In this document: positions 1 through 64,000 of the stretch, one piece after another
Layout of the letters: each line of letters starts with the position of its first letter
Position numbering within the stretch: the stretch's first letter is position 1
Source of the DNA: an uncultured virus (IMG/VR IMGVR_UViG_3300027542_000007)
Lineage: Duplodnaviria; Heunggongvirae; Uroviricota; Caudoviricetes
Virus record (IMG/VR): IMGVR_UViG_3300027542_000007
Location: 1-64,000 of that record
Length of the DNA: 64,000 nucleotides
Reading direction: 5' to 3' (one strand)
Program-made: the position numbers and the translations under genes
The notes under the pieces: model-generated
Told to the model about the DNA's origin: nothing
What the model saw: the letters and a program-made list of their open reading frames with translations, nothing else
Database searches by the model: none

Positions 1-822
1 AGTGATGCAGATGCAGATGGAGATCATATCTGTTGTTTATTATTGTCATTCTTTATATTGTATATGCCTGGTTTGGTAGAGTCTGGAAGGGTATATCGTG
101 CTGTTCCACCATTATACGGAATTACAATAAAGTCTAAGAATATATACTTCACTCGAAAGATAGACTACATTAAATATGTACAAAAGCTATTCATAAAGGA
201 TAACGATATTAAGTACGGAGATGGAAAAACTATATCCCAAACTGACCTTACAAAGTTATTATACTCGAATATAGATTATGTATACGAGATAGAAAGGATA
301 TCAAATCGATATGCAGTTTCCCCAGAGTTACTTGAAACAGTTCTGATGTTGCATTTAGCTAAGGCCGATTACAACAAGATGAAGAGAGATATAGAGAAAA
401 AATATAGATTTCTTAAAATAACTAATCAGAACGGCGTGCCAATGATTACCGGTTCCTTAGATTTAGCTATTCAGACATTATTCGTGACTGATGTGTTAAT
501 AAAGGATTGCTCAAGGATTATAAATATTCTTGTAAGCAATGCTAATGTGTCCTTTATGGTTAACAATAACAAAGTATTGTTGTATGGATTAATGAAAGGA
601 TTTGATGAATCTAGTCCTAAAAATTTAAGAAGGTTTAAAGGACTTGGAGAGATGGATGGTCCATCATTATACGAATCTACAGTTAATAAGAATACGCGTA
701 CGCTCATTCAGTTTACCACAGAAAATATTAAAGATACCATTGAGAGCATCAGGTACTACGAGAATAATAAAGATAAGCTTCTTGAGGGTATAACAGTATC
801 TAGATTTGATGTAATAGGATAA
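1..822 (+). CDS. gyrB: DNA gyrase/type IIA topoisomerase subunit B, C-terminal part (5' truncated)
   Basis: Frame open from base 1: SDADADGDHI (TOPRIM DxDxDG), PPLY, RFKGLGEM. Confidence 0.93.
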   Translation, partial: SDADADGDHICCLLLSFFILYMPGLVESGRVYRAVPPLYGITIKSKNIYFTRKIDYIKYVQKLFIKDNDIKYGDGKTISQTDLTKLLYSNIDYVYEIERISNRYAVSPELLETVLMLHLAKADYNKMKRDIEKKYRFLKITNQNGVPMITGSLDLAIQTLFVTDVLIKDCSRIINILVSNANVSFMVNNNKVLLYGLMKGFDESSPKNLRRFKGLGEMDGPSLYESTVNKNTRTLIQFTTENIKDTIESIRYYENNKDKLLEGITVSRFDVIG

Positions 823-842
823 AGTTAATTATTCTAAAGATC

Positions 843-942
843 AAATTTAATCTCATATCTTAAAATAATCTAAATTAAAATATAATAATCTTATACGTTG
901 AATGAATCTAGATAATAAAATCTTAATCTAAATCTATGATTG
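843..942 (+). repeat. Degenerate TIGR-like dual-repeat array (about 2.5 units, 38-nt period)
   Basis: AAATTTAATCT-catatctta-AAATAATCT-aaattaaaa-TATAATAATCT-tatacgttg-AATGAATCT-agataataa-AATCTTAATCT-aaatctatg-ATTG; same repeats and 9-nt spacing as 2873-3062. Confidence 0.75.
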
Positions 943-947
943 TAGCG

Positions 948-986
948 GGCTAGGAGAATATTCTCCTAGCCTATATTTTATTTTTT
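948..986 (+). terminator. Intrinsic terminator
   Basis: GGCTAGGAGAAT/ATTCTCCTAGCC inverted repeat followed by T-rich tract. Confidence 0.8.
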
Positions 987-1078
987 GTGAAATTGCTTAT
1001 TTTTGACCATATAATATTTAAGTGAATAAGAAATTCTATATTCAATAAAAATATTAAAATCTAAGGAGGAAACCAAAA

Positions 1079-1213
1079 ATGAAAGAAACAAAAGAAAGAA
1101 AAACAAGAAATGCAGAAGAAGAAGTTAGACAAGCAATTTTGCTGGGGGCTATGATTTTAAACTCGGCGTCTAACGTAAAAACCTATGTTCCTGCGGTAAA
1201 GTTGGCTAAGTAA
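1079..1213 (+). CDS. Small hypothetical protein (44 aa)
   Basis: AAGGAGGA RBS; MKETKERKTRNAEEEVRQAILLGAMILNSASNVKTYVPAVKLAK; below ORF-track cutoff. Confidence 0.6.
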   Translation: MKETKERKTRNAEEEVRQAILLGAMILNSASNVKTYVPAVKLAK

Positions 1214-1280
1214 ATTAAAAACTAAATAAAGAAAAAGACATTTAAAACATAATAAGACTAAATAAATGGAGGATTAAAAA

Positions 1281-1676
1281 ATGAAAAATGCTGTAGCAAG
1301 AATGAATCTCGTAGCAAATATCGGAACCAATTTCGGAGAGAAGAATGCTTCTCTGGTTAGGCAGATGATTAACCGTATGCAGCCGCACTTGTATGATAGA
1401 TTACCGTGTGTGTATGAAGATTCGTATTATGTGTATTGTCAGAAACGATTCTTAAACAAAGTAGCCGGCAGAGGAGTAAAGATGCTGGTTGTCTATGTTG
1501 ATGATATTGATTGCTTGGTATATGAAGCATTCAAAATTACAAAGAAGCTCTGCGACAGATTCAATATCAAATTGGTGGCATTTAAATGGAATGAGAAGTT
1601 GAATAGCTTTGAGAGATTCAATACTATGATAGAAGATCTTGAAACTATAAAGAGATCGAATTATAAGGTAAATTAA
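1281..1676 (+). CDS. Hypothetical protein
   Basis: GGAGG RBS, 131-aa ORF. Confidence 0.75.
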   Translation: MKNAVARMNLVANIGTNFGEKNASLVRQMINRMQPHLYDRLPCVYEDSYYVYCQKRFLNKVAGRGVKMLVVYVDDIDCLVYEAFKITKKLCDRFNIKLVAFKWNEKLNSFERFNTMIEDLETIKRSNYKVN

Positions 1677-1752
1677 CAATAATGAATCTCAGGGGCTCAA
1701 TCAATGAATTTGAGCCTCTTAACTTTATTTTATACAGAAAGGTTATAAAAAG

Positions 1753-2868
1753 ATGAAAAAAAATTTAAATGAAATACACGAAGTAGGAACTGCTGAATAT
1801 GAGGCTACTGGATTAGCGAAGATTTCTAAATCTGTAAAGGAGTCTATGGTTTATATTACTAAAGAGCAAATTAAAGCTATGGTTGACAGGGTTTACCAAG
1901 CTCAGCACGACAGGATTGAGTTGGAAGCGCAGCTTAAGGCGATTAACCAGGGAAGAGATAAAGATTCTGATACTGTAAAGAAAGCCGAAAAGAAGAATAC
2001 TATAACTGCTATGGAATGGCTCTGTCAAGATGCTGCAAACAGAGAAGCGCAGATTAAGGAAATGCTTAACGAGTATTGTAAAAGCGAGCCAGTTTGCGTT
2101 TGGGCTATGCAGATAAAAGGTATTGGGCCCGTAATAGCTTCATACCTGTGGGCACATTTAGACTTGAACAAATGCAACAGTGTCGGAGCTTTTCACTCTT
2201 ATGCTGGTTTAAACGATAATAATAACCCATGGTTAGGTGTAGAAAAGGCCACAACTCTTGTTAAAGAGGTTTATGAGGAGTTGGGATATGACAAGAAGCA
2301 TGAAGCAGATGAGCGCGTGTTAGCTGCAGTTTCGGAGAAGACCACTCGTCGTCCGAACATCATATCGAATGGCATTAATGTAGCTAAAAAGTCCAACAAG
2401 AAAAAGAAACTAACGGATATGGAGGCACTGATTAAATATCTTTCTAAGCCACCATATAATGAAGATCTGAAGACAATGTGTTGCTTTAAGATCCCTCGAT
2501 TGTCGTTTGCGATGAATTGCAATCGCGGTTCTTTATATGGGGAATTATATAAAGAAAGAAAGGCATATGAAGAACGTAAAAACAAGAATTTAGAATATGC
2601 TGATCAGGCGGCTGCTGTTTTGAAGAGAAGAAAAAAATATCTCAAAAAGAAGGAAATAAAAACCCTAGAGTCTGGAATGTTGTTGGATTCACATATCACC
2701 ACTCGGGCGTTAAGGAGATCAGTAAAAATCTTCTTATCTCATTTTTGGGAATGCGCTTATCGATATGAGCACAAGTCTAATAACAGAGCTCCATTATATG
2801 TCATGGACATTGCAAAGCATAAAGACTATATAGAACCTGAAGTTCCATTCCCGGATTTTAGCAAGTAA
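1753..2868 (+). CDS. IS110-related Nop-domain protein without nuclease domain; TasA-like TIGR-associated protein
   Basis: Coiled-coil, then IKGIGPVIASYLWAHL...SVGAFHSYAGL (IS110 Tnp/Nop helix-hairpin region), PPYNEDLK, C-terminal H..RALRR.VKIFLSHFW. No N-terminal GIDxxK RuvC motif. Dual-repeat array starts 4 nt after the stop codon. Confidence 0.85.
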   Translation: MKKNLNEIHEVGTAEYEATGLAKISKSVKESMVYITKEQIKAMVDRVYQAQHDRIELEAQLKAINQGRDKDSDTVKKAEKKNTITAMEWLCQDAANREAQIKEMLNEYCKSEPVCVWAMQIKGIGPVIASYLWAHLDLNKCNSVGAFHSYAGLNDNNNPWLGVEKATTLVKEVYEELGYDKKHEADERVLAAVSEKTTRRPNIISNGINVAKKSNKKKKLTDMEALIKYLSKPPYNEDLKTMCCFKIPRLSFAMNCNRGSLYGELYKERKAYEERKNKNLEYADQAAAVLKRRKKYLKKKEIKTLESGMLLDSHITTRALRRSVKIFLSHFWECAYRYEHKSNNRAPLYVMDIAKHKDYIEPEVPFPDFSK

Positions 2869-2872
2869 CCGT

Positions 2873-3062
2873 ATTGAATCTATGTTTCAGAATTATAATC
2901 TTCGCGGGAAAATGAATCTTAGGTTCTATATAGTAATCTGTTTTCGCGTATGAATCTGCGGCATTAAATTTTAATCTTGTTGGCAGAATGAATCTTATGT
3001 ATGATATAGTAATCTGTTCTCGTGTATGAATCTGCGGCATTAAATTTTAATCTTGTTGGCAA
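2873..3062 (+). repeat. TIGR-like guide-RNA array: 5 units of 38 nt (NATGAATCT - 9-nt spacer - WATWDTAATCT - 9-nt spacer)
   Basis: Units start at 2873, 2911, 2949, 2987, 3025; spacer pairs atgtttcag/tcgcgggaa, taggttcta/gttttcgcg, gcggcatta/tgttggcag, tatgtatga/gttctcgtg, gcggcatta/tgttggcaa. Confidence 0.9.
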
Positions 3063-3070
3063 AAGGTTTA

Positions 3071-3120
3071 AATAAATATAGGCTGAGAATAATAAATTTC
3101 TCAGCCTATATTTATTTTTT
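3071..3120 (+). terminator. Intrinsic terminator closing the Tas+array transcript
   Basis: AATAAATATAGGCTGAGA/TCTCAGCCTATATTTATT stem plus T tract. Confidence 0.8.
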
Positions 3121-3126
3121 GTATTA

Positions 3127-3134
3127 TATATTAT
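3127..3134 (+). promoter_or_regulatory. TATATTAT early-promoter-like motif; also at 14417, 18358, 33640, 52307, 57195 (+) and 51657-51664 (-)
   Basis: Recurs in intergenic DNA shortly upstream of genes including RNAP subunits and DNA polymerase; resembles phiKZ/AR9 early promoter cores. Confidence 0.6.
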
Positions 3135-3167
3135 ATTTATGATTATCTATGAAAGGAGGAGGTTATA

Positions 3168-3554
3168 GTGTACAATGGAGACGTTTGGTATATGATACCT
3201 GGATTTAATGGATATGAGATAAACGAGGACAAAGTAGTAAGGTCTATGAAAAGATTTAACGCAGTACCAGGATATCTTATTAAGTTATATAAAGGAGGTT
3301 ATTATGAACTCTCTGATAACCATTGTAAAAGGGTTAGAAAAACTCCTGATGAACTGTGGGATTTAGTTCAGGAGCAAATAAAAAATTCTAAAGCACAGGT
3401 TCGTGTACGCGAAGATTATCATAATCACATAAGTAGTAGAAACAAATTTAAAAATTTTTATCCTGAATCTATAGAAGAAGACAAATCATCTCCAGGCTTG
3501 AAAAGGGGGTCCGATGATAGATTTTATATGGATTTTTCAGGATTAATGAATTAG
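3168..3554 (+). CDS. NUMOD4-like motif protein without a recognisable HNH domain
   Basis: N-terminal WYMIPGFNGYEINEDKVVRS resembles NUMOD4; AGGAGG RBS. Confidence 0.5.
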   Translation: MYNGDVWYMIPGFNGYEINEDKVVRSMKRFNAVPGYLIKLYKGGYYELSDNHCKRVRKTPDELWDLVQEQIKNSKAQVRVREDYHNHISSRNKFKNFYPESIEEDKSSPGLKRGSDDRFYMDFSGLMN

Positions 3555-3896
3555 GAGGATGGAAAGTGAAAAAGGAATTCGTAGAAAGAAAGGTTTACAA
3601 TAATGTGATACCTGTAAAATTGGTTTCATCGTCAGTACCCATTTTGCTATAATGATTATATAAATAGGATAGAGAGGGCGCGAAATACAAAAAGTCTTCT
3701 TGATAATTATTTAAAATCATTAGGATTGTGTTATAAACAAAACAGGAAATGAGTATATTATCCATGATGATGGAAAATTATATTGTGATTATTATAAAAA
3801 CACCAAAATAGAGGATTATGAATATGAAATTGGCAAAATATACGATTTGGCATCGGCAATAACTATACATTAATTTTATAAAGGAGATGTAGATAA

Positions 3897-6287
3897 ATGC
3901 CAGAAACGATAATACAACAAGATGCTGCTGTATCACATAAGAATAGTATGGGGAACTATGCCATTGAAGTTAACCTTAGAAGATCAACTCCAGATGCAAA
4001 GGATGGATTGAAATTAGTTCATAGGCGTATATTGGACGTCATGTTTAATGATGAACCTTGTGCTGAGAAGTTAGTAAAAACGTCTGCAGTTGTAGGTACT
4101 ACGATGAAAAAGTCCCATCCGCACGGAGATGCTTCTATAGGAGATGCTATTAAACCGATGGTAAACTGGTGGGAGATAGGAATACCGTTAATAGATACAA
4201 GGTCGAACTATGGTAATTTCCACGGTAAAGGAGCAGCAGCACCTCGATATACAGAGATAAAATTATCACAATTCTGTTTGGATTGTGTAATTGGGGATTT
4301 AAGAAAATCCAAAAATATTGTAGATTGGGTAGATACTTTTGACTATAGGGATAAAGAGCCAGAATATTTTCCGGTAAAAGTCCCGTTGCTATTAATAAAT
4401 GGAACATTTGGTATTGGGGTTGGTATTAAAACTGAGATTCCTAAGCATCCTATTAATGAAGTCATAGATGCAACTCTTAGAGTTATAGAAGACCCGTCTG
4501 CCCCAGTGGTGTTGGTTCCCGACACTTGTATGCCATGTGAAATAGTAGAAGCGAATTGGAAAAAGATTTGCAACACTGGACATGGAAAGTATAAAGTAAG
4601 AGGTATTATTGATATTGAACAGAATAAAGATGGTTCATATTCACTGATAATAAAGTCAGTCCCAGATAGAGTATATTTCGATAGAGGGAATGCTGAGAAT
4701 GGTGGCGTTAAATATGTCATACTTAAAATGGTAGAAGAGAAGAAACTTCCTCAAATAATGAGTATTGACATAGATTCCAAAGGAACAGATATGAGAATAA
4801 TCATCCGTCTAAGAAAAGGAGCGGACCCCAATTTTGTGAGGGATATGATTTATAAAAACACTCAGATGGAAAGCCCATATAGTGTTAACTTTGAAACTCT
4901 AGATGGAATCAAACCCCTCAGGATGTCATATAAATCTTATATTGAGTTCTTTATAGAACAAGCAAAGACGAACAAGTTTAGACTATACGCCAATAAGCTT
5001 CAAAAGGCAAATACTCGATATCATAAGATAACCTCTTATATAGAGATATTAAAATCAGATAAGCTTCAGGAAATGCTCAAAGTAATGCAGACAATGAAGG
5101 AAATAAACGATAAAGCATTGATGGAAAAATTAATTAAGAAATTCGGCATTAGCGATATTCAAGCAGAGTTTTTAATTAATTCAACTTATAAGACTTCGTC
5201 AATAGCATATCGTTTATCATATGAGAAAGAGGCAAAAGCATTAGAAGAGGATATTAAGCATTTCATTGATATGATTACTATTGATGAATTGATTATTCAA
5301 GAGATAGTAGATGAGCTCAAATATTTTAAGAAGAAATATGGACAGCCTAGACGAAGTAAAGTTATAAAGATTAAAGACCTATCTCATATACCAGAAGGGC
5401 AATTTAATATCGTCATAACCGAAGCCGGGTTCGTCAGAAAATTATCTCCTTTTGATGCTGTTAATAACATTAAAGGAGATGCTCCTAAGCATGTTATGAC
5501 TGTAGAGAATACAGAGAATATATTGTTGTTTACAGCATCTGGTAAGGTATTTAATGTTCCAATACACAAGATTCCGGTAACGGAAAAAAGTGGAGTAGGA
5601 ACTGACTTAAGATTACTAGTAAAAGGATTAGTCAGTGATATAGTGGAAATCATGTATCTTCCCATGGTGAAAGAACGTGCTAATGATGCTAAGAATAAAT
5701 ACTTTATAATGACTCTTACCGAAGGTAATTGTATAAAGAAAATGGATTTAGATGATTTTCTTAATGTGCCGCCATCTGGAATCTTATTCACAAAGATTAA
5801 TTCTGGTGATAGAGTTATTGATGTAAAAATCGTGTCTAAGGATTCTGATATAATAGTATGGTCAGATAGGAAGGCTTTACGTATGAAAGCTGAATCTGTT
5901 CCTCACTTCAGAAGAAATACTTTAGGCGTTGGCGCTATGAGTGGTAAAGATCATATTGATGGATTTACTGAAGTTCGTAAAGATATTACTGATGTCTTAG
6001 TAATAACTAATTCTGGAAGGGTTAATCGATTTGATATTATAGGGTTGCCGTTATCAGATAGATATAAAGCCGGCTCCAATGTGGTTAAACTAGGAAAAAC
6101 TGATAGTATACATTCTATACTATGCTGTAATTCAAATGATATGGTACTAGTCACTTCTAAAGTTGGAGACACAGAATATCCCGTGAGTTCTATAAAGACG
6201 GGCTCTAGTATATCTGCTGGAGAAAAAGTAATACCTCTGAAAAATGATGTAATATTAAAAACAAAAATTCTCAGTAACCCGAACTAA
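3897..6287 (+). CDS. gyrA: DNA gyrase/type IIA topoisomerase subunit A
   Basis: PDAKDGLKLVHRRIL, HPHGD, catalytic AAAPRYTE, LLINGTFGIGVG, C-terminal beta-pinwheel-like repeats. Confidence 0.95.
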   Translation: MPETIIQQDAAVSHKNSMGNYAIEVNLRRSTPDAKDGLKLVHRRILDVMFNDEPCAEKLVKTSAVVGTTMKKSHPHGDASIGDAIKPMVNWWEIGIPLIDTRSNYGNFHGKGAAAPRYTEIKLSQFCLDCVIGDLRKSKNIVDWVDTFDYRDKEPEYFPVKVPLLLINGTFGIGVGIKTEIPKHPINEVIDATLRVIEDPSAPVVLVPDTCMPCEIVEANWKKICNTGHGKYKVRGIIDIEQNKDGSYSLIIKSVPDRVYFDRGNAENGGVKYVILKMVEEKKLPQIMSIDIDSKGTDMRIIIRLRKGADPNFVRDMIYKNTQMESPYSVNFETLDGIKPLRMSYKSYIEFFIEQAKTNKFRLYANKLQKANTRYHKITSYIEILKSDKLQEMLKVMQTMKEINDKALMEKLIKKFGISDIQAEFLINSTYKTSSIAYRLSYEKEAKALEEDIKHFIDMITIDELIIQEIVDELKYFKKKYGQPRRSKVIKIKDLSHIPEGQFNIVITEAGFVRKLSPFDAVNNIKGDAPKHVMTVENTENILLFTASGKVFNVPIHKIPVTEKSGVGTDLRLLVKGLVSDIVEIMYLPMVKERANDAKNKYFIMTLTEGNCIKKMDLDDFLNVPPSGILFTKINSGDRVIDVKIVSKDSDIIVWSDRKALRMKAESVPHFRRNTLGVGAMSGKDHIDGFTEVRKDITDVLVITNSGRVNRFDIIGLPLSDRYKAGSNVVKLGKTDSIHSILCCNSNDMVLVTSKVGDTEYPVSSIKTGSSISAGEKVIPLKNDVILKTKILSNPN

Positions 6288-6305
6288 TGGGTTACTGAGC
6301 TTATT

Positions 6306-7760
6306 TTGTTAGAAAGAGTGGTGAATACTTTGTTTGAAGCTAATGAATATTATTCGTTAGACGAAGAGTCGGCCCATTACAATTTATTAAAAATTATTAA
6401 GGGCTCTACTTCTTCTGCTAAAACACTGTTTGACATTTCTACTAAACTTGATAGAAGAATGATATTTGCAAATAATATTATTTCAATCAGATGGGGCGAT
6501 AACAAAAGAAATGGAGCATATATGTTATTTAATTCGATGGCAGATAGACGATTCTGTGCCCGCCGTCGTAATCTTAGAACGATACGTACTGATAAAATGC
6601 TAATAATAGGAATTGATAAGGAGGAGGCTAAATACGATATGAATGCTAATATTAAAAATAAAATATATGATTTTGCAAAGTTACAAATCTTAAATAAATT
6701 TCACACTAGTACAAGATTAAATTTAAATCAAGAATCAATGATTAGATTCTTAAAGTGGTTATCTAAATATGATAAAAAGTGGAAAACTCGTATTAAAAGA
6801 ATTTCAAAATACGAATATGAGTTTAGAATTGTCGATTATTTTATTATAATAGATGGTAATACCATAGTAAGGTTAAGAACCGGAGATGCTATAAAAAGTG
6901 CAATGAATACTTATGATATACTTAACGGAGGATCATTTATATCATATAAAACCATTCTTGTAGATATATATGGTAAACAATGCTTTGCCCTAATAAAGTT
7001 ATTTGATTCTTTAACAAGTTTTAGAAAAAGTATTGGGTGTTATACTGTATCTCATTCTTCTAATCGTGATCCTAATGTAGAAGTATATTATAAATCATTA
7101 AGTACAAGAAGCAAAGAAACCGTATTTATGAATAAAGATATAAATAACCGATTGTTTGCTCATATCGATAGGTTCCTTTCAAACAAGAATAAATATAAAT
7201 CCAGAGATTTGTTATATAAGACCGGAATCCTGTTATATGGAGAACCAGGAACTGGAAAATCTACAATATCTAGAATGATTTGTACAGAATATGATTTAGA
7301 TATGATTATTATTGATATGAGTAATTTTTGTAAAATGAATATTGATTATATTACCAACAGTATTAATGCTGATGGAAATATGTATGTGATAGTATTAGAA
7401 GACATTGATAGAGTAATGGATAATGCTGAAACTGATAAATATGAAGCTGTCAACAAATTACTTCAATTTTTGGATTCATCGTCCTCTCCTACTAATGTAA
7501 TATTTATAGCTACTACTAATCATTTAGATAGATTAGATCCTGCTATTACACGTGACGGTAGGTTTGATCTTGCGCTTAACGTAGGAAGTATTAACAAAGG
7601 ACCAGCTTTAAATATGATTAAATCGTTTGATGTGAATGAATCAGATGCAGAAGAATTATGGAATAAAAATAACGTTAACGGTACAGTAAATCCGGCAAAA
7701 TTACAAAATAAAATTTTGCAGTTCCAAGGAGAAAAAGAATTAGAATTACAGGAGGATTAA
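6306..7760 (+). CDS. AAA+ ATPase (BCS1-like C-terminal domain)
   Basis: GILLYGEPGTGKS, IVLEDID, TTNHLDRLDPAITRDGRFD. Confidence 0.9.
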   Translation: MLERVVNTLFEANEYYSLDEESAHYNLLKIIKGSTSSAKTLFDISTKLDRRMIFANNIISIRWGDNKRNGAYMLFNSMADRRFCARRRNLRTIRTDKMLIIGIDKEEAKYDMNANIKNKIYDFAKLQILNKFHTSTRLNLNQESMIRFLKWLSKYDKKWKTRIKRISKYEYEFRIVDYFIIIDGNTIVRLRTGDAIKSAMNTYDILNGGSFISYKTILVDIYGKQCFALIKLFDSLTSFRKSIGCYTVSHSSNRDPNVEVYYKSLSTRSKETVFMNKDINNRLFAHIDRFLSNKNKYKSRDLLYKTGILLYGEPGTGKSTISRMICTEYDLDMIIIDMSNFCKMNIDYITNSINADGNMYVIVLEDIDRVMDNAETDKYEAVNKLLQFLDSSSSPTNVIFIATTNHLDRLDPAITRDGRFDLALNVGSINKGPALNMIKSFDVNESDAEELWNKNNVNGTVNPAKLQNKILQFQGEKELELQED

Positions 7761-7763
7761 AAA

Positions 7764-8753
7764 ATGAAGAAAATAATTTGTTATCACCATAATGATCACG
7801 ATGGAATAGTAGCAGCAGCAGTACTTGCAGATTATTATAAGAGAGTTGAATCATCTATACCGCTGGATTTTCGTATGGTAGATTACTCATGCGATCTCGA
7901 ATTAGAAGACATAGATGCTGATGAAGTACAAGAAGTATTCTTTCTTGATTATTCGTTTAGTGGTGCAAAAAATTATGAGAATCTTATAAGATTGCATGAA
8001 AGATTTAAGATGGAAGGTAAAGGATCAAATATATATTGGATTGACCATCATAAGTCATCAATAGATAAAGACATTCCAGAAATAAGCGGATACAGAAGTA
8101 ATAGGTATTGTGGTGCTGTATTAACTTGGCTATTTCTTAATACTAGTAATGTAAATTTCCAAGAAGTTATTGAACATAGTGTGAAATTATCAAAAGTTCC
8201 AGAATTTCCAGTATTTTTGAAATATATTGATGACTATGATTGCTGGAAAAAACAGTTTCCGGAGACTAATGATATTCATTACGGATTTAACGTTATAGAT
8301 CCTCAAGATCCAGTATTCCGTATTTTATTATGGAGTAGTAATAAGGAAAAAGCATTAGAATTAATAGAACAATATAAACTTATTGGAGCTGGTGTGAAAA
8401 AATATTTAGAGTTTGAAAATAATAATTATCATGTAAATATGTATGGGTTTAAAGTTAACTTTTGCGGATATAATGCATTTGCGTTAAATCGTAAAGGAAA
8501 CAGCTTGATGTTTGGAAACTTAGTGGATAAATACGACATAGTTATCCCATTTTATTATAATGGTCTTAATGGTCAATGGAATTATTCATTGTTCACTAAT
8601 AGAGATAATTTAGATGTAGAGGAGTTAGCTGTTAAATTTGGAGGAGGAGGGCACAGGCAAGCTGCGGGATTCCAAACAGATAAATGCATATTTGAGAATT
8701 GTAATTATGCGGTGGATACCTTTACTAAAATTATAAATGCTCCGAATACGTAA
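7764..8753 (+). CDS. DHH/DHHA1 family phosphoesterase
   Basis: HHNDHDG, WIDHHKS, FGGGGHRQAAG. Confidence 0.9.
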   Translation: MKKIICYHHNDHDGIVAAAVLADYYKRVESSIPLDFRMVDYSCDLELEDIDADEVQEVFFLDYSFSGAKNYENLIRLHERFKMEGKGSNIYWIDHHKSSIDKDIPEISGYRSNRYCGAVLTWLFLNTSNVNFQEVIEHSVKLSKVPEFPVFLKYIDDYDCWKKQFPETNDIHYGFNVIDPQDPVFRILLWSSNKEKALELIEQYKLIGAGVKKYLEFENNNYHVNMYGFKVNFCGYNAFALNRKGNSLMFGNLVDKYDIVIPFYYNGLNGQWNYSLFTNRDNLDVEELAVKFGGGGHRQAAGFQTDKCIFENCNYAVDTFTKIINAPNT

Positions 8754-8760
8754 GAGGAAA

Positions 8761-8772
8761 AACATCCTGATA
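8761..8772 (+). promoter_or_regulatory. AR9-type late promoter motif AACA-N6-TA; also 13239, 17038, 33585, 37275, 54920, 60832 (+) and 42646-42657, 43467-43478, 48902-48913, 52240-52251 (-)
   Basis: Exact AACA-N6-TA spacing repeatedly upstream of portal, sheath, terminase and other genes; matches the described AR9 non-virion RNAP promoter consensus. Confidence 0.75.
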
Positions 8773-8794
8773 ATACATTATCAGGAGGTTTGGT

Positions 8795-9982
8795 ATGGCA
8801 ACTATAAGAGTCCCAATAACAAGCGTGGCTGTTAAGAAAATATATCCATTAGTAAGTAAGTCATTATCATCTAATACTGCTAAATATAAAAGGAATCTTC
8901 AAGAATTCTTTAATGCTCGGTCGAAAGATATTTACGATACTGCTCCTTATTCGAGATTGATGTTTGGAGAAGATGAAACCCAGGATTTTTTTAAATCAAT
9001 TAATATTACTAAGGAGCAGATTCGTGAGTTATTAACTGAAACCTATTATTGGAAAATGAACTTTTCTCCGGCAGCAGCTAAAGATGAATTGACTATGACC
9101 ATGATGATGATCATAAGATATTTTCTTAAAAAAGGAGACAAAGTTAATGCGGAGATATCTGCGATATATTTAGCATTTAGTGGTAGATTTTATCCGTCGA
9201 TTCACTACGGGCAGTTTCCAAAAGCTCAACCAAGTGAGTATAGACATATAATGGAATATGTAGTAAACAATATGCTTACTATGAAATTTGATCTCAAAAG
9301 GGAAGGAAGTTTATTTGGAGCTATACGATCTATATGTAGAACTTGGCTAACAAAATACGGTCCTACTATAAAGGGAGATATGGACGATGAAGAGAATGCT
9401 GAAATTATTAAACAGCTTCACGGTAGAATTAAATCATTCATAATTAATATAGCATCATTATACTATGAAGCTCATGAGAATAAAAACTATCTGACATACG
9501 ATTCTGATATGGATAATGAGGATTCGTTTAGACTTGCAGATAATGATTCTCTCCGAATCGAAAGAGCAGTGGAAAATGCAATGAATTTCATAAATAATAA
9601 TAACGTAGACTTTAGACTATGTACATATGCATCTGATACTAATGTGAAAGTGAACGAAGTCAAATCTATCATAGAAGGAATTCAAGATGATAAAGTATGT
9701 CTGGGAGAGATTAAGGAGTTGTTTCGCATTATAATCGCCGAGTATTTTCAAGTTTCTACGAATAAAAACCTTGCAAGTACAGATTTTGTTTCTAAATCTA
9801 TAACTTCAAAACCTAATACCAAGAATAAAAATATCCTTAGACAAAAGGAAATAATCGAAGGGTGGCTAGATGAAAAATCTCCACAATATAGGAAGAGAAG
9901 AAGCCGTCCAGAAACGAAATCGTCTTATTACAAATCTATACTAAAATATTATGTATTGGTTATCAACAAAGCTAATAGATAA
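8795..9982 (+). CDS. Hypothetical protein (late promoter; possibly virion-associated)
   Basis: 395-aa ORF, AGGAGG RBS. Confidence 0.8.
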   Translation: MATIRVPITSVAVKKIYPLVSKSLSSNTAKYKRNLQEFFNARSKDIYDTAPYSRLMFGEDETQDFFKSINITKEQIRELLTETYYWKMNFSPAAAKDELTMTMMMIIRYFLKKGDKVNAEISAIYLAFSGRFYPSIHYGQFPKAQPSEYRHIMEYVVNNMLTMKFDLKREGSLFGAIRSICRTWLTKYGPTIKGDMDDEENAEIIKQLHGRIKSFIINIASLYYEAHENKNYLTYDSDMDNEDSFRLADNDSLRIERAVENAMNFINNNNVDFRLCTYASDTNVKVNEVKSIIEGIQDDKVCLGEIKELFRIIIAEYFQVSTNKNLASTDFVSKSITSKPNTKNKNILRQKEIIEGWLDEKSPQYRKRRSRPETKSSYYKSILKYYVLVINKANR

Positions 9983-10102
9983 AAAGGGGCTACACTCACA
10001 CGAGTGTAGCCTATATTTATTTTTTGTGAAATTGCTGGAAGGTAATTATATAATATTATAGTGAAATACAAAAATATTATAATTCCATAGGAGGAAAGAC
10101 AA

Positions 10103-10624
10103 ATGAGAGAAATGATGTTATTAAAAGAATTAGGAGACATAGCGGCAAAGCATCGGATTGATTGTTTTATCATATTGGGTGAATCTGTAGTGCATGTAGA
10201 AGACACAAAAAATGAAGATCCTAATAATCTTTCGCGTGATGCATATCAATTTATGGTAAATTGGAATACTATGCTGGGGAACAAGTATGATACAGAATAT
10301 TACGATTCGGCCAATGCTTGTCGTGGATGGTTAAAAATAGGAATAGACGGATATAAAACTCCAAGCAACAGCAACATTAGTCCTATTAGCTGCATTCTTC
10401 CAGAAAGAGCACATGTTACATCGATTTCAGAAATAGAATGGATGGATTTAGCGGAGGAATATCTTGACCTTCTTCAATTGCCATATCTTGTAGTAACCTG
10501 CGATGAATTCATAGATAAGAGCTGTGATAACAGATTATTCAATGCAATTATCCATGATTTAAAGGCAGAGTTAAAGGAAATCAAAAAGGAGGAATTGTCT
10601 GATGAACACGAAGAAGAATTTTAA
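10103..10624 (+). CDS. Hypothetical protein
   Basis: AGGAGG RBS, 173 aa. Confidence 0.75.
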   Translation: MREMMLLKELGDIAAKHRIDCFIILGESVVHVEDTKNEDPNNLSRDAYQFMVNWNTMLGNKYDTEYYDSANACRGWLKIGIDGYKTPSNSNISPISCILPERAHVTSISEIEWMDLAEEYLDLLQLPYLVVTCDEFIDKSCDNRLFNAIIHDLKAELKEIKKEELSDEHEEEF

Positions 10625-11264
10625 ATCCTATATTCCGATTGAAACATTTTTGTTCAACAATGATAAGATATTCTACACTGGAGCCGAGATAAAGGACGAA
10701 ATTATATCAGTGATGGAAGCCACGAAGGATAAAGAGAATAGAGTAAAGGAATACCAGATTGCTTCTTACATGTATAAGAAGTTTGTAGATACTAATAGCC
10801 CATTAAGCGACCAGTCTAAATACCAAATAAATGTAAATAGACTAGTATTCAATATCCCATATGATGAGTTTTTAATGGTTAATTTTAACAGTCATGTGAA
10901 AATCATTAGAAACCGTAAGGTTCGATACCAAAATCTTAAAGTCACAGAAAATAAATTCTTCTTAGATTTTCTTAAGTATTTGAGGAGTAGAGGAATCGAG
11001 TTGACCGATTTTGCGCTGATTCAGTACAATTCTGGAGAGAAAAGGCTTGTGTCCTCTAACGAAGAATTTTCTAGATGGATTTATATAATTGATGAGCTGG
11101 AAGGAGTATTTGGGGTAACTGATTACGTGGATAACTTATCATTGAAAGATGTATCTGATGTTCTTATGAGTAGAGAATATCATTATATGAGGGAACTAAA
11201 CCTGTTAGAAGAAAGAGGTGTAAATATCAGGATATATGACAAAACAAAGAGATACAAGTACTAA
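10602..11264 (+). CDS. Hypothetical protein
   Basis: 220 aa, overlapping operon gene with RBS. Confidence 0.75.
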   Translation: MNTKKNFKSYIPIETFLFNNDKIFYTGAEIKDEIISVMEATKDKENRVKEYQIASYMYKKFVDTNSPLSDQSKYQINVNRLVFNIPYDEFLMVNFNSHVKIIRNRKVRYQNLKVTENKFFLDFLKYLRSRGIELTDFALIQYNSGEKRLVSSNEEFSRWIYIIDELEGVFGVTDYVDNLSLKDVSDVLMSREYHYMRELNLLEERGVNIRIYDKTKRYKY

Positions 11265-11649
11265 TTACTACCATTTATCACAATCTGGTAGGATTAAAAT
11301 TGCTGTTCCTAAGGTATCGTCTATGGCGGTACCATCATTCGAAGATACGAGTATACCAAGAGTTAGTTTTGCTCCTTCTATAGATCAATGTATATCCGCA
11401 TTGATTCCGGCGGTTAGAACTATCTTTTATGTGTACGTTCCAGAAGACCTGAAAAATTTTCAAATATATAAACCCAAAATTTATCAGGTAAGAGATTGTA
11501 AAGAAACTGGAGAAGTTTGGTCATTGAAACGAGTACGTGTAAAATGTATTGGAAAAATCAAAATCACAAAATCATTAGGGTATGAAAAACATAAGAACTA
11601 TAGAGGGGTATTTCATATTCATAGATATGATTGGGAATGGATAGAATAA
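11236..11649 (+). CDS. Hypothetical protein, possible ADP-ribosyltransferase-like fold
   Basis: YYHLS...IPRVSFAPSI...TGEVW pattern. Confidence 0.4.
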   Translation: MTKQRDTSTNYYHLSQSGRIKIAVPKVSSMAVPSFEDTSIPRVSFAPSIDQCISALIPAVRTIFYVYVPEDLKNFQIYKPKIYQVRDCKETGEVWSLKRVRVKCIGKIKITKSLGYEKHKNYRGVFHIHRYDWEWIE

Positions 11650-12065
11650 TACTAATGCGAAGGAGTGTAAGATTACAGATGATAAAGGTACCAGCAAGCA
11701 AGATTAAAGAAATAAAATATGATGGTAAAAATTTATTATTTATATCTACCGGATTTTTTGATATTGTTATAGCTGTTTCTGGAAATCCAAGTACAATTAA
11801 GAGTGTTTTGGCATTGAGAGAAAATAAATGTATGACTATTTGTGCTACTATGGGTATAAATAAAATCGAAGTAAGGCTAAACGATGGGCCTGTCCCAAAG
11901 TCCGTTTCCATGGAAGATTTTAAGTTTATGTATGCATCTACAAAAATAAGGATTTCTACTAATGAAATTCTTATGCATAGTGAATTCTATGGAGAGATAA
12001 TAGATCCAACTCTTAGTATTTCTTTAAAGGAGGAAAACGGAGAATTAGTAACCATATTAAAATAA
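11631..12065 (+). CDS. Hypothetical protein (start may be 11679)
   Basis: Operonic ORF; AAGGAG upstream of the internal ATG. Confidence 0.65.
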   Translation: MGMDRIILMRRSVRLQMIKVPASKIKEIKYDGKNLLFISTGFFDIVIAVSGNPSTIKSVLALRENKCMTICATMGINKIEVRLNDGPVPKSVSMEDFKFMYASTKIRISTNEILMHSEFYGEIIDPTLSISLKEENGELVTILK

Positions 12066-12087
12066 TAAAAAGAAAAGGAGAACAATT

Positions 12088-12534
12088 ATGATTCATGGTA
12101 TGTATAACACAACAAGAACTAAGCTTAGCATTAAGAGAGGTAGATTTTTTGGAAAGATCAAGGTGAAACTCGAATGTAGGCATATCCTTACGGGCTTAAA
12201 GACCGATATTATTTTCTACTCATTGGCATCAAAGAGATCAATCGATAGTATCAGCAGTCGGGTTAGTGAAAACAATCCTTCGGCTAAAGGAGACAGCATT
12301 AGCATCCTTGGGTCGGTTACAATTAACGTTGTAGACACTTTTTATGGAAAACCTTTTGGAGTTCTGCGCATAAATCCATGTAAGAAAATTAATTTACTTG
12401 GGCTAAACGATATTACGGTTTTGGATTTTGAAGACCGCAAACCTGTCAAAGACAGCGAAGGATTCTTATTCCGGTTAATGCTTAATAATAAAAATTGTGC
12501 AGGAAAATTAGAAGATCTGATAATCGAAGGTTAA
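12088..12534 (+). CDS. Hypothetical protein
   Basis: AAGGAG RBS; followed by terminator hairpin 12543-12573. Confidence 0.7.
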   Translation: MIHGMYNTTRTKLSIKRGRFFGKIKVKLECRHILTGLKTDIIFYSLASKRSIDSISSRVSENNPSAKGDSISILGSVTINVVDTFYGKPFGVLRINPCKKINLLGLNDITVLDFEDRKPVKDSEGFLFRLMLNNKNCAGKLEDLIIEG

Positions 12535-12643
12535 CAAAAAGGAAGAGGGACAGAAATATGCTGTCCCTCTTTTATTTATAATTGTAGTAAAATAAAAATA
12601 GTTATACATATAATTGATAGAAAATAAAGCATAGTGCTAATAA

Positions 12644-12715
12644 TGGGCATTCGCCAAGAGGTAAGGCACGGGACTTTGACTCCTGAATTCGTTGGTTCGA
12701 ATCCAATATGCCCAG
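12644..12715 (+). tRNA. tRNA-Gln(TTG)
   Basis: TGGGCAT/ATGCCCA acceptor stem, CT-TTG-AC anticodon loop, GGTTCGAATCC T arm; CCA not encoded. Confidence 0.93.
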
Positions 12716-13088
12716 TTCGGCTGAGTGGGTTAATCTCTGCCGAATCGTTGTCGGTAATTGCTGGGGGGCAGTAACGATACCGGCCTATGGTGCACGGCCG
12801 CTAAGAAAAGCCGGCAGTATCTGCGTAGAATGCAGGGTGCGGCTATGGCGGTTAGAGTACAGCAGTGCTATACCAAAATGTAATGAGTGTTAATCGTGTA
12901 GCGATTGGGGTTAGAGCTCGCTCCGAAAGAGAATCGCAGTGTAAGTGTTAACACCTGCTCCGCAAGTGGCGGTAATTGAATGGTAATGTGTAAGACTCAG
13001 CACTGAATCAAAAGAAAAGAGTCTGAGATATAGCTCGCCGAGAGAGGCAACAGCAGATGCAGTTAGCATACGTTGGCGATCTTAACCC
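12716..13088 (+). ncRNA. Unidentified highly structured ~370-nt RNA between two tRNAs
   Basis: GC-rich island with many stems (TTCGGC/GCCGAA, GTGTTAA/TTAACAC, GCGATT/AATCGC, AGACTC/GAGTCT), GNRA-type loops, and 5'-loop GGGTTAA complementary to 3'-end TTAACCC. Confidence 0.7.
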
Positions 13089-13163
13089 GGGCCATTAGCT
13101 CAGCTTGGTTAGAGCAACCGGCTCATAACCGGTCGGTCATAGGTTCGAGTCCTATATGGCCCA
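13089..13163 (+). tRNA. tRNA with CAT anticodon, most likely tRNA-Ile2 (lysidine type)
   Basis: GGGCCAT/ATGGCCC acceptor, CCGG-CTCATAA-CCGG anticodon arm; body resembles Bacillota Ile2 rather than initiator Met. Confidence 0.9.
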
Positions 13164-13281
13164 TCGAAATCGGGTTTTTGGTTTCCTTATTATTTCTGGG
13201 TGTCGGTAATCCGGCACCCGGATTATTTTTTCTCCTTAAACATTACATTAATATACGCATTACATAAGGAGGAATTATAGT

Positions 13282-13704
13282 ATGCTTTTAAGAAATGAAA
13301 GTCGAGTTAGGCATTTTGTGGAAATTAATTTGACATATGATGATAAGGAAAGTAATAATCTAATAGTTAATGAAGGAGATAACGTAGCTATCAGTTTTAG
13401 AAAAAATGGAAGGATAGCTATGGGAGAAGGAAAGATTACAGAAATAAAGGTGCAGCATAGAGCAAGATGTAACGGTTTTGGAATGAAGGAAACTGCCATC
13501 TTAGAAATAGATATGTCTGGTGATTGCAATTCACAAACTGAAAGTGTTGATATACGAGATATAATAGACATTAGAAAATTAGTTCCAAAGCATTGTCATA
13601 AATGCGATAAAGTAGATCCTAGCTTTATAGTTAAGCCTAAAGATAAAGATACGATTGGAGTGGTCGGGATGCCAATATCTCCAGGGGGTGTAATAGGTGA
13701 ATAA
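13282..13704 (+). CDS. Hypothetical protein, apparent paralog of 43526-44149
   Basis: EGDNVAISF..GKITEIKV..LEIDMS..DIRDIIDIR resembles VGEMVSIQF..GRVMDIKV..VLDCS..KMIDILQIR. Confidence 0.75.
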   Translation: MLLRNESRVRHFVEINLTYDDKESNNLIVNEGDNVAISFRKNGRIAMGEGKITEIKVQHRARCNGFGMKETAILEIDMSGDCNSQTESVDIRDIIDIRKLVPKHCHKCDKVDPSFIVKPKDKDTIGVVGMPISPGGVIGE

Positions 13705-14404
13705 AAAGCAAAGAGAAGAAATAGAAGAACTTATAATAAGTTCTTTTAATATCTTGGACAAATCTGGTACTAATTCAGAGTATTACAAAGATTTGTTTAG
13801 TAAAATGAGTGATTCTCAATTTCATTCATTTATTGCAAAGAAATATCCTGGTAAATTTTATTATCGCCCATCAGTTACTGAACCTACGATGGATGACATA
13901 GAAGAAGCATTGAACTTTATTGGTGTTCCCTTAAGCGAGAAGATTAATATGCCTTGGGTTTATGAGGATAAGGATGGAAATCCAGTGCAGTCTAAAGAAT
14001 GTACAGTTGTATATTTACATCATAAAAAGGTCCAGCAATTCATAACAAAGAAAAATAAATGGGCTATTTCTGTATCTAACAGAGATATGAAGGGTGGGCG
14101 CTTAATTGGAGCAGATAAAGGTGCTGTAACATCAGATAGAGAATTTGAATCTATGGAAGTTCAGTCTATGAATAATACCGTTGACGAGTTCTCTACGTTT
14201 AGGGCGGACTCTATGAAGTCTAAGAATATGGCTAATGCAATAATTGGGACTACCGGTGTATTACATTTAGATGATGTAAAGGTAGATAAAGATGATTTCC
14301 TATCTAAGAACCTAATGAGTGCTTATATGATTGGAGCCCATTTGAATACGAATATCGTAAATGAGGGTAATTATACTCCGACTACATTAAGATCGAAATC
14401 TTAA
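13697..14404 (+). CDS. RNA polymerase beta C-terminal fragment (probably virion RNAP)
   Basis: VYLHHKKVQQFITKK and GAVTSDREFESM resemble beta Y..KL.H.V..K and GGQRFGEME. Confidence 0.6.
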   Translation: MNKKQREEIEELIISSFNILDKSGTNSEYYKDLFSKMSDSQFHSFIAKKYPGKFYYRPSVTEPTMDDIEEALNFIGVPLSEKINMPWVYEDKDGNPVQSKECTVVYLHHKKVQQFITKKNKWAISVSNRDMKGGRLIGADKGAVTSDREFESMEVQSMNNTVDEFSTFRADSMKSKNMANAIIGTTGVLHLDDVKVDKDDFLSKNLMSAYMIGAHLNTNIVNEGNYTPTTLRSKS

Positions 14405-14447
14405 TATTTTCATTTATATATTATATTTTTGAAGGAGGTGAGTATAA

Positions 14448-14564
14448 ATGGAACAGCAGTACGGAACGGTTATTCAGGAACAAGGGGATTTGGGGTTAGG
14501 CTTATATCCCATCAATGAATCCCAGGACGAGCAGCAAAAAGAAGATAAAGAGGATAAAAAGTAA
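14448..14564 (+). CDS. Small acidic protein (38 aa)
   Basis: TATATTAT motif, AAGGAGGTG RBS, MEQQYGTVIQEQGDLGLGLYPINESQDEQQKEDKEDKK, followed by a hairpin. Confidence 0.6.
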   Translation: MEQQYGTVIQEQGDLGLGLYPINESQDEQQKEDKEDKK

Positions 14565-14674
14565 GTACATATGGGTATGGGAGGGATTCCATACCCATAA
14601 AATTTTCTGATAGTAACACATTAAGAAATGTGTAACTATAAATCAATAACACAATAAAATGGAGGTATAAAAGA

Positions 14675-15913
14675 ATGAATGTAAAATGTATTGGTATTGG
14701 AGCCGCAGGAAATAAGGCGGCAATTACTCTGGTGGAAAAGAAAGTACTGGCACAGGATAATGTATTATTAATCAATTCTACATTAAAGGATATCCCTGCA
14801 GATTACAAGGGGCTGGCTGTGGAATATGTTAATTCTTATGGCGGCTGCGGGAAAGAAAGAAAAAATGCGTATGATCTTGCAGTAAACTCCATTAAGGCTG
14901 GAAAGATCCCGCTGGATGATTTTCTCAATATTGGAAAAAGCAATGAGGCGGAGCTGGTAATCATTGTAACTTCAACTGAAGGCGGTACAGGTTCTGGTTC
15001 ATCAATTATTATTGGTAAGTATATTAAGAGCCATTACGACATCGATGTGCATATGTTCGGATTTGTTGGGTTCAAGACCGACCCAAGGGGTCTGAAGAAT
15101 ACAGTAGAGTGGTTTTCGGAGCTGCAGGAAGATTTTGCGGTGGAAGCTGTTGAGAACAGCAAGTACTTACCAGAATGCCGTGGAAACAAGATCAAAGCAG
15201 AGAAGATGGCGAACGAAGACTTTGCTAACAAGATTGGCATTCTGATCGGAAATACAATCAGATATTCAGAGCACAATATCGACCCGACTGATCTTCTTAA
15301 AGTGTCTGCAAAGCAGACTGGATTTATGGTAATTGAATCTGCGAATTTTGAGAAGATCAAAAACAAAGAACAGTTCGAGGCGATGGTTGTCCGTATGATT
15401 GACGATAGCAAATCAGTTGATGTGAGCAATGTTAATGCTAAGAAATCTGCGGTGTTCCTGAATATTAGTCCGGCTTCTACTGATTTTATCTCTTATGAAG
15501 AAATCATTACCGAGAGGTATGGGGAGAGATATGAGAATTACGAGCATATTCAGCACGAAGCTGATATGCCAGAGTTCTTTGCGATTATCATTGCTGGTAT
15601 GAAAATGCCGGTAGAAGAAATCCAAAGAGTATATACCGAATATAAAGACCGCATGGGGCAGGTTGACCGTTCAGGAGACGACTTCTTTGCATCTGTAAGT
15701 GCATTGTCGTTCGATGATGATGATGATCTGTCGATCCATGGCAAAAAGAAAAAGACTATGAGCGACGATGAGTTCTTTGCGAATCTCGATAAACCAGTTG
15801 ATTCTCCGTCTGCTTCAACAAAAGTCGTGCGGCCATCTGCTGAAGGGAGTGAGTCCAGTGGGAAATTCTCTAATGTAAGAGTAGAGAAAGCAGACATCGC
15901 AAAAGAATATTAG
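14675..15913 (+). CDS. Tubulin/FtsZ-family GTPase (PhuZ/TubZ-like)
   Basis: IGIGAAGNKA, GGCGKE, signature GGTGSG, NIDPTDL; long charged C-terminal tail. Confidence 0.9.
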   Translation: MNVKCIGIGAAGNKAAITLVEKKVLAQDNVLLINSTLKDIPADYKGLAVEYVNSYGGCGKERKNAYDLAVNSIKAGKIPLDDFLNIGKSNEAELVIIVTSTEGGTGSGSSIIIGKYIKSHYDIDVHMFGFVGFKTDPRGLKNTVEWFSELQEDFAVEAVENSKYLPECRGNKIKAEKMANEDFANKIGILIGNTIRYSEHNIDPTDLLKVSAKQTGFMVIESANFEKIKNKEQFEAMVVRMIDDSKSVDVSNVNAKKSAVFLNISPASTDFISYEEIITERYGERYENYEHIQHEADMPEFFAIIIAGMKMPVEEIQRVYTEYKDRMGQVDRSGDDFFASVSALSFDDDDDLSIHGKKKKTMSDDEFFANLDKPVDSPSASTKVVRPSAEGSESSGKFSNVRVEKADIAKEY

Positions 15914-15921
15914 GAGGAATT

Positions 15922-16785
15922 ATGTTTGATAATTATCAATATAGTGAAGGAGGGACCCCAGAGGTTCCTCTTTCATTTTCTTACAACAGTATTGAAGAAG
16001 TCATTAATATGCTAAGGCATGTTGATGACTATAGTGACCGGGACCTATATGAACTAGTTAAGAAAACCTATTCTATGATCCTGGACGAGATTTTCACTAT
16101 TAAAAACGTAGACCTAATCAGGATGCTGTATAACACTCCAAAGTTTATAACAGCATTAACTGCAGTATTAGGAGAAGTAGAATTAAACCAGATTCAATTT
16201 ATTTGGTGTAACAAATTAACATATGACTATTTCACATCGACTGCTGAAAAGAACTTATATGTTAAGGCTTTGCTTTTGCAGCTAAGTTCTACAGTTAATA
16301 GAAGATACACTCCAGGTTTAATCGGACTGGGCTTAAACGAAAATCTAGTAAGTTATCTAGTAAACGCAAGATTCTCAACCGAGAAAGAGGATATTCAAGT
16401 AAAAAGATTAAATCTCATATTAATGAATCAAAGCCCAGACATAATGACACTACAGATGATTGTAGACATTTATGGTAAGCTCTTTGATAGGATAACTCCT
16501 CTGTTTTCGGGGATTATGTATGATTATTGGGAACCGGAGTCTTTAATGAATGATAGCATAGCGGAAGTTTATGCTACTATTACTATGGCTATAATAACTA
16601 TCGTAAACAATCTTCCGCAAGATTTATGCTTGCAGTTATTAAAGAGCTTTGCGGAATCTCATTGCATAGTAAATATTGGAAAGTCTGTTAGGTTTAATAT
16701 ATATGCAATTGTCGAAGAGGATTTTCCGAGATTATATTTATGCTTAAAAATATTAAAGGCAAACAATATTGTGCTGCCGTCATAA
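15922..16785 (+). CDS. Hypothetical protein
   Basis: AGGAGG RBS, 287 aa. Confidence 0.8.
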   Translation: MFDNYQYSEGGTPEVPLSFSYNSIEEVINMLRHVDDYSDRDLYELVKKTYSMILDEIFTIKNVDLIRMLYNTPKFITALTAVLGEVELNQIQFIWCNKLTYDYFTSTAEKNLYVKALLLQLSSTVNRRYTPGLIGLGLNENLVSYLVNARFSTEKEDIQVKRLNLILMNQSPDIMTLQMIVDIYGKLFDRITPLFSGIMYDYWEPESLMNDSIAEVYATITMAIITIVNNLPQDLCLQLLKSFAESHCIVNIGKSVRFNIYAIVEEDFPRLYLCLKILKANNIVLPS

Positions 16786-16792
16786 TAAGTAT

Positions 16793-16987
16793 AACTAATC
16801 TTAATGAGAAAATTATAATCTGATGGAGCAAATGAATCTATATAGTGGGATTTTAATCTAGTGTCATGCATGAATCTACCCTTCAAAATTATAATCTAGG
16901 CAGAAAGATGAATCTAACCATGATAATTTTAATCTGAAACTCCAAATGGATCTCAACATCAGAATTTTAATCCGGATTGTTAAATGG
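16793..16987 (+). repeat. Orphan TIGR-like array, 5 units of 38 nt
   Basis: Units at 16793, 16831, 16869, 16907, 16945; spacer pairs taatgagaa/gatggagca, atatagtgg/agtgtcatg, acccttcaa/aggcagaaa, aaccatgat/gaaactcca, caacatcag/ggattgtta; same repeats as 2873-3062. Confidence 0.9.
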
Positions 16988-16989
16988 TT

Positions 16990-17026
16990 ACCAGAGTACC
17001 TAAATGGGTACTCTGGTTTATTTTTT
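16990..17026 (+). terminator. Intrinsic terminator after the orphan array
   Basis: ACCAGAGTACC/GGTACTCTGGT stem plus T tract. Confidence 0.8.
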
Positions 17027-17068
17027 ATCATCTCCGAAACATTTTAATAAAATGAAAGGAGAGATAAG

Positions 17069-18304
17069 ATGTATTCATTATTAGACGGATTTAGAGAGAG
17101 GACTTTGAAGTCTAAGGATAGCCGAATGTCGCAAGAGACAGTGCCTGACGTAGCGTATTCTACTGGATTTCTTGGATTTGATTTTATGAATGGTACCGTT
17201 GTACATGTAAAAACACCAGAGAAAAAATTTGCATATAATTCAATAGGAATAGTAGATGGCTCTATTACAATGGTAATCGGGAGATCTGGTTGTGGTAAGA
17301 CCACATGGGTTGTTCAGTCTGCTGGATATATTATGAAACAATTCCCAGGAGCACAAACCTGGCATGATGACATCGAGGGAGGTATTGTAGAAACTAGAAG
17401 AGAGAGACTTGTTGGATTATTCGGTAATAGTATGAAAGATAGATACCTATCCAGAAACTCAGGAGTTACTGCAGAGAGTGTGTATGAACGTATAAAGATT
17501 ATTCATGACCTTAAAATGGAAAATAGAGAAGATTACGAATATGATACTGGATACTATACATCTGGCGGAGAAAAGATTATTAAACTTCAACCGAGTGTCT
17601 ATATTCTCGATTCTTTAGCAATGCTTACTCCAGACAAATATACAGAGGAAGAAGAATTATCTGGGCAAATGTCATCCACAGCAGCAGCAAAAACAAATGC
17701 CAGTGTATTTAAAAGAATTGTTCCACTTCTTAAAAGTGCAAATATCATGCTATTTGTAATCAATCATATCACTGATGCTATAAAGATTAGTATGTTTGAT
17801 TCAAAGCCTGCGCAATTGTCTTATCTTAAGCAGGGTGAATCTTTACCAGGAGGGAAAACTCCAGTTTACTTATCGAATCTTTTAATTAGATTTGATGATA
17901 ATACTAAGCTTAAAGAATCAGAAGGTTTAAAGATAAGTGGTAGTATAGTAGACATATCATTACTTAAATCTAGAACTTCAAATGTTGGGAAATCAGTTCC
18001 TCTTATATTTGACTTTAAAAATGGATTTGATAGAGATTTATCTTTGTTACAGCTTCTCAAAGATATGAAGAAAGTCAATGGGGCTGGAGCTTATCTTTAC
18101 TTTGGGGATAGAAGCGATAAGAAATTCTCCCAGAAACAATTTAAAGAGAAACTCATTGAAGATGATGAATTTAGAGCAGTATTCATGGAAACAGCTCTTG
18201 AATCTCTTAAAGATCTTCTTTACGACCCAGGGGAGATGCCAGATGTGGGATCCAACGTGATAGATATCACTGGTAGAATATTAGATATGATGAAAGTAGC
18301 GTAA
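17069..18304 (+). CDS. RecA/UvsX-like recombinase
   Basis: YSTGFLGFD, GRSGCGKTT, ILDSLAML, FVINHI, PGGK. Confidence 0.88.
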   Translation: MYSLLDGFRERTLKSKDSRMSQETVPDVAYSTGFLGFDFMNGTVVHVKTPEKKFAYNSIGIVDGSITMVIGRSGCGKTTWVVQSAGYIMKQFPGAQTWHDDIEGGIVETRRERLVGLFGNSMKDRYLSRNSGVTAESVYERIKIIHDLKMENREDYEYDTGYYTSGGEKIIKLQPSVYILDSLAMLTPDKYTEEEELSGQMSSTAAAKTNASVFKRIVPLLKSANIMLFVINHITDAIKISMFDSKPAQLSYLKQGESLPGGKTPVYLSNLLIRFDDNTKLKESEGLKISGSIVDISLLKSRTSNVGKSVPLIFDFKNGFDRDLSLLQLLKDMKKVNGAGAYLYFGDRSDKKFSQKQFKEKLIEDDEFRAVFMETALESLKDLLYDPGEMPDVGSNVIDITGRILDMMKVA

Positions 18305-18407
18305 AGTATATGGGAGATGCCTCACCGAGGCATCTCTCGAAACAATTCATTTGAATATATATTATATTCATGAAATAAAATACGAATGAAAGAGGGACGA
18401 AAATACT

Positions 18408-20615
18408 ATGCAAAATTTTCATGAAATTATGGAAAAAGAATCTGAACGAATAAGCTCGCTTGAACAGGTTCTCGGTAAAGGACTATACCAACCGTTTTCA
18501 ATATCTAATTCTGGTTCCAGAAAAGTATTGTTTAGTACCCAGTTGGACCACTCCATCCCGTTGCTTAATCCGGAAATTCCAATAATTTCTACAGGATATG
18601 AAAACAAGTATGGAGATTACTCAGCATCTATTATTAAGATGGATGATGATTACGAGGTAATAAAGAAAATTTCTAAGTTTTCTCGTATTCCTAATCATCA
18701 GTATTTATTAATAATAAAAAATAAGAATACTGGTCAATTAGATGTGTTAGAGAGAATCATGTACAAGAACAAAACTGAATCTTATGGGTATCTATATGAT
18801 ACTAAAATAATGGATGAATTAGACGAAGGGTATACTATTAGAAAAGGAGAGACGGTAAGGTCATCTAAAGCGTATGACGGATATATGAATCGTTGCGATG
18901 GAGTGAATCTCAAAGTGTCATATATATGCCAAGACAAAACTATGGAAGATGGCATCAGAGTTTCTCAATCTGCAGCTATTAAATTATCTTCTCCATTTAT
19001 TAAGAAAATCCCCCCAGTATTTCTTAATGATAATGATATACCTCTTAACTTATATGGAGATAGCGATACGTATAAATGCTTCCCAGATATAGGAGAGAAA
19101 GTTAATGGTGGATTGGTATTTGCTACAAGAAGAGAAAATCAGGACGATATTTTATATACGCAATCAATAGAAATGCTCAAACAGGTATTAATGAGCGATT
19201 CAAAGTATATAGTATCTGGGGATTCAGAGATAATTGATATAGATATCCAGACGAATAATCCAGATATGCTTGGAAAGTTTCAGAATAGCCAGTTAAATTA
19301 TTACTATGAGGAGAAACAAAGATACCTGTTTGAAATTATAACTACAGTAGAATCCCTTGCGGCAAAAGGAGATAACTATATATCATATGAATTAGAAAAG
19401 TTGTATGTTGAAGCCAAAAGACAATTTCAGAATACAGAGTATTTATATGATAAAACATTCTCTGGCACCATGTTAGAGATTACCATACTAGAAAGAAACA
19501 TTCCATCTGTAGGAGATAAACTTTCTAATAGATATGGAGGAAAAGGAGTAATATCCGAAATAGTATCCGATAATCTAATGCCCATAGATAAGGATACCGG
19601 GAAGGCAGTAGATATTTCATTTAATAGTTCCACATGTGTAAACAGATTAAATGATGGGCAATTGAAAGAACAGTCTTTGACCCATATAGGCTCTAGAATT
19701 ATCCAGTATATAGTACAATCTGGAATGGTACAAAATACGGATGCAGCTCTAGCACACATTGTAAAATTTGTTTTATTATGTTCTCCTCTTTATGGTAGAG
19801 TGTTGGATAGCATGATATTAGAGATGAGTGATGAAGACAGAGATATTTATCTTCAAAATATAATAGACAGTGGTTATATTGCTTTGTGTATCAAGCCGGC
19901 TAGTGAAAACCTGACCCTGGATCAATTAGATGTGATTTATAAAGAGTTCCCGTATGTTAAGCAAAGAGAAATGATGGTGCCTATAAAGGATAGTAATGGT
20001 AATATAAGATACGTACCATCTAGACGTCGTATAGTGGTTGGAGATATGTATATCTACAGATTGAAACAATATGCGGAAGAAAAATTCTCAGTAACAAGTT
20101 TATCATCTGTGAATATTAGAAATGAAAATACAAGGTCTAAGCTTTCAAAGAACTATAAGAGTTTGCACTCTAATACTCCTATTAAGTTTGGAGATATGGA
20201 AAGTAATGATCTAGGCCATGCTGGTATTGAAAATGTATTAGCTATACTGATGATTCATTCAGTGTCTCCACAGGCAAGAAGATTAGTTTATGAAATGCTT
20301 ACAGATGACCCATACAATATTGATATACGACTCTCGGACAATGCGGTAAACCGTACAGCACAAATAGCAAATATATATCTTAAAACAATGGGATATCGTC
20401 TAAAGTTTATCAAGATCAAAAAGAAGATACTCCATGGGTTATATAAAAAGGGTATGGTATATCATTGGGGAGATAAAGAGCTTCCTCGCGGCATGACTTA
20501 CATCAGTGACGAAGAAGAGTATGATTTCGATAAGAATTATCAAAGAATGCTTGAAGCCGAAGAAGAGTTTGCTAAACGAGGAATGGTATACGAAGGTATG
20601 CATTATGAACCATAA
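18408..20615 (+). CDS. RNA polymerase beta subunit, C-terminal half (probably non-virion RNAP)
   Basis: MEDGI, VGDKLSNRYGGKGVIS, YIYRLKQ, KFGDME. Confidence 0.92.
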   Translation: MQNFHEIMEKESERISSLEQVLGKGLYQPFSISNSGSRKVLFSTQLDHSIPLLNPEIPIISTGYENKYGDYSASIIKMDDDYEVIKKISKFSRIPNHQYLLIIKNKNTGQLDVLERIMYKNKTESYGYLYDTKIMDELDEGYTIRKGETVRSSKAYDGYMNRCDGVNLKVSYICQDKTMEDGIRVSQSAAIKLSSPFIKKIPPVFLNDNDIPLNLYGDSDTYKCFPDIGEKVNGGLVFATRRENQDDILYTQSIEMLKQVLMSDSKYIVSGDSEIIDIDIQTNNPDMLGKFQNSQLNYYYEEKQRYLFEIITTVESLAAKGDNYISYELEKLYVEAKRQFQNTEYLYDKTFSGTMLEITILERNIPSVGDKLSNRYGGKGVISEIVSDNLMPIDKDTGKAVDISFNSSTCVNRLNDGQLKEQSLTHIGSRIIQYIVQSGMVQNTDAALAHIVKFVLLCSPLYGRVLDSMILEMSDEDRDIYLQNIIDSGYIALCIKPASENLTLDQLDVIYKEFPYVKQREMMVPIKDSNGNIRYVPSRRRIVVGDMYIYRLKQYAEEKFSVTSLSSVNIRNENTRSKLSKNYKSLHSNTPIKFGDMESNDLGHAGIENVLAILMIHSVSPQARRLVYEMLTDDPYNIDIRLSDNAVNRTAQIANIYLKTMGYRLKFIKIKKKILHGLYKKGMVYHWGDKELPRGMTYISDEEEYDFDKNYQRMLEAEEEFAKRGMVYEGMHYEP

Positions 20616-20704
20616 TAATGAGGGAAAGATGGAAACGTCTTTCCCTTTTATTTTTTAAATTGTAAAGTAAATATATAATATAATAGTGAAAGGAGTGATA
20701 GTCA

Positions 20705-23068
20705 TTGAATTCTTTGAGCTTAGACTTGAGTCAAATCATTAGAGACTGGCAGCAAGGAAAGCGCATTGAATATTGGCGTAACGAATTGCTTTCAAATAGT
20801 TCCCAAATTAACGAATATGTCGTGTCATTATTAAGAGGACCAATCTTACCTTGTAATCTTCCGTCTACTATAGAGTATAATGTACGTAATATTTTGATTA
20901 TATCAAATATATTGTATAATAATACAAATGCAAGTGCATTATTATTGGAAGATGGTATTTATGATAAATTGGTAACCTTTTACCATTATTATACTGGTAA
21001 AGATGTAGTAGGTGCAATACCAGTACGATTTAAAGATACAGTGGAAAAGAAATCTGAAACTGTAATGATTAAGGGAATGGAATATTTGAATAGTGATTAT
21101 GACAATAAGTTCTTTGAGAACTCATTATTCTTCGAGGACTTATATCATAATGCTCCGTTCAACCCGGAAGTATCTCTATATCCGGGTATGACATATGATA
21201 ATACAGTTACAAAAAGAATTAGAAATACAACACATGCGAATCCAGAATTAGTTGGAACTTTGGATAAATGCAAATTCTGTTTAGTTTCTCAAGCAAGGAA
21301 TACAGATCCAAAGTTATTGGATGATCCAACTGTAAAGATCGTAGAAAGAGATTTCTTTGCAAAACACATAGAGGAAGGATTGATAAATCCAAATGAAATA
21401 ATTGATGTGTGTTTGGAACTGAAGTACGACGGAGTATCAATAGAAGCTACAATATTCAATGATAAAATTGTTCGAGCCGGGACACGTGGAGATACTGAAG
21501 CTGATTTAGCATCTGATTTGACTCCTATTTTGAAAGGGTATAGGATGCCTAGAGCATTGCCTTTGAACAAGGAGATCAATGTCAAATTTGAAGCTATTAT
21601 GACATACTATAATTTGCAAAAATACTCAGAAGCTAAAGGAAGAGACTTTATTAATGGGAGAACAGCCATTATTTCTTGGATAGGTTCTTCAGACGCGTAT
21701 AACTACAGAGAGCTAATTACTCTAGTACCACTGGCTACAGATTTAGTTGACGAAAACGGACAGCATATAGACAGGCTTGTAGAAATAGAGTTCATGAATA
21801 AATTCCTTACAAGAACCGAGTTACTTAGGTATTCAGTTATAAGTGGGAATTTTGAAAGTGTACTATATCAAGTATATAAGTACTCTAAAGAAGCCGAATA
21901 TATGAGAAAGCTTATTCCGTTTATGTATGACGGAATTGTTATATCATATCTTGATCCAAGAATTCGTCAAGCATTGGGCAGAAAATCGTTTATTAATAAA
22001 TATACGATAGCCCTAAAATTTGAGCCGCTGGTCAGAAGGACCCGGTTTGATCATTATACCTTTGAAGTTGGGCAGAATGGGGTCATCACCCCACGGATTT
22101 GGTATGATCCTGTGGAGTTTTTTGGCTCCATTCATCCAAAATCTTCTGGGCACTCATATGGAAGATTTAAAACTTTATCTCTTAGGAAAGGAGATTTAAT
22201 CGATGTCACCTATCGAAACGACGTCATGCCATATGTAACAAAGGCAGATTGTATAGAGAATGATAATAATCCTAATCCTATAATAGAGTTTCCGAAATTC
22301 TGTCCGGAATGCAATACTGAACTCAAGTTTACAGATTCCTCCGCCAGATGTCCAAATCCAAAGTGCAAAGCAGTGATGAGGAAGAAGCTCACGAATATGA
22401 TGGCTAAGCTCCAGTTTAATGGGTTTGCTGAAGAAACTATAAATCAGCTTAATATAAACTCATTTCATGAACTTATGCAATTGAAGCTACAAGATGTGGA
22501 ATTCCTTGGACCATTAACCGCGCAATCGTTAATAGCTCAAATTGAAGAATTGAAAGTTAAGGGGTTGCCAGACTATGTTTTAGTTGGGGCTCTCGGGTTT
22601 ACGAATTGTGCTGCCGCAGTTTGGAAAAAGATATTTTCTGTCATCACATTGCACCAGCTTATTGAGTTAGCTGATCTTAATTATATAGATGGAGTAGACG
22701 ATATATGGTATATACTTGTAGATATTCCATCTATAGGAGAAAAGATAGCTCAAACGATTTGTTACGAGATTCCGGACTATATAGCAGATCTTATGTATAT
22801 AAGGGATCACGTTAGGTATAAGATTACCTATGGAAGCAAATCAGTAAAGATGCGATTCACCGGATTTAGAGATAAAGACTTAGCTGGTAGACTTGTAGAG
22901 GCAGGAGTGGATTTGTCAGAGGGATCAGTTACAAAGGATACAACTTTCTTAGTTGTTCCCTATGAAGGTTACAATACAGGAAAGAAATATAAAGATGCCA
23001 ATAAATATGGGGTGCCGATTATTACCAGAAATGATTTGGAAGAGCATTTTTCCAATTATACAAGTTAA
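20705..23068 (+). CDS. ligA: NAD-dependent DNA ligase
   Basis: ELKYDG adenylation motif, TRGD, DGIVI, ALKF, CPEC...CPNPKC zinc finger, C-terminal BRCT (SVTKDTTFLV). Confidence 0.93.
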   Translation: MNSLSLDLSQIIRDWQQGKRIEYWRNELLSNSSQINEYVVSLLRGPILPCNLPSTIEYNVRNILIISNILYNNTNASALLLEDGIYDKLVTFYHYYTGKDVVGAIPVRFKDTVEKKSETVMIKGMEYLNSDYDNKFFENSLFFEDLYHNAPFNPEVSLYPGMTYDNTVTKRIRNTTHANPELVGTLDKCKFCLVSQARNTDPKLLDDPTVKIVERDFFAKHIEEGLINPNEIIDVCLELKYDGVSIEATIFNDKIVRAGTRGDTEADLASDLTPILKGYRMPRALPLNKEINVKFEAIMTYYNLQKYSEAKGRDFINGRTAIISWIGSSDAYNYRELITLVPLATDLVDENGQHIDRLVEIEFMNKFLTRTELLRYSVISGNFESVLYQVYKYSKEAEYMRKLIPFMYDGIVISYLDPRIRQALGRKSFINKYTIALKFEPLVRRTRFDHYTFEVGQNGVITPRIWYDPVEFFGSIHPKSSGHSYGRFKTLSLRKGDLIDVTYRNDVMPYVTKADCIENDNNPNPIIEFPKFCPECNTELKFTDSSARCPNPKCKAVMRKKLTNMMAKLQFNGFAEETINQLNINSFHELMQLKLQDVEFLGPLTAQSLIAQIEELKVKGLPDYVLVGALGFTNCAAAVWKKIFSVITLHQLIELADLNYIDGVDDIWYILVDIPSIGEKIAQTICYEIPDYIADLMYIRDHVRYKITYGSKSVKMRFTGFRDKDLAGRLVEAGVDLSEGSVTKDTTFLVVPYEGYNTGKKYKDANKYGVPIITRNDLEEHFSNYTS

Positions 23069-23156
23069 TCAACTTCATTATAAATGCAGATGTGGTCATA
23101 TACTATATCTGTGTAGAAAACTACAAATATCTTAAACGTTTAGGAGGAAAAGAAAC

Positions 23157-23753
23157 ATGAAATTTACAGAGACAAGTGTACCGGAGAACTTTATCACAGA
23201 AGCAAAGGCTACAGGTTTGTTGTTAGAGGCAGATGATATCAAGAGATTTGCTGAGCTCTTCGTTGCCGGCGTTTCAGATGCATTGGCTGTGGTTAAAACA
23301 AAGGACACCCCAACAGCAATTGTTGTACCTAATATTAAAGGTGACCCGGTTATGGCAGCTATTGTAGAGTACAATGATAACAGCGATGGAGAAGGACAGG
23401 GGAACTGGAACTATTATTGGACATTTGACCCGGCTGACCTTGATGGTAAAAAGCGCTATGATGTTTATGACCCACAGATGTGTGCAGTTATCAACAAGAG
23501 AGGATTCGAGATGTTCAGGGTTAAATTCCCGACGTCCGATACCTGTGCCAAGTTTGGTACAATATTCGCCAATCTGATGAGTGACCTTTTGCAAACAAAT
23601 GCGAAGGAAAAAGAGGATTTCATCGTAGAGCACGAGGGGTATTTCATGGCAAGTGCGGCTGTTGAAGATGGAAAGGTGGTTAAGTCGTTCCTCCCGGATG
23701 GAGCTATGAAGCGCATCATTAAGGATGACGAAGCTACAGAGAAAGCTGCATAA
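23157..23753 (+). CDS. Hypothetical protein
   Basis: AGGAGG RBS, 198 aa. Confidence 0.8.
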   Translation: MKFTETSVPENFITEAKATGLLLEADDIKRFAELFVAGVSDALAVVKTKDTPTAIVVPNIKGDPVMAAIVEYNDNSDGEGQGNWNYYWTFDPADLDGKKRYDVYDPQMCAVINKRGFEMFRVKFPTSDTCAKFGTIFANLMSDLLQTNAKEKEDFIVEHEGYFMASAAVEDGKVVKSFLPDGAMKRIIKDDEATEKAA

Positions 23754-23826
23754 TAATCTTTGATAAAAATTCGGGGAGGCATAATAAATGTCTCCCTGTT
23801 TTATTTTTAGTAAAGTGAGGCTTAAT

Positions 23827-24462
23827 ATGAATAAAGTGAAGATAAGAGATACCATGTACGACGTAGTATCATTAGAAGAGTATATTAACAATAAGGAATT
23901 ATACTTGCCTAGATATACTGCAATACATGATAAAGAAAACGGATTAGTGCTTCCGATAAAAACTCAATCGAATGAAACGGGTACTTGTATATCTGTGGAA
24001 TCCGGAATGTCTTATGTGTTAAACTTACCAGAAGACACCAGCGAGTTTTCAGATAAGAATATAATTGATTTGGAAAACAACTCTTCTATAGGGGAATTGA
24101 TAAAAAAGCAAGATATGGTGAGAGGGTTGGAGAGAGATATATTGATGGCACCTGACCCTGACGATATATTCAGGCCCAAGATATTTGATGATGATGCTGG
24201 AGAAATGAAAGCATTAAAAGAGGCCGTAATTTGCAAGGGGATAGATCTTGATAAATACGCTCCTAGATTCGGAGCAAACTTTAATAATGATAAGAGACTA
24301 TTTAATAAGCCTACGATTTCATTGGCAATGCTTAAACGGATGTGTGAGGCATTAGACATCGAAGCATCGATATCATTAAAAGATAAATCCTCAACAGTAC
24401 CAAATCCAATAGGGAAGACTATAGAAGTAAAACTTACTGGTGTATCGGAGGAAGACAGTTAA
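23827..24462 (+). CDS. Hypothetical protein, possible C-terminal HTH
   Basis: GAGG RBS before ATG 23827; ISLAMLKRMCEALD resembles an XRE-like helix. Confidence 0.7.
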   Translation: MNKVKIRDTMYDVVSLEEYINNKELYLPRYTAIHDKENGLVLPIKTQSNETGTCISVESGMSYVLNLPEDTSEFSDKNIIDLENNSSIGELIKKQDMVRGLERDILMAPDPDDIFRPKIFDDDAGEMKALKEAVICKGIDLDKYAPRFGANFNNDKRLFNKPTISLAMLKRMCEALDIEASISLKDKSSTVPNPIGKTIEVKLTGVSEEDS

Positions 24463-26192
24463 TGAAAACACATTTAAATCAAGCGTCGTTTCTTAGGGAA
24501 TTTTCTGACGAGTTCAGAGAGGATTTTAATCCGGCATTTTTCTATCGTTCTGATGACGATATCATTACAGAATTGCAGAAAGTTATTCTGTCTTGTCAGA
24601 GAGATAGATACTTTATGATTAAGGTAGAAAGCTTTGAGATTAAAACGGGATATGAGGAAATTTTAAATGAGCTCCGTAGAGACGAGTTCACAAGCAATAG
24701 AGCTAAAGACGATAAAGATAACAGATATAATTATGTAAATCTAAAGGATTCTGAGATTAAGTTATTGATAGTGAATTACTATATCAGGGTCTATGATGGG
24801 AATCCCGATAATCCTGAAAATACGAAGAGGTTACGCGTATTAATAGAAGTACCAAGAATAGTAGACAAGTATTACTTTAAGATATTTGGTAATATATATT
24901 CTTCTATGTTTCAGGTTGTAGATGGCTCTACGTATAACAATACGTCGTCTGCAAATTCAAAGAATCAAAATGTAACCACCAAAACAGTTTTTATGGCTAT
25001 ACGTTTATACAGGTACAGAAAGCAACTGGATACAGTAAGTCATGGGGTTATACCGTGTACTTTCTTTTTATCTAGAATATTTAATAAGCCTGTGCTTATT
25101 TTTATATATTTCTTGGCTCGATTTGGCATTTACAGGACTTCTGAAATATTTAAGGTGTGGGATTTACGAGTATCCGAATCGTATGATCCTAATGATTCAG
25201 ATAGAATAGTTGCAGAAAATCACGGGATTTATGTTTCTTTGCCCAAGTTTATCTATGAGGAAGACCAAGTTGCTCAATCTTTGATGTATACCATAGTTAA
25301 TTGCATTGGTAAAGATGCTAATATAAATAATATCTTTAGTACAGAATATTGGATGTCTGTACTAGGTGGACAGTTTGGGAAGAGGACAGAACGCAAAGGG
25401 CTATCCATATTGGATTCATTTGAATCGATATACGACCTTGCTACCATGTGTGATATTCATTTACCATATGAAGACAAGGATACTATTTATACTTTATTAT
25501 TATGGGCGATAAGGGAATTCTCTGCATTGAGGCAAAAAGATATTTTTGACATCGCTTTTAAGAAACTTAGGTATCCTGATTATATAGCTGCTTTGTACGC
25601 TATGAAGATGTCGAGAGGAATATTCAGAATAGCAGACTCTGGAAAGGTTACCTTAGACCAGTTGATTAAAGCCATTAATATATATCCAGACTATCTCCTT
25701 AAACAAATCACAAAAGATAAACTGGTTAATTACCAGAATGCAGTGAATGACCTTGACGCTATTCATGCATTAAAATTCACTTATAAGGGGGTAGCTGGAA
25801 TAGGAGAAGAATCAAATAACAAAGGTTCGTCTGTACCGCCGGCATTCAGAAGGGTTCATCCGTCACATCTAGGGAGAGTTGATTTAGATACAGCGTCTCC
25901 TACAGACCCAGGGTTAACGGGTATGCTTTGCCCGTATGGCGAACTATACGGGACATCGTTATCAGATTATGAAGAGCCGAATACTTGGAGAGAGAAATCT
26001 GATGAATTGCTAAGACAATATAAGGAAATGTGTGGATTCCAAGAAGCTATGCTGTTTAAAAGAGAATTGGGATTTCCCATTGATAACAGTAGAATGGCAT
26101 TATTGGACGATGCGAAAGATATGTTTAAGTCTCTAATGGAACCAGTTGTTGTTATTGAAAATGAATTGACAAGAGGAATGTTGTATTTTTAG
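24462..26192 (+). CDS. RNA polymerase beta subunit, N-terminal half
   Basis: RRVHPSHLGRVDLDTASPTDPGLTG resembles beta [24 protein letters not shown]. Confidence 0.85.
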   Translation: MKTHLNQASFLREFSDEFREDFNPAFFYRSDDDIITELQKVILSCQRDRYFMIKVESFEIKTGYEEILNELRRDEFTSNRAKDDKDNRYNYVNLKDSEIKLLIVNYYIRVYDGNPDNPENTKRLRVLIEVPRIVDKYYFKIFGNIYSSMFQVVDGSTYNNTSSANSKNQNVTTKTVFMAIRLYRYRKQLDTVSHGVIPCTFFLSRIFNKPVLIFIYFLARFGIYRTSEIFKVWDLRVSESYDPNDSDRIVAENHGIYVSLPKFIYEEDQVAQSLMYTIVNCIGKDANINNIFSTEYWMSVLGGQFGKRTERKGLSILDSFESIYDLATMCDIHLPYEDKDTIYTLLLWAIREFSALRQKDIFDIAFKKLRYPDYIAALYAMKMSRGIFRIADSGKVTLDQLIKAINIYPDYLLKQITKDKLVNYQNAVNDLDAIHALKFTYKGVAGIGEESNNKGSSVPPAFRRVHPSHLGRVDLDTASPTDPGLTGMLCPYGELYGTSLSDYEEPNTWREKSDELLRQYKEMCGFQEAMLFKRELGFPIDNSRMALLDDAKDMFKSLMEPVVVIENELTRGMLYF

Positions 26193-26234
26193 TACATTCT
26201 ATTAACCACTAAAATCGGATGGAGGAGTACTGAA

Positions 26235-26489
26235 ATGGCAAACGAGTCAAAGAAGACTTACAGATACTTTTTGTATTCTAGAGAACAATATCAACAACGA
26301 TTAGAGATAGAGAAGACTATTGGAAGGGTTTTCAACCCGGGTAAAGTATTATCCAATGGGTCATGGAAACCCTTTACTGATATATCTTCGTTACCAAGTA
26401 ATTCCTTTGCAGATTCAAAAATTGTTGCTGAAGGGTATATAGAGGACATGAAATATACCAACCATAATAGTCAGTGGGAGGTAATCTAA
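26235..26489 (+). CDS. Hypothetical protein
   Basis: GGAGGAG RBS, 84 aa. Confidence 0.75.
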   Translation: MANESKKTYRYFLYSREQYQQRLEIEKTIGRVFNPGKVLSNGSWKPFTDISSLPSNSFADSKIVAEGYIEDMKYTNHNSQWEVI

Positions 26490-26490
26490 T

Positions 26491-26772
26491 ATGCTCAAAA
26501 GAGGAATGATTTATTTAGACGCTAATCAGTGTCCAAACTGTGGAGGAAAGCTACACTTGGTAAGTGTAGAAAAAAGCATTTCAAATCTTAGCAAGGATGG
26601 TATACCCGTTATAGATAGAAATATCGATGATGAAATAGAGATATGGCTGTCATGTAAAAAATGTAAAACTTTGTATGATGTGGAAAAAAATGGTCTTTAC
26701 TTTGGAATTAAAAGAGACCTGCCGGTTATTGAAAAGGATATTGATGATTTTAATCCGTTTTTAATAAATTAG
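26491..26772 (+). CDS. Small Zn-ribbon protein
   Basis: CPNC...CKKC; N-terminal RGMIY. Confidence 0.75.
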   Translation: MLKRGMIYLDANQCPNCGGKLHLVSVEKSISNLSKDGIPVIDRNIDDEIEIWLSCKKCKTLYDVEKNGLYFGIKRDLPVIEKDIDDFNPFLIN

Positions 26773-26781
26773 AGGTGTATT

Positions 26782-27600
26782 GTGGAAACTTACGAAATCA
26801 ATAGTAAATTTACGGTGGGACAAATCCAAAATACGGCTTTCAATGTACTAATGGCGTACTCTTCATGTTTGATTGCAGTTGGGTGCGCCAATGAAAAGAT
26901 TAAGCTTATAGAAAGCCGAAAAACAATGGATCCAAAACTGATATCTATAGCATTTGGAGATAATTCACCTGACTTGTTCGAGTACCCAGGGGAAATCGGA
27001 AAGTTTGTAGATAAAATTCCTCTTCTAATTGATGAATTTGCGAAATCTTATAATTTATCATTGGGAGAGGATATTACGATTTTCATATCTACTGCTGCTG
27101 AAAAAAATCCATATTGGAACTCGTTGTTTGATGAAGACATGGAGAATGGAGACGAACAGCATCAAAAATCCAATACGAGCATCATAACAGAAAAGCAAAA
27201 ATACATGGATAGATATGAGAGTATAAAAAATCCAGATAATGCCATACAGATTTTTAAGTTTAAGGATCTAATGCACAGATTTCATTCTTTTATGAATGAT
27301 GAATACGAAAGGATATTTTTGGTTCAATTCGTATGTAAAAATGATTATATTGGAGTCCCGTCTCACATCATGATATGCGTAGACAAAGTAATAATGTTTC
27401 CAACTGCATACATGGGATTTTCAATGTATAGACCAGACTTAGAAGGGTGTCCATTTATGAGAGAACCAGAAGTCGTGACGTATAAAGAAGATATATTATA
27501 TACGTTTAAAGACTATTGCGAATTGGCTAAAAACACTTGTAGGAAAATTACAAATAATAATTTTGGTATATTTTATTATGCGGAGGAGAAAGATGTTTAA
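26782..27600 (+). CDS. Hypothetical protein
   Basis: GAGGTG RBS, 272 aa. Confidence 0.75.
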   Translation: METYEINSKFTVGQIQNTAFNVLMAYSSCLIAVGCANEKIKLIESRKTMDPKLISIAFGDNSPDLFEYPGEIGKFVDKIPLLIDEFAKSYNLSLGEDITIFISTAAEKNPYWNSLFDEDMENGDEQHQKSNTSIITEKQKYMDRYESIKNPDNAIQIFKFKDLMHRFHSFMNDEYERIFLVQFVCKNDYIGVPSHIMICVDKVIMFPTAYMGFSMYRPDLEGCPFMREPEVVTYKEDILYTFKDYCELAKNTCRKITNNNFGIFYYAEEKDV

Positions 27601-28300
27601 TAAAGTAGTTTTAGATATATTGAATTTATTTAGCGCTGAGCCAGCTGCTGTGGCTAGTCAGATGCCTAGTATGGAAGTCGGAATGATAGCTAAGGCGTAT
27701 TTTGGCATTGACCCCAAATCATTGGTGAGGGGTTTGGTTTTATACCCAACACCTGAGATAAAAATGATTATAGCGGTTCATAATAATTCAAGTATAGAAA
27801 AGATTATGAACGATGTTATCATTTCTAATGGGGTATTTGCTGTAGCTTTTGTTATACCGTATAACCGCATTGAGACTACTGACGGTAATGCGATCAATGC
27901 AGCAAGATTAATTTCAGCTATTGTGACTTCATATGTAGAAATTATCTCTTATAGTAAGAGAGTTTTGCTGGAGCAATTCGACGGGGGGAAAGCCGCATTG
28001 ATCCTGTATCAAGCGGTCCCGGTGTTAGTTACTGAAATTATGCGTAAATTATACGTGGGTCCAACTCTCCCATCTGTAATAGCTTCAACCTTAAGATTAG
28101 ATACTAATAAGTATAGTATAATAACAGAGCAATGGATTGAAACTATTATATCTATACTCGAAGACGATAATTCTGTAGAGGATTTGTTAGATAATGGATT
28201 TATCTGTGCTATCCCTCCAAATTCTAAAACATATCCCGGTCTATGGCCAACGTTTGAAATTGCTTCCAAAGAGGAGGAGGAAGAAACTTCAAATGATTAG
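27593..28300 (+). CDS. Hypothetical protein
   Basis: GGAGGAG RBS before ATG 27593. Confidence 0.75.
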   Translation: MFNKVVLDILNLFSAEPAAVASQMPSMEVGMIAKAYFGIDPKSLVRGLVLYPTPEIKMIIAVHNNSSIEKIMNDVIISNGVFAVAFVIPYNRIETTDGNAINAARLISAIVTSYVEIISYSKRVLLEQFDGGKAALILYQAVPVLVTEIMRKLYVGPTLPSVIASTLRLDTNKYSIITEQWIETIISILEDDNSVEDLLDNGFICAIPPNSKTYPGLWPTFEIASKEEEEETSND

Positions 28301-28583
28301 AGGAATGACTTATCTTAGAGAAGATACATGCCCGTCTTGTATGATGGAAAGAGCTTTAGATATATATGATGAACATGATAAAAGAGCGTATTTTCAAGTA
28401 ATGCTGGATCAAAGCAAGACTGACAAATTACTTTCTAGAAGGTTTTATTATTTTAAATGCAGTAATTGTGGAAAAACCTTTGACATAGATTGGTCTGGTT
28501 CTTCTAGAATCCCCATACCACTTAACGATAAAAAGAAGAAAGCATTTTTACGAGAATATGCAGCTACGGGAAATCTCCTGTAG
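28293..28583 (+). CDS. Small Zn-ribbon protein
   Basis: MIRGMTYL, CPSC...CSNC; GAGGAGG upstream of ATG 28293. Confidence 0.75.
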   Translation: MIRGMTYLREDTCPSCMMERALDIYDEHDKRAYFQVMLDQSKTDKLLSRRFYYFKCSNCGKTFDIDWSGSSRIPIPLNDKKKKAFLREYAATGNLL

Positions 28584-28643
28584 CTGTTATTTTTTATAAT
28601 TAAGAAGACATTCATATAAAATGACGTATAGGAGGAATTAAAA

Positions 28644-29177
28644 ATGGTTTTGATTTTGGGGATATTTATAGTTTATGCGATTGTACAATGTATAGTTAAT
28701 AATATATACGGGTATAAATGTAATAATATAGCACGGCGTTTGAGTACGCTAAATCGTCTTTTAGTTAGCATTATGATTACCATTATTATTTTAATATTGT
28801 TTTTGACTATCTGTAATGATAAAATAGAGGTGTCTTACTATAATTATCGTGAATCATACTATCTTAAGAATATGAACGATAAAGAAGCAGAGGAACCGAT
28901 TTATTATAAGCACGATAAAGGTAATTACACAGTATACGCACTAAATGGGGACGAGGAAAGAGAAATAACGATACCCGCAGAAAATGTAAGTATAACTCAT
29001 GATAATAATTGTGAACCGTATATTACTATTGAAGGCTTTAAAATAGAATACCCAGAATTAGGTAATATTTTACTTGGGAGGGAAGAAGATCAAGATGTGA
29101 TATCGGGAGTAAAACTAGTCATACCATATGAAAATAATGACTATTTTAAATACAGAAACGAAACTAATATTTATTAA
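28644..29177 (+). CDS. Membrane protein (two N-terminal hydrophobic helices)
   Basis: Hydrophobic N-terminal segments; AGGAGG RBS. Confidence 0.75.
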   Translation: MVLILGIFIVYAIVQCIVNNIYGYKCNNIARRLSTLNRLLVSIMITIIILILFLTICNDKIEVSYYNYRESYYLKNMNDKEAEEPIYYKHDKGNYTVYALNGDEEREITIPAENVSITHDNNCEPYITIEGFKIEYPELGNILLGREEDQDVISGVKLVIPYENNDYFKYRNETNIY

Positions 29178-29195
29178 AAATAAGGAGAAGATAAA

Positions 29196-29639
29196 ATGAA
29201 ATTAAAAAAATTCAAAATGACAACTAAAATTAACAAATCAGTACAGGCTCTTTTAGATTACGAAAGAATCCCTGTTGTGAAAATATTGTCAGATAAGGAC
29301 TTTGTCAATAAATATCCGCAGCTTAAAGGAATAAAATTTGGAAGAGATACAGTCGGGTTTGTTTATACTAAAGGGGATGATGTAGTTGCTATTTTATTAG
29401 CAAAAACAAAAAGATATAATATGAGAAGTGTACATAAGATTCGAGTATTTGAAGGTTATAAAGACAAAGACCTTGAACTCGGACTTATTCATACCGCAGT
29501 GATAAATTTAGACTGTGCGTATGCAATACAAAAATCCAAAGATAGCAAAGTAATAGAAGCATTTGAAGAATATGGATTTACAATTATAGAGAGTTATGGA
29601 GATAGGGTATTATTGAGTGCTACTAAACTAATATGGTAA
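29196..29639 (+). CDS. Hypothetical protein, degenerate GNAT-like fold
   Basis: IRVFEGYKDKDLELGLI...AFEEYGF resembles GNAT motifs A/B. Confidence 0.45.
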   Translation: MKLKKFKMTTKINKSVQALLDYERIPVVKILSDKDFVNKYPQLKGIKFGRDTVGFVYTKGDDVVAILLAKTKRYNMRSVHKIRVFEGYKDKDLELGLIHTAVINLDCAYAIQKSKDSKVIEAFEEYGFTIIESYGDRVLLSATKLIW

Positions 29640-29651
29640 GGAGATAATAAT

Positions 29652-32372
29652 ATGAGACTAAAGAGTGCAACACTACATGGTTTATGGGGGGTTTATAGTG
29701 CATCTGGAAAAAAGGAGATTCATATAGACTTCACAAAATGTATGCATAATATCATTTTAATAGTAGGAAAGAATGGTTCCGGTAAGACTACTATATGGGA
29801 AGCCCTGCAACCGATACCATTGCCATCATCTAAGTTTATAGACAAAGAGCCTGGATTTGTTCATTTGGAGTATTTCTATGAGGACTTAATATATAAGATA
29901 AGGATAGAATATCCAATCACCAATTCTAGAGATAGAGCTCAAACAAAAGCATTTATATCTAGAATTTCTGATAATGATTCAGTAGAACTAAACCCAAATG
30001 GAAATATCAATTCCTATAAATCTATTCTATATTCCGAATTCAATTTGGACCCGTCATTCGTTTCGTTATCGCAGATTTCTCAAGAGGACATGGGAATAGT
30101 GAATAAGAAACCATCGGAAAGAAAAAAATATGTATCTAGTATAACTGATAATATTGAAGTATACAATGATATATATAAATCTTTAGTAAAGAGATCTAGT
30201 ATTTTCAGATCAATGATTAACTCTATAACGGCCAAGATGGATACTATAGGGAACCAAGAAAACCTTGTGACTAATTTAACTGCAAAGGAAGTATTGTTAG
30301 ACAGGTTAGTTACTGAGAGAGAATTCTTAACAAGAAGAAAGATTGAGCTTGAAAAGGATATAGCTACTATAGATCCAGATAAAAAAATCCAAGAACAATT
30401 TCAACAATTAACTGCTCAGATATTAGAAGTTAAAAAGAAAATAGATGATAAGGAAGTTTTCATTAGCTCTATAAGAAATAGACATGGTACTGATAATCCC
30501 GAGGAGTTAAGAGAAAAAGTTTCAAAACTTGGAGAAAAGTTAATTGTAACCGAGGTTAAAATTAAAGAATTTGAAGATCAGATGCGTAAAATGCATGAAC
30601 AGAAGAATTCTTTAAGAGTAAGGGCTGTTGAAAAATCAGAAAAGGTAAGAGCTATGCGTTCTGAATATAATTATGAGCAGCTCAAAGAGGAAATTCAACA
30701 TACTTTTACAGCGATACGAGAATGCAAAAATCTGATGAGAATGATGGGGTTTTCCGATACTTCATCTATTATTACTAAGGATGAATTCGTTACAGGAGTG
30801 AATGTCTTATCGGTTGTTAAAGATAAGATAAACCTTGTTAAAAGCGATGCATCAAATGAAAAGGTGTTACGGTTTGCATTAGATTCTTGTAATAGAGTAT
30901 CGACGACTGAAGCAGAGATAAATGATTTAAGAGTTTCATTAGAAACTGTAAGTAATTTGATATTAGTCACCACTCAAAAAATAGAGGATTATAAAAAATA
31001 TAAAGCCATAGCGGATAAGTTGGTCCATAGGCCGTCTAAATGCACAATAGATAAATGCTTCTTTATAGAAGATGCGGTAGAGGCGTCTACTAAGATTTCT
31101 AAATCTGATTTATTAGAATCAGAAAGGCTTTTAGGGGTATATAAAGCCGAGAAAGACGAATACACTAAGGATTTAGAGTTTTTAGTAGAACAACTGAAAC
31201 TTGAGCATAAAATAAATGGCATTATAGAATATATTCAAAGCAATTCTTCTATCTTATCTAAATTTCCTACGTGTGATTCTCTGCTGGATTTAGAAATCTT
31301 TTTAGAGGAATTTTGTAATTCTTTATTTATAGATAAGATATCTGAACTGGTTAATAGCATGAATCGGGCTAATGTTTTTGAGAATTATAAATCTCTTTCT
31401 TCTAGATTGGCAGATCTAGAGAGAGATGAAAAAATCTATGCAGACAAAGAAAAAACAATTGCGCTAATAGAAAATGATATAAGGGAATTAGACAAAGAGT
31501 CGGACGAGATAGTGCTGGCTATAGATAGAGTCAATACTCAATTATTAACTCATAAAAACCTGCTAGACAGATATGTATCGGAGAAAAAAGATTTAGAGAA
31601 TGCTATTTCGATAACTACAACATACAGCGAAGAGTGCAGGAATCTTAATGTATTAGATGCAGGTGTATCTCAGATTGCAAACAATATCAAGGCTATAGAA
31701 GAATATGTTAATGGGATAAATGAAATAAATTCTCGATTGTCTGCTATTGAATCTGATATGAAACCCATAAGTGCTGAAAAAGAACAATTGAGATTTTCTT
31801 TAAAGCAGCTTGAAGAATATAAGAGTGAATTATCTTTGTATACTGAAAAATACAATACCGTAGAGATAATCAAGAAATACTCATCTCCAACAAAAGGTGG
31901 CATTCAGACTTTATTCATGCAGCTATATATGGGCAAGACTATTTCTATGACCAATGAATTATTAGCTACATTGTTTGATGGGAGAATGGAGTTAGAACCT
32001 TATATTATTAATGATACGGAGTTTAGAATTCCTTGTATAAATAAAGAATCTAATGTATATCATGATGATATAAGTTCATGTTCATCTGCTGAGAGGGCTA
32101 TGATATCCATGATGATAGGGTTCTCATTGTTGTACCATAGTTCAACTATGTACAATATCCTTAGGATGGATGAAATAGACGGGGCGTTAGACCAGGATAA
32201 TCGAAGCAGCTTCATCGGATTACTAAATTCTTTTATGAATAAATTCGGTATTGAACAATGCATAATGATTTCTCATTCTTCAGAAATTAATATGGGGGAA
32301 GCAGACGTTATTCAATTAATTCCAGTAGCTGGTGCTCAGAATAGCGGTAATATCATATTTACGTATGAATAA
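29652..32372 (+). CDS. sbcC: SbcC/Rad50-like SMC ATPase
   Basis: GKNGSGKTT, long coiled coil with central cysteines, SSAE signature, MDEIDGALD, ISH. Confidence 0.9.
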   Translation: MRLKSATLHGLWGVYSASGKKEIHIDFTKCMHNIILIVGKNGSGKTTIWEALQPIPLPSSKFIDKEPGFVHLEYFYEDLIYKIRIEYPITNSRDRAQTKAFISRISDNDSVELNPNGNINSYKSILYSEFNLDPSFVSLSQISQEDMGIVNKKPSERKKYVSSITDNIEVYNDIYKSLVKRSSIFRSMINSITAKMDTIGNQENLVTNLTAKEVLLDRLVTEREFLTRRKIELEKDIATIDPDKKIQEQFQQLTAQILEVKKKIDDKEVFISSIRNRHGTDNPEELREKVSKLGEKLIVTEVKIKEFEDQMRKMHEQKNSLRVRAVEKSEKVRAMRSEYNYEQLKEEIQHTFTAIRECKNLMRMMGFSDTSSIITKDEFVTGVNVLSVVKDKINLVKSDASNEKVLRFALDSCNRVSTTEAEINDLRVSLETVSNLILVTTQKIEDYKKYKAIADKLVHRPSKCTIDKCFFIEDAVEASTKISKSDLLESERLLGVYKAEKDEYTKDLEFLVEQLKLEHKINGIIEYIQSNSSILSKFPTCDSLLDLEIFLEEFCNSLFIDKISELVNSMNRANVFENYKSLSSRLADLERDEKIYADKEKTIALIENDIRELDKESDEIVLAIDRVNTQLLTHKNLLDRYVSEKKDLENAISITTTYSEECRNLNVLDAGVSQIANNIKAIEEYVNGINEINSRLSAIESDMKPISAEKEQLRFSLKQLEEYKSELSLYTEKYNTVEIIKKYSSPTKGGIQTLFMQLYMGKTISMTNELLATLFDGRMELEPYIINDTEFRIPCINKESNVYHDDISSCSSAERAMISMMIGFSLLYHSSTMYNILRMDEIDGALDQDNRSSFIGLLNSFMNKFGIEQCIMISHSSEINMGEADVIQLIPVAGAQNSGNIIFTYE

Positions 32373-32480
32373 AACAAAAAGTTTGGACTAGGCTAAGCAA
32401 GCCTAGTCCATTTCTTTTTTGTTGTGGTTTTAGATTTGACGCTGCCATATTGTACAAGGCTTATTAATAAGTTGTATAAT

Positions 32481-33515
32481 TTAATATTCATTTAATATAG
32501 AAGTGTCATTACCAACTGTGATGATTGGATAAGATTCTCCAATATTAGTATTGGTTGCAATTCCTGCAGAGAAATCAGGATGGGTATCTTCTAAGAAAGA
32601 TGCATCTAATCTGTCTATCTCTGGGTGCGATTGTCCTGTAGTGACGTCTATTACATCAAAATATGCCTGTCCCGTTGCCTTATTATATACGTATACCTGT
32701 TGTATATTTGGGTTAGCATCAGCCATCATTAAGTTTTGAGCAGGAGTTCTATTGGATATATAGTTTTGATAACCTGTACTATCCGTATCGCTAGTTCCTG
32801 TGACTATATTTGGGATGGTTTGATTTGGTGAACCAGCATATGTCATCTCTAGTGTAGACGGACCAACTAATCCAGCCGTGCTTATGCCAGTTTGTCCTCC
32901 GACCGGAGTTGAAATGAGTGCATTATACATATCCATGATCGTCTTATCGTCGTCTTGATTGTCAAGCATCTTCATTTCTTTAGATCTCTTGAATTCCATT
33001 TCATTACATTTAGTGATGGTACTATTCAATTCCCTGGCTGCTGTTATTTTTTGATTTATAAAACTGCTGATATTACCCTGTAAGAATGATATTAATTGAT
33101 ATTTATTTCTTATTTGCTTAGCTTTTCTAAGATCATCTAAATCGCTTTTCAATTCAGCAAGTCCTATATCTAATTGTGCTATTGCAGTTTTGAGAATTGC
33201 ATCAGTTTCAGTATATTGTTCTTTATACGGGGCATTTGCATCTGCATCTTTAGGAACAATACCGGTAGTATTTATTTGATTAGAAGACTTTCTTTTCTTT
33301 TTTGATGGTTCTTCTTCTGTTATGGATAATGGTACAGATAGGTCATTTCCTATTAAATTACTGAAATCCATATTGAATCCCTCTAAAGAAATATCTTCTT
33401 GTTTAGACTCTGTAACTGCTTGAACGGACTGTTTTTGTTTAGATTGCTTTTTTGATGCAAATCTTTTTCCTATATCTGGAATTGGTTCGTATGTCATCGC
33501 TCTTATAAGTTCCAT
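32481..33515 (-). CDS. Hypothetical protein
   Basis: AAGGAGG RBS before ATG 33515 (MELIRAMTY). Confidence 0.75.
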   Translation of the reverse strand: MELIRAMTYEPIPDIGKRFASKKQSKQKQSVQAVTESKQEDISLEGFNMDFSNLIGNDLSVPLSITEEEPSKKKRKSSNQINTTGIVPKDADANAPYKEQYTETDAILKTAIAQLDIGLAELKSDLDDLRKAKQIRNKYQLISFLQGNISSFINQKITAARELNSTITKCNEMEFKRSKEMKMLDNQDDDKTIMDMYNALISTPVGGQTGISTAGLVGPSTLEMTYAGSPNQTIPNIVTGTSDTDSTGYQNYISNRTPAQNLMMADANPNIQQVYVYNKATGQAYFDVIDVTTGQSHPEIDRLDASFLEDTHPDFSAGIATNTNIGESYPIITVGNDTSILNEY

Positions 33516-33679
33516 TTTGATAACCTCCTTAATATGATTTATTTGTATGTAAAAAGGCTCAAGTTGCAATTATACATTTTCTAAAACATTATTATAATGC
33601 ATAATTGTGCCTGTTTAGGTGCAATTAGAGATTTGTTAATATATTATATATAAAATAAGAGAAAGGATTATAAATTACT

Positions 33680-34219
33680 ATGAATGACGATTTACAAAAG
33701 TACTTAAGTGAAGTAATCAAAACTACAAAACTCGAAAAGATTGTTAAAGACCCATCTTCTAAAATTGTAACCGTATGTGGGCCGTTAGGTAAAGACATTG
33801 ATGGGTTTAATGCGAAGTTTATACTAGACGTTCAAAGTGAGTTAACTAAATTAAATTGCCTTCCTTTTATTCCTATTATAACATGTAATGGTGATTTTTT
33901 GGAGAAGAAAGATTTATATAGAGTCGCTCATTTGAAAAAAATAGCAATGAGCGATATTGTGGTATTTGTTAATTTCTGGGGAGATGAAAGTTATAATGGG
34001 GAAGGTACTAATTTAGAAATAAGATTTTCTAGGCTTACTAATAAAACCATTTTGTATACCTATATCCCAACAGATGAAAATTACTCATATGAGGAATATA
34101 ATGATTTAATTTTAGATTCCATTCCATTATATAAGGAGACTAAAAAGGAGTGCACTCATAACCCAGAACCATTAGATGGTGTTAGTTTTTATAAAGGAAG
34201 TGATGCTTCATGGGAATAA
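33680..34219 (+). CDS. Nucleoside 2-deoxyribosyltransferase-like protein
   Basis: VTVCGP...HLKKIAMSDIVVFV...GEGTNLEIRFS...KTI pattern. Confidence 0.55.
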   Translation: MNDDLQKYLSEVIKTTKLEKIVKDPSSKIVTVCGPLGKDIDGFNAKFILDVQSELTKLNCLPFIPIITCNGDFLEKKDLYRVAHLKKIAMSDIVVFVNFWGDESYNGEGTNLEIRFSRLTNKTILYTYIPTDENYSYEEYNDLILDSIPLYKETKKECTHNPEPLDGVSFYKGSDASWE

Positions 34220-36123
34220 TTAAGGGTTATCCAGAAGGAAGCGACATTACCGTTTTAAATACTGATTACCATTATCCTCATAAAAAAGAAGATGGAAAAT
34301 ATACTGATGGTGATATTACTATAGTATATAAGGACAATCGTACTGGTAAAAAGCACTTTCAGGTTATTAATAATCCGGATTATACTTTTTATGCTGCTAA
34401 CGATGATGTATTAGTAGAGCATCCAGTTTTATATATAGAACGCGATAAGGTTCATCCGGTTACGGTCCCGTATAAAAATCTAGATAAAAAGATAGCCGAA
34501 TTAACTGGCAATGAAGATTTTTATTACGAGAATATAAGAAATGGAAATAGAAGAAACAACAGAGAACTACATTATTTGCCGAATATCTTCGGTTCTACTA
34601 TGAGTGTGGAAAATCATTATAGATACTTGTTCAATGAGCAGTATGTAAACAATCCGTTTAAGATAAAGAAGGCCTACTTCGATATTGAGGCTGATACTAT
34701 TAATATGGACGAAGACTTTCCAAGAATGGGTGAGTGTCCAATTAATGCGATATCTTATATAGATGAATCCACTAACATAATTCATTCATTCCTATTAAGA
34801 ACTAAGGGAAATCCTTTAATAAAAGAGTTTGAAAATGAAGTTAAAAGTGGCAAGATATTTAATGAAGTTAAAGAATTTATAACAAATGCCGTAACTCCTA
34901 AATTGGCTCGCAAATACGGATTAGAAGATTTTGAAGTAAAGTTTCATTTTTATGATGAAGACGATGAAATAAGATTAATTCAGGACTTCTTCTTATTGGT
35001 TAATTTAAATGAACCGGACTTCTTAGTAGCATGGAATATGGCATTCGATATTCCATACATTGTTGAGCGTATTAATATTCTTGGATATGACCCAAGAGAA
35101 ATAATGTGCCATAGAGATATAAAGCCAGAATTTAGACACGCTAAGTATTATATAGACACAAGAGCAGAAACGTTTGCTGAAAGAGGAGATTATTATGATA
35201 TATCCTCTCATACTGTATATCTTGATCAGTTGATACAATTTGCTTCCAGAAGAAAAGGTCAGAAAGAGTTAGACTCATATAAACTCGATGATGTAGGCGA
35301 TGTAATAGCAAAGGTACGAAAACTTGATTATAGTCACATTACTACAAATATATCTAAATTACCATATTTAGATTATAAGACATTTGTATTCTACAACATA
35401 ATGGATACTATAGTGCAAAAATGTATAGAATCTAAGGTTAAAGACTTAGACTATGTATTTGGTAAATCATTGGCACAGAATACTGATTATAGTAAAGTGC
35501 ATCGACAAACCGTATACTTGACCAACCGTGCATATTCTGAATGGCTAAAAGACGGATTAGTAATTGGAAACGGAAAGGGAATACAAGAAAAGGTCCCATT
35601 CCCAGGAGCATTAGTAAGTCAGCCGCTTAATAATTCTGATTACTCCAAGATGAAGTTTGACAGACAAACTGTTGATATAGTAGATAATATGTGTGACTTC
35701 GATTATAAAGCACTGTATCCAACAACAGCATGTCAGAATAATATGGGTCCAAACACTCAAATTGGAAAGATTAAGATTGAACAGAAAGTATTTGAGAAAG
35801 AGAATCCATTTAATAATAAATTCTATGACCGCGGCGGACAGTTTATTGAGGATTATACTTCTGGAGACGCTCTTAGCTTTGGTAATAGATGGTTACATCT
35901 TGGAACCTATACTGAAATATTGGACGACGTCACTGAATTCTTTACAGTAGTAATTCCAAATGCACAGCATATTAGAAACGGTATGCAAAATGGAATGTCC
36001 TATCAAACTAATGCATTGATGCCGGGTATGCAATATCTAGATGAAGGTGAATATATGAAAGGAATGCTATATTACCCCGGTACAATGAATAAAAAGGAGG
36101 TACTTGAAAATATAAAATGGTAA
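34210..36123 (+). CDS. Family B DNA polymerase, N-terminal subunit (3'-5' exonuclease plus motif A)
   Basis: YFDIEAD, AWNMAFDIPY, SYKLD, YNIMD, DFDYKALYP; lacks motifs B and C. Confidence 0.9.
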   Translation: MGIIKGYPEGSDITVLNTDYHYPHKKEDGKYTDGDITIVYKDNRTGKKHFQVINNPDYTFYAANDDVLVEHPVLYIERDKVHPVTVPYKNLDKKIAELTGNEDFYYENIRNGNRRNNRELHYLPNIFGSTMSVENHYRYLFNEQYVNNPFKIKKAYFDIEADTINMDEDFPRMGECPINAISYIDESTNIIHSFLLRTKGNPLIKEFENEVKSGKIFNEVKEFITNAVTPKLARKYGLEDFEVKFHFYDEDDEIRLIQDFFLLVNLNEPDFLVAWNMAFDIPYIVERINILGYDPREIMCHRDIKPEFRHAKYYIDTRAETFAERGDYYDISSHTVYLDQLIQFASRRKGQKELDSYKLDDVGDVIAKVRKLDYSHITTNISKLPYLDYKTFVFYNIMDTIVQKCIESKVKDLDYVFGKSLAQNTDYSKVHRQTVYLTNRAYSEWLKDGLVIGNGKGIQEKVPFPGALVSQPLNNSDYSKMKFDRQTVDIVDNMCDFDYKALYPTTACQNNMGPNTQIGKIKIEQKVFEKENPFNNKFYDRGGQFIEDYTSGDALSFGNRWLHLGTYTEILDDVTEFFTVVIPNAQHIRNGMQNGMSYQTNALMPGMQYLDEGEYMKGMLYYPGTMNKKEVLENIKW

Positions 36124-36737
36124 GACGCGCAGAACAACTAGAAACGATTTTTAAGTTGGCTAAAATACCTAAGAAAGAAATAGTGGCATTTTATCCCAAC
36201 GGATTAATATTTGGCACAGACATTAATTTTGCTAGTATTACCGAAGTCATTTCTTATAATGCATTTACTCCGTTATCATATCCGTATGAAGTGGATATAA
36301 AAGAGTTCTCTTCATTTATGAAAACTTTATCTACATGTAAAGACGGGTTTGTAAACTATACACCATTTGAGATACAATTAGTTATGGGCAATGGCTATAA
36401 GGAGTCGTTGCCCATGTATTTTAGTGTAAATGACATGGGAAGATTATATCAAACTTACGCATCCGTTAAACTACGTCCTGTAATACAGCGTATACAATCC
36501 GCAAATAAGGATAGTATATTAGAGGATATGTTTAAATTGAAAGTATCCGATGGGGCAAAAATTTATAATATTGGAGAAAAGTTAATGACTTCATTTAATT
36601 CTATACATCCAGTAAATAAATCAGACACTGCAGATATTTTAATAAGAGATCATGACGAAATTTCATTTACTGCAGAATTTGTTATAATTAAAAAGGATTG
36701 TGAGTTGCACGAGTTATTTAGACATAGAAAAATATAA
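36117..36737 (+). CDS. Hypothetical protein coupled to the DNA polymerase gene
   Basis: Overlaps polymerase stop; 206 aa. Confidence 0.75.
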   Translation: MVRRAEQLETIFKLAKIPKKEIVAFYPNGLIFGTDINFASITEVISYNAFTPLSYPYEVDIKEFSSFMKTLSTCKDGFVNYTPFEIQLVMGNGYKESLPMYFSVNDMGRLYQTYASVKLRPVIQRIQSANKDSILEDMFKLKVSDGAKIYNIGEKLMTSFNSIHPVNKSDTADILIRDHDEISFTAEFVIIKKDCELHELFRHRKI

Positions 36738-36740
36738 ATA

Positions 36741-37217
36741 GTGAGAGGGAACAGAAGAGAAATGAACAATACCGATTTTAAACAGCTATCGTTAGACATA
36801 AGAGTATTTGCAAGCTATTACAATAAGTGGATGGATGAAAATGACATTAAACAATCAGTAAATCGTATAATGTCAGCATGTGTACAAAATTCATCTACAG
36901 ACAACACTAATTTATTCAGTCTGATTTATCAGATTTGTAAACTTATTTTGCTTGAAGATTGGTGTAGCACAAACTCTGGGAGTCTTAAGATTAGACAAAT
37001 AGGGAGTGCATTAAATACTCTAATAAACTTTACAAATGAAGAGGGGTATATACGGACCGATACAATTGACGTTCATGATTATACCAGTGTTTGCAAAGCG
37101 ATGTTGAGTATCTGCAATATCCTTGATGGAGCGATGAGTTATATACCATATATTGTAAAAGACGATATAGGTCTATGTACGTTATACGTTCTCAAAAATC
37201 TTAAAGAAAAAGAATAA
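36741..37217 (+). CDS. Hypothetical protein
   Basis: Operonic ORF followed by terminator. Confidence 0.7.
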   Translation: MRGNRREMNNTDFKQLSLDIRVFASYYNKWMDENDIKQSVNRIMSACVQNSSTDNTNLFSLIYQICKLILLEDWCSTNSGSLKIRQIGSALNTLINFTNEEGYIRTDTIDVHDYTSVCKAMLSICNILDGAMSYIPYIVKDDIGLCTLYVLKNLKEKE

Positions 37218-37309
37218 ACAGATTTGCGGTAGGAGTTCTATGCTCCTACCGTGCTTTTATTTTTTGCCTCCTGAAACATATATTTAATTACGTTAAAGGA
37301 GGTTTTACC

Positions 37310-39622
37310 GTGGCTAAGCGAAAAAGTAATTTTAATATAATTAATAAACGGCTTTCTACTATTAAAGACTTAATGGGAAGCATTTATAAATCCACATATG
37401 GTTCAACACCAGAACTATCTGATTCAGTAGATAATATTTCTCAAGAAATAGAAGATAATATATCTGCTATTGTTTCTAGAAACAATATGGATAGTGTTTC
37501 TGGAGTTGCAAAATTATATACTAGATTGAAAATAGGACAGATAGATGGTAATGGAGATTTGACAAAAAAAGTATCTGATGTGCTCACTGATACGTCTTCG
37601 ATAAATGGTATCTTGTCCATGTATATGGAAAATAGATGGATAAAGGATCTTGATCTTGAGTATGAAACAATCCTTAGATACATGCCGAGATTAAAGGAGG
37701 CTATGAAAGCCAAGAAAGAAAACGTATTATCTTCAGATAACTTTTCAAATGATTTTATTAATGTATCCCCAGTTGGTGTAACAGATAAGACGGATTTATC
37801 TATGTTTGCTGCAAGAAATTCAGAATTAGAAGAGCTATATGATTTACAAAGATTTTACGAGAAATCATATGACAAAGCAGCAATGGGAGAGTGTTTTGTT
37901 TACTGTGTTCCATATTCTAAGGCTATTAAAACTCTTCTTATGAATAAATCAAAAACCACCCCCGGAAGAGTATTTGGAAATAATTTGCATGGGGTATCAA
38001 GAGAATCATCAGTACAGGAGATAACTATAATAGAAAACGGAGTCATTAGTAGTGACATAGCTACGTATGAGATGGTAGAAAAGATAATATCAGATAAAGA
38101 AAAACATCACATCTGTGAAGTATCTGATATACTTCCAAACAACTTTAAAGTTATTATAGATAATAGGGGGTTTCTTGAATCTGCTTTTAACGAGAGAGGA
38201 GACGCTGAAACTTTTATATCTAATTCTCCATCCACAGTGTTAGAAAGTTATGGTACCTATTCAGAGTCTAAAATTCCTATTGACACTCAAACAGTGCCAG
38301 ATCAATTAGAAGTTCCAAAAGACTTTAATTATAAAACATCACATGATGGGTTAATATTAAAAGACGATGGGGATGTTAGGGTCCAAGGAGCAGTATTAAA
38401 AATTCTTGATAAAGAAAATATTATTCCATTGTACCTAAATGATACTTGTTTAGGATATTATTATTTGGAATTTAATAATGGAAGTTCTTATGATTTATTA
38501 ACGAGTAATGACCATGTTCTAGGTAGAGATATGATAGGGTTCACTGGAATTCAACCGCAAGGTAGAAACTTTGCTAATGCTGCTATAGAGAACTCTAGAG
38601 ATCAATTACTATCTCGTATAGCATGGAACATATCAAGCAGAATAGATTCTAAGTTTATAAATAAAAATCAAGATCTTGTTAAGGATATTTATGAGATTCT
38701 TAAATACAATGATTTAGCAAATGCTCAAGCGCTATCATCTATAAGAATAACCTTTATACCGCCGGATGATGTAGAACATTTATTCTTTGAGCAGGATGAA
38801 AAAACCCATAGAGGTATTTCTGATTTGGCATATGCATTAATTCCGGCTAAACTTTACTCTTGTTTATATATAACAAATACTTTAGGACATCTAACTCGTG
38901 GACATGATAAGAGGGTATATTACGTTAAGCAAAATGTAGAGACGAATATAGCTCAGACCATGGTTAATGTGATAAACCAAATTAAAAAAGGAAATTTTGG
39001 TTTAAGGGAAATAGAGAATATGAATAGTATTCTTAATATTACTGGAAGATTTAACGATTTCGTAATACCTGTAGGACCTTCTGGTGATTCTCCTATACAA
39101 TTTGAAGTGATGCCCGGGCAAGATTTTCAATCTGATAATGAACTCATGGATAGGCTTGAGGAAATGTCAATTAATAGTACTGGTATGCCCATAGAGTATA
39201 TTCAAAATAGAATGAATTCTATAGACTTTGCAGTTCAAGCTACTACTGTAAATCTTAAGGTGCTTAGATCGTCATACACTAGACAAAGGATATTTGGCAA
39301 ATTCATGACTCGTATTCAAAGAAGACTATACAAATATCAGTATGGAGATGATTTGGATATGAGATGTATGTTGCCTCCTCCGATAGTAGCTAGTGCAGTG
39401 AGCATGAATGATATAATAAATAATGTCAGACAGAGTGTCGAAGCAATAGCATCATATGAATACGATGGTTCTACTGATCCTGATGCTGAAGCTAAAAAGG
39501 CTATATTTATTAAAATCGAAATGCGTAAAAGATTAGCAGCATATGTACAAGAAGATGATATTAAGAATTCTATAGATGCTGCTGAGTTAGAGTTTGCTAA
39601 GACTAAAAAGAATGAGGAATAA
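37310..39622 (+). CDS. Portal protein (T4 gp20-like)
   Basis: RVYYV...NDFVIP...IQFEVMPG resembles gp20 RR.FY...DY..P...EI.TLPG; late promoter; adjacent to tail genes. Confidence 0.75.
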   Translation: MAKRKSNFNIINKRLSTIKDLMGSIYKSTYGSTPELSDSVDNISQEIEDNISAIVSRNNMDSVSGVAKLYTRLKIGQIDGNGDLTKKVSDVLTDTSSINGILSMYMENRWIKDLDLEYETILRYMPRLKEAMKAKKENVLSSDNFSNDFINVSPVGVTDKTDLSMFAARNSELEELYDLQRFYEKSYDKAAMGECFVYCVPYSKAIKTLLMNKSKTTPGRVFGNNLHGVSRESSVQEITIIENGVISSDIATYEMVEKIISDKEKHHICEVSDILPNNFKVIIDNRGFLESAFNERGDAETFISNSPSTVLESYGTYSESKIPIDTQTVPDQLEVPKDFNYKTSHDGLILKDDGDVRVQGAVLKILDKENIIPLYLNDTCLGYYYLEFNNGSSYDLLTSNDHVLGRDMIGFTGIQPQGRNFANAAIENSRDQLLSRIAWNISSRIDSKFINKNQDLVKDIYEILKYNDLANAQALSSIRITFIPPDDVEHLFFEQDEKTHRGISDLAYALIPAKLYSCLYITNTLGHLTRGHDKRVYYVKQNVETNIAQTMVNVINQIKKGNFGLREIENMNSILNITGRFNDFVIPVGPSGDSPIQFEVMPGQDFQSDNELMDRLEEMSINSTGMPIEYIQNRMNSIDFAVQATTVNLKVLRSSYTRQRIFGKFMTRIQRRLYKYQYGDDLDMRCMLPPPIVASAVSMNDIINNVRQSVEAIASYEYDGSTDPDAEAKKAIFIKIEMRKRLAAYVQEDDIKNSIDAAELEFAKTKKNEE

Positions 39623-39668
39623 AATATAGAGGTACGGACCTTTGCCCGTACCTCCAATCTTTTTATCA

Positions 39669-40568
39669 TTATCTAGTTTCAGAAGACTGACCATATCTTG
39701 ACTCGATATTTTTCAGAGCTGCCCATTGATGATAATCAGAATTCCATTCAACCGGCTCTGGGTCAGTATTAACACCCTGTACAAGAGAAGCCGTTCTATT
39801 ATCAAGTCTAGCAGAAGCTGCATTTTGAACAGCACCAGTCTTGTTGATGTATGCAAGCATCTTCAGTGCTCTCTTTTCAATCTCTGGACCGTCTATCGGG
39901 AAACACTGGAAAGTGACATCAATCTGTTTAGATTCGATGGTTGCCTTATCAGATTCGTAGATAGACGTACGAGCATTGTTTGGCCATGCATTAGCAAGGT
40001 AGTAAGCAGCTTCAAGACCGAGTCCAGTATTATCTGTTACGAGATAAAGCAAGTTAAATACTTCATTCTCGAAACCAGCAGCTAACTCACCATTTGCAAT
40101 AAGACCGTGGTACGTCTTCATCTGAGTTCTCGGGTCTCTTACACCTTCAATATAGTATTTAATAAATCTAGTAATAGTAGATCCAGATTTCTCAGTAAAC
40201 GACATGGTTACTTCAGTAGCAGATTGCTTATTAGCTTTACCCGCAGCATTGATAGTAGAAACACCGTCAGTGTATTCAAGTGTATCTACACTGATATCTT
40301 CAATACCAGTAAGTCCTTTAAATTCCCATTCGAGAATATTATAGAACGCATCTGCCACCTTTCTAAACTCTTCGTCATTATCGGCACATTTCTCAATAAA
40401 TACCGGTTTATCTACAATAACCAGGAGAGAGTGACCAGACTCATACATGTTCAACTGCTTAGCATTGGTGAAATCAGTAACTCCACGCATCTTACTAAAC
40501 TCTGAACCAGCACGAGGATTCAACGTATAAGTATCATAATAATCTGTGTATACCGCCTGTTTAGCCAT
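39669..40568 (-). CDS. Tail tube protein (putative)
   Basis: Directly downstream of sheath; AYYLANAWP...IDVTF resembles gp19-like tubes. Confidence 0.65.
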   Translation of the reverse strand: MAKQAVYTDYYDTYTLNPRAGSEFSKMRGVTDFTNAKQLNMYESGHSLLVIVDKPVFIEKCADNDEEFRKVADAFYNILEWEFKGLTGIEDISVDTLEYTDGVSTINAAGKANKQSATEVTMSFTEKSGSTITRFIKYYIEGVRDPRTQMKTYHGLIANGELAAGFENEVFNLLYLVTDNTGLGLEAAYYLANAWPNNARTSIYESDKATIESKQIDVTFQCFPIDGPEIEKRALKMLAYINKTGAVQNAASARLDNRTASLVQGVNTDPEPVEWNSDYHQWAALKNIESRYGQSSETR

Positions 40569-40588
40569 TAATTACTCCTCCTTTCTTA

Positions 40589-42574
40589 TTAATTTTGAGA
40601 CAGTGTTGACGCCATTAAAGTATACAAGTTAAAGATCTCTTGCTGCTCATAATCTTTAAATACAACAAATACATCAGCTTCAAATATCTTATTTGCTATC
40701 ATAACATCATCCTGTACATAATCCATAACGATGGATGTAAAGTTAGAGCTTCTACGATTGATGATGTTGTTAACGTCATTTCTATACTGGATAAGATCCT
40801 TATCAGTAATAAATGCATAACGGTATCTCGGGCACTCAGTACGGATGTCATGCATAACCTGCGTGATTGCAAAGATATTGTTGACATAACCAAGCTGCGT
40901 TCTTGCAAGGTCTTGAGAAGTATACTGGGTCTCCAGCACGATCTCGTCTCCAATGATGCTTAAGTAATTCAGAGAATTATCACTTAACAATTCCTTCTGG
41001 TCCACATTCGGCCCAACCTTAGGAAGATAAGATATTGTTCCATCTATAATCTCCGGGAAGGTGAAATTATACCTTATACCACTAAGAGGAGCATTTCTGC
41101 GATTTATCAAATGATCTACTAATTTGCTGCAGAGTAGATATGGCAAAGTAACAGTAATCTGCTTCTTTGTCCAGTAGTCAATGATATCGCAGCTCTGTGG
41201 ATAATCTGCACAGAATACACTTCGTTCATGATCTGATCTAGCAAACATAATAGCATCATAGCTTGAAAGCCCAAGACCATAATCTCTCAGGTATAAGGTA
41301 TCTTGACGCCAATCGACAAGCTTAGTTAATGCTTCTTTAACAGCAAACGGATAGTTTGCGTCAGTAATTGCGTCGATTTGATATCTGTCCACATCAGTAA
41401 TACTGTTGTCGAAGTCTCCGTCTACCACAGCGCACATCTGCTCAGCCAAGAGGTCCGGATGCTTGATAGGCATGTCGCCAAACGAACCATTATCTCCTTC
41501 CTGAATCATCATTCCGAGTTCAGAACTGAGGTCGTACCCGTTTTCGTCTATGCTAATTTGCTGCAAAGATTCGCCTTTACGATTCTTACCGAAAATCGGG
41601 TCGATTGTACGAAGTTCTTCCTCTGCTATACCGGTAATATCAGCAAGACGTGATATAAACAGGTTAGTAGAATCATCAAATGCTGCAGCCTTTATTTGAA
41701 GGAACTTTTTAGCACTCTCTGTAATGGATCTACTTTCTCCGAGATACATGGAGTCCTCATTGAAGTTGAACCATACGTATTCATCTTCTTCTTTTACCTC
41801 GCCGATGTAATTGAATTTATACATCTGCATATTCATGTTCTTACTAATTATATAATCCGGTTTGATGCTAAATCTCTTAGAAGATACGCCTCTACCAATA
41901 TCGGTTACAATCCATAATGGATATATGTAACGGTGAATGTCAGGATCTTCAGTATCCGGAACCTGCCCAACCGGGTTCTCATCGGTAAGCGGGTCTCCTA
42001 CCTTAGTTACATGCTCATAATCAATTTCATCACCGTACTCAAGCTCATCTTTTACAAGACGTTCTGCATAGGTACGAGCCTCTTCGAGAGTCTTAATACC
42101 TTTGATAGAAACAGCGTCATAGAGAATCTTAGCTGTATTCATCATTGCTCTCTCGTTTGTAGCATTATTAGAATCCGTAGTTTCCTGACCAGTTACCTTG
42201 TCGATAAACAACGGTTTTCCAGCGGAATCTACCTTCTGGACTTGTTCACTGGATACCTTTGCGAGTATAACCAGGTTAGCAAGATACGCATCGTCTGCCA
42301 CTACTCTTTTACAGAGAAGCTCACCACCGGCTTTAATAATGCTTGCTGCCTGAATCAATGGCTGACCATGTTTCTTATATGATGGTGCATTCCCATACAG
42401 TTTAAAGAAATCTGTGCCGCGAACTCTTCTAAGATTTTCTGGGCCTTTATCCGAACTAAACAGCTGGAAAAACAACGGACTTTGCAGTCTGTCTTCTACT
42501 GTTGTGTCGATGAAGGTACGATCATATAAGTGAATAAAAGTACCCGGACGGTTTTTACTATTCAAAACTGCCAT
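40589..42574 (-). CDS. Contractile tail sheath protein
   Basis: N-terminal RPGTF, FFKLYG, sheath-like C-terminal domain; AAAGGAGG RBS before ATG 42574. Confidence 0.8.
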   Translation of the reverse strand: MAVLNSKNRPGTFIHLYDRTFIDTTVEDRLQSPLFFQLFSSDKGPENLRRVRGTDFFKLYGNAPSYKKHGQPLIQAASIIKAGGELLCKRVVADDAYLANLVILAKVSSEQVQKVDSAGKPLFIDKVTGQETTDSNNATNERAMMNTAKILYDAVSIKGIKTLEEARTYAERLVKDELEYGDEIDYEHVTKVGDPLTDENPVGQVPDTEDPDIHRYIYPLWIVTDIGRGVSSKRFSIKPDYIISKNMNMQMYKFNYIGEVKEEDEYVWFNFNEDSMYLGESRSITESAKKFLQIKAAAFDDSTNLFISRLADITGIAEEELRTIDPIFGKNRKGESLQQISIDENGYDLSSELGMMIQEGDNGSFGDMPIKHPDLLAEQMCAVVDGDFDNSITDVDRYQIDAITDANYPFAVKEALTKLVDWRQDTLYLRDYGLGLSSYDAIMFARSDHERSVFCADYPQSCDIIDYWTKKQITVTLPYLLCSKLVDHLINRRNAPLSGIRYNFTFPEIIDGTISYLPKVGPNVDQKELLSDNSLNYLSIIGDEIVLETQYTSQDLARTQLGYVNNIFAITQVMHDIRTECPRYRYAFITDKDLIQYRNDVNNIINRRSSNFTSIVMDYVQDDVMIANKIFEADVFVVFKDYEQQEIFNLYTLMASTLSQN

Positions 42575-42688
42575 CTTATTATATCCTCCTTTATTTATTT
42601 CAAATAATAATTCAAAATTTACATTCAAAGTTAATAAATGTAATTTACCAATATGTTACCTGAACCTCGTATCGGGGGACTCTATGAA

Positions 42689-43444
42689 TTAATGGCCCAT
42701 CATTATTTTTTCCATTGGATTATAAACATCTTCTTTGGAATCCCCCATATTTATTGCTGCTACAATGGCTTCATTCCAATTCTCACTTAAAATTGCACTG
42801 AATGGGGATATGTATTTAGGGACATCTCTTATTGGTATTGAAACATATCCATTCATATCTCCTTTTTTAAATTTGGATGATGCATAATATGGGGTAGAGA
42901 TATCATCTTTATCTCTACATAATTCTGATATCAATAATCCAAATAATTGCCAATTGGTTTTATAGTTTCCACCATTTAATCTCATAGATTCATAAAAATA
43001 TTCTTGTATTTCGTTATATGGTATAAAGGTAGGTATATTTCCAGTTTTGACAAACATTCTATAGAACTCTTCTACATTTTCTATATCTTTAGCCAATAGC
43101 AAAGAACTCATAAATTTATCTTCATTATTATCAGAATAGTGAAGAATTCTATAATCCATTTTTTCTTGGCCTTCCAGCAATAATCCCTTTACTTTTTCTA
43201 TTTTGCCAGGTCTAGTAGTAAACTTTGTAGGTAATTTTAATTGCCTAATATTTTTTGTTGGGTCTGATTTGCTTGATGATATTTGTGAGTATAATAATAT
43301 ACCCATAGTATCTATATATTCACCGTTTACAATAGCAAATCTCATATCAAACCATTTTTCTGGTATGTATAATAGCACTTCTCCGTTTCCGCTATATACT
43401 AATGAATTGTCTTTTTTCTTAAAATAGGATGGTAGCATGTTCAT
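42689..43444 (-). CDS. RNA polymerase beta-prime C-terminal fragment (probably virion RNAP)
   Basis: LLISELCR and SPFSAILSENWNEAIVAAI...NPMEKIMMG resemble beta' IVRQM and SFISAASFQET..L.EAA...LKENVI.G; late promoter upstream. Confidence 0.65.
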   Translation of the reverse strand: MNMLPSYFKKKDNSLVYSGNGEVLLYIPEKWFDMRFAIVNGEYIDTMGILLYSQISSSKSDPTKNIRQLKLPTKFTTRPGKIEKVKGLLLEGQEKMDYRILHYSDNNEDKFMSSLLLAKDIENVEEFYRMFVKTGNIPTFIPYNEIQEYFYESMRLNGGNYKTNWQLFGLLISELCRDKDDISTPYYASSKFKKGDMNGYVSIPIRDVPKYISPFSAILSENWNEAIVAAINMGDSKEDVYNPMEKIMMGH

Positions 43445-43525
43445 GTAACTCCCTTCATAGTAAAATTACATGAATGTTTTGGCGATAAAAACACCCGGAT
43501 AGGACCCAAGCCCTATCCGGAAAGA

Positions 43526-44149
43526 TTATCTTATCGGTATTCCTCTTGATTTTAAAGGCGTCTTCTTAGTAAGTTCGCCCAATGGTGGACGCCCAGCATT
43601 CATAGTAGCTAAATCATTAAACTCACCGGTTATGGGATTTGGCTTATTAACCGTGTCTTTTCTTGGCTTAGTGATATGATTGTTAAATGCATTCTGCTCT
43701 TCTGTGAGTTGGTCTTCATATATAAGACCTCTTTCTCTTACTGGATAATGTGGGCCTTCTATGCATCCTGGAGTTAACTCTCCTACTTCTGGCAAATCCT
43801 CAAAATTATGGTTAAAATGTCTTATTTGAAGAATGTCTATCATTTTTATATCAATGATATCTTCAGAAAACTTTTCAGAACAGTCAAGGACAATATTGGA
43901 CACATTGTCTTCTGCGCTGCTTAATTTCTTGATATTAGCAACTTTGATGTCCATCACTCGTCCTCTACGTACCACTACCCGTTGATCATTCTCTATGAAT
44001 TGTATAGAAACCATTTCTCCAACTCTAGTTATATAAGTGCTTCCATCATCCATACATATTTCTACACATGGCAATAGCTTATAGCTCTTTGCTTTTGGTA
44101 GTGGTTCTATTGTTCCTATTTCAGGATGCCAATGACTATTTTTTCCCAT
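43526..44149 (-). CDS. Hypothetical protein, apparent paralog of 13282-13704
   Basis: Shared beta-rich pattern. Confidence 0.75.
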   Translation of the reverse strand: MGKNSHWHPEIGTIEPLPKAKSYKLLPCVEICMDDGSTYITRVGEMVSIQFIENDQRVVVRRGRVMDIKVANIKKLSSAEDNVSNIVLDCSEKFSEDIIDIKMIDILQIRHFNHNFEDLPEVGELTPGCIEGPHYPVRERGLIYEDQLTEEQNAFNNHITKPRKDTVNKPNPITGEFNDLATMNAGRPPLGELTKKTPLKSRGIPIR

Positions 44150-45410
44150 TCTTTTTGCCGTTCCTTTCTTTTAATTTCTCTTCATCCTTTTGGATAATAA
44201 GATCAAGGAATTTACAAATATTTTCCTTTACTTTATCGTTAAAATCCTGATTTCCAATGGTCGTTTGCAGTAACAGAATGTTTTGTATGAAGAAATACAT
44301 AAACACATGTTGCGCAATATTAGATGGTGTATAAAGTCTTGTATAAGAAATGAAAGCAGCTATAAATTTCTGAATAGAAACTATATTATATTTCTCTGGA
44401 AGGATCTTATCTAATACTGGGATAGTAGTACCTATATCTCTGATAGTAAAATTAGACTTGTAGTATTTCTGGTTAAAGTCGGAGCAAGTCTTTTTAAATT
44501 TATCTATCATTATAGGTTTGATCTTGATTTTTCCGGCAGCATATGCTTGGTACATTTCTTCATAAGTATAAGCTTGGATAAAAGCATGAGAGCACAGTCT
44601 AAGCATCATAGCTTTTTCCAATGCCTCTTCATCATCTGGATGCTCTTGTTCTAACTTGTCTGCCATTTCAATCATTTCTACTTCGTATTTATGCTGATGC
44701 ATATTTTCAAATTCTTTAAGACTTTCTTCATGATCTTTAGAAATCTTATCCAACTCTTGGTTTGTAAAAGTAGAGAGATCTCTAAATACCGTCTTTTGAT
44801 AGTTATTTGATATAATTACATCGAATAGGTCTTTAGCAAGATTATTCTTCATGGCATTCATGATAGACAGCGAAGCCTGACGTTGCATTCCGCCTTCATT
44901 GGCTACTCTGGATATCTGCGTCTGAATTGCCTGGGGCAATGACTTAAAATATTGGAATTTTTCTCCGCTCTTATATCTATTTACCGCGAGTTGCAGTGTG
45001 TTTACATCAGATTCGGACAATTTCAGATCGGGAAAACTAGTAGAAACATATTCATCTAAGAATTCCCTCTGTATGTCTAATTTACTGATGTCCTCTTCTT
45101 TCATATTTATAAGATTATCAACACTTTCTTCTGTTACAACATTTGGGGCTTGTGCCAATGGAATAGTATGTACCCCACCAGAACCGGTTATTGTTCCTAC
45201 CACTTTTTCAGATTTAATTTCATTTTTACTAGAAGTATTTTCTAATACTCCATTATTTGAAGGTAAATCCTGTGTAGGATCTCTATCTTGATCCAGTATC
45301 TCGGCAAGCCTATCAACTTCAGCATCTGTTAGATCTTCGTTTTCTCCTATTAATTTTCCTAATTCATCTGCACGTTCTAATAACTCATCATAATTTTTGT
45401 TTACATTCAT
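44136..45410 (-). CDS. Hypothetical protein
   Basis: AGGAGG RBS, 424 aa. Confidence 0.8.
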   Translation of the reverse strand: MNVNKNYDELLERADELGKLIGENEDLTDAEVDRLAEILDQDRDPTQDLPSNNGVLENTSSKNEIKSEKVVGTITGSGGVHTIPLAQAPNVVTEESVDNLINMKEEDISKLDIQREFLDEYVSTSFPDLKLSESDVNTLQLAVNRYKSGEKFQYFKSLPQAIQTQISRVANEGGMQRQASLSIMNAMKNNLAKDLFDVIISNNYQKTVFRDLSTFTNQELDKISKDHEESLKEFENMHQHKYEVEMIEMADKLEQEHPDDEEALEKAMMLRLCSHAFIQAYTYEEMYQAYAAGKIKIKPIMIDKFKKTCSDFNQKYYKSNFTIRDIGTTIPVLDKILPEKYNIVSIQKFIAAFISYTRLYTPSNIAQHVFMYFFIQNILLLQTTIGNQDFNDKVKENICKFLDLIIQKDEEKLKERNGKKNGKK

Positions 45411-45432
45411 TTTTAGTGTCCTCCTATAAATA

Positions 45433-46218
45433 TTAAATTGTAGCTGGAATTAAATCTGCTGATAATTCTTGCAATCTTAACCTTATCATGGTTAAGATAA
45501 CCGGACCGCATATCGGGTCCTTAACACATGGAACAAATTGAGATTGAAATACGCTTATTACCTCTTTGGTATAGCTGCATAATAGCTTAGTTATATTTGA
45601 ATCAAAAGTTGATACATATATAAATGTTTCCATATCTATATCCATTCCACATATATTAGCTATTACCTTTTCTAAATTAGCATGTATCAATGCTAAGTTA
45701 GTATTATTCTTAAACATTTTTCTACTATAATTAGATCCGAGATCTTTATTACTAGTTTTTTTAGATTCTGCTATATTGATGGACTCAACAATAGCATTCT
45801 GCTCTCTGATAATAAAATTCGAGAAGAAATTTATTATATTCAGAGTATATCTTGAAATGAAGAAATCATACAAAAAATAAACTAAAGAATATAAATCTAC
45901 ATTCTCGGGATTATTACGATCAAGACTAATAGAAAGATTGTTCAATGAACAAACCTTTTCCATTATTGTTCTGAGTATCATATTATGAGACTGTGTTAAT
46001 TCCTCTGCGTGCATTGGAATAGCAGACAATTGAAATTTGAAATTTTGATCAATTGCATTAACCAAATTTCCAACGTATAATTGGTATGGTCTAAATCTAT
46101 TATTATATCTGGTTTCTACAATATCGTATATCATATCTGTAGAAAAGTTTCCTATTATGGAACTAATTTCATTATCAGATAAAATGCCATATTCAGTGTT
46201 GTTACTTACAAAAGACAT
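45433..46218 (-). CDS. Hypothetical protein
   Basis: AGGAGG RBS, 261 aa. Confidence 0.8.
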   Translation of the reverse strand: MSFVSNNTEYGILSDNEISSIIGNFSTDMIYDIVETRYNNRFRPYQLYVGNLVNAIDQNFKFQLSAIPMHAEELTQSHNMILRTIMEKVCSLNNLSISLDRNNPENVDLYSLVYFLYDFFISRYTLNIINFFSNFIIREQNAIVESINIAESKKTSNKDLGSNYSRKMFKNNTNLALIHANLEKVIANICGMDIDMETFIYVSTFDSNITKLLCSYTKEVISVFQSQFVPCVKDPICGPVILTMIRLRLQELSADLIPATI

Positions 46219-46586
46219 GATTGAGAATCTCCTCCTTCTACTTTTTTGAAATTTACTTTTATATATTTTATTTTATCGTGTGGAATGATCATAGAATCTC
46301 CATTCTTATTAACGATAATAGTACAGTTACTCTTGCACGTATAAGATGTAACCTCATCATATTTTTCTATATTACCATTATCAAAATAAATAAATGCTTC
46401 AAAAAGTAAAATTCTACTACTACCGAATCTTATTTCAGATGGATCCATTGTTTTAATCAAAGATGCATTATAGGATCCTTTTAGCTTATCCAAGTCAACT
46501 TTAGGTGCACTATTATTAGCCGGTGGAGTAGGATTTATCCCACTATCTAATTGCCTAAGAATAGTATTAAAATTATTATCACTCAT
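46206..46586 (-). CDS. Hypothetical protein
   Basis: AGGAGG RBS before ATG 46586 (MSDNNF). Confidence 0.7.
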   Translation of the reverse strand: MSDNNFNTILRQLDSGINPTPPANNSAPKVDLDKLKGSYNASLIKTMDPSEIRFGSSRILLFEAFIYFDNGNIEKYDEVTSYTCKSNCTIIVNKNGDSMIIPHDKIKYIKVNFKKVEGGDSQSCLL

Positions 46587-46669
46587 AGCGATTCCTCCTG
46601 TTTTATTTACTAAGGAGTTGAGATAAGGATAAATCCCTACTCCGTTTAAAGGAGTAGGGACAATACAGA

Positions 46670-48874
46670 TCATCTTATTACAATATTATTAAAGTATTTC
46701 TGCATCGCTGCTCTTTCTTTATCTTGTTGCTCATCGTTTGGATACATATCGTTGAACATGCTATCTGGAATCTTGTATGTTCCTGCGGTCATTAAATCCT
46801 CTTCATCAACATGATATTTCTCAGCATATGCTTTTCTTCCAATGGGATGACTTATGAAAGCTTGTATTGCAGCAGAATCTTGTTGTCTTTGTTTTTCCAA
46901 GAAATCCTCATATAAAATGCTCTTATCTGATTCTATATATTCCAATGACGCTTTGATATCTCCGTCAATCTCTGTTTCAATATATTTGGAAATATCATCA
47001 AATGAATCATTTTCTATATAATCTATCTCTACATCTTCCTCGGTGTCTGTACGTATCATACGTTTATCCATACCGAAGTTTTCCATAAGGTCTTTTCCAT
47101 AGTACCATACATAGAGAGCCATTAGATATGAGAATATCTGGTCATCATGCCCGTTATCCGTGTGTTCTATACGACCATTCTTTTTCACTTCAAGCGTGCA
47201 CAATTCATTATAAAGAATCTCTGCAGCAAATTTATTCTTATGATTATCCATTCTGTCTCTAAGAATTTCCATAAGAAGATTTCTAGAAGCTTTAGTTTCG
47301 TCAAATCCATATACTTTAGTTTTTATCTTACGCTTGTTAAATCCGGAACCATTTGGATCTATCCGGTCTTCAACAACTCTGTCTTTAATCTCATAATAGA
47401 GATTACGTTTAATCTTAGAGTTCTTCAATAAGCCTATAACGGAAGCTCCGAAACCACCATTTCGCTCAATATTAACTATCGCATTTGGCATGTACTTGAC
47501 TACAAGTTCATAAATGCATTTAGCCAAATCTGGAATTGATATATAATTACAATTTAGCGTTGCAATTACATCTGTAGTTTCAGAATCTATTACTGTTATA
47601 GCCGAAGAATCTTTATTATAACCACCAGAAACATCGACTCCTATGATAGGAGGAAATCTCTTAATCTGAGCCCTCTTATAAATATTCATAGTGAATATTC
47701 TGTTAAGAGTTATAGTATATAGCGGCGGCTTAATCTTAGTTTTTACAGCCTCAAGGTCTTGTTTTGTAAATGGAGAGTTATCAGAAGATACAGACCACTC
47801 AAGAAGAACCTCACGTCTAATCTTAGGCCAGTTTTTCTTAAGTTCCTTGACCATTCTCTTGAAGTAATCAATTCCGGAACCGAGCTGCTTATAAGTAAAT
47901 CTAGCATAAAAGAACGTGGAACTATCATTAAGGTTCTGTATTTCCTGCATCTGTTGATATGAATAATCGTAAAATACTTCTTGGAAAGGAGTAGCTGCTT
48001 CTTTAGTAGCATAAGCATCTTTCCCTTCATCCGTAGTCATATCTCCAGGTGTAGTAGTTATAAGTATACCATATGGAGCTCCATTGTTCTTTGCATTGCC
48101 AGAAGCCGTAACAAATGCAGGAGTTGCAGCAGCATATATAATATCATTAAATAGAATAAATGCGTACTCATCATACCATTGCATCGGCATGGTACAACCA
48201 CGACCTAAACCGTCTGCTCCAGCTTTATTTCTAGCACTAGATTTAGCAACTATCAGGTTTCCATTGGAAGGATGTGCTATCTTTTCTGCTCTATTCGTAG
48301 CTTTTAGCTTTTTACCATCAAAACCATATGCTGAATCCATAATCAAGTAAGAAGGTAATGCCGCACGAATATTCTTAAGACGAATTAAGTTATCCTTAGA
48401 ATCTTCATGCTTCTTATTCATAAATGCTATCTGTGAGTTGGTTGTGCCAAAGTTAAATACCCATAAGTACCATACACAAGCACTTACCGTTTTACCGTGC
48501 TGACGAGGCAATTCTAGAAAGAGATTAAAATTATTTACAAAACAATAATTTAGTGCTAGATTTCCTCTATGCAGTTTATACGGTACACCACCGCCAACAG
48601 TTCCACCTTGATCTGGAATTCTTACAACTTCTCTTATAAAATACCAAAAGTTTCGTTGACATTCTAAGAATATCTTCTTTTTCATCATTACATTTAGCTT
48701 AGGGTCTCTAGGGTCTACTCCTATTAAATCCGTATCATATATAGCTAAAAAGAATGCATTATTTTGAATACCTATTGATTTTAAGAAATAATGCATATCC
48801 AAGAATGATTGATTTTTGGTATTTGTATCATAGGTAATTGTAAATTGCATTTGTGGTTGTTGTTGAACTACCAC
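46670..48874 (-). CDS. terL: Terminase large subunit
   Basis: LPRQHGKT Walker A, WYDEYAF Walker B, TTTPG, IGVDVSGG, IERNG, GHDDQI nuclease motifs. Confidence 0.93.
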   Translation of the reverse strand: MVVQQQPQMQFTITYDTNTKNQSFLDMHYFLKSIGIQNNAFFLAIYDTDLIGVDPRDPKLNVMMKKKIFLECQRNFWYFIREVVRIPDQGGTVGGGVPYKLHRGNLALNYCFVNNFNLFLELPRQHGKTVSACVWYLWVFNFGTTNSQIAFMNKKHEDSKDNLIRLKNIRAALPSYLIMDSAYGFDGKKLKATNRAEKIAHPSNGNLIVAKSSARNKAGADGLGRGCTMPMQWYDEYAFILFNDIIYAAATPAFVTASGNAKNNGAPYGILITTTPGDMTTDEGKDAYATKEAATPFQEVFYDYSYQQMQEIQNLNDSSTFFYARFTYKQLGSGIDYFKRMVKELKKNWPKIRREVLLEWSVSSDNSPFTKQDLEAVKTKIKPPLYTITLNRIFTMNIYKRAQIKRFPPIIGVDVSGGYNKDSSAITVIDSETTDVIATLNCNYISIPDLAKCIYELVVKYMPNAIVNIERNGGFGASVIGLLKNSKIKRNLYYEIKDRVVEDRIDPNGSGFNKRKIKTKVYGFDETKASRNLLMEILRDRMDNHKNKFAAEILYNELCTLEVKKNGRIEHTDNGHDDQIFSYLMALYVWYYGKDLMENFGMDKRMIRTDTEEDVEIDYIENDSFDDISKYIETEIDGDIKASLEYIESDKSILYEDFLEKQRQQDSAAIQAFISHPIGRKAYAEKYHVDEEDLMTAGTYKIPDSMFNDMYPNDEQQDKERAAMQKYFNNIVIR

Positions 48875-49000
48875 GATGAATTACCTCCCTTCCATTAAAA
48901 TTATATGGATGTTCTGGAAAGGAGGGTTTAGGGGTGTTAAATGAAGCGGCTTAAACAAAAAATAAACTCGGGTAGGAGTTTATCCCACCCGAGCATACTT

Positions 49001-49414
49001 TTATTTATATTTTCTCTTTTTATTCTTTACATCATATATTCCGATGCTGATACCAGAAAGAATCATAACTGTTGCTATCATGATATTTTTAATGACTAAC
49101 ACGATATCTGTATTTCCACTGATCTTTACTAGTATAGCTGCTCCAGAAATCATAAGAATCATTGAAATTAATGTGAATAGTCTGATATGTAAATTAACCA
49201 TTATATCAGTTCTTCTAATCAATTTCTTTATTAGTATTCTATATAATTTCTTGGCTGCTTTTGTTTCTGGTTTGATATACCTCTTGTTAACCTCTTTACA
49301 GATTAATGCTAGTTTTTGACTTTCAGTTAGATTCTTCCTTTTTGCTCCGCCATTTCCTTTGATTACTGTGAAATTTCTCTCCTTATTATAATTCCTCGCT
49401 AAATTGTTATTCAT
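49001..49414 (-). CDS. Small membrane protein (two hydrophobic helices)
   Basis: Two hydrophobic C-terminal segments. Confidence 0.65.
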   Translation of the reverse strand: MNNNLARNYNKERNFTVIKGNGGAKRKNLTESQKLALICKEVNKRYIKPETKAAKKLYRILIKKLIRRTDIMVNLHIRLFTLISMILMISGAAILVKISGNTDIVLVIKNIMIATVMILSGISIGIYDVKNKKRKYK

Positions 49415-49496
49415 ACTTTACCCCTTTCTTTGCTATACGCAAACTATATTATTATTTCACAGATATGATATATAAGTGAAACAAGTATAATTCACG

Positions 49497-51602
49497 TTAT
49501 TTATCTTTTGACGGAGCAAGCAGTATTTCTTCTTCTTCATCTATATACATCATACCCTTTATCATTTCATCTTCTTCTGGAGAAAGTTTCACCTTGCGAG
49601 ATTCCATATTCATAAATTCCTGTGGTCTAGGCATGAAATATAAATCGGTCTGTGAAGGAGCGGTTTTGGTATATGACAAAGGATTATACAGTGTCTTACT
49701 AATTTTCTGATATTCTAAGCTTACTGTTATAGATGGATGCTTTTTCAAAGCAGTATCGAGGTTAACCAATGCATACTCTGCATTTTCATCGGTCCAATCC
49801 GGATTTTCAAGAACTTTATCGTCATCAAGACCTAATCTAATTTGATTAGCTATAATAACTTCCAGATGAACTGCAGAAACAGAAAGATTGCCATTTATTA
49901 CTGCATTTACAAATTCTTGAATAATAATGTCTTTAGTCATTCCATTTACTTTTGGAAGTTTGCTAATAACCTCTTTAACCTTGTTAAGAGTATCGCTAAG
50001 TTCATTATTAGCAATATGAACAAGGAAAAGATCTGTGTCTATTAGCTTCTCCATGTCTATCATATAGTTTCCTTCTGTTGGCTCAGGCATAGACTTAACC
50101 AAATCAGAAAGCTCCTGTGAAAGCATTAGTTCATCATTACTCTTTAGATAAATCTGAGTAACCTTTCCTTTTGGGCTTATCACGTTGAACCATCTTACAG
50201 TTTCCTCTTCTTCTTCATCAAAATCCATACATGCAGTATCTATTTCTAGAGTCCATTTCTTACAATCGAAATCATCTTTTATATGAATGGCGTTATAACT
50301 CACATCAAATATATCAGAAAATTCATCACACCAATCGAGATTTTTGATATTAGATTCCAGCAAATGCTTAGCGGATAAGAGCATTTGTGTTAACTCTGAT
50401 GATAGTATCTCCGCTGCTATGGTACCGATATTTATATCGTAATTTGTATATGCTAGGTCGCCATAGCATCTATAACAAATTCCTTCCCCTCTTGCATGAG
50501 ACGCACAAGTACATGGGCTCCTAAACAATACAGTTTGCCCTATCAGATGTTTATCGGTACGATAATTTATTTTCATTTCTGGTCCATCGGCTCTAAAACG
50601 ATAATACCGATTATTATACATCTTTAATACTTTTTCGTTATATATAGTAATCTTTATGAAGTTCTTTGTGCCGCATGAATAATTAGGATTTGAGTGAAGA
50701 TTCGTATCCCTGTTGTTTAATCCAAGTATTCTAGCAAAAGCCCCAGACGTTCCTACATTTTTCTTAGAGATAATTAAAGCCTGTCTTCCTTTACCGGATT
50801 CTGGAAGTATATCAGATAACGTACTGAGCCCTTTGTTTATGAAACTAGAATTTATTATATGGGGGTAAGCACCGCCATCCCCATCTGGAACTGTACCAAT
50901 ATTAATGGCAAACTCTCTAAATTGCTTAGGATTGATGCCTTCTCCCACAGCAAATGAGTTCCCCAGACAATGTTCAGAATTCTTCATGATATTAATGGCT
51001 TTATTGGTTATGGCCATTCCCACATTCTTCACATCTTCTATTGGAGTTTTTGATAGGTCTGCGTGAACACAATCATAAAATTCTTGGTTCACATTCATTA
51101 ACTCTATAGTATCCTCATCATTGATGGTGTTGCAAAGATATAATGAAAATTCATCAATGTATCTAAGTTTATACAGAGTATCGTCTATAATATTACATAA
51201 TTTTTTATTTGATATCCTAGATCTGTTTTTATTTAAAAACTTGGTATCAATATATTCTTTAATACGATGCTTATTAAACACGTCGTCAAAGAATAAATAA
51301 TATGATGTAATTTGCTCATCTGTTTTTGCCGGCATCGTCCACATCATAAGATTAAGCATATAATCAAATATTGATAAGGTTACATCCACATTATCGGCAA
51401 ACATTATATTTATTGCCATATGCTGTACATAATCCGTTTCTATTCCATCTCTAAGAATATTTAGTATAGAATAGAAATGAGAGTCAATGTTGTCCTTATT
51501 AATATCCTTTGTAAAGATTTGGATATTTCCATTTTTAACCAAAGGAACATAGACCCCATAGTTCTTAAAGTTTTGTAAATTTGATCCGTATAGTGCCTCC
51601 AT
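49497..51602 (-). CDS. RNA polymerase beta-prime subunit, middle/C-terminal part (probably non-virion RNAP)
   Basis: KKNVGTSGAFAR bridge helix, FRSPCTC..GICYRCYG, IGTIAAEILSSELTQMLLSAKH trigger loop, HLEVII; no catalytic DxDGD motif. Confidence 0.9.
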   Translation of the reverse strand: MEALYGSNLQNFKNYGVYVPLVKNGNIQIFTKDINKDNIDSHFYSILNILRDGIETDYVQHMAINIMFADNVDVTLSIFDYMLNLMMWTMPAKTDEQITSYYLFFDDVFNKHRIKEYIDTKFLNKNRSRISNKKLCNIIDDTLYKLRYIDEFSLYLCNTINDEDTIELMNVNQEFYDCVHADLSKTPIEDVKNVGMAITNKAINIMKNSEHCLGNSFAVGEGINPKQFREFAINIGTVPDGDGGAYPHIINSSFINKGLSTLSDILPESGKGRQALIISKKNVGTSGAFARILGLNNRDTNLHSNPNYSCGTKNFIKITIYNEKVLKMYNNRYYRFRADGPEMKINYRTDKHLIGQTVLFRSPCTCASHARGEGICYRCYGDLAYTNYDINIGTIAAEILSSELTQMLLSAKHLLESNIKNLDWCDEFSDIFDVSYNAIHIKDDFDCKKWTLEIDTACMDFDEEEEETVRWFNVISPKGKVTQIYLKSNDELMLSQELSDLVKSMPEPTEGNYMIDMEKLIDTDLFLVHIANNELSDTLNKVKEVISKLPKVNGMTKDIIIQEFVNAVINGNLSVSAVHLEVIIANQIRLGLDDDKVLENPDWTDENAEYALVNLDTALKKHPSITVSLEYQKISKTLYNPLSYTKTAPSQTDLYFMPRPQEFMNMESRKVKLSPEEDEMIKGMMYIDEEEEILLAPSKDK

Positions 51603-51728
51603 ATAGTATCTCTCCTTTATTGTATTAATATAAAGTTTCGCATCATGTTCTTTTTTATAATATATAATAGAAACAAAAATTTGGGCATGGGAACTCTATC
51701 CCATGCCCTATGCTGCTTATTATACTTA

Positions 51729-52184
51729 TCAATCTTTTGAAACCCTTTCTTCTCCGCCGGCTCTCATGAAAGATTTCGGAAGTCTTGAATTTTTGATGAA
51801 ATCTTTCTGAGCCTGCACTGCGAGGCGGCTTCCCTTGCTACTGTACTTGTGAACGATCTTTGCAATGAGCTCTCTTTCTTTGATTCTATTCTTTGCCAGC
51901 TGATCCCATAATGGGTCATTGTTTTCTCTAGCGAGATCAAGACACATCTTCTTTGTACGTCTACTCAAATCATCCTTCTTGGACAAACGCATGATTGTCT
52001 TCTTGGACAGCTTTCCTTCGCTTACCAGCTCTTCTCCAATTCCTCCCGGAGCACAAAACTCTTTGATCTGCTCATCTGTCCAGCTCATCGCCTCCATCAT
52101 AAGAGAAGATTCAAATATCTTATTAGGATTCTTAAATACATCTGAAATGGTTTCTGCAATTGAACCTGTGATAAAAATACCCAT
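51729..52184 (-). CDS. Hypothetical protein (late promoter)
   Basis: AAGGAG RBS, 151 aa. Confidence 0.75.
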   Translation of the reverse strand: MGIFITGSIAETISDVFKNPNKIFESSLMMEAMSWTDEQIKEFCAPGGIGEELVSEGKLSKKTIMRLSKKDDLSRRTKKMCLDLARENNDPLWDQLAKNRIKERELIAKIVHKYSSKGSRLAVQAQKDFIKNSRLPKSFMRAGGEERVSKD

Positions 52185-52455
52185 TTATAATTTCCTCCTT
52201 ATTCTTTTAATTATGTAAAGGACTACAACCCATATACATTACCAATATGTTTCTTATATATGCGTATATAAGAAAATTACATTTTCCAGAACTTTGAATT
52301 AAATAATATATTATTATATTGGAGGAGAAAACATGAGTGATCGAATTACTAATTTTATAACGACTGTTATATTTCATATCATTGTAGGATTGTTCGGACA
52401 ATTAGGAGCAGCATTTATTCTTATTAGAACTGTAAAACACATGGAGGATTAAATT

Positions 52456-54618
52456 ATGGTAACTGCAGTAAAAGAAGAATTAGAGAAAAATCAATGGATC
52501 CAATCTAGATATAAAATAGCACTTAAGAGAATGATAAAATTGAATTTTCCAGATTTAACTAATTATGATATTGACAAAGCATTAGACTACAGTATAGAGA
52601 AAAGGTACAAAGCAGAGCCTGCTACCATCTATAATAACTATTCAGAGAAAACCGTAGATATGCTTTTATCTGAATTGACAGATTACATTTATCAAAAGCA
52701 ACCTATCATAACAGCTTGGGGAGTTATGTTTAAACGTCATGATTCCGGGGTGCTTAATCCATTAACCAAACTGATATACATGTTTATGACTAATAGAGAT
52801 AAGTTTAAACAAATTAGAAATACCTTTATTAAGGGTTCGGAAGATTTTGAAAATTATGATCTGTTGCAAGTGCTGGCCAAGGTTGATACTAATGCTATTT
52901 ATGGTGCGCTAGGAAGTGTTGCTTGTGTATTATATAATCTTCACGTTGCTGCTAGTATAACTTTCCAAGGAAGATCTTATATATCTTCAGCAATTATGTT
53001 TTTTGAAGCCTTTCTGTCGAATAACGTAAAGTTTGCTTCTCTTGAAGAGATAATTACATTTATAGATAATGTCAGAACAGAAAGGGGTAATAGGCACTAT
53101 GACGACAAAGATATTCTTGATAGAGATATAGGAATATATGAAGTATTAAATAAGATAATACTTACATGTGGAGATTTCAGAAGAGGGAAAATTAAATGGA
53201 TTCCATCACAGAGAGATTTAGACATAGTATTTGAGCAACTTTCAAATTGTTCTCAAGAAGATCTTAATAGGATTTATTATAAGAATAACCTGTATGCATT
53301 CTTGGATAATAAAGTAATGAGTAAAGCGTTAATTTATCTTCTCAAGACAATGAAAGTTCCGTATCTTGACCCGAATAAAGTACCAGAAGAGATATCAGTA
53401 GAAATGGATACATTCTGCGATCTTTTAAGAGAATACGTGTTCTATAATTATCAAATTCTTGATAGGATAGATAGAAATACGCATATGATAAAGAACGTAT
53501 CTCTCATATCAGATACAGATTCTACAATAGTTTGTTTCGATAGGTTCTATAAGTACACTCTAGACAAGGTAAAAGACATACCAATGGAAATTAAGAAAGT
53601 CTTTGTAAAAGGTATGGAATATGTAGAAAATGATTGGCAGGGGAATCCAGAACTAATAAGAGGAATGGTATATGAAGACCCAGATTACGATTATAATTTT
53701 CAAGACCAGTCTGTAATAGAAGTAGAAAGAATGATAAATCCAATGGTTGTTATACCGCAGGATAATCTTAGATATTCTATAATTAATATTATAGGGCATT
53801 GTTGTGGAATTTTATGTAATGAATATATTGAAGGACATACAAAGATGGGCAATTCCTATGATCCTACAAGGAAAACTCTTATGTTTATCAAGAATGAGTT
53901 TACTTTTAGGAGAGTATTGATGACCTTAGTTAAGAAAGCATATGCAGCTAAAGTAGAGGTACAAGAAGGCAATATGGTTCCAGAGTCTGAATCCTGTGCT
54001 ATAACCGGATTAACAATGAAAAAAAATGTATATGCACCAGAGACAAGATCAGAACTGCAAAGAATACTATATGAAGATATTCTTAAACCAGAAACAATAG
54101 ATCAAGTAAAAGTAATTAAAGACCTAGCTATATTTGAATCAAAGATTTTTGAATCTTTGAGAAATGGAGAAAAGACATTTTATAAACCGGTAAGTTTTAA
54201 AGCAATGAATAAATATGACGACCCACTCAAAATACAAGGAATCAAGGCATCGTTGATATGGAATGAAGTTAAAGACCCAGAACTTGAGGCTATTGATCTA
54301 ACAGCTAAAAACAATTTGGATGTGGTAAAGGTAATCATTAATCCAACCACTGTAGAAACTATTAGAGATGATTTTCCGGAAGAATACGAAAGATTAAAAA
54401 CAATTATTGAAGGGAATTCAGATTTATCTAAAGTACTCAAAGGTAAAATAGATACTATAGCTGTTCCCAGAAATGTAGCAACTCCGGTTTGGATAACAAG
54501 GCTTATAGACTATGTAGATATAGCAAATTACAACCTTAAGAATTTCCCGGTAGAATCAGTAGGAATAATGAGGATGGGAAAGGATAATGTGAATTATAGC
54601 AATATCCTCAAGCTATAA
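52456..54618 (+). CDS. Family B DNA polymerase, C-terminal subunit (motifs B and C)
   Basis: Q.LAKVDTNAIYG, ITFQGR, SDTDS, KNEF..KKAY. Confidence 0.88.
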   Translation: MVTAVKEELEKNQWIQSRYKIALKRMIKLNFPDLTNYDIDKALDYSIEKRYKAEPATIYNNYSEKTVDMLLSELTDYIYQKQPIITAWGVMFKRHDSGVLNPLTKLIYMFMTNRDKFKQIRNTFIKGSEDFENYDLLQVLAKVDTNAIYGALGSVACVLYNLHVAASITFQGRSYISSAIMFFEAFLSNNVKFASLEEIITFIDNVRTERGNRHYDDKDILDRDIGIYEVLNKIILTCGDFRRGKIKWIPSQRDLDIVFEQLSNCSQEDLNRIYYKNNLYAFLDNKVMSKALIYLLKTMKVPYLDPNKVPEEISVEMDTFCDLLREYVFYNYQILDRIDRNTHMIKNVSLISDTDSTIVCFDRFYKYTLDKVKDIPMEIKKVFVKGMEYVENDWQGNPELIRGMVYEDPDYDYNFQDQSVIEVERMINPMVVIPQDNLRYSIINIIGHCCGILCNEYIEGHTKMGNSYDPTRKTLMFIKNEFTFRRVLMTLVKKAYAAKVEVQEGNMVPESESCAITGLTMKKNVYAPETRSELQRILYEDILKPETIDQVKVIKDLAIFESKIFESLRNGEKTFYKPVSFKAMNKYDDPLKIQGIKASLIWNEVKDPELEAIDLTAKNNLDVVKVIINPTTVETIRDDFPEEYERLKTIIEGNSDLSKVLKGKIDTIAVPRNVATPVWITRLIDYVDIANYNLKNFPVESVGIMRMGKDNVNYSNILKL

Positions 54619-54635
54619 AAATAATGGAGTACGGG

Positions 54636-54872
54636 TTATCGCTGTACTCCAAACTTTTTCTCGTATATATTGATTCCTATTCTTGTAAAAATATTGTAGA
54701 TTATTTTTATTAAGATGAAACAAACAAAAAAGAAAGATACTATATTATCATCAATAACGAGATGAAATAGTATCTTCATAAATAAATAAGCTAAAGGGAT
54801 AGATAATACCATTGCAATACTTAATGCTATATCTGGTATTACCTTTTTGTAGTTAAAATGTATTTTATTCAT
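54636..54872 (-). CDS. Small membrane protein
   Basis: Two hydrophobic helices; AAGGAGG upstream. Confidence 0.6.
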   Translation of the reverse strand: MNKIHFNYKKVIPDIALSIAMVLSIPLAYLFMKILFHLVIDDNIVSFFFVCFILIKIIYNIFTRIGINIYEKKFGVQR

Positions 54873-54954
54873 ACCGCAATGACCTCCTTTCTCTATATTT
54901 ATTATTATAATGTACGAGAAACATCTTGATAATCAAAATCAAAGGAGAAAAATT

Positions 54955-55512
54955 ATGGGAGATATTTATATTAAAACTGATGGAAATAGAAGAGTTACTG
55001 CTATTCATTATAATCCATTTGATCCAGTTCAAGGAACTGGAGAAACAAGAGAAGAGATGGAGAAGACCGGTTTTTTCGTAGATGAAGTTCCAGAGCCAAA
55101 TAATATTACTGGTAGAAGGGCTATAGCTATGTATAATCCAGATACTAGAAAAATTTATTATGAATATGTCGGCATTCCGTTATCTGATAAAGAGAGATTG
55201 GATTTGATAGAGAACACTATGAACGAGATTCTTGTAGGAGTTTCTAATATTATTGGAATTGGAGTTGCGTTAGAGCCAGCAAAGTTAATATCGTTGGATG
55301 GGGAGACGGAGAGTTTAAGCGTCGGAGAAGCAGGGGAACAAGCCAATATTGAGTTTTCTGATGAACAATTGGAATCCTTAAAGAATACTGCTAAATATAT
55401 AGCTCATCAAATTATTTCTGGAAATATGGAATTGGAATTTGCATATAAAAACTTCCCAAATATTGCTGGTATAATTAAAGATGAGTTACAGGCAAATGGA
55501 ATTCAGGGTTAG
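54955..55512 (+). CDS. Hypothetical protein (late promoter)
   Basis: AAGGAG RBS before ATG 54955. Confidence 0.7.
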   Translation: MGDIYIKTDGNRRVTAIHYNPFDPVQGTGETREEMEKTGFFVDEVPEPNNITGRRAIAMYNPDTRKIYYEYVGIPLSDKERLDLIENTMNEILVGVSNIIGIGVALEPAKLISLDGETESLSVGEAGEQANIEFSDEQLESLKNTAKYIAHQIISGNMELEFAYKNFPNIAGIIKDELQANGIQG

Positions 55513-55571
55513 ATGTGTTGAGGTGGTGCATACGTGCCACCTCTATTATTTTTCGATTAAAGGGTGATTAT

Positions 55572-57191
55572 ATGAAAGTAGACGTTTTTAATACTTCTAT
55601 TGTAATTAGTGATTACGAGTGGGACAGTTGTCTAACACTTCAAAATAATTTTAAAATAAGAATACCAGTTACTGTAAGTTATACGACATATGGGTATTTT
55701 GGTATTTATTATGATAAGGAAAACAAAAAGCTTTACCTTCCAAGAGGGATAGATATATGGTATCTTGAGTCTATATTAAATACTACAGCAATTATTCATA
55801 AGAATGAAGCATATAAATATGATAGATATAACGATTTTAGAGTAAAGAAAATGCCAAGAGACGAAGTACAGGAACAAGCTCTGAGATTTATGGTTGGAAG
55901 GGGAGAATACAGGTCTACAGCAACAAAAAGCCAGTTATCATTAAATCTTAACACAGGGAAGGGTAAAACGTATGTTGCTATATCTACAATAGCAATATTG
56001 CGTATGAAGGCTTTGATAATTATGTACTCCACAAATTTAATTGAACAGTGGAAAGAGGAAATCTTAAATATAACCAATTTGACAAATAAACAGGTCAAGA
56101 TTGTATCTGGTTCTATTAATATTAAAAGGCTGTTGAGCAAAGATTCAGATGATGGTGTTATATATCTAATCACGCACGGAACGTTGGAAAGTTATGCCAA
56201 GACAAACGGATGGGAAGCCGTTGGAGAATTTGTTAAGCATTTAAAGGTAGGCATCAAGATATTCGATGAAGCACATCAAAATTTTGAAAATCTGTTAATG
56301 ATAGATTTCTTTACCAATGTGTATAAAAATTACTATCTTACTGCTACAGCTTTACGTTCGTCTACAGATGAAGATAAGATTTATCAATTAAGCTTTAAGA
56401 ATGTTCCACAAATAGATTTATTTGATGAAGAGACTGATCCACATACTAGATACACTGCTATTAAATTTTCATCTAATCCATCTGCTATAGAGATGTCTAG
56501 CTGTAAAAATCAATATGGTTTAGATAGAAATAAGTATGTAGATTATCTGGTTTCTAAGCCTAAGTTTTATAGCATATTAAGAATAATGATGGATATAGCT
56601 ATCAAAAGAACAAATAATGGTGGCAAGTGTTTAATGTATATAGGCACCAATGCAGCTATACAAAAAGTATATGAATGGATGGTGCATAATTATTCATGGT
56701 TAGAAAACGATATTGGTATTCTAAGCACGTTGGTATCAAGTGAGGAACGAAAAAGAAACACAGAGAAAAGAATCATGCTGTCCACAACCAAATCAGCGGG
56801 TACTGGAATAGATATTAAAGGGTTAGTATTAACCATACTTTTAGCTGAGCCATTCAAGTCCGGAGTATTAGCTAGACAAACTCTTGGGAGAACCAGAGAT
56901 TCCGATACAGAATATATAGAACTAGTCGATACATCATTTCCGCAATGTAGAAAATATTATGGATTCAAGAAACCTATATTCTTAAAATATGCTACTGATT
57001 GTAGAGAAATGATAATGACTGATGATTTTATTGACTGTAAATTATTAGATTTATACGCTGGGTCTATACGTGAATTCATAGAACGTAATTATTATAATTG
57101 GAATGTACCTGGAATGGTATATAATTGTGGTTTAACTCCCGGGATGATTTATGACTATGGACTAACTCGGGGGATGGTTTATGATGAATAG
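55572..57191 (+). CDS. Superfamily 2 helicase
   Basis: NTGKGKT, FDEAH, LTAT, GTGIDI, QTLGRTR. Confidence 0.9.
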   Translation: MKVDVFNTSIVISDYEWDSCLTLQNNFKIRIPVTVSYTTYGYFGIYYDKENKKLYLPRGIDIWYLESILNTTAIIHKNEAYKYDRYNDFRVKKMPRDEVQEQALRFMVGRGEYRSTATKSQLSLNLNTGKGKTYVAISTIAILRMKALIIMYSTNLIEQWKEEILNITNLTNKQVKIVSGSINIKRLLSKDSDDGVIYLITHGTLESYAKTNGWEAVGEFVKHLKVGIKIFDEAHQNFENLLMIDFFTNVYKNYYLTATALRSSTDEDKIYQLSFKNVPQIDLFDEETDPHTRYTAIKFSSNPSAIEMSSCKNQYGLDRNKYVDYLVSKPKFYSILRIMMDIAIKRTNNGGKCLMYIGTNAAIQKVYEWMVHNYSWLENDIGILSTLVSSEERKRNTEKRIMLSTTKSAGTGIDIKGLVLTILLAEPFKSGVLARQTLGRTRDSDTEYIELVDTSFPQCRKYYGFKKPIFLKYATDCREMIMTDDFIDCKLLDLYAGSIREFIERNYYNWNVPGMVYNCGLTPGMIYDYGLTRGMVYDE

Positions 57192-57242
57192 TTATATATT
57201 ATATTCATGAATACAAAAATATAATAAGGAGGTCGTCTGGTT

Positions 57243-57959
57243 ATGGAACAGGGAATGACATACCTTGATTATGATAAGATATCCGACGACCTCTGTTGGC
57301 TTGGAAAAAGTATTGTAGTTAGAATGGTTGTCGGTTTATCAAATAAATATAATAATGAAAGAAAGCATTTTCATAAAGAATATGGCTATGAAAGCAACTT
57401 TGGCACTTTATATACAATAAGAAGATCTTTTAATTATTATATTTCTATTGACCATCTTCATAATAAGGAAAGTGTTATAATATCAATAAAGGATATTCTA
57501 TTATTAAGGATGAAGATAAATGAAGCGTTCAGATGGTTTAGTGATGGAACGTTTGCTATTAAAAAAGATAATCTTATAATTACAGACAGAAAGAAATGCA
57601 TAATAGATGGGTTGACATGTAAAAAAGAAATGATGCTCGAACCCATTATAATTGAAGACGAGCAGAAAGTTCAGTCACAAGGTATAAGAATGACATTAGT
57701 AAATACTGAGACATATAGTGATATTCATATTAATGCATTTGCTGGATTTGTTTATCTGATGAACCAAATAGATATGTATGCGGCTGCGCAAAATTTAATT
57801 AATTACGTTGGTCGCCCAGAATTTGGAACAAATCTATATACTTTTGAAAATCCTAATTATGGTTTAAACCAACCGCAACCTGAAAACAATATTAAAATTA
57901 GAGAACTACCAAAGAAAGATTCTAATAAGTCATTTTTTGATAGATTAGACGATATGTAG
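57243..57959 (+). CDS. Hypothetical protein (early promoter, N-terminal GMTY, acidic C-terminus)
   Basis: AAGGAGG RBS, 238 aa. Confidence 0.8.
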   Translation: MEQGMTYLDYDKISDDLCWLGKSIVVRMVVGLSNKYNNERKHFHKEYGYESNFGTLYTIRRSFNYYISIDHLHNKESVIISIKDILLLRMKINEAFRWFSDGTFAIKKDNLIITDRKKCIIDGLTCKKEMMLEPIIIEDEQKVQSQGIRMTLVNTETYSDIHINAFAGFVYLMNQIDMYAAAQNLINYVGRPEFGTNLYTFENPNYGLNQPQPENNIKIRELPKKDSNKSFFDRLDDM

Positions 57960-57974
57960 AAGGGAGGTAATTCT

Positions 57975-58313
57975 ATGGACAACGGTTATATAGTTGCTAA
58001 ACTACAAGAATACTTTATTAGATATAATCATAATCATGAAACAGTATCACCAATTGGAAATTTACAGGTGAAATCGCATATAACACAGGAAGGAATCAAT
58101 GTGGATATAATATCTGTTGGAAATGATAGCGCATTTGCTGTATTTGTATATGGTGATGAGGATTATGGATGTGCTACAATTAAAGCCAATGGCCATCCAA
58201 TACATACAGATTTTGTACAATTTGTACAAAAACCAGATTTCATCACCGATTCCACATTAGGATTATATAATTATATTTCTACCATTATTACTACAATGAA
58301 AGAGAGGGATTAA
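57975..58313 (+). CDS. Hypothetical protein
   Basis: GGAGG RBS. Confidence 0.7.
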   Translation: MDNGYIVAKLQEYFIRYNHNHETVSPIGNLQVKSHITQEGINVDIISVGNDSAFAVFVYGDEDYGCATIKANGHPIHTDFVQFVQKPDFITDSTLGLYNYISTIITTMKERD

Positions 58314-58315
58314 AA

Positions 58316-58660
58316 ATGAATTTAACACAAGACAAAATAGCTATTGTAAATAATATAACTGATAGAAAATCAGAAGTAATAGCTAAACAATTAGAAGCCA
58401 CATACGGAATGACTTTCAAGGTATTAGAAAATGATAAGTTTCAATACGTTCATTCACTTAAGGGTGAAAGAAATTCTGGTATTTTGAAATCCGATTATCC
58501 GCAAAACTATATAAATGCAGTTGTGATGGAATCTATGAAAATGGAATGTGATGGAGTAGTTATTAATACTAAGGATACCGGCATTCTTGATGAAATAACT
58601 AAAAGAACCCAAACTCCAATTGCAATGTTTACAGAGCGTCATTCTATGTTTGGAGCATAA
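58316..58660 (+). CDS. Hypothetical protein
   Basis: Operonic ORF. Confidence 0.7.
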   Translation: MNLTQDKIAIVNNITDRKSEVIAKQLEATYGMTFKVLENDKFQYVHSLKGERNSGILKSDYPQNYINAVVMESMKMECDGVVINTKDTGILDEITKRTQTPIAMFTERHSMFGA

Positions 58661-58675
58661 GGAGGGTACAAGATT

Positions 58676-59062
58676 ATGAAGAAAATACTTATAAACAAAT
58701 CTTGTTATGCATCTACTAAATTGAGAGATATGATCATTGATATATTTAAAGCAAACTCCGCTGAAATTATAAATATAACAATAGTACCAAGTAGTTTGTA
58801 CAAAGAGACGGATAGTGAAGATTATATAGATGCCATTCGAGCAGCGATGTCAAAAGAAAGAGATGATATTATTATAGTAGATGGTATTGATGAAAATGAC
58901 ATTACAACAAGTTTTCCAGATTTCTCTAGAAATAATATTATGAAGTTTGAGAATAACGAACTGTTAATACAGTTTAAAGTGTCAAACAGTGAATTCATCA
59001 ATGATCCAAAAATAAATGAATTAGCAGAAAATTTAAAATCTCAAATGCATTTTAGTTTGTGA
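58676..59062 (+). CDS. Hypothetical protein
   Basis: AAGGAGG RBS. Confidence 0.7.
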   Translation: MKKILINKSCYASTKLRDMIIDIFKANSAEIINITIVPSSLYKETDSEDYIDAIRAAMSKERDDIIIVDGIDENDITTSFPDFSRNNIMKFENNELLIQFKVSNSEFINDPKINELAENLKSQMHFSL

Positions 59063-59132
59063 AATCATATCATTACGCTTAAAACAAATGTGGAGTAGGG
59101 AAATCCCTACTCCACCTCATTTATTTTTTGTC

Positions 59133-59900
59133 TTATACTGTAAATATCATAGGTTGGTTCTTATTAGCAGCAGAAACATATCCTTCTTTTATTTGTTGTA
59201 TAACTTCATCTCGTTTTCCGGCTTCTGCCTCTAAGTCTTGAAGTTTAAGATCTATAGTGGTATATACAGTTTGAAGCTGATCGTAATACTTTAAGAATCG
59301 GTATAAGAAGGTTGCTACATCTGCTTGTGCCAATGCTTCGAACGTTTCCATTTGCGTTGGAGATATTGTAGTTAGATTCTTGTTATGCTCTAAGAATATC
59401 CCTATATGGAATTTTCTCATATTCAATCCCAAATCACGACTAGTGGTACTTACTAGCCTTATACGATTTGGAGGATCAAATTCTGGGTATATTCCATTGT
59501 TAAACAGAGACATGTGATCTGCTCTCATTTGCAATAGAGCCACGTCGTCCATTCCATAGTTCATTCCTAAAAAATCATAAATACCATATCCAGAATTTTG
59601 CTGAATAGACAAAGAATCCACAGCAAAATCTTCCCAGCTTAAATCTCTAATGCCTAAAACTTTAGCGTCCCCAAGATAATCCTCATCTATATAGTACCAC
59701 CCATCAACTCTATCATCTGGTCCAAATTCATAATTAAATAAGTATGGGAAATATCTAGAGAATGTAACAAGTGTATCATTTTCTATTACATTAGCCCATT
59801 TATTTTTTTTCACTTCATCTGGTAAATTCAAGGGTTTAGTGCCTAGTCTTATCTCAAGTTTGTCTAATAACTTAGACATATTATTTGCATATCCTGCCAT
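59133..59900 (-). CDS. Putative virion neck/head-completion protein
   Basis: Downstream of prohead protease; function inferred from context only. Confidence 0.45.
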   Translation of the reverse strand: MAGYANNMSKLLDKLEIRLGTKPLNLPDEVKKNKWANVIENDTLVTFSRYFPYLFNYEFGPDDRVDGWYYIDEDYLGDAKVLGIRDLSWEDFAVDSLSIQQNSGYGIYDFLGMNYGMDDVALLQMRADHMSLFNNGIYPEFDPPNRIRLVSTTSRDLGLNMRKFHIGIFLEHNKNLTTISPTQMETFEALAQADVATFLYRFLKYYDQLQTVYTTIDLKLQDLEAEAGKRDEVIQQIKEGYVSAANKNQPMIFTV

Positions 59901-59912
59901 ATAATATCACCT

Positions 59913-60761
59913 CTATTTGATAAGTTTAAGGGCATCATTCATTATCTCATCATGAATATAACTTTCAAGATTTGCTACAAAGATACCTCCAACTTTATCT
60001 GTGAGCTTAACTTGTGTTCCTCCGTTAATAAGTTCGATATTATCATAAAGAAGATCATAAGATTCTTTAATAGTCTTAAAGTTTGCTGACTCTTCTTTTA
60101 TGTAATTTAATACCGAAGTATTAGTAATCGGAATTATCATACCTGCGTCGTTCTCTTGTACGACTAATTGATTTCCGTTTCCATCTACTATAGAACCAGC
60201 AGCAGACTCAGAAACGATTCCAGTACCATATGCTCTCGGGTGAGACGGATAAATAACTCTATCCCATGTAATTACTTTAATACCTTTAACTTCTGCTCCT
60301 CTAGAGGTATTCTGTATAGTACCTAATGCTCTTAACGACCATGATGGAATAAACCCGTCTCTGAGATCTTTATCAAACTCATCTCCAAATGCATTGTTTG
60401 TACCACGATACCAGGCCTTAATAAAGTTTCCATCCGTCCAAAGCTTAAGGAAAATAGCAGTAGCCATAGCTGGATCTATTGTTTGTTGTCTGATAAGCTC
60501 TTTAGACAGCGGATGACCGTTTTCTGCACGAAGATTTCCAGTGGTTAAAAGTTCCAAGGTTCTAGGAGCAGATACTTGCGGGAATAAATCCCTAGAATCA
60601 TAGTATCTTCCATTACGATTTTTCTCATTTGCTTCTTGAAGATTTCCTTCTCCTATTAGCTTTCCGCTACTATCTCTTTTTACTATTTTAGCAGGTTCTG
60701 GATTTATGATAGTCTGCGTTTCTATAATAACGTATCCGATATTTGAGTTCGGCTGAATCAT
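59913..60761 (-). CDS. Prohead core protease (T4 gp21-like)
   Basis: NRNGRYY, ENGHP, SLRALG, TWDRVIYPSHPRAY. Confidence 0.88.
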   Translation of the reverse strand: MIQPNSNIGYVIIETQTIINPEPAKIVKRDSSGKLIGEGNLQEANEKNRNGRYYDSRDLFPQVSAPRTLELLTTGNLRAENGHPLSKELIRQQTIDPAMATAIFLKLWTDGNFIKAWYRGTNNAFGDEFDKDLRDGFIPSWSLRALGTIQNTSRGAEVKGIKVITWDRVIYPSHPRAYGTGIVSESAAGSIVDGNGNQLVVQENDAGMIIPITNTSVLNYIKEESANFKTIKESYDLLYDNIELINGGTQVKLTDKVGGIFVANLESYIHDEIMNDALKLIK

Positions 60762-60875
60762 TTTATTTATCCTCCTTTATACGGTAATCATATTACTATT
60801 GATGTTCAATTTGGCCAATTTTGATAGGTTTAACAATATATTAATCATTAAATCTTTATATTAGGAGGGCTGAGT

Positions 60876-63419
60876 ATGAAATCAGTAATACCATTTAGAA
60901 AGGTATTGTCCAGGAAATTTGATGTTGGAAATGTGTATGGGAACGGTGGATATGTATTAAATTATGGCGCTCTAACAGCAAACCCAACTCATACTAATGT
61001 AAAACTATTTGTTGAATTCGGAGTAAGCGATTCTCCTGATATTAAGTTTAATCAGACTTTAGATTTAGTTAATCTTCTTAAAGAAGAAGACAGGGATGGA
61101 CTTACTGATACCATTTTAAATTTAATGGATGGGATAGTAAATTTAGAGAATGCTATAGAAAAAATATCATCTTCAAAATTTGATAGTGATTCTAAAAATG
61201 AATTAATTGAGAGATGCAATGTTTTAGAAGCATGTGATCGTGTTTTAAGAAACAGAGCAAAGATACAAAAAAGATTTAATTTTGACAAAGTCATAAGAGA
61301 AAATAAATATGGAGACTTAAAGCATACTGTAAATGAATTATGCGCATTAATAGATACTTATGATATTTCTAGTAAGGCTAAACTGAATATTGCTATAGAA
61401 AATATAAATTATTCTTTCTTAGCATCTGGAAATGAACAAAATGTAAATGAGGTTACGGATTATATTGTCGGCTATTTTTTGTCTAGAAGTCCTATAATTA
61501 CTGATAAAGATGCCAATGGGTATATTGATGTATTAGAAAACAACCTATTTATTGATAAAGATTCTATTCCAGCATATCATACTATGATATATAATAGAGA
61601 TAATGAATTTGGTTGTACATTTGTAAATGCTATAAATAATATAGCAGTACAATGTGAAAGTGCGGAGATGACAAGTTTAATTGAATCTATGCCTCGTATA
61701 ACTACAGAAAAGACGGCATCTGGTTTTATGGATAGATTTAAGAAATTATGCCAAGAAGAAACTATTCCTGATTCTGATATAATGAATGGAATAAAGGCAT
61801 TCTGCACTCTTCCACTTATAGGTTCAATAAATAGTGAATTTATTTGCTATCAATTGGATAAACAAATAGATTTGGAAATAAAGGATAGAATTAAAGATTA
61901 CGAAGGAGATATTACTGTATCTACGGTAATCAAAAATAATGATTTAGTTACCATGTCAGAATTTGTTTCATCCATAACAGAGGCAAAGGCATTAAAAGAT
62001 GACGAAGATGAAGAACAGATAGATCTTCTTGAGGCTTTATTGGATAACGATAATTTCAAGAAAGATATAGAGTCTTTTAAAACTAGCCAGAAGAAAACTC
62101 CATCTGCTTTTAAGGCATTAATCAATAAAGCGCTGACAAAATCGCCAGAGGCTTTATTAGATGAAGCTCCAGATTTATTAGCTCTTGGTAGAGGCATGAT
62201 ATATATTTGTATAGCAGCTTTACTACCATATGGTCCAGTTATTGCTGGTATATCCATGCTAATTATGAAATTAATAGGAATGAAGTTAAATATCAATAAG
62301 GCCAAGCAATTAATGAGACATCTTAAGAAAGAAAAAGAAGCTGCTGTAAAGAAAAAGGATAAGCTTAAAAGTGATAAAGAGAAAAAAGCCACAGAGGAAT
62401 ATATCGCTTGCCTTGATAAAGGTATCAAGAAATTAGCTGATTATATCCTTGACATAGATGATGAAGACGACGAAGCATCAGATGCATCTATTGGTAGCCT
62501 TTCAAAAGATGATGATGAATTTGATTTTGGCGATGATAATGATGATTTCGACTTTGGAGATTTTAGCTTTGAAGAAGCAGTATCATTTACCGGAAGATTA
62601 TTGGAAGCAGTAATAGATATAGAAGAAACCTCTTCAGTATTTATACCTAATATTCCATCGTATCTTGTAGGGGAATCTTTGACAGAATGCAGTGGGCTGT
62701 TTTCTAATTGCCCAAAGGAACTAAGAGACCAATTTTATTCTACTATAGATTTACAATTAAAGCAGAGCAAAGACTCTATAACAAATACGATATGCACAAT
62801 CTTATTGGACTCTAAAGACAGAGATATATTAGAAGCAAATACATATGCTAAAGTCTTTTTGCAAAGAGATGCTATGAAAGAAGCAATACGTGTTGTGAAC
62901 GAAGCATTTGACCTTAATACTCTTAAGCTTGCATTTGTGAATTTTAAGAATAAAGCTAAACAGCTTAAATCTAAAGAGCAAGCGGTATGGAGAAATATTG
63001 ATATTGCCGCATCGGGTTTGAGTAAAGGATTTCAGAGAGCTTTAACCTCAGACAGAAGAGAAGCAATTATTAAAGGTTCAATTATACCTTCATTTTCAAA
63101 AATAATCAAATCAGCATTAGCAGTTGGGGCCGTTGGTGCATTTACTGGACCTGTAGGAGCCGCTATAACTGCATTAGGCGGATTTGCTGTATCTAAGTCT
63201 TTAAATCATAAAGAAAGAATGCTTATTTATGATGAAATAGATACAGAGCTTCAAGTAGTAGAGAAACAACTACAGCTTGCCGAAAGCGAAGGAGATATGA
63301 ATCAATATAGATTCCTGCTTAATTATCAAAAGAAATTGCAGAGAGAAAAGCAGCGTATCAAATATGGTATTAAGATGCAAGGAAGAGATTTACCAGAAAT
63401 TAAAGGTGGTGACAAATAA
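60876..63419 (+). CDS. Large late protein, probably an internal head/virion protein
   Basis: 847 aa, late promoter, acidic patch, repeated [LIV]-x-E-[AS] motifs. Confidence 0.6.
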   Translation: MKSVIPFRKVLSRKFDVGNVYGNGGYVLNYGALTANPTHTNVKLFVEFGVSDSPDIKFNQTLDLVNLLKEEDRDGLTDTILNLMDGIVNLENAIEKISSSKFDSDSKNELIERCNVLEACDRVLRNRAKIQKRFNFDKVIRENKYGDLKHTVNELCALIDTYDISSKAKLNIAIENINYSFLASGNEQNVNEVTDYIVGYFLSRSPIITDKDANGYIDVLENNLFIDKDSIPAYHTMIYNRDNEFGCTFVNAINNIAVQCESAEMTSLIESMPRITTEKTASGFMDRFKKLCQEETIPDSDIMNGIKAFCTLPLIGSINSEFICYQLDKQIDLEIKDRIKDYEGDITVSTVIKNNDLVTMSEFVSSITEAKALKDDEDEEQIDLLEALLDNDNFKKDIESFKTSQKKTPSAFKALINKALTKSPEALLDEAPDLLALGRGMIYICIAALLPYGPVIAGISMLIMKLIGMKLNINKAKQLMRHLKKEKEAAVKKKDKLKSDKEKKATEEYIACLDKGIKKLADYILDIDDEDDEASDASIGSLSKDDDEFDFGDDNDDFDFGDFSFEEAVSFTGRLLEAVIDIEETSSVFIPNIPSYLVGESLTECSGLFSNCPKELRDQFYSTIDLQLKQSKDSITNTICTILLDSKDRDILEANTYAKVFLQRDAMKEAIRVVNEAFDLNTLKLAFVNFKNKAKQLKSKEQAVWRNIDIAASGLSKGFQRALTSDRREAIIKGSIIPSFSKIIKSALAVGAVGAFTGPVGAAITALGGFAVSKSLNHKERMLIYDEIDTELQVVEKQLQLAESEGDMNQYRFLLNYQKKLQREKQRIKYGIKMQGRDLPEIKGGDK

Positions 63420-64000
63420 TGAGTGTTTTTATAGCGGCTGCAGAAACCAGAGATTCGTTTAAAAAGAAAATGTTAGATGAATTAGCCGGAGGGGATATTG
63501 AAACTGCTAAAGACCTATATGGCATATCTGTTAAAGAAGAAGTGGACCCCACTTTGAGATTTTTTACAGATGAATTGTTTGATGAGATGATCCATGAGTT
63601 TGATGTAAACGGAGAAAATAGGGACTCCGACGATAACGAAGAATTAGACGCCGAAGAAGGAAATCCTGATGGGGAAGCAGAGGAAAATGAAGGAGAACAA
63701 CCGGAGTCTCAAACTGAATCCGAAGAAAATACTGAAGAACCTGATAACGATGAAGACTTCGAGCTTCCAGAAGACGAAGAAGAACAAGAAGATGACAACA
63801 CTCCGTCAGATGAAGACGGAGCTAATGGTGTTAACGCGCCAGAAGAGGAAGAAAATGATGAAGACTTCAATATGGATGGAGAAAACGAAGAGGGAGAAGA
63901 TACACCAGATGATGATACTTCTGAAGCAGACACTGACGCCGATGACTCATCAGATGATTCGTCTAAGTTAAAAGATTTGGAAACCGTGGCTTTTGCCGAA
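63419..64000 (+). CDS. Highly acidic protein (3' truncated)
   Basis: ATG overlaps upstream stop; MSVFIAAAETR... then a long D/E-rich tract, open to window end. Confidence 0.8.
   Translation, partial: MSVFIAAAETRDSFKKKMLDELAGGDIETAKDLYGISVKEEVDPTLRFFTDELFDEMIHEFDVNGENRDSDDNEELDAEEGNPDGEAEENEGEQPESQTESEENTEEPDNDEDFELPEDEEEQEDDNTPSDEDGANGVNAPEEEENDEDFNMDGENEEGEDTPDDDTSEADTDADDSSDDSSKLKDLETVAFAE

Follow-up and report, generated by a model that had tools for sequence, protein, structure and literature searches.

The open reading frame at positions 1753–2868 (+ strand) of the window analyzed here, a 64,000-nt stretch of the IMG/VR record IMGVR_UViG_3300027542_000007, encodes TasA, a fairly ordinary member of a new protein family. 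Most likely, this protein serves a dual-repeat TIGR-Tas system as its nuclease-less effector and acts as an RNA-guided roadblock on DNA that it does not cut.

Family and fold of the tasA product

The tasA gene codes for a nuclease-less TIGR-associated Nop-domain protein of 371 aa, as assigned by NCBIfam, VIA-align and phmmer, and its reading frame is preceded by an in-frame stop only 10 codons before the ATG. The product matched the NCBIfam model NF052498 (TIGR_Tas_endo) with 137.1 bits versus a cut-off of 100 (E 8e-40), residues 41–334 being aligned to positions 2–213 of the 215-position profile with about 82 residues in surplus on the side of the tasA product. The name of this model speaks of an 'endonuclease' and is ill-suited to TasA. 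A phmmer search against PDB sequences retrieved 9MTY (TIGR-TasR) at 1e-8 and TasH at 1e-5; PADLOC returned nothing for TasA.

The AlphaFold model of the full-length protein, built on an alignment of 30 relatives, reached a mean pLDDT of 86.2 and a pTM of 0.78, and its best ten Foldseek matches in the PDB were all TasH or TasR (probability 1.00). VIA-align superimposed model residues 34–367 on TasH 65–309 (Z 19.1, 228 aligned residues, rmsd 5.0), residues 36–366 on TasR 111–322 (Z 17.4, 195 aligned residues, rmsd 2.9) and residues 34–362 on positions 125–321 of the bridge-RNA recombinases IS621 and ISCro4 (Z 12.1–12.5). None of the 50 VIA-align matches listed was to Nop5, Nop56/58 or Prp31, an omission that carries no weight. 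The first element of the common fold is a coiled-coil hairpin (residues 34–111; 1852–2085, +) with helices at 37–67 and 86–111 of the model, which aligns to the coiled coil of TasH and TasR and, by this analogy, would serve as the dimerization element of the tasA product.

The structural alignments begin at model residue 33–36, corresponding to TasH 64–66, TasR 111 and IS621 125, i.e., after the nuclease domains of these proteins. Where TasR and TasH have their RuvC or HNH domain, the tasA product has an N-terminal stretch of 33 residues (1753–1851, +) that is disordered in the model (pLDDT 40–70). Since the alignments start past the nuclease domains and only these poorly ordered residues lie ahead, the protein was assigned to TasA, the solo Nop-domain form as defined by Faure et al. 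(PMC12045711). A TasA-type identity had also been proposed in an earlier reading of the DNA made from its letters alone (the sequence-only reading) and is now borne out by the NF052498 match, the fold, the adjoining arrays and the absent nuclease domains.

Phage and genomic setting

The IMG/VR source record comprises 74,859 bases at an estimated completeness of 30%. The tasA product is also encoded on metagenomic contigs of up to 231–233 kb, and the source genome is therefore that of a large phage of about 230 kb. Near-identical DNA is present in mouse-gut metagenome runs from several studies, and the runs listed include none recorded as RNA. A search of an annotated phage collection (megablast with 8 kb, tblastn with the protein) gave no match. 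Profile matches identified an AAA ATPase, an RNA-polymerase beta-like protein and an NAD ligase in the window, which also codes for a family-B DNA polymerase split over two ORFs lying far apart, a tail tube protein and a prohead protease. Around tasA lies a split topoisomerase II (1–822 and 3897–6287), the large-subunit gene of which directly precedes one of the arrays described below.

TIGR arrays and their terminators

The first unit of array B (2874–3063, +) starts 6 nt past the tasA stop codon. The array consists of five units with a period of 38, each composed of the edge repeat ATGAATCT, a 10-nt spacer A, the loop repeat ATNNTAATCT and a 10-nt spacer B, and its units 2–3 and 4–5 represent a 76-nt duplication. 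It is closed by an intrinsic terminator (3070–3117, +) with a 20-pair stem followed by a T-run. Array A (845–939, +), located directly after the topoisomerase II large-subunit gene, contains a single canonical unit, a second one whose edge repeat is degenerate, and additional remnants upstream; its spacers are AT-rich, and it ends in an intrinsic terminator (947–972, +) with a tail similar to the one found in the array B terminator. Five more units of the same repeat family form array C (16794–16983, +) at a distance of 14 kb from tasA; behind it, at about 16990–17026, a hairpin plus T-run was read from the sequence as its terminator. Two other viral contigs carry eleven more units of these repeats in two runs and may be other parts of the source phage genome. 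Altogether, at least 11 guides could be parsed in the 74,859-base record, in addition to the 11 on other contigs.

The arrays match the published dual-repeat TIGR architecture of two alternating 8–12-nt repeats, constant spacers and a terminal terminator (PMC12045711) except for their 10-nt spacers and 38-nt unit, where 9-nt spacers and 36 nt are typical. Both repeats start with AU and finish with AAUCU; because the loop repeat is without the G present in the edge repeat, their assignment to box C/D remains uncertain. Similar arrays (period 35–38, at least 5 copies) lie beside tas in 12 of 17 other viral loci or, as two pairs of these loci gave identical output, in 10 of 15 distinct ones; in L003, L005, L008 and L019 the copy number at these periods did not exceed 4.3. 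A search of positions 1–20000 against Rfam (E ≤ 1) yielded nothing on the arrays and one meaningless miRNA-family match on the terminator hairpin. We also observed that contigs of the sequencing runs X9 and X17 give little or no cover of array B and that run X9 contains an odd joint from 930 to 3039, which probably reflects the repeats.

The coding 3′ end of tasA and the junction of units 1 and 2 of array B are predicted to form an RNA hairpin (2825–2934, +), the arms of which (2825–2852 and 2907–2934) are 28 nt long and 79% complementary. Folding of 2815–2945 gave a z-score of –4.7 with none of 200 shuffles as stable, in the one genome considered. This hairpin may represent RNA-level control of processing, or chance. 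We rejected it as a candidate Tas target site, as both spacers would pair with the same strand.

Absent nuclease domains and a candidate RNA-processing dyad

The sequence-only reading had found neither a RuvC DEDD N-terminus nor an HNH motif in the tasA product. The comparisons agree with this: a Pfam search at E ≤ 1 revealed no RuvC, HNH or any other nuclease family, returning solely a DUF and a sub-threshold match to Transposase_20. The latter reached 17.7 bits versus a cut-off of 21.3, with residues 119–154 on positions 5–41 of the 87-position profile. There is no room for a RuvC or HNH domain, because only the 33 disordered residues lie ahead of the coiled coil, and the inserted module described in the next section showed no invariant acidic or histidine residue among 30 aligned relatives. 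Neither sequence nor model thus gave any sign of a hidden DNA nuclease, and no cryptic nuclease fold turned up in the sequence or structure comparisons.

A different picture emerged for RNA. Y349 and H356 (2797–2820, +) align to Y289/H296 of SpTasH, a Tyr/His dyad reported to cut pre-tigRNA (PMC13421893), and constitute a predicted metal-independent processing dyad. All 30 aligned relatives share H356, and Y349 is conserved in at least 90% of them. Judged by this conservation, the tasA product probably cuts its own guide precursor. Since the counterpart of the SpTasH dyad is kept, the notion that the protein 'cannot cut or recombine' applies to DNA alone: it stood for DNA, with RuvC, HNH and the IS110 serine all lacking, and failed for RNA. 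As far as its sequence can be interpreted, the tasA product is unable to cut or recombine DNA through any recognizable site.

An enlarged wedge loop with a variable helical module

Between YAGL and PPYN, the sequence-only reading had noticed an insertion of roughly 75 helical, basic residues. The order of motifs is ...HSYAGL153-NDNNNPWLG162, followed by 70 residues (163–232) and P233-PYN236. The size and character given were about right, the 70 residues being mostly helical and mildly basic (16 K/R versus 11 D/E, net +5, pI 9.5, including a run of KKSNKKKK). It is no special trait of this protein: the insertion turned out to be the known wedge loop of Tas proteins, which is longer than 30 aa in 235 of 238 measured relatives. 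This identification followed from an alignment of the 30-relative profile with TaTasR, in which TasR 137–215 ends in ...YAG-YSVDN opposite YAGLNDNN, TasR 230–262 begins opposite the residue following PPYN, and TasR 269–318 lies opposite residues 311–362. The wedge of TaTasR is defined as G210-K230 (21 aa) in the Methods of a 2026 preprint, and the residues at positions 210 and 230 of our alignment are indeed G and K. Taken together, the profile alignment and this definition place the insertion in the wedge loop, which in the reported TasR structure parts each displaced DNA strand from its partner (PMC12045711).

The earlier proposal that the insertion replaces the serine loop of IS110 was borne out. 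The 30-relative profile aligns to IS621 no further than ...FAGL236, the catalytic S241 of IS621 sits in the loop past this point (PMC11208158), and the equivalent stretch N154–G162 is serine-free.

From the profile alignment and the model, the enlarged wedge was delimited as G152–N236 (85 aa; 2206–2460, +), composed of a base (NDNNNPWLG ... SKPPYN) with a four-helix module in between. In the full-length model the helices span residues 162–176, 187–197, 201–214 and 222–231, and pLDDT of the block is 84–97. The two portions differ in conservation. N154, D155, N156, N157, W160, L161, G162, P234 and Y235 are invariant in all 30 aligned relatives (35–68% identity), and with nine such residues the conservation of the motif is not due to chance. 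Between G162 and P234 there are no invariant columns, and conservation of 90% or more is confined to V170 and L226.

An exhaustive protein search retrieved 1,672 representatives at E ≤ 1e-3, 174 of them at E ≤ 1e-30, and many of the top relatives matched in two stretches with a break around residues 170–225, inside the wedge. We measured the wedge by its motif anchors in 238 of 274 relatives of at least 250 aa, omitting 36 with misfitting anchors. Lengths ranged from 17 to 271 aa: three proteins had a wedge of 17 aa, 149 fell between 40 and 119 aa and 86 between 120 and 279 aa. The compact wedges (P0206, P0240 and P0255) read YAGL-x8-12-RP(W/Y)N, and these 17-aa forms show that the helical module represents a genuine insertion, placed at the tip of what is otherwise a short loop. 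Related loci encode modules of 79–88, 165–177, 209 and 277 aa between identical motifs; neither an embedded array nor an assigned Pfam family was found within these modules. The array period stayed at 35–38 across wedge size classes, so that in this small sample wedge size does not track guide length.

Modeled alone from a 6-sequence alignment, the wedge reached a pLDDT of 61, i.e., low confidence. This model found no PDB chain at Z ≥ 8 and no nuclease among its top 50 matches; the best matches (Z 5.8, below the background for helical models) were small four-helix proteins of mitoribosomal, ACP-like and EF-hand-like kinds. In the ESM Atlas, the module showed a weak HTH_3-like structural match with a TM of 0.43, which is under the bar and is recorded as a lead only. 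A second, smaller expansion ('insertion 2', residues 271–311; 2563–2685, +) of about 32 residues is common to TasH, which aligns throughout this stretch; TaTasR 262–269 covers profile positions 263–302.

The conserved base of the wedge (NDNNxPWLG and PPYN) probably does the wedge's own job. The four-helix module is most likely a lineage-variable addition that, judged by its position, stabilizes the opened DNA. We also considered, as a tentative and on balance unlikely idea, that the wedge is a cassette site, in which the module on a conserved base can be exchanged, spans about 0 to 250 residues and has an activity that differs by lineage. If so, the module could grip the displaced strands, recruit a partner or resist a counter-measure, and nuclease-less Tas proteins would be modular platforms rather than plain roadblocks.

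Proposed mode of action

We infer the following course of events, from dimerization through guide processing and DNA binding to repression, together with the task of the helical module. The arrays would be transcribed as 3′ extensions of upstream genes. A TasA dimer, held together by the coiled coil, would bind the two alternating repeats of a unit and cut the precursor within the edge repeat by means of Y349/H356, giving rise to tigRNAs of about 38 nt. Of the two 10-nt spacers of one tigRNA, each would then pair with a different strand of a 20-bp DNA site, while the 85-aa wedge after YAGL would hold the displaced strands apart. In this scheme the complex, equipped with neither RuvC nor HNH nor a serine nucleophile, would stay on the DNA uncut and act as a roadblock to transcription or replication of its target in the host or a rival element. 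Silencing had also been suggested in the sequence-only reading, and other TasA proteins are reported to bind target DNA tightly and to repress reporters reversibly with no cutting (10.64898/2026.09.09.750476); the TasA repressors described as experimentally tested belong to the stem-loop class, not to the dual-repeat class.

Candidate targets were sought with the spacers in the published arrangement, i.e., spacer A followed by the reverse complement of spacer B. By geometric reasoning, this order follows from the 8-nt 3′ overhang that published cleavage leaves (PMC12045711). Twelve guides found no self-target in the 75-kb record, and 22 guides found no target in 218 kb of this phage and related loci, the best matches having 3 mismatches and stemming from AT-rich spacers. 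With 4 mismatches, 12 matches were obtained in the published arrangement versus 19 in the control arrangement, so that the former was not superior.

The kinship with IS110 recombinases raises the question of whether the gene is just an ordinary or decaying transposase gene of this family. The product matches phrog_4285, labelled 'transposase' (E 2.5e-26), and the sub-threshold Transposase_20 match and the relation of its fold to IS621/ISCro4 (Z about 12) point in the same direction. Yet the NCBIfam IS110 model NF033542 yielded 33.3 bits versus a cut-off of 140 with only residues 37–154 aligned, and the protein possesses neither a DEDD RuvC domain nor a serine at the position of the S241 loop. 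The genomic evidence is no more favorable: tasA is single-copy in the 74,859-base record, its flanks are TIGR arrays and not IS-type ends, all seven strain variants found are intact at 371 aa with 8–11 residue differences, and the topoisomerase II genes on either side recur beside tasA in 11 of 19 related loci. Single copy, intact variants and synteny make the behavior of the locus unlike that of an insertion sequence, and we consider an IS110 transposase hardly credible and refuted as far as sequence can tell. A less distant competitor of the TasA roadblock is a docking platform: TasA would bind DNA, and the helical module would bring in an effector from a separate gene, such as a nuclease, a host factor or a protein that blocks polymerases, so that the system would do more than occupy the DNA. 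The docking surface of the HNH domain in SpTasH is described as consisting of the wedge loop and a beta-hairpin (PMC13421893); in the present family, the middle of the wedge is swapped in discrete size classes (17 to 271 aa, 238 relatives) in the pattern of an adaptor domain, and the module is confidently folded in the full-length model rather than being a disordered linker. Such recruitment fits poorly, however, with the lack of invariant residues from G162 to P234, where only V170 and L226 stand out, and with the lack of a conserved neighbor. The ORFs at 1079, 1281 and 3168, which the sequence-only reading had named as candidates, proved to be poor ones: homologues occur in none of the 19 related loci, and no convincing family match (including Pfam, PHROG and NCBIfam) was found for them, PADLOC giving nothing and ORF 3168 showing a weak resemblance to NUMOD4 and a homing-endonuclease N-terminus (E 0.037 and 0.0037). 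Likewise, neither a ParB-like protein nor another known Tas partner was detected among the 57 window ORFs of at least 90 aa (E ≤ 1e-5 or looser), and the published account presents TasA proteins as needing no accessory proteins (PMC12045711). We therefore rate a docking platform as improbable.

A further alternative is that TasA and its arrays are directed at RNA or at the phage's own expression, for instance at the tasA–array transcript or at phage messages, rather than at foreign DNA. The stable predicted hairpin between the tasA 3′ end and the array B junction (z –4.7, 0 of 200 shuffles) would fit this view, as would the 3′-UTR positions of the arrays in three different operons. Box C/D snoRNPs, which are Nop-domain relatives, act on RNA, and we counted this in its favor as well. 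Against it stand the lack of a self-target in the 75-kb record, which covers about one third of the genome, and the observation of the hairpin in one genome only. Moreover, TasR is reported to be inactive on RNA substrates, and Tas complexes are described as recognizing DNA on both strands (PMC12045711). We thus regard action on RNA or on the phage's own genes as very improbable and favor the non-cutting DNA roadblock.

Comparison with known systems

The closest known counterparts are the TIGR-TasA systems of FpTasA, PlTasA and MbTasA (PMC12045711, 10.64898/2026.09.09.750476, 10.64898/2026.08.11.744272), which, as described there, share the nuclease-less solo Nop-domain with a coiled coil. Adjoining arrays with two alternating short repeats, spacers of fixed length and a terminal terminator, as well as the location on a phage, are further common traits. 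The present system differs from them in the unit and spacer lengths given above and in the spread of its arrays over at least three genome sites. Members of the NDNNxPWLG...PPYN clade appear in the protein table of Faure et al. 2025 (PMC12045711); the family is thus already catalogued and TasA repression already reported, so that we are not dealing with a new kind of system.

SpTasH and TaTasR (9W03/9W04 and 9MTY) resemble the tasA product in the coiled coil and the C-terminal domain and are its best structural matches (Z 17–19). The C-terminal Tyr/His loop is shared with SpTasH and the 'insertion 2' stretch with TasH. Unlike both proteins, TasA carries no N-terminal HNH or RuvC domain, and its wedge is four times as long as the 21 residues of TaTasR. 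The likeness to the IS110 bridge-RNA recombinases IS621 and ISCro4 extends over the coiled coil and the initial helices of the Tnp domain as far as YAGL; they differ from TasA in having the DEDD RuvC domain and, in place of the wedge, the S241-type serine loop. TasA also fails the NCBIfam IS110 cut-off and, by synteny and copy number, is not mobile.

The first description of TIGR-Tas systems dates from 2025, and the role of nuclease-less TasA can be studied at this locus in a natural setting: the dual-repeat TasA system looks complete, and the phage carrying it recurs across mouse-gut metagenomes of several studies. In the account of the 2026 preprint, dual-repeat Tas proteins possess a compact Nop core with little variation, and large insertions are discussed there for stem-loop clades only. 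The 85-aa wedge with its folded four-helix module departs from this description and qualifies the published generalization, as large folded wedge insertions occur in dual-repeat Tas proteins, too. The wedge site can accommodate up to about 250 inserted residues, a property of use in the engineering of Tas fusions.

TIGR arrays of the window and of other contigs

The guide repertoire is distributed over several sites, each of which is 3′-UTR-like in position and closed by a terminator. Its dispersal beyond the neighborhood of tasA (1753–2868, plus strand) is evident from a third TIGR array at 16794–16983, which lies 14 kb from the gene, and from eleven additional units on two other viral contigs (L023/L025, 601–1098). 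The third array carries the same repeat family as the other arrays of the window and is located between one unnamed ORF and an operon with an RNA-polymerase beta-like gene, while the eleven units, arranged in two runs, belong to the identical repeat family as well.

Analysis of array B, which directly follows tasA, revealed a 76-nt tandem duplication (2912–3063; TRF, 92% matches) in which units 2–3 are repeated as units 4–5. The spacers of units 3 and 5 differ by 1 base and those of units 2 and 4 by 6 bases. As judged from the sequence, the array looks to have grown by duplication, after which its spacers drifted, a pattern relevant to the question of how TIGR arrays acquire spacers. At the junction of units 1 and 2, the same array is predicted to pair with the 3′-terminal part of the tasA ORF, yielding an RNA hairpin (2825–2934) with 28-nt arms of 79% complementarity and a fold z of –4.7 for the sequence of this window.

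A contig from metagenome run X17 was about 93% identical to the window across the 3′ two thirds of tasA, but past position 2868 its sequence was unlike the array of the window. This match to tasA with divergence from 2868 onward hints that arrays vary between strains while tasA is retained, as far as contigs and a single record can indicate.

Genomic context of tasA and domain architecture of its relatives

In the window, tasA and its arrays are situated between or beside both topoisomerase II subunit genes (1–822 and 3897–6287). The linkage of tasA to topoisomerase II was seen again in 11 of 19 related loci (L009–L018, L021), with protein identities of only 33–50%. The 128-aa ORF at 3168–3554 weakly resembles NUMOD4 and the N-terminal part of HNH homing endonucleases; the HNH domain itself is absent from this ORF. 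It lies between the topoisomerase genes and may be what is left of a free-standing homing endonuclease.

Among the relatives, some proteins of 614–680 aa (P0158, P0186, P0192 and P0199) combine the TasA body with a fused N-terminal HTH_3 domain (Cro/C1-type; Pfam E 2.8e-10 to 2.8e-5), an architecture consistent with a repressor role.

Elsewhere in the window, the family-B DNA polymerase, which is of the 'divergent family B' type, is divided between two ORFs, one for the exonuclease domain and one for the polymerase domain (34210–36120 and 52456–54615). These ORFs are 16 kb apart and enclose a block of structural genes on the opposite strand. Two tRNA genes (Rfam RF00005) were detected at 12644–12715 (60.5 bits) and 13089–13163 (70.4 bits).

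Follow-up and report, generated by a model that had tools for sequence, protein, structure and literature searches.

A GC-rich 373-nt stretch fitted between two tRNA genes of an AR9-like gut jumbo phage is probably an orphan non-coding RNA

What fills the 373 nucleotides between two tRNA genes of an uncultured virus, and is it an RNA in its own right? The window analyzed here is the first 64 kb (64,000 nt) of a 74.9-kb virus contig, with an overall GC content of 33.7%. The RNA polymerase subunit encoded at position 13697 is ~33% identical to proteins of Staphylococcus phage SA1 and the Bacillus phages Goe21, PBS1, and AR9, so that the source is, by its sequence, an uncultured AR9-like gut jumbo phage; the genes nearby encode split RNA polymerase beta-type subunits, a PhuZ-like tubulin, a UvsX-like recombinase, and topoisomerase II, and the habitat is mouse or mouse gut wherever it is recorded for sequencing runs with a usable share of phage sequence. 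Large phage RNAs beside tRNAs are a long-standing puzzle: GOLLD and ROOL occur within tRNA islands and assemble into RNA-only cages (PMC12286853; here and for the other papers cited, from the part of the text available), and RNAC and RNAD of phage T4 are late RNAs from the phage tRNA region whose function is unknown (PMC9697503, PMC3014915). The stretch described here is probably a real orphan non-coding RNA, in a setting of this known kind and of a family not found in current databases. An RNA of another family with exactly predictable ends would make a cheap target for probing and cryo-EM, the reach of the finding and the scope for genetic tests being limited by an uncultured phage and an RNA seemingly confined to one clade.

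The first evidence is that of fit and composition, and here the earlier note on this DNA was right on both counts. The stretch occupies the entire gap between the tRNAs, starting one base after tRNA-Gln(TTG) and stopping one base before the CAT tRNA, with spacers of zero length. It is GC-rich, at 49.6% against 33.7% for the window, and contains the top-GC 373-nt segment among 1,273 sampled; the 13 other gaps longer than 150 nt in the contig range from 23 to 40% GC, and 16 group I introns of related phages from 29 to 41%. The downstream tRNA carries the ARAGORN label Met, and we take it to be plausibly or probably Ile2 on the basis of its identity features. Two otherwise near-identical related loci (L161:7886-7959 and L163:8560-8633) differ from each other in the gene after the CAU tRNA and in that tRNA's anticodon arm. 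As for coding content, a 61-aa frame beginning within the tRNA and a 52-aa antisense frame were both judged incidental. The features of the locus are collected in Table 1.

Table 1. Features of the tRNA operon and of the candidate RNA, in window coordinates
Feature	Position	Strand	Basis or remark
Intrinsic terminator, end of upstream gene block	12541..12573	+	Terminator prediction; also scores on the - strand
TACA-N6-TG, putative start of the tRNA operon	12605..12616	+	One-off variant of the AR9 late promoter motif; function inferred
tRNA-Gln(UUG), CCA not encoded	12644..12715	+	tRNA calls
Candidate non-coding RNA, 373 nt, 49.6% GC, without Rfam match	12716..13088	+	tRNA bounds, Rfam, GC
5' hairpin TTCGGC/GCCGAA plus GAG/CTC; 9-nt loop contains GGGTTAA (12727-12733)	12716..12744	+	Prediction only
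Local hairpin of 7+6 bp with a GGGGG loop, pair probabilities 0.85-0.9	12750..12784	+	Prediction
Stem domain with the best local 60-nt z-score (-2.8, 16 windows)	12797..12852	+	Prediction
CAGCAG, Q-like word; potential partner of the P-like word, in the group I reading only	12860..12865	+	Sequence, descriptor
GGGTTAG, alternative partner of the 3' end; overlaps P7-like 5' strand (12912-12918)	12908..12918	+	Sequence, folding
Helix AGACTC/GAGTCT, pair probability 0.91	12993..13024	+	Prediction
GAGATATAGCTC, S-like word; read as group I, J8/7 plus P7'	13025..13036	+	Sequence, descriptor
3'-terminal TTAACCC, complement of the 5' hairpin loop; also 5' leader of the following tRNA	13082..13088	+	Sequence
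CAU-anticodon tRNA, CCA not encoded	13089..13163	+	ARAGORN = Met(CAT)
Intrinsic terminator, end of the operon	13195..13222	+	Terminator prediction

Does the stretch belong to a known family? The Rfam search returned the tRNAs alone at gathering score and zero matches within the stretch at E<=10. RNase P RNA is absent, as had been asserted from the sequence, with RF00010 and RF00011 both unmatched (controls above cut-off in 8 and 2 of 14 genomes), and so is tmRNA, for which neither a match to RF00023 (controls above cut-off in 9 of 14) nor tRNA-like ends nor a tag frame was found. The GOLLD model RF02032, which describes the conserved 3' domain, gave 0 matches at E<=10 in a search where no control genome rose above cut-off, and the ROOL model RF03087 gave 0 matches at E<=10 in a search that had no positive control. 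The RNA may represent the new class suggested in the earlier note, a suggestion compatible with the absence of a match to GOLLD, ROOL, RNase P, tmRNA, or group I. Judging by titles and abstract openings, no publication evidently describes it, and three short words taken from it had no match in the portions searched of the supplementary files of two RNA-candidate catalogues (PMC10690425, PMC8040213).

The likenesses are those of setting and size. As GOLLD does, the stretch adjoins phage tRNAs; like both GOLLD and ROOL it would be a large tRNA-adjacent phage non-coding RNA, loop-mediated long-range pairing is possible in it, and it equals in size the 3' domain of GOLLD, which measures 375 nt in Streptococcus agalactiae (PMC12990946). 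In contrast to them, it matches neither model at E<=10, is shorter than full GOLLD and than ROOL, whose mean length is 581 nt (PMC5737381), and has turned up in one narrow clade only. It shares with T4 RNAC and RNAD the proposed character of a late RNA of the tRNA region, whereas those are small RNAs of an unrelated phage, compared with it by description.

The HDV ribozyme layout, with its placement of P3/L3, provides a further comparison, and no theta/HDV-like ribozyme was found in the stretch: the nested double pseudoknot with P3/L3 is absent by inspection, and no HDV-type Rfam model matches. The RNA can form a G.U-capped first helix of 7 bp that includes the tRNA discriminator, which resembles theta ribozymes, but cleavage before that G would take the discriminator away from the tRNA, and the second-helix strand is separated from the 3' strand of P1 by a mere 5 nt, which leaves no space for P3/L3. 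Theta ribozymes, by comparison, are minimal HDV-like ribozymes and begin directly at the 3' end of gut-phage tRNAs (PMC10879173).

The most distinctive feature is the relation between the two ends. A 5' hairpin had been described and is present, with TTCGGC (RNA nt 1-6) complementary to GCCGAA (nt 24-29). The putative pseudoknot between its loop and the 3' end stands as a complementarity, GGGTTAA (nt 12-18) being an exact complement of the last 7 nt (nt 367-373); TTAACCC also has a second possible partner, GGGTTAG at nt 193-199, with a duplex energy of -7.4 kcal/mol for either. Among 20,000 dinucleotide shuffles, a 6-bp hairpin at the 5' end occurred in 1.6% and complementarity of the 3' end to the 5' region in 0.4%, and both together in 3 (0.015%), in a test devised after the feature had been seen. 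Hairpin and end-to-loop complementarity are thus unlikely to have come together by chance. The 5' hairpin can be retained in a nested fold, with the two pseudoknot strands unpaired, that lies at most 2 kcal/mol above the minimum, which counts in favor of a non-coding RNA whose two ends probably pair with each other.

The remainder of the predicted fold is less distinctive, and several structural claims of the earlier note found little or no support here. That the RNA is "large structured" finds no support in whole-RNA folding (z -0.90, with 18 of 100 shuffles as stable), and of the nested stems the local helices are indeed predicted, but perfect 7-bp helices number 4 against 3.0+/-2.2 expected, which is the level of chance. 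The enclosing ATCGTTG/TGGCGAT helix shrinks to ~4 bp (30-33/361-364), because A29 and G35 are taken by adjacent helices, and the GAAA, GCAA, and GAGA loops are weak, each having a single contiguous closing pair. In the stem domain of Table 1, a CUAAG/UAUGG pair imperfectly resembles an 11-nt tetraloop receptor.

Is the stretch transcribed? The AR9 late promoter consensus is AACA-(6N)-TA/G (PMC5312081), and of 14 related loci, 11 have a motif of the form [AT]ACA-N6-T[AG] in the 300 nt preceding their first tRNA; in the gaps of this genome as a whole, the late-promoter-like motif is not enriched (10 against 7.2+/-2.6). The expression data are the assembled contigs of 4 of 21 listed runs, with no DNA control, and uncovered bins were not taken as absence; X5 and X6 are recorded RNA runs of one study, X8 is RNA by guess and comes from another study, and the type of X1 is also guessed. 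The contigs of the two recorded RNA runs extend over 12743-13079 (X5, depth 13.9) and 12739-13091 (X6, depth 15), and that of X8 over 12775-13034 (depth 2.9), whereas the coverage of X1 is patchy throughout and has the look of DNA. Of 30 bins, 8, 5, 7, and 15 have any depth in X5, X6, X8, and X1, respectively, and X6 has depth in just one bin outside the block of tRNAs and RNA. That the contigs of the RNA runs keep within the bounds of the RNA is a weak hint of expression. The X6 contig continues past 13091, just after a CCCGGG junction, for 25 letters unlike the phage sequence, which could stem from a second allele of the tRNA, from a circle junction, or from a fold-back artefact.

Variation among the runs is sparse within the RNA. 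Two substitutions are listed, 12900 A>G and 12935 C>T, and they either preserve a pair as G.U or fall where the RNA is unpaired, depending on the fold. Run X1 has 1 change in 281 nt of the RNA against 59 in 1,277 coding nt (p 1e-4), a contrast that disappears once the tubulin-like gene is left out (1/281 against 6/656, p = 0.68). In X1, that gene (14675-15913) departs from the window by 25 bases in 377 and by 28 in 244, the other pieces differing by ~1%, which suggests allele exchange or a second strain.

Taken as a whole, the context (zero spacers, CCA-less tRNAs, terminators, the late-promoter-like motif, the GC peak, and the RNA contigs) supports a discrete processed non-coding RNA, and the release by tRNA processing that the earlier note envisaged gains from that context while being itself inferred. 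Our preferred reading, to which we give about an even chance, is a late-transcribed phage RNA that is freed by tRNA processing, stabilized by the pairing of its ends, and similar to GOLLD, ROOL, and T4 RNA C/D without being a member of these families. The phage's own late RNA polymerase would produce a single tRNA-Gln/RNA/tRNA-CAU transcript from ~12616 to 13222. In Firmicute tRNA processing, RNase Z and RNase P act at the two tRNA ends concerned, so that a cut by host RNase Z after the Gln discriminator and one by RNase P at position +1 of the CAU tRNA would release exactly 373 nt; helices starting at both cut sites could hinder the two enzymes, which counts against the reading. Nucleotide 1 would open the 5' helix and the last 7 nt would pair into its loop, within or between molecules, and with both ends paired exonucleases would find no free end, so that the RNA is proposed to accumulate late in infection. 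Given these steps, it is possible, if doubtful, that the RNA forms a compact or multimeric RNA-only body like those of GOLLD and ROOL and serves as a decoy or scaffold diverting a host RNA-directed defence or an RNA-binding protein, the least supported step of the scheme.

The foremost alternative starts from a resemblance to group I introns, which are common in phages related to this one: RF00028 matches in 10 of 14 related records, in 3 above cut-off. A remodelled intron (~nt 7-363) would have been inserted in a short ancestral tRNA spacer, with nt 12-29 as an internal guide pairing both exons (P1, P10), and it would either still be excised poorly or have been domesticated as a non-splicing or tRNA-processing ribozyme. 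The RNA is similar in size to the introns of jumbo and Twort-like phages (RF00028), and its P-like AATTGCTGGG is the consensus word of the introns of related phages. P-, Q-, P7- (with a bulged A and a G-C pair), and S-like elements follow one another as in group I introns, with a motif-chain score equalled in 13 of 1,500 shuffles and a helix-aware score in 90 of 30,347. A helix of 3-5 bp stops just before G363, and the 3' end could pair over 7 bp with the P1-like loop, with G361 or G363 as candidates for the terminal G and an imperfect register; in P1/P10 geometry, likewise, a single segment pairs with both ends (PMC3984707). In 5 near-identical relatives without the RNA, tRNA-Gln is likewise followed by TTCG, the first four bases of the stretch, a finding compatible, under any reading, with insertion into an old spacer.

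Against this, RF00028 matches nothing in the stretch at E<=10 and finds no group I intron in the 74.9 kb of this phage, and a profile HMM built from 16 related introns did not detect the RNA. In covariance models built from related and cultured-phage introns, with the two halves scored separately, the 3' half reached 1.9 bits and the 5' half had no plus-strand match, below backgrounds of up to 12.6 and 15.3 bits, whereas held-out introns serving as positive controls scored 17-93 bits. The group I descriptor gives 18, mostly from one word and with an extra P7 pair allowed post hoc, against 52-58 for true introns. In group I introns, P1 places a U.G pair at the 5' splice site, and J4/5 is A-rich. 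Read from the sequence, every candidate 5' splice site has C-G or U.U in place of U.G, a G-run stands where J4/5 should be, and no convincing P3 lies next to P8. Forcing the fold into group I form costs ~20 kcal/mol, P3 not yet counted, and the P-like word AATTGCTGG (12756-12764) sits inside the 12750..12784 hairpin, so that the local-hairpin and group I readings compete for it. The stretch is, moreover, intergenic rather than within a gene, and its GC content is much higher than that of the introns. A joint that skips the element is absent from all 4 contig sets, among the pieces listed, a weak argument. The RNA is not a member of the group I introns as its sequence stands, and descent from one is a minority reading that we regard as unlikely; if it is true, a self-splicing intron would have turned into a new RNA gene. 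Group I introns are numerous in the related jumbo phages (12, 6, and 6 matches at E<=1 in G008, G007, and G002), and the custom models also found one at L122:17758-18153 (55.6 and 17.4 bits) that lies below the Rfam gathering score.

The search for homologs bears on the next alternative, an insert, GC-rich and either without function or captured recently, that is co-transcribed with the tRNAs and then discarded, its end-pairing coincidental. Pattern scans of viral and genome contigs and synteny yielded identical copies only (L110, L120/L121, L146); the loose scan of viral contigs gave at least 119 loci, which were screened, and the remaining matches of the scans were unrelated. Blastn against phages and plasmids found no homolog (in plasmids, 3 records matched over 30 nt at E 1), nor did whole-record BLAST of 14 related records (best E 0.28). 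Among 46 loci located through the neighboring polymerase gene, 2 are identical and 44 lack the RNA; 16 of these 44 retain tRNAs upstream of the same gene, which weighs against the non-coding RNA reading, as does a single-sequence model of nt 1-140 that matched 0 of 19 other whole records and 0 of 30 loci. Three of the loci (L161, L163, L169) have the same two tRNA types ~107 nt apart, and a relative of 68% identity (L147) keeps the gene order and has neither tRNAs nor RNA at the locus; closer relatives are known at the protein level, with cluster representatives at 75-97% identity. The RNA thus seems restricted to one narrow clade, on the sequences compared. This distribution, the different GC-rich pieces that relatives bear at the locus, and a folding z-score (-0.90) and long helices at the level of chance count in favor of an insert; the exact tRNA-to-tRNA fit, the end-pairing seen in 3 of 20,000 shuffles, the few and pairing-compatible substitutions, and RNA contigs within the bounds speak against it, and no source turned up in phages, plasmids, or pattern scans. 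We consider an insert of this kind improbable.

Also rather improbable in our judgment is a group I core that has lost splice-site docking and is kept in the tRNA operon as a free-standing ribozyme or scaffold, the old guide clamping its ends and the RNA possibly freeing itself. Were this so, the ORF-less group II-derived nucleases would have a group I counterpart, and the large RNAs of phage tRNA islands a suggested origin. That the stretch is a far-diverged ROOL member or GOLLD 3' domain, for which the shared context and the 375 nt of the S. agalactiae domain (PMC12990946) speak, is very unlikely given that RF02032 and RF03087 remain unmatched at E<=10 (the latter without positive control) and that ROOL averages 581 nt (PMC5737381).

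The related loci hold further candidates. A rod-like RNA of ~100 nt (L124:8160-8270, L151:8172-8280, L152:2897-3005, L154:2977-3085, also L150) starts at a late-promoter motif ~240 nt upstream of tRNA-Gln; it has no Rfam match and shows both-sided changes in 4 of 32 predicted pairs among 4 sequences, three of them near-identical. Other GC-rich hairpin elements lie between the promoter motif and tRNA-Gln at L161:7600-7700 and L166:8340-8500 (also in L163 and L169), so that the locus seems to collect small RNAs. Finally, 3' of the polymerase subunit gene, L127:10830-11350 is a GC-rich and apparently non-coding stretch of ~500 nt, without an Rfam match at E<=1, that contains a repeated hairpin, and a GC peak is also present in L134.

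Follow-up and report, generated by a model that had tools for sequence, protein, structure and literature searches.

How a guide array that lies far from any effector gene could be expressed, and which protein it could serve, is the question raised by a short repeat region in the genome of an uncultured Caudoviricetes phage. In dual-repeat TIGR arrays, two alternating repeats of 8–12 nt are combined with 9-nt spacers (Faure et al. 2025, PMC12045711), and in the published descriptions such arrays lie upstream, downstream, flanking or inside tas. The text of Xu et al. (2026, 10.64898/2026.09.09.750476) describes arrays 'surrounding tas loci' (flank of at most 10 kb, median 5.4 kb). However, the array considered here lies 13.9 kb away from tas, and another array of the same phage lies 56 kb away. 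The word 'orphan' is absent from the text of both papers, and the locus figures of PMC12045711 could show a distant array. Among the matches listed in a literature search on TIGR-Tas and tigRNA, no title deals with remote arrays, and in the papers searched by text none pairs 'TIGR array' with 'orphan' in this sense.

The window, i.e. the whole stretch of DNA that was analysed, comprises 64,000 nt of IMG/VR record IMGVR_UViG_3300027542_000007, and all coordinates refer to it unless another record is named. From its sequence it had been proposed that an orphan array sits in the 3' UTR of a tubulin operon, and that guides are supplied in trans from arrays that use the transcripts of other genes (hereafter, the original prediction). 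Here, we report a computational analysis of this array, of the genome that carries it and of its relatives.

A canonical dual-repeat TIGR array between a stop codon and a terminator

The features of the region are as follows.

14570-14599, + strand: terminator-like hairpin at the end of the preceding unit, taken as the 5' limit of the tubulin-like one
14675-15913, + strand: tubulin/FtsZ-like gene (TubZ/PhuZ type), first of a two-gene unit; three weak, consistent matches
15922-16785, + strand: ORF of 287 aa without a family match; the array begins 8 nt past its stop
16794-16983, + strand: remote ('orphan') dual-repeat TIGR array, five 38-nt units; 84 of 90 repeat positions agree with the 27-unit consensus
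16984-16987, + strand: terminal edge repeat, 3'-truncated (ATGG), as published for the ends of TIGR arrays (PMC12045711)
16990-17029, + strand: intrinsic terminator after the array (hairpin 16990-17017), 12-bp stem, 4-nt loop and T-run
17069-18304, + strand: UvsX-like recombinase gene (phrog_97, E 1.3e-36), a new unit after the terminator

The region at 16794-16983 is a real, canonical dual-repeat TIGR array. Its units begin at 16794, 16832, 16870, 16908 and 16946; each is exactly 38 nt long and in phase, and consists of an edge repeat ATGAATCT, 9 nt (spacer A), a loop repeat RATTWTAATCT, 9 nt (spacer B) and 1 nt. With an edge of 8 nt, a loop of 11 nt and spacers of 9 nt, this layout falls within the dual-repeat type. 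Both repeats contain AU...AAUCU, i.e. they share their box D and box C, which is the kind of edge/loop covariation of the two boxes reported in PMC12045711. Agreement with the consensus repeats is 18, 17 and 18 of 18 positions in units 2, 3 and 4, respectively. Unit 1 has a degenerate edge (ACTAATCT), and unit 5 has the edge ATGGATCT and a loop that ends in ..TAATCC, a changed box C. Published TIGR arrays open with an edge repeat that is truncated and close with a truncated edge followed by a rho-independent terminator (PMC12045711); here, ACTAATCT stands at the start, and ATGG, a hairpin and a T-run stand at the end.

As claimed in the original prediction, the array lies between a stop codon and a terminator. 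The stop of ORF 15922-16785 is the TAA at 16783-16785, directly followed by a second TAA, and the distance of 8 nt to the array is counted from the first. The terminator hairpin at 16990-17017 has a folding energy of -20 kcal/mol (z -5.65), which none of 200 shuffles attains. The RNA of the AT-rich array itself is less structured than its own shuffles, 198 of 200 of which fold equally well or better (z +1.89); this agrees with an array of the dual-repeat type but not with one of the stem-loop type. No Rfam family covers the array, and GenBank phages gave no DNA or protein match.

A pattern for one unit, allowing up to two mismatches, gave 13 matches in the window against 3.46 expected, and five of the 13 are the units of this array; the largest number obtained was 8 in 100 shuffles, none of which reached 13. 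Moreover, the 74.9-kb record has only three places with in-phase chains of at least five ATCT boxes at a spacing of 18–20 nt. The five 38-nt units and the identity of their two repeats with those of the tas-adjacent array were correctly described before, with a start one base too early (16793 instead of 16794). The spacer comparison also bore out that none of the ten spacers is common to the tas-adjacent array, and no pair between these two arrays is found among the 14 closest spacer pairs listed, all of which have at most three mismatches. Position 9 of the spacer is a purine in 49 of the 54 spacers of 27 units from all four arrays of the phage, and in most cases A or T comes next. This leaves a core of probably 8 freely variable nt, not 9, as in SpTasH, and the repeat effectively extends into the spacer. 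No palindromic or direct relation was found between the two spacers within a unit.

A genome of ~229 kb with one tas gene and four arrays

The record of the window (G000, 74,859 b) is part of a longer IMG/VR record, G001 (129,475 b), with one difference in 609 overlapping end bases. Beyond these, a strict two-edge pattern located the repeats of this phage in just two viral records, G007 (55 kb) and G008 (62 kb), both without tas. A metagenome contig of 231,177 b carries three arrays at the expected spacing, has 0 mismatches over 9,628 compared bases, and shows G007 directly in front of G001. The first 44.5 kb are covered by G008, whose overlap of 1,474 b with G007 is free of mismatches. The overlapping records of this phage were joined, so that 229,107 b were read. 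Four of the seven metagenome matches to the strict pattern (L053 and L056-L058; a 1.5-Mb contig and three shorter ones) lie inside one conserved bacterial coding gene and were rejected as chance.

The joined genome contains one tas and four arrays with 28 units. In addition to the array of interest (five units, 8 nt past the stop of ORF 15922-16785), these features are:

56 kb upstream of tas: far-upstream array of 15 units (one degenerate, 34 nt), intergenic, after a divergent gene and behind a promoter-like motif
826-939, + strand: degenerate array of three units, immediately past the stop (820-822) of a topoisomerase II large-subunit-like ORF; its spacers have 20% GC
947-986, + strand: terminator after the three-unit array (-19.7 kcal/mol, z -4.77)
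1753-2868, + strand: tas gene, 371-aa TasA-like protein without nuclease domain (phmmer, Foldseek, AlphaFold model)
2874-3063, + strand: tas-adjacent array, five 38-nt units with the same repeats, 5 nt past the tas stop
3071-3122, + strand: terminator after the tas-adjacent array (-26.2 kcal/mol, z -8.98)

The scan of the genome for the repeats, which had been suggested as a check, gave these four arrays, and scans of G001, G007 and G008 with the unit pattern gave no further array; 20 of the 28 units therefore lie at least 14 kb from tas (14–56 kb). Three of the four arrays begin within ~8 nt of a same-strand stop, and all four are on the transcribed strand and end in strong terminators. The original prediction also held that different guide sets could appear at different infection stages, which is speculative; the arrays do occupy four separate transcription units, and the signals upstream of them are of at least two kinds. 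With the three further arrays (after the topoisomerase gene, after tas and the 15-unit array at 56 kb), the guide repertoire is spread over four transcription units.

Several other observations concern the genome and its arrays. The three-unit array, with its degenerate edges and very AT-rich spacers, may be decaying. Within the tas-adjacent array, units 2-3 and 4-5 (2912-3063) are a recent 76-nt tandem duplication with 92% match. One of its guide pairs is nearly unchanged (GCGGCATTA / TGTTGGCAG versus ..CAA) and the other has diverged at three and two positions, which may offer a glimpse of array growth. A solo edge-like ATGAATCT followed by a hairpin (GGCTCAA...TTGAGCC) is present at 1682-1722, between ORF 1281-1676 and tas. 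The solo 8-mer occurs at background frequency (four + strand sites in 129 kb, ~4.8 expected), and three of these four sites are within 1.1 kb upstream of tas. The phage has a jumbo-phage gene set, with topoisomerase II/GyrA-like genes, several split RNA polymerase beta-like genes, an NAD-dependent ligase and the tubulin-like gene (window 1-822, 3897-6287, 13697-14404, 18408-20615 and 20705-23068; L045 3625-6459). No tRNA was found in the flanking 110 kb. Strong ribosome-binding sites of the GGAGG type point to a possible host among the Bacillota.

The single Tas protein is TasA-like

No Tas gene had been noticed near the array, and this is borne out at the scale of the genome: a profile built from 33 Tas homologues matches once in the 129-kb record, at the known tas 13.9 kb upstream of the array, and 0 times in G007 and in G008. 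By sequence (phmmer), the protein encoded at 1753-2868 resembles TasR (9mty, E 1e-8) and TasH (21kl, E 1e-5). Its AlphaFold model, made with the 33 homologues (pLDDT 86.8), is all-helical without any strand, and its first long helix comes after only ~36 residues, which are poorly ordered. The ten best Foldseek matches of the model in the PDB are without exception TasH or TasR chains (probability 1.00; target-normalised TM 0.48–0.65). Since the model folds like TasH and TasR and yet is all-helical, and no HNH or RuvC family was found by Pfam at E <= 0.01, we read the protein as a TasA-type Tas without nuclease domain.

In SpTasH, Y289 and H296 are the catalytic pair for maturation of the pre-tigRNA (PMC13421893). 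Residues Y349 and H356 of the phage protein align to this pair, in a weak second HMMER domain (4.2 bits); in the alignment with TasR, Y349 stands opposite a Trp. Across the 33 homologues, H356 does not vary, and the conservation of Y349 is at least 90%. Y349/H356 are thus the putative counterpart of the guide-maturing Tyr/His pair.

Relatives with and without tas

The site was compared in related phages, as had been suggested. Among five relatives retrieved with the UvsX-like gene, four of which are at least 90% complete, none carries tas, and a search with TRF at the syntenic site in L011-L021 revealed no array. The closest tas-less relative, L011, encodes a homologue of ORF 15922-16785 (33% identity, E 2e-37) with a terminator 9 nt past its stop and no array between the two. 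The array of the present phage thus fills a slot between the stop of a conserved gene and its terminator. Three tas-less relatives (L015, L016 and L017) have a 33-nt tandem repeat of ~3 copies downstream of the UvsX-like gene, at ~7400-7503 (6111-6213 in L016).

Each of the relatives retrieved with Tas (~41% identity) has arrays close to tas. In the four partial records G003-G006, no true unit lies further than ~3 kb from tas. Many of the 204 Tas homologues are encoded on contigs of 200-270 kb. The ends of the repeats vary among these phages: both are (A/T)TCA in G002, and they are GATTCA and ATATCA in G003-G006. G002, a distant relative of 246,988 b that is 99% complete, has one tas ORF and, in addition, remote arrays with its own repeats: one of ~14 units (158.4 kb), one of ~15 (174.9-175.5 kb) and one of ~3 (186.3 kb), i.e. 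43, 26 and 15 kb from tas, respectively. Each of these consists of a same-strand ORF stop, the array and a terminator. The genes that host the G002 arrays differ from those of the present phage, which indicates that the sites are not inherited positions.

The probable transcription unit that carries the array

The label 'tubulin operon' of the original prediction appears reasonable. ORF 14675-15913 has weak but consistent matches to TubZ/PhuZ proteins (Pfam Tubulin, E 1.3e-5, below the curated cut-off; PDB TubZ 4xcq, E 2.3e-6; PHROG 'tubulin PhuZ', E 2.7e-5), ends 8 nt before ORF 15922-16785, and is bracketed together with it by terminators. The tubulin-like gene, ORF 15922-16785 and the array appear to form a single transcription unit.

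Across the 229 kb, a recurrent promoter-like motif, ATATATTATATWNATGAA, exceeds the threshold at 16 sites, 13 of them on the + strand. They include 3122-3147, 14412-14437, 18353-18378 and 57190-57215 of the window and 15778-15803 of G007, and are mostly intergenic. Because they stand before ribosome-binding sites, we take ATATATTATATWNATGAA to be a probable class of phage promoter. The 15-unit array is immediately preceded by a site above threshold, 9th in rank among the 16, and this instance did not contribute to the matrix. The motif was not found before the other three arrays, and there is no site in 14600-16793. The claim that the array uses the transcript of another gene is therefore supported by anatomy: the 8-nt gap, the lack of the recurrent motif in 14600-16793, and the stop followed by a terminator in the tas-less relative. 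A partial motif-like stretch, ATTATATTTATG, was seen by eye near 16729-16740 and is not above threshold in the motif scoring; a promoter of an unrecognised class may lie inside ORF 15922-16785. A near-perfect palindrome (GTAACACATTAAGAAATGTGTAAC, 14613-14636) between the upstream terminator and the ribosome-binding site of the tubulin-like gene may be an operator or belong to another class of promoter.

Search for targets of the guides

The orientation of the two spacers in a target was deduced from the strand numbering in PMC13421893: the top strand would read spacer A followed directly by the reverse complement of spacer B, without a gap. This is also the layout assumed in the original prediction, and a contiguous target site of 18 bp is confirmed in a yeast preprint. 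We searched both strands of the 229,107 b of the phage with 27 tigRNAs, leaving out the degenerate 34-nt unit. No 18-mer of this layout was found with up to one mismatch; two matches were obtained at two mismatches, against a mean of 0.4 in a re-paired control. The opposite order of spacers also gave 0 matches with up to one mismatch in the 229,107 b, and a pattern of 8+NN+8 gave one match at one mismatch (control 0.5).

In public contigs, exact 18-mers gave the following:

Unit 1, viral contigs: 0 matches
Unit 1, genome contigs: 11 matches in scattered taxa, none in Bacillota; a rough chance estimate is ~17 in 596 Gb
Unit 2, viral contigs: 0 matches
Unit 3, viral contigs: 1 match
Unit 5, viral contigs: 17 matches in ~4 gene groups, mostly phages of 40–58% GC
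Duplicated tas-adjacent guide, viral contigs: 4 unrelated matches

One group of eight contigs matched by unit 5 encodes a TTSVTIP-like peptide. We read the public matches as chance or database redundancy, and short spacers are described to give many false positives (Xu et al. 2026, 10.64898/2026.09.09.750476). The target search that had been suggested with the original prediction has therefore identified no target in the 229 kb of the phage or in public contigs; its matches are at chance level or redundant. The guides are expected to bind and silence DNA of the host or of rivals. Silencing is expected because the Tas protein is nuclease-less and because repression by TasA and by dead TasR has been published.

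A probable working guide array and the alternatives

We estimate a probability of roughly 70% that 16794-16983 is a working TIGR guide array of the single TasA-type protein encoded 13.9 kb away. The supply of guides in trans, as proposed originally, is supported at the genomic level by one tas in ~229 kb, identical repeats, co-occurrence of arrays with tas and the predicted processing residues of Tas; the remote array very probably serves TasA in trans. The array leaves no room for a promoter of its own and, judging from its anatomy, would be transcribed as the 3' tail of the tubulin-like gene and ORF 15922-16785, up to the terminator at 16990-17017. By homology to SpTasH, TasA would recognise the AU...AAUCU boxes of the edge and loop repeats, and its C-terminal Tyr/His would cut inside the edge repeats and release five 38-nt tigRNAs. 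Following the published mechanism, each tigRNA would load a TasA dimer, and its two spacers would pair with opposite strands of a contiguous DNA site of 16–18 bp. As TasA lacks a nuclease domain, the outcome would be DNA binding and a block of transcription and not cleavage, in line with its fold and with the repression published for TasA and dead TasR. The negative self-target search suggests that the targets would be found not in the phage genome but in the host or in competing elements.

Alternatively, the five units could be a translocated or duplicated piece of the tas-adjacent array, now disused and decaying. The imperfect terminal units (ACTAATCT in unit 1; ATGGATCT and ..TAATCC in unit 5) would be consistent with decay, and the same genome does contain a degenerate array (826-939, spacers of 20% GC). 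However, published TIGR arrays as a rule have a degenerate first and last repeat (PMC12045711), units 2–4 match the consensus repeats at 18, 17 and 18 of 18 positions, and the uniqueness of all ten spacers argues that the array is not a copy of the tas-adjacent one. Its own strong terminator has also been kept. Sequencing runs bear on both sides. The one clear RNA run (X20) yielded just one contig, at 14624-14891, which leaves the array uncovered, and a run guessed to be RNA (X16) yielded contigs on both sides and none over 16759-17012; being assembled contigs, they agree with a disused array and say nothing on transcription. Two variant strains that are ~2.6% divergent (runs X5 and X11) span the array and keep its length, without an indel; their only indel in 14600-18400 is a TAA insertion at 17044, just past the terminator. 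Finally, remote arrays of 14–15 units recur in the second phage, G002. We consider it rather unlikely that the array is such a remnant.

The position of the array also allows a role in cis, in which the tubulin-like mRNA would become a substrate of TasA: once accumulated, TasA would cut the edge repeats, remove the protective terminator hairpin and lower expression of the upstream genes, the guides being secondary or absent. It is in keeping with this that seven of the nine arrays in two phages begin no more than 35 nt past the stop of an ORF on their strand (three of the four here and, in G002, those in L072, L073 and L074 and the tas-adjacent one; the single unit in L071 lies 87 nt past a stop), and that tas is itself followed by such an array and would thereby regulate its own expression. 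This role is nevertheless pure inference, and it has no need for diverse unique spacers. Moreover, the 15-unit array has no upstream gene on its own strand, so that guide supply alone suffices to explain an array. A primarily regulatory 3' UTR thus seems quite unlikely to us. It is highly improbable that the region is no guide array at all and consists of iteron-like protein-binding sites at the DNA level or of a chance repeat: this has in its favour only the periodicity and an AT-richness found in many binding-site clusters, whereas the identical 38-nt two-repeat architecture abuts a protein whose best structural matches are all Tas, all four arrays lie on the strand that is transcribed, each with a terminator at its end, no array is seen in the tas-less relatives, and chance is excluded by the shuffles (0 of 100 reach 13).

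Comparison with known systems

The working guide array that we favour resembles the dual-repeat TIGR-TasA systems, e.g. FpTIGR of Flavonifractor plautii (PMC12045711; 10.64898/2026.09.09.750476), in its alternating repeats, short tandem spacers, shared boxes and truncated edge with terminator. It also has a nuclease-less Nop-fold Tas, with a putative C-terminal Tyr/His loop. However, the unit is 38 nt long and not 36. Unlike published TIGR arrays, the array is inserted between the stop of a foreign gene and its terminator.

Orphan CRISPR arrays and the mini-CRISPR arrays of phages rely on effectors encoded elsewhere. The present array likewise lies away from its effector gene and would act in trans, but it differs in guide architecture and protein family, and here the effector is encoded in the same genome and the array sits in the 3' UTR of a protein gene. 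Box C/D snoRNAs are hosted in the transcripts of other genes, either polycistronic or in introns. They share with the present case two antisense elements and the processing of guides from a transcript that has another main product; however, snoRNAs guide RNA methylation with fibrillarin and L7Ae, whereas DNA binding by a TasA dimer is expected here. TIGR has been connected with box C/D before (PMC12045711).

A further likeness is to regulatory RNAs made from the 3' ends of messages with a shared terminator. Bacterial small RNAs derived from 3' UTRs are cut from the 3' end of an mRNA and share its terminator. Those are single RNAs with Hfq-dependent RNA pairing, whereas the phage would produce arrays of protein-loaded DNA guides.

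Implications for TIGR-Tas biology

In the published work, the natural targets and roles of TIGR-Tas are stated as unknown, and the natural biology of these systems is still open. With 20 of 28 units at 14–56 kb from tas and the same habit in G002, surveys that read up to 10 kb around tas would undercount guide repertoires. Tas-centred surveys would also miss the link between guide supply and the promoters of host transcripts.

We tentatively propose a more general picture, which we hold to be possible and as yet doubtful: jumbo phages of this Tas clade would scatter tigRNA arrays into unrelated 3' UTRs, here those of the topoisomerase, tas and tubulin-like operons, and place at least one behind its own promoter, guides would follow the timing of the host transcripts, and cleavage by TasA would feed back on mRNA stability. 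If true, this would amount to a genome-wide, stage-programmed supply of guides for silencing of hosts or rivals, and not to a single locus. The phage occurs in runs labelled mouse gut, and 16 studies, possible source samples included, held it in whole or in part. With one nuclease-less TasA, 28 guides on four units, no self-targeting found and many mouse-gut studies in which it is present, this phage is suited as a natural test system for what a phage silences with TIGR, and when.
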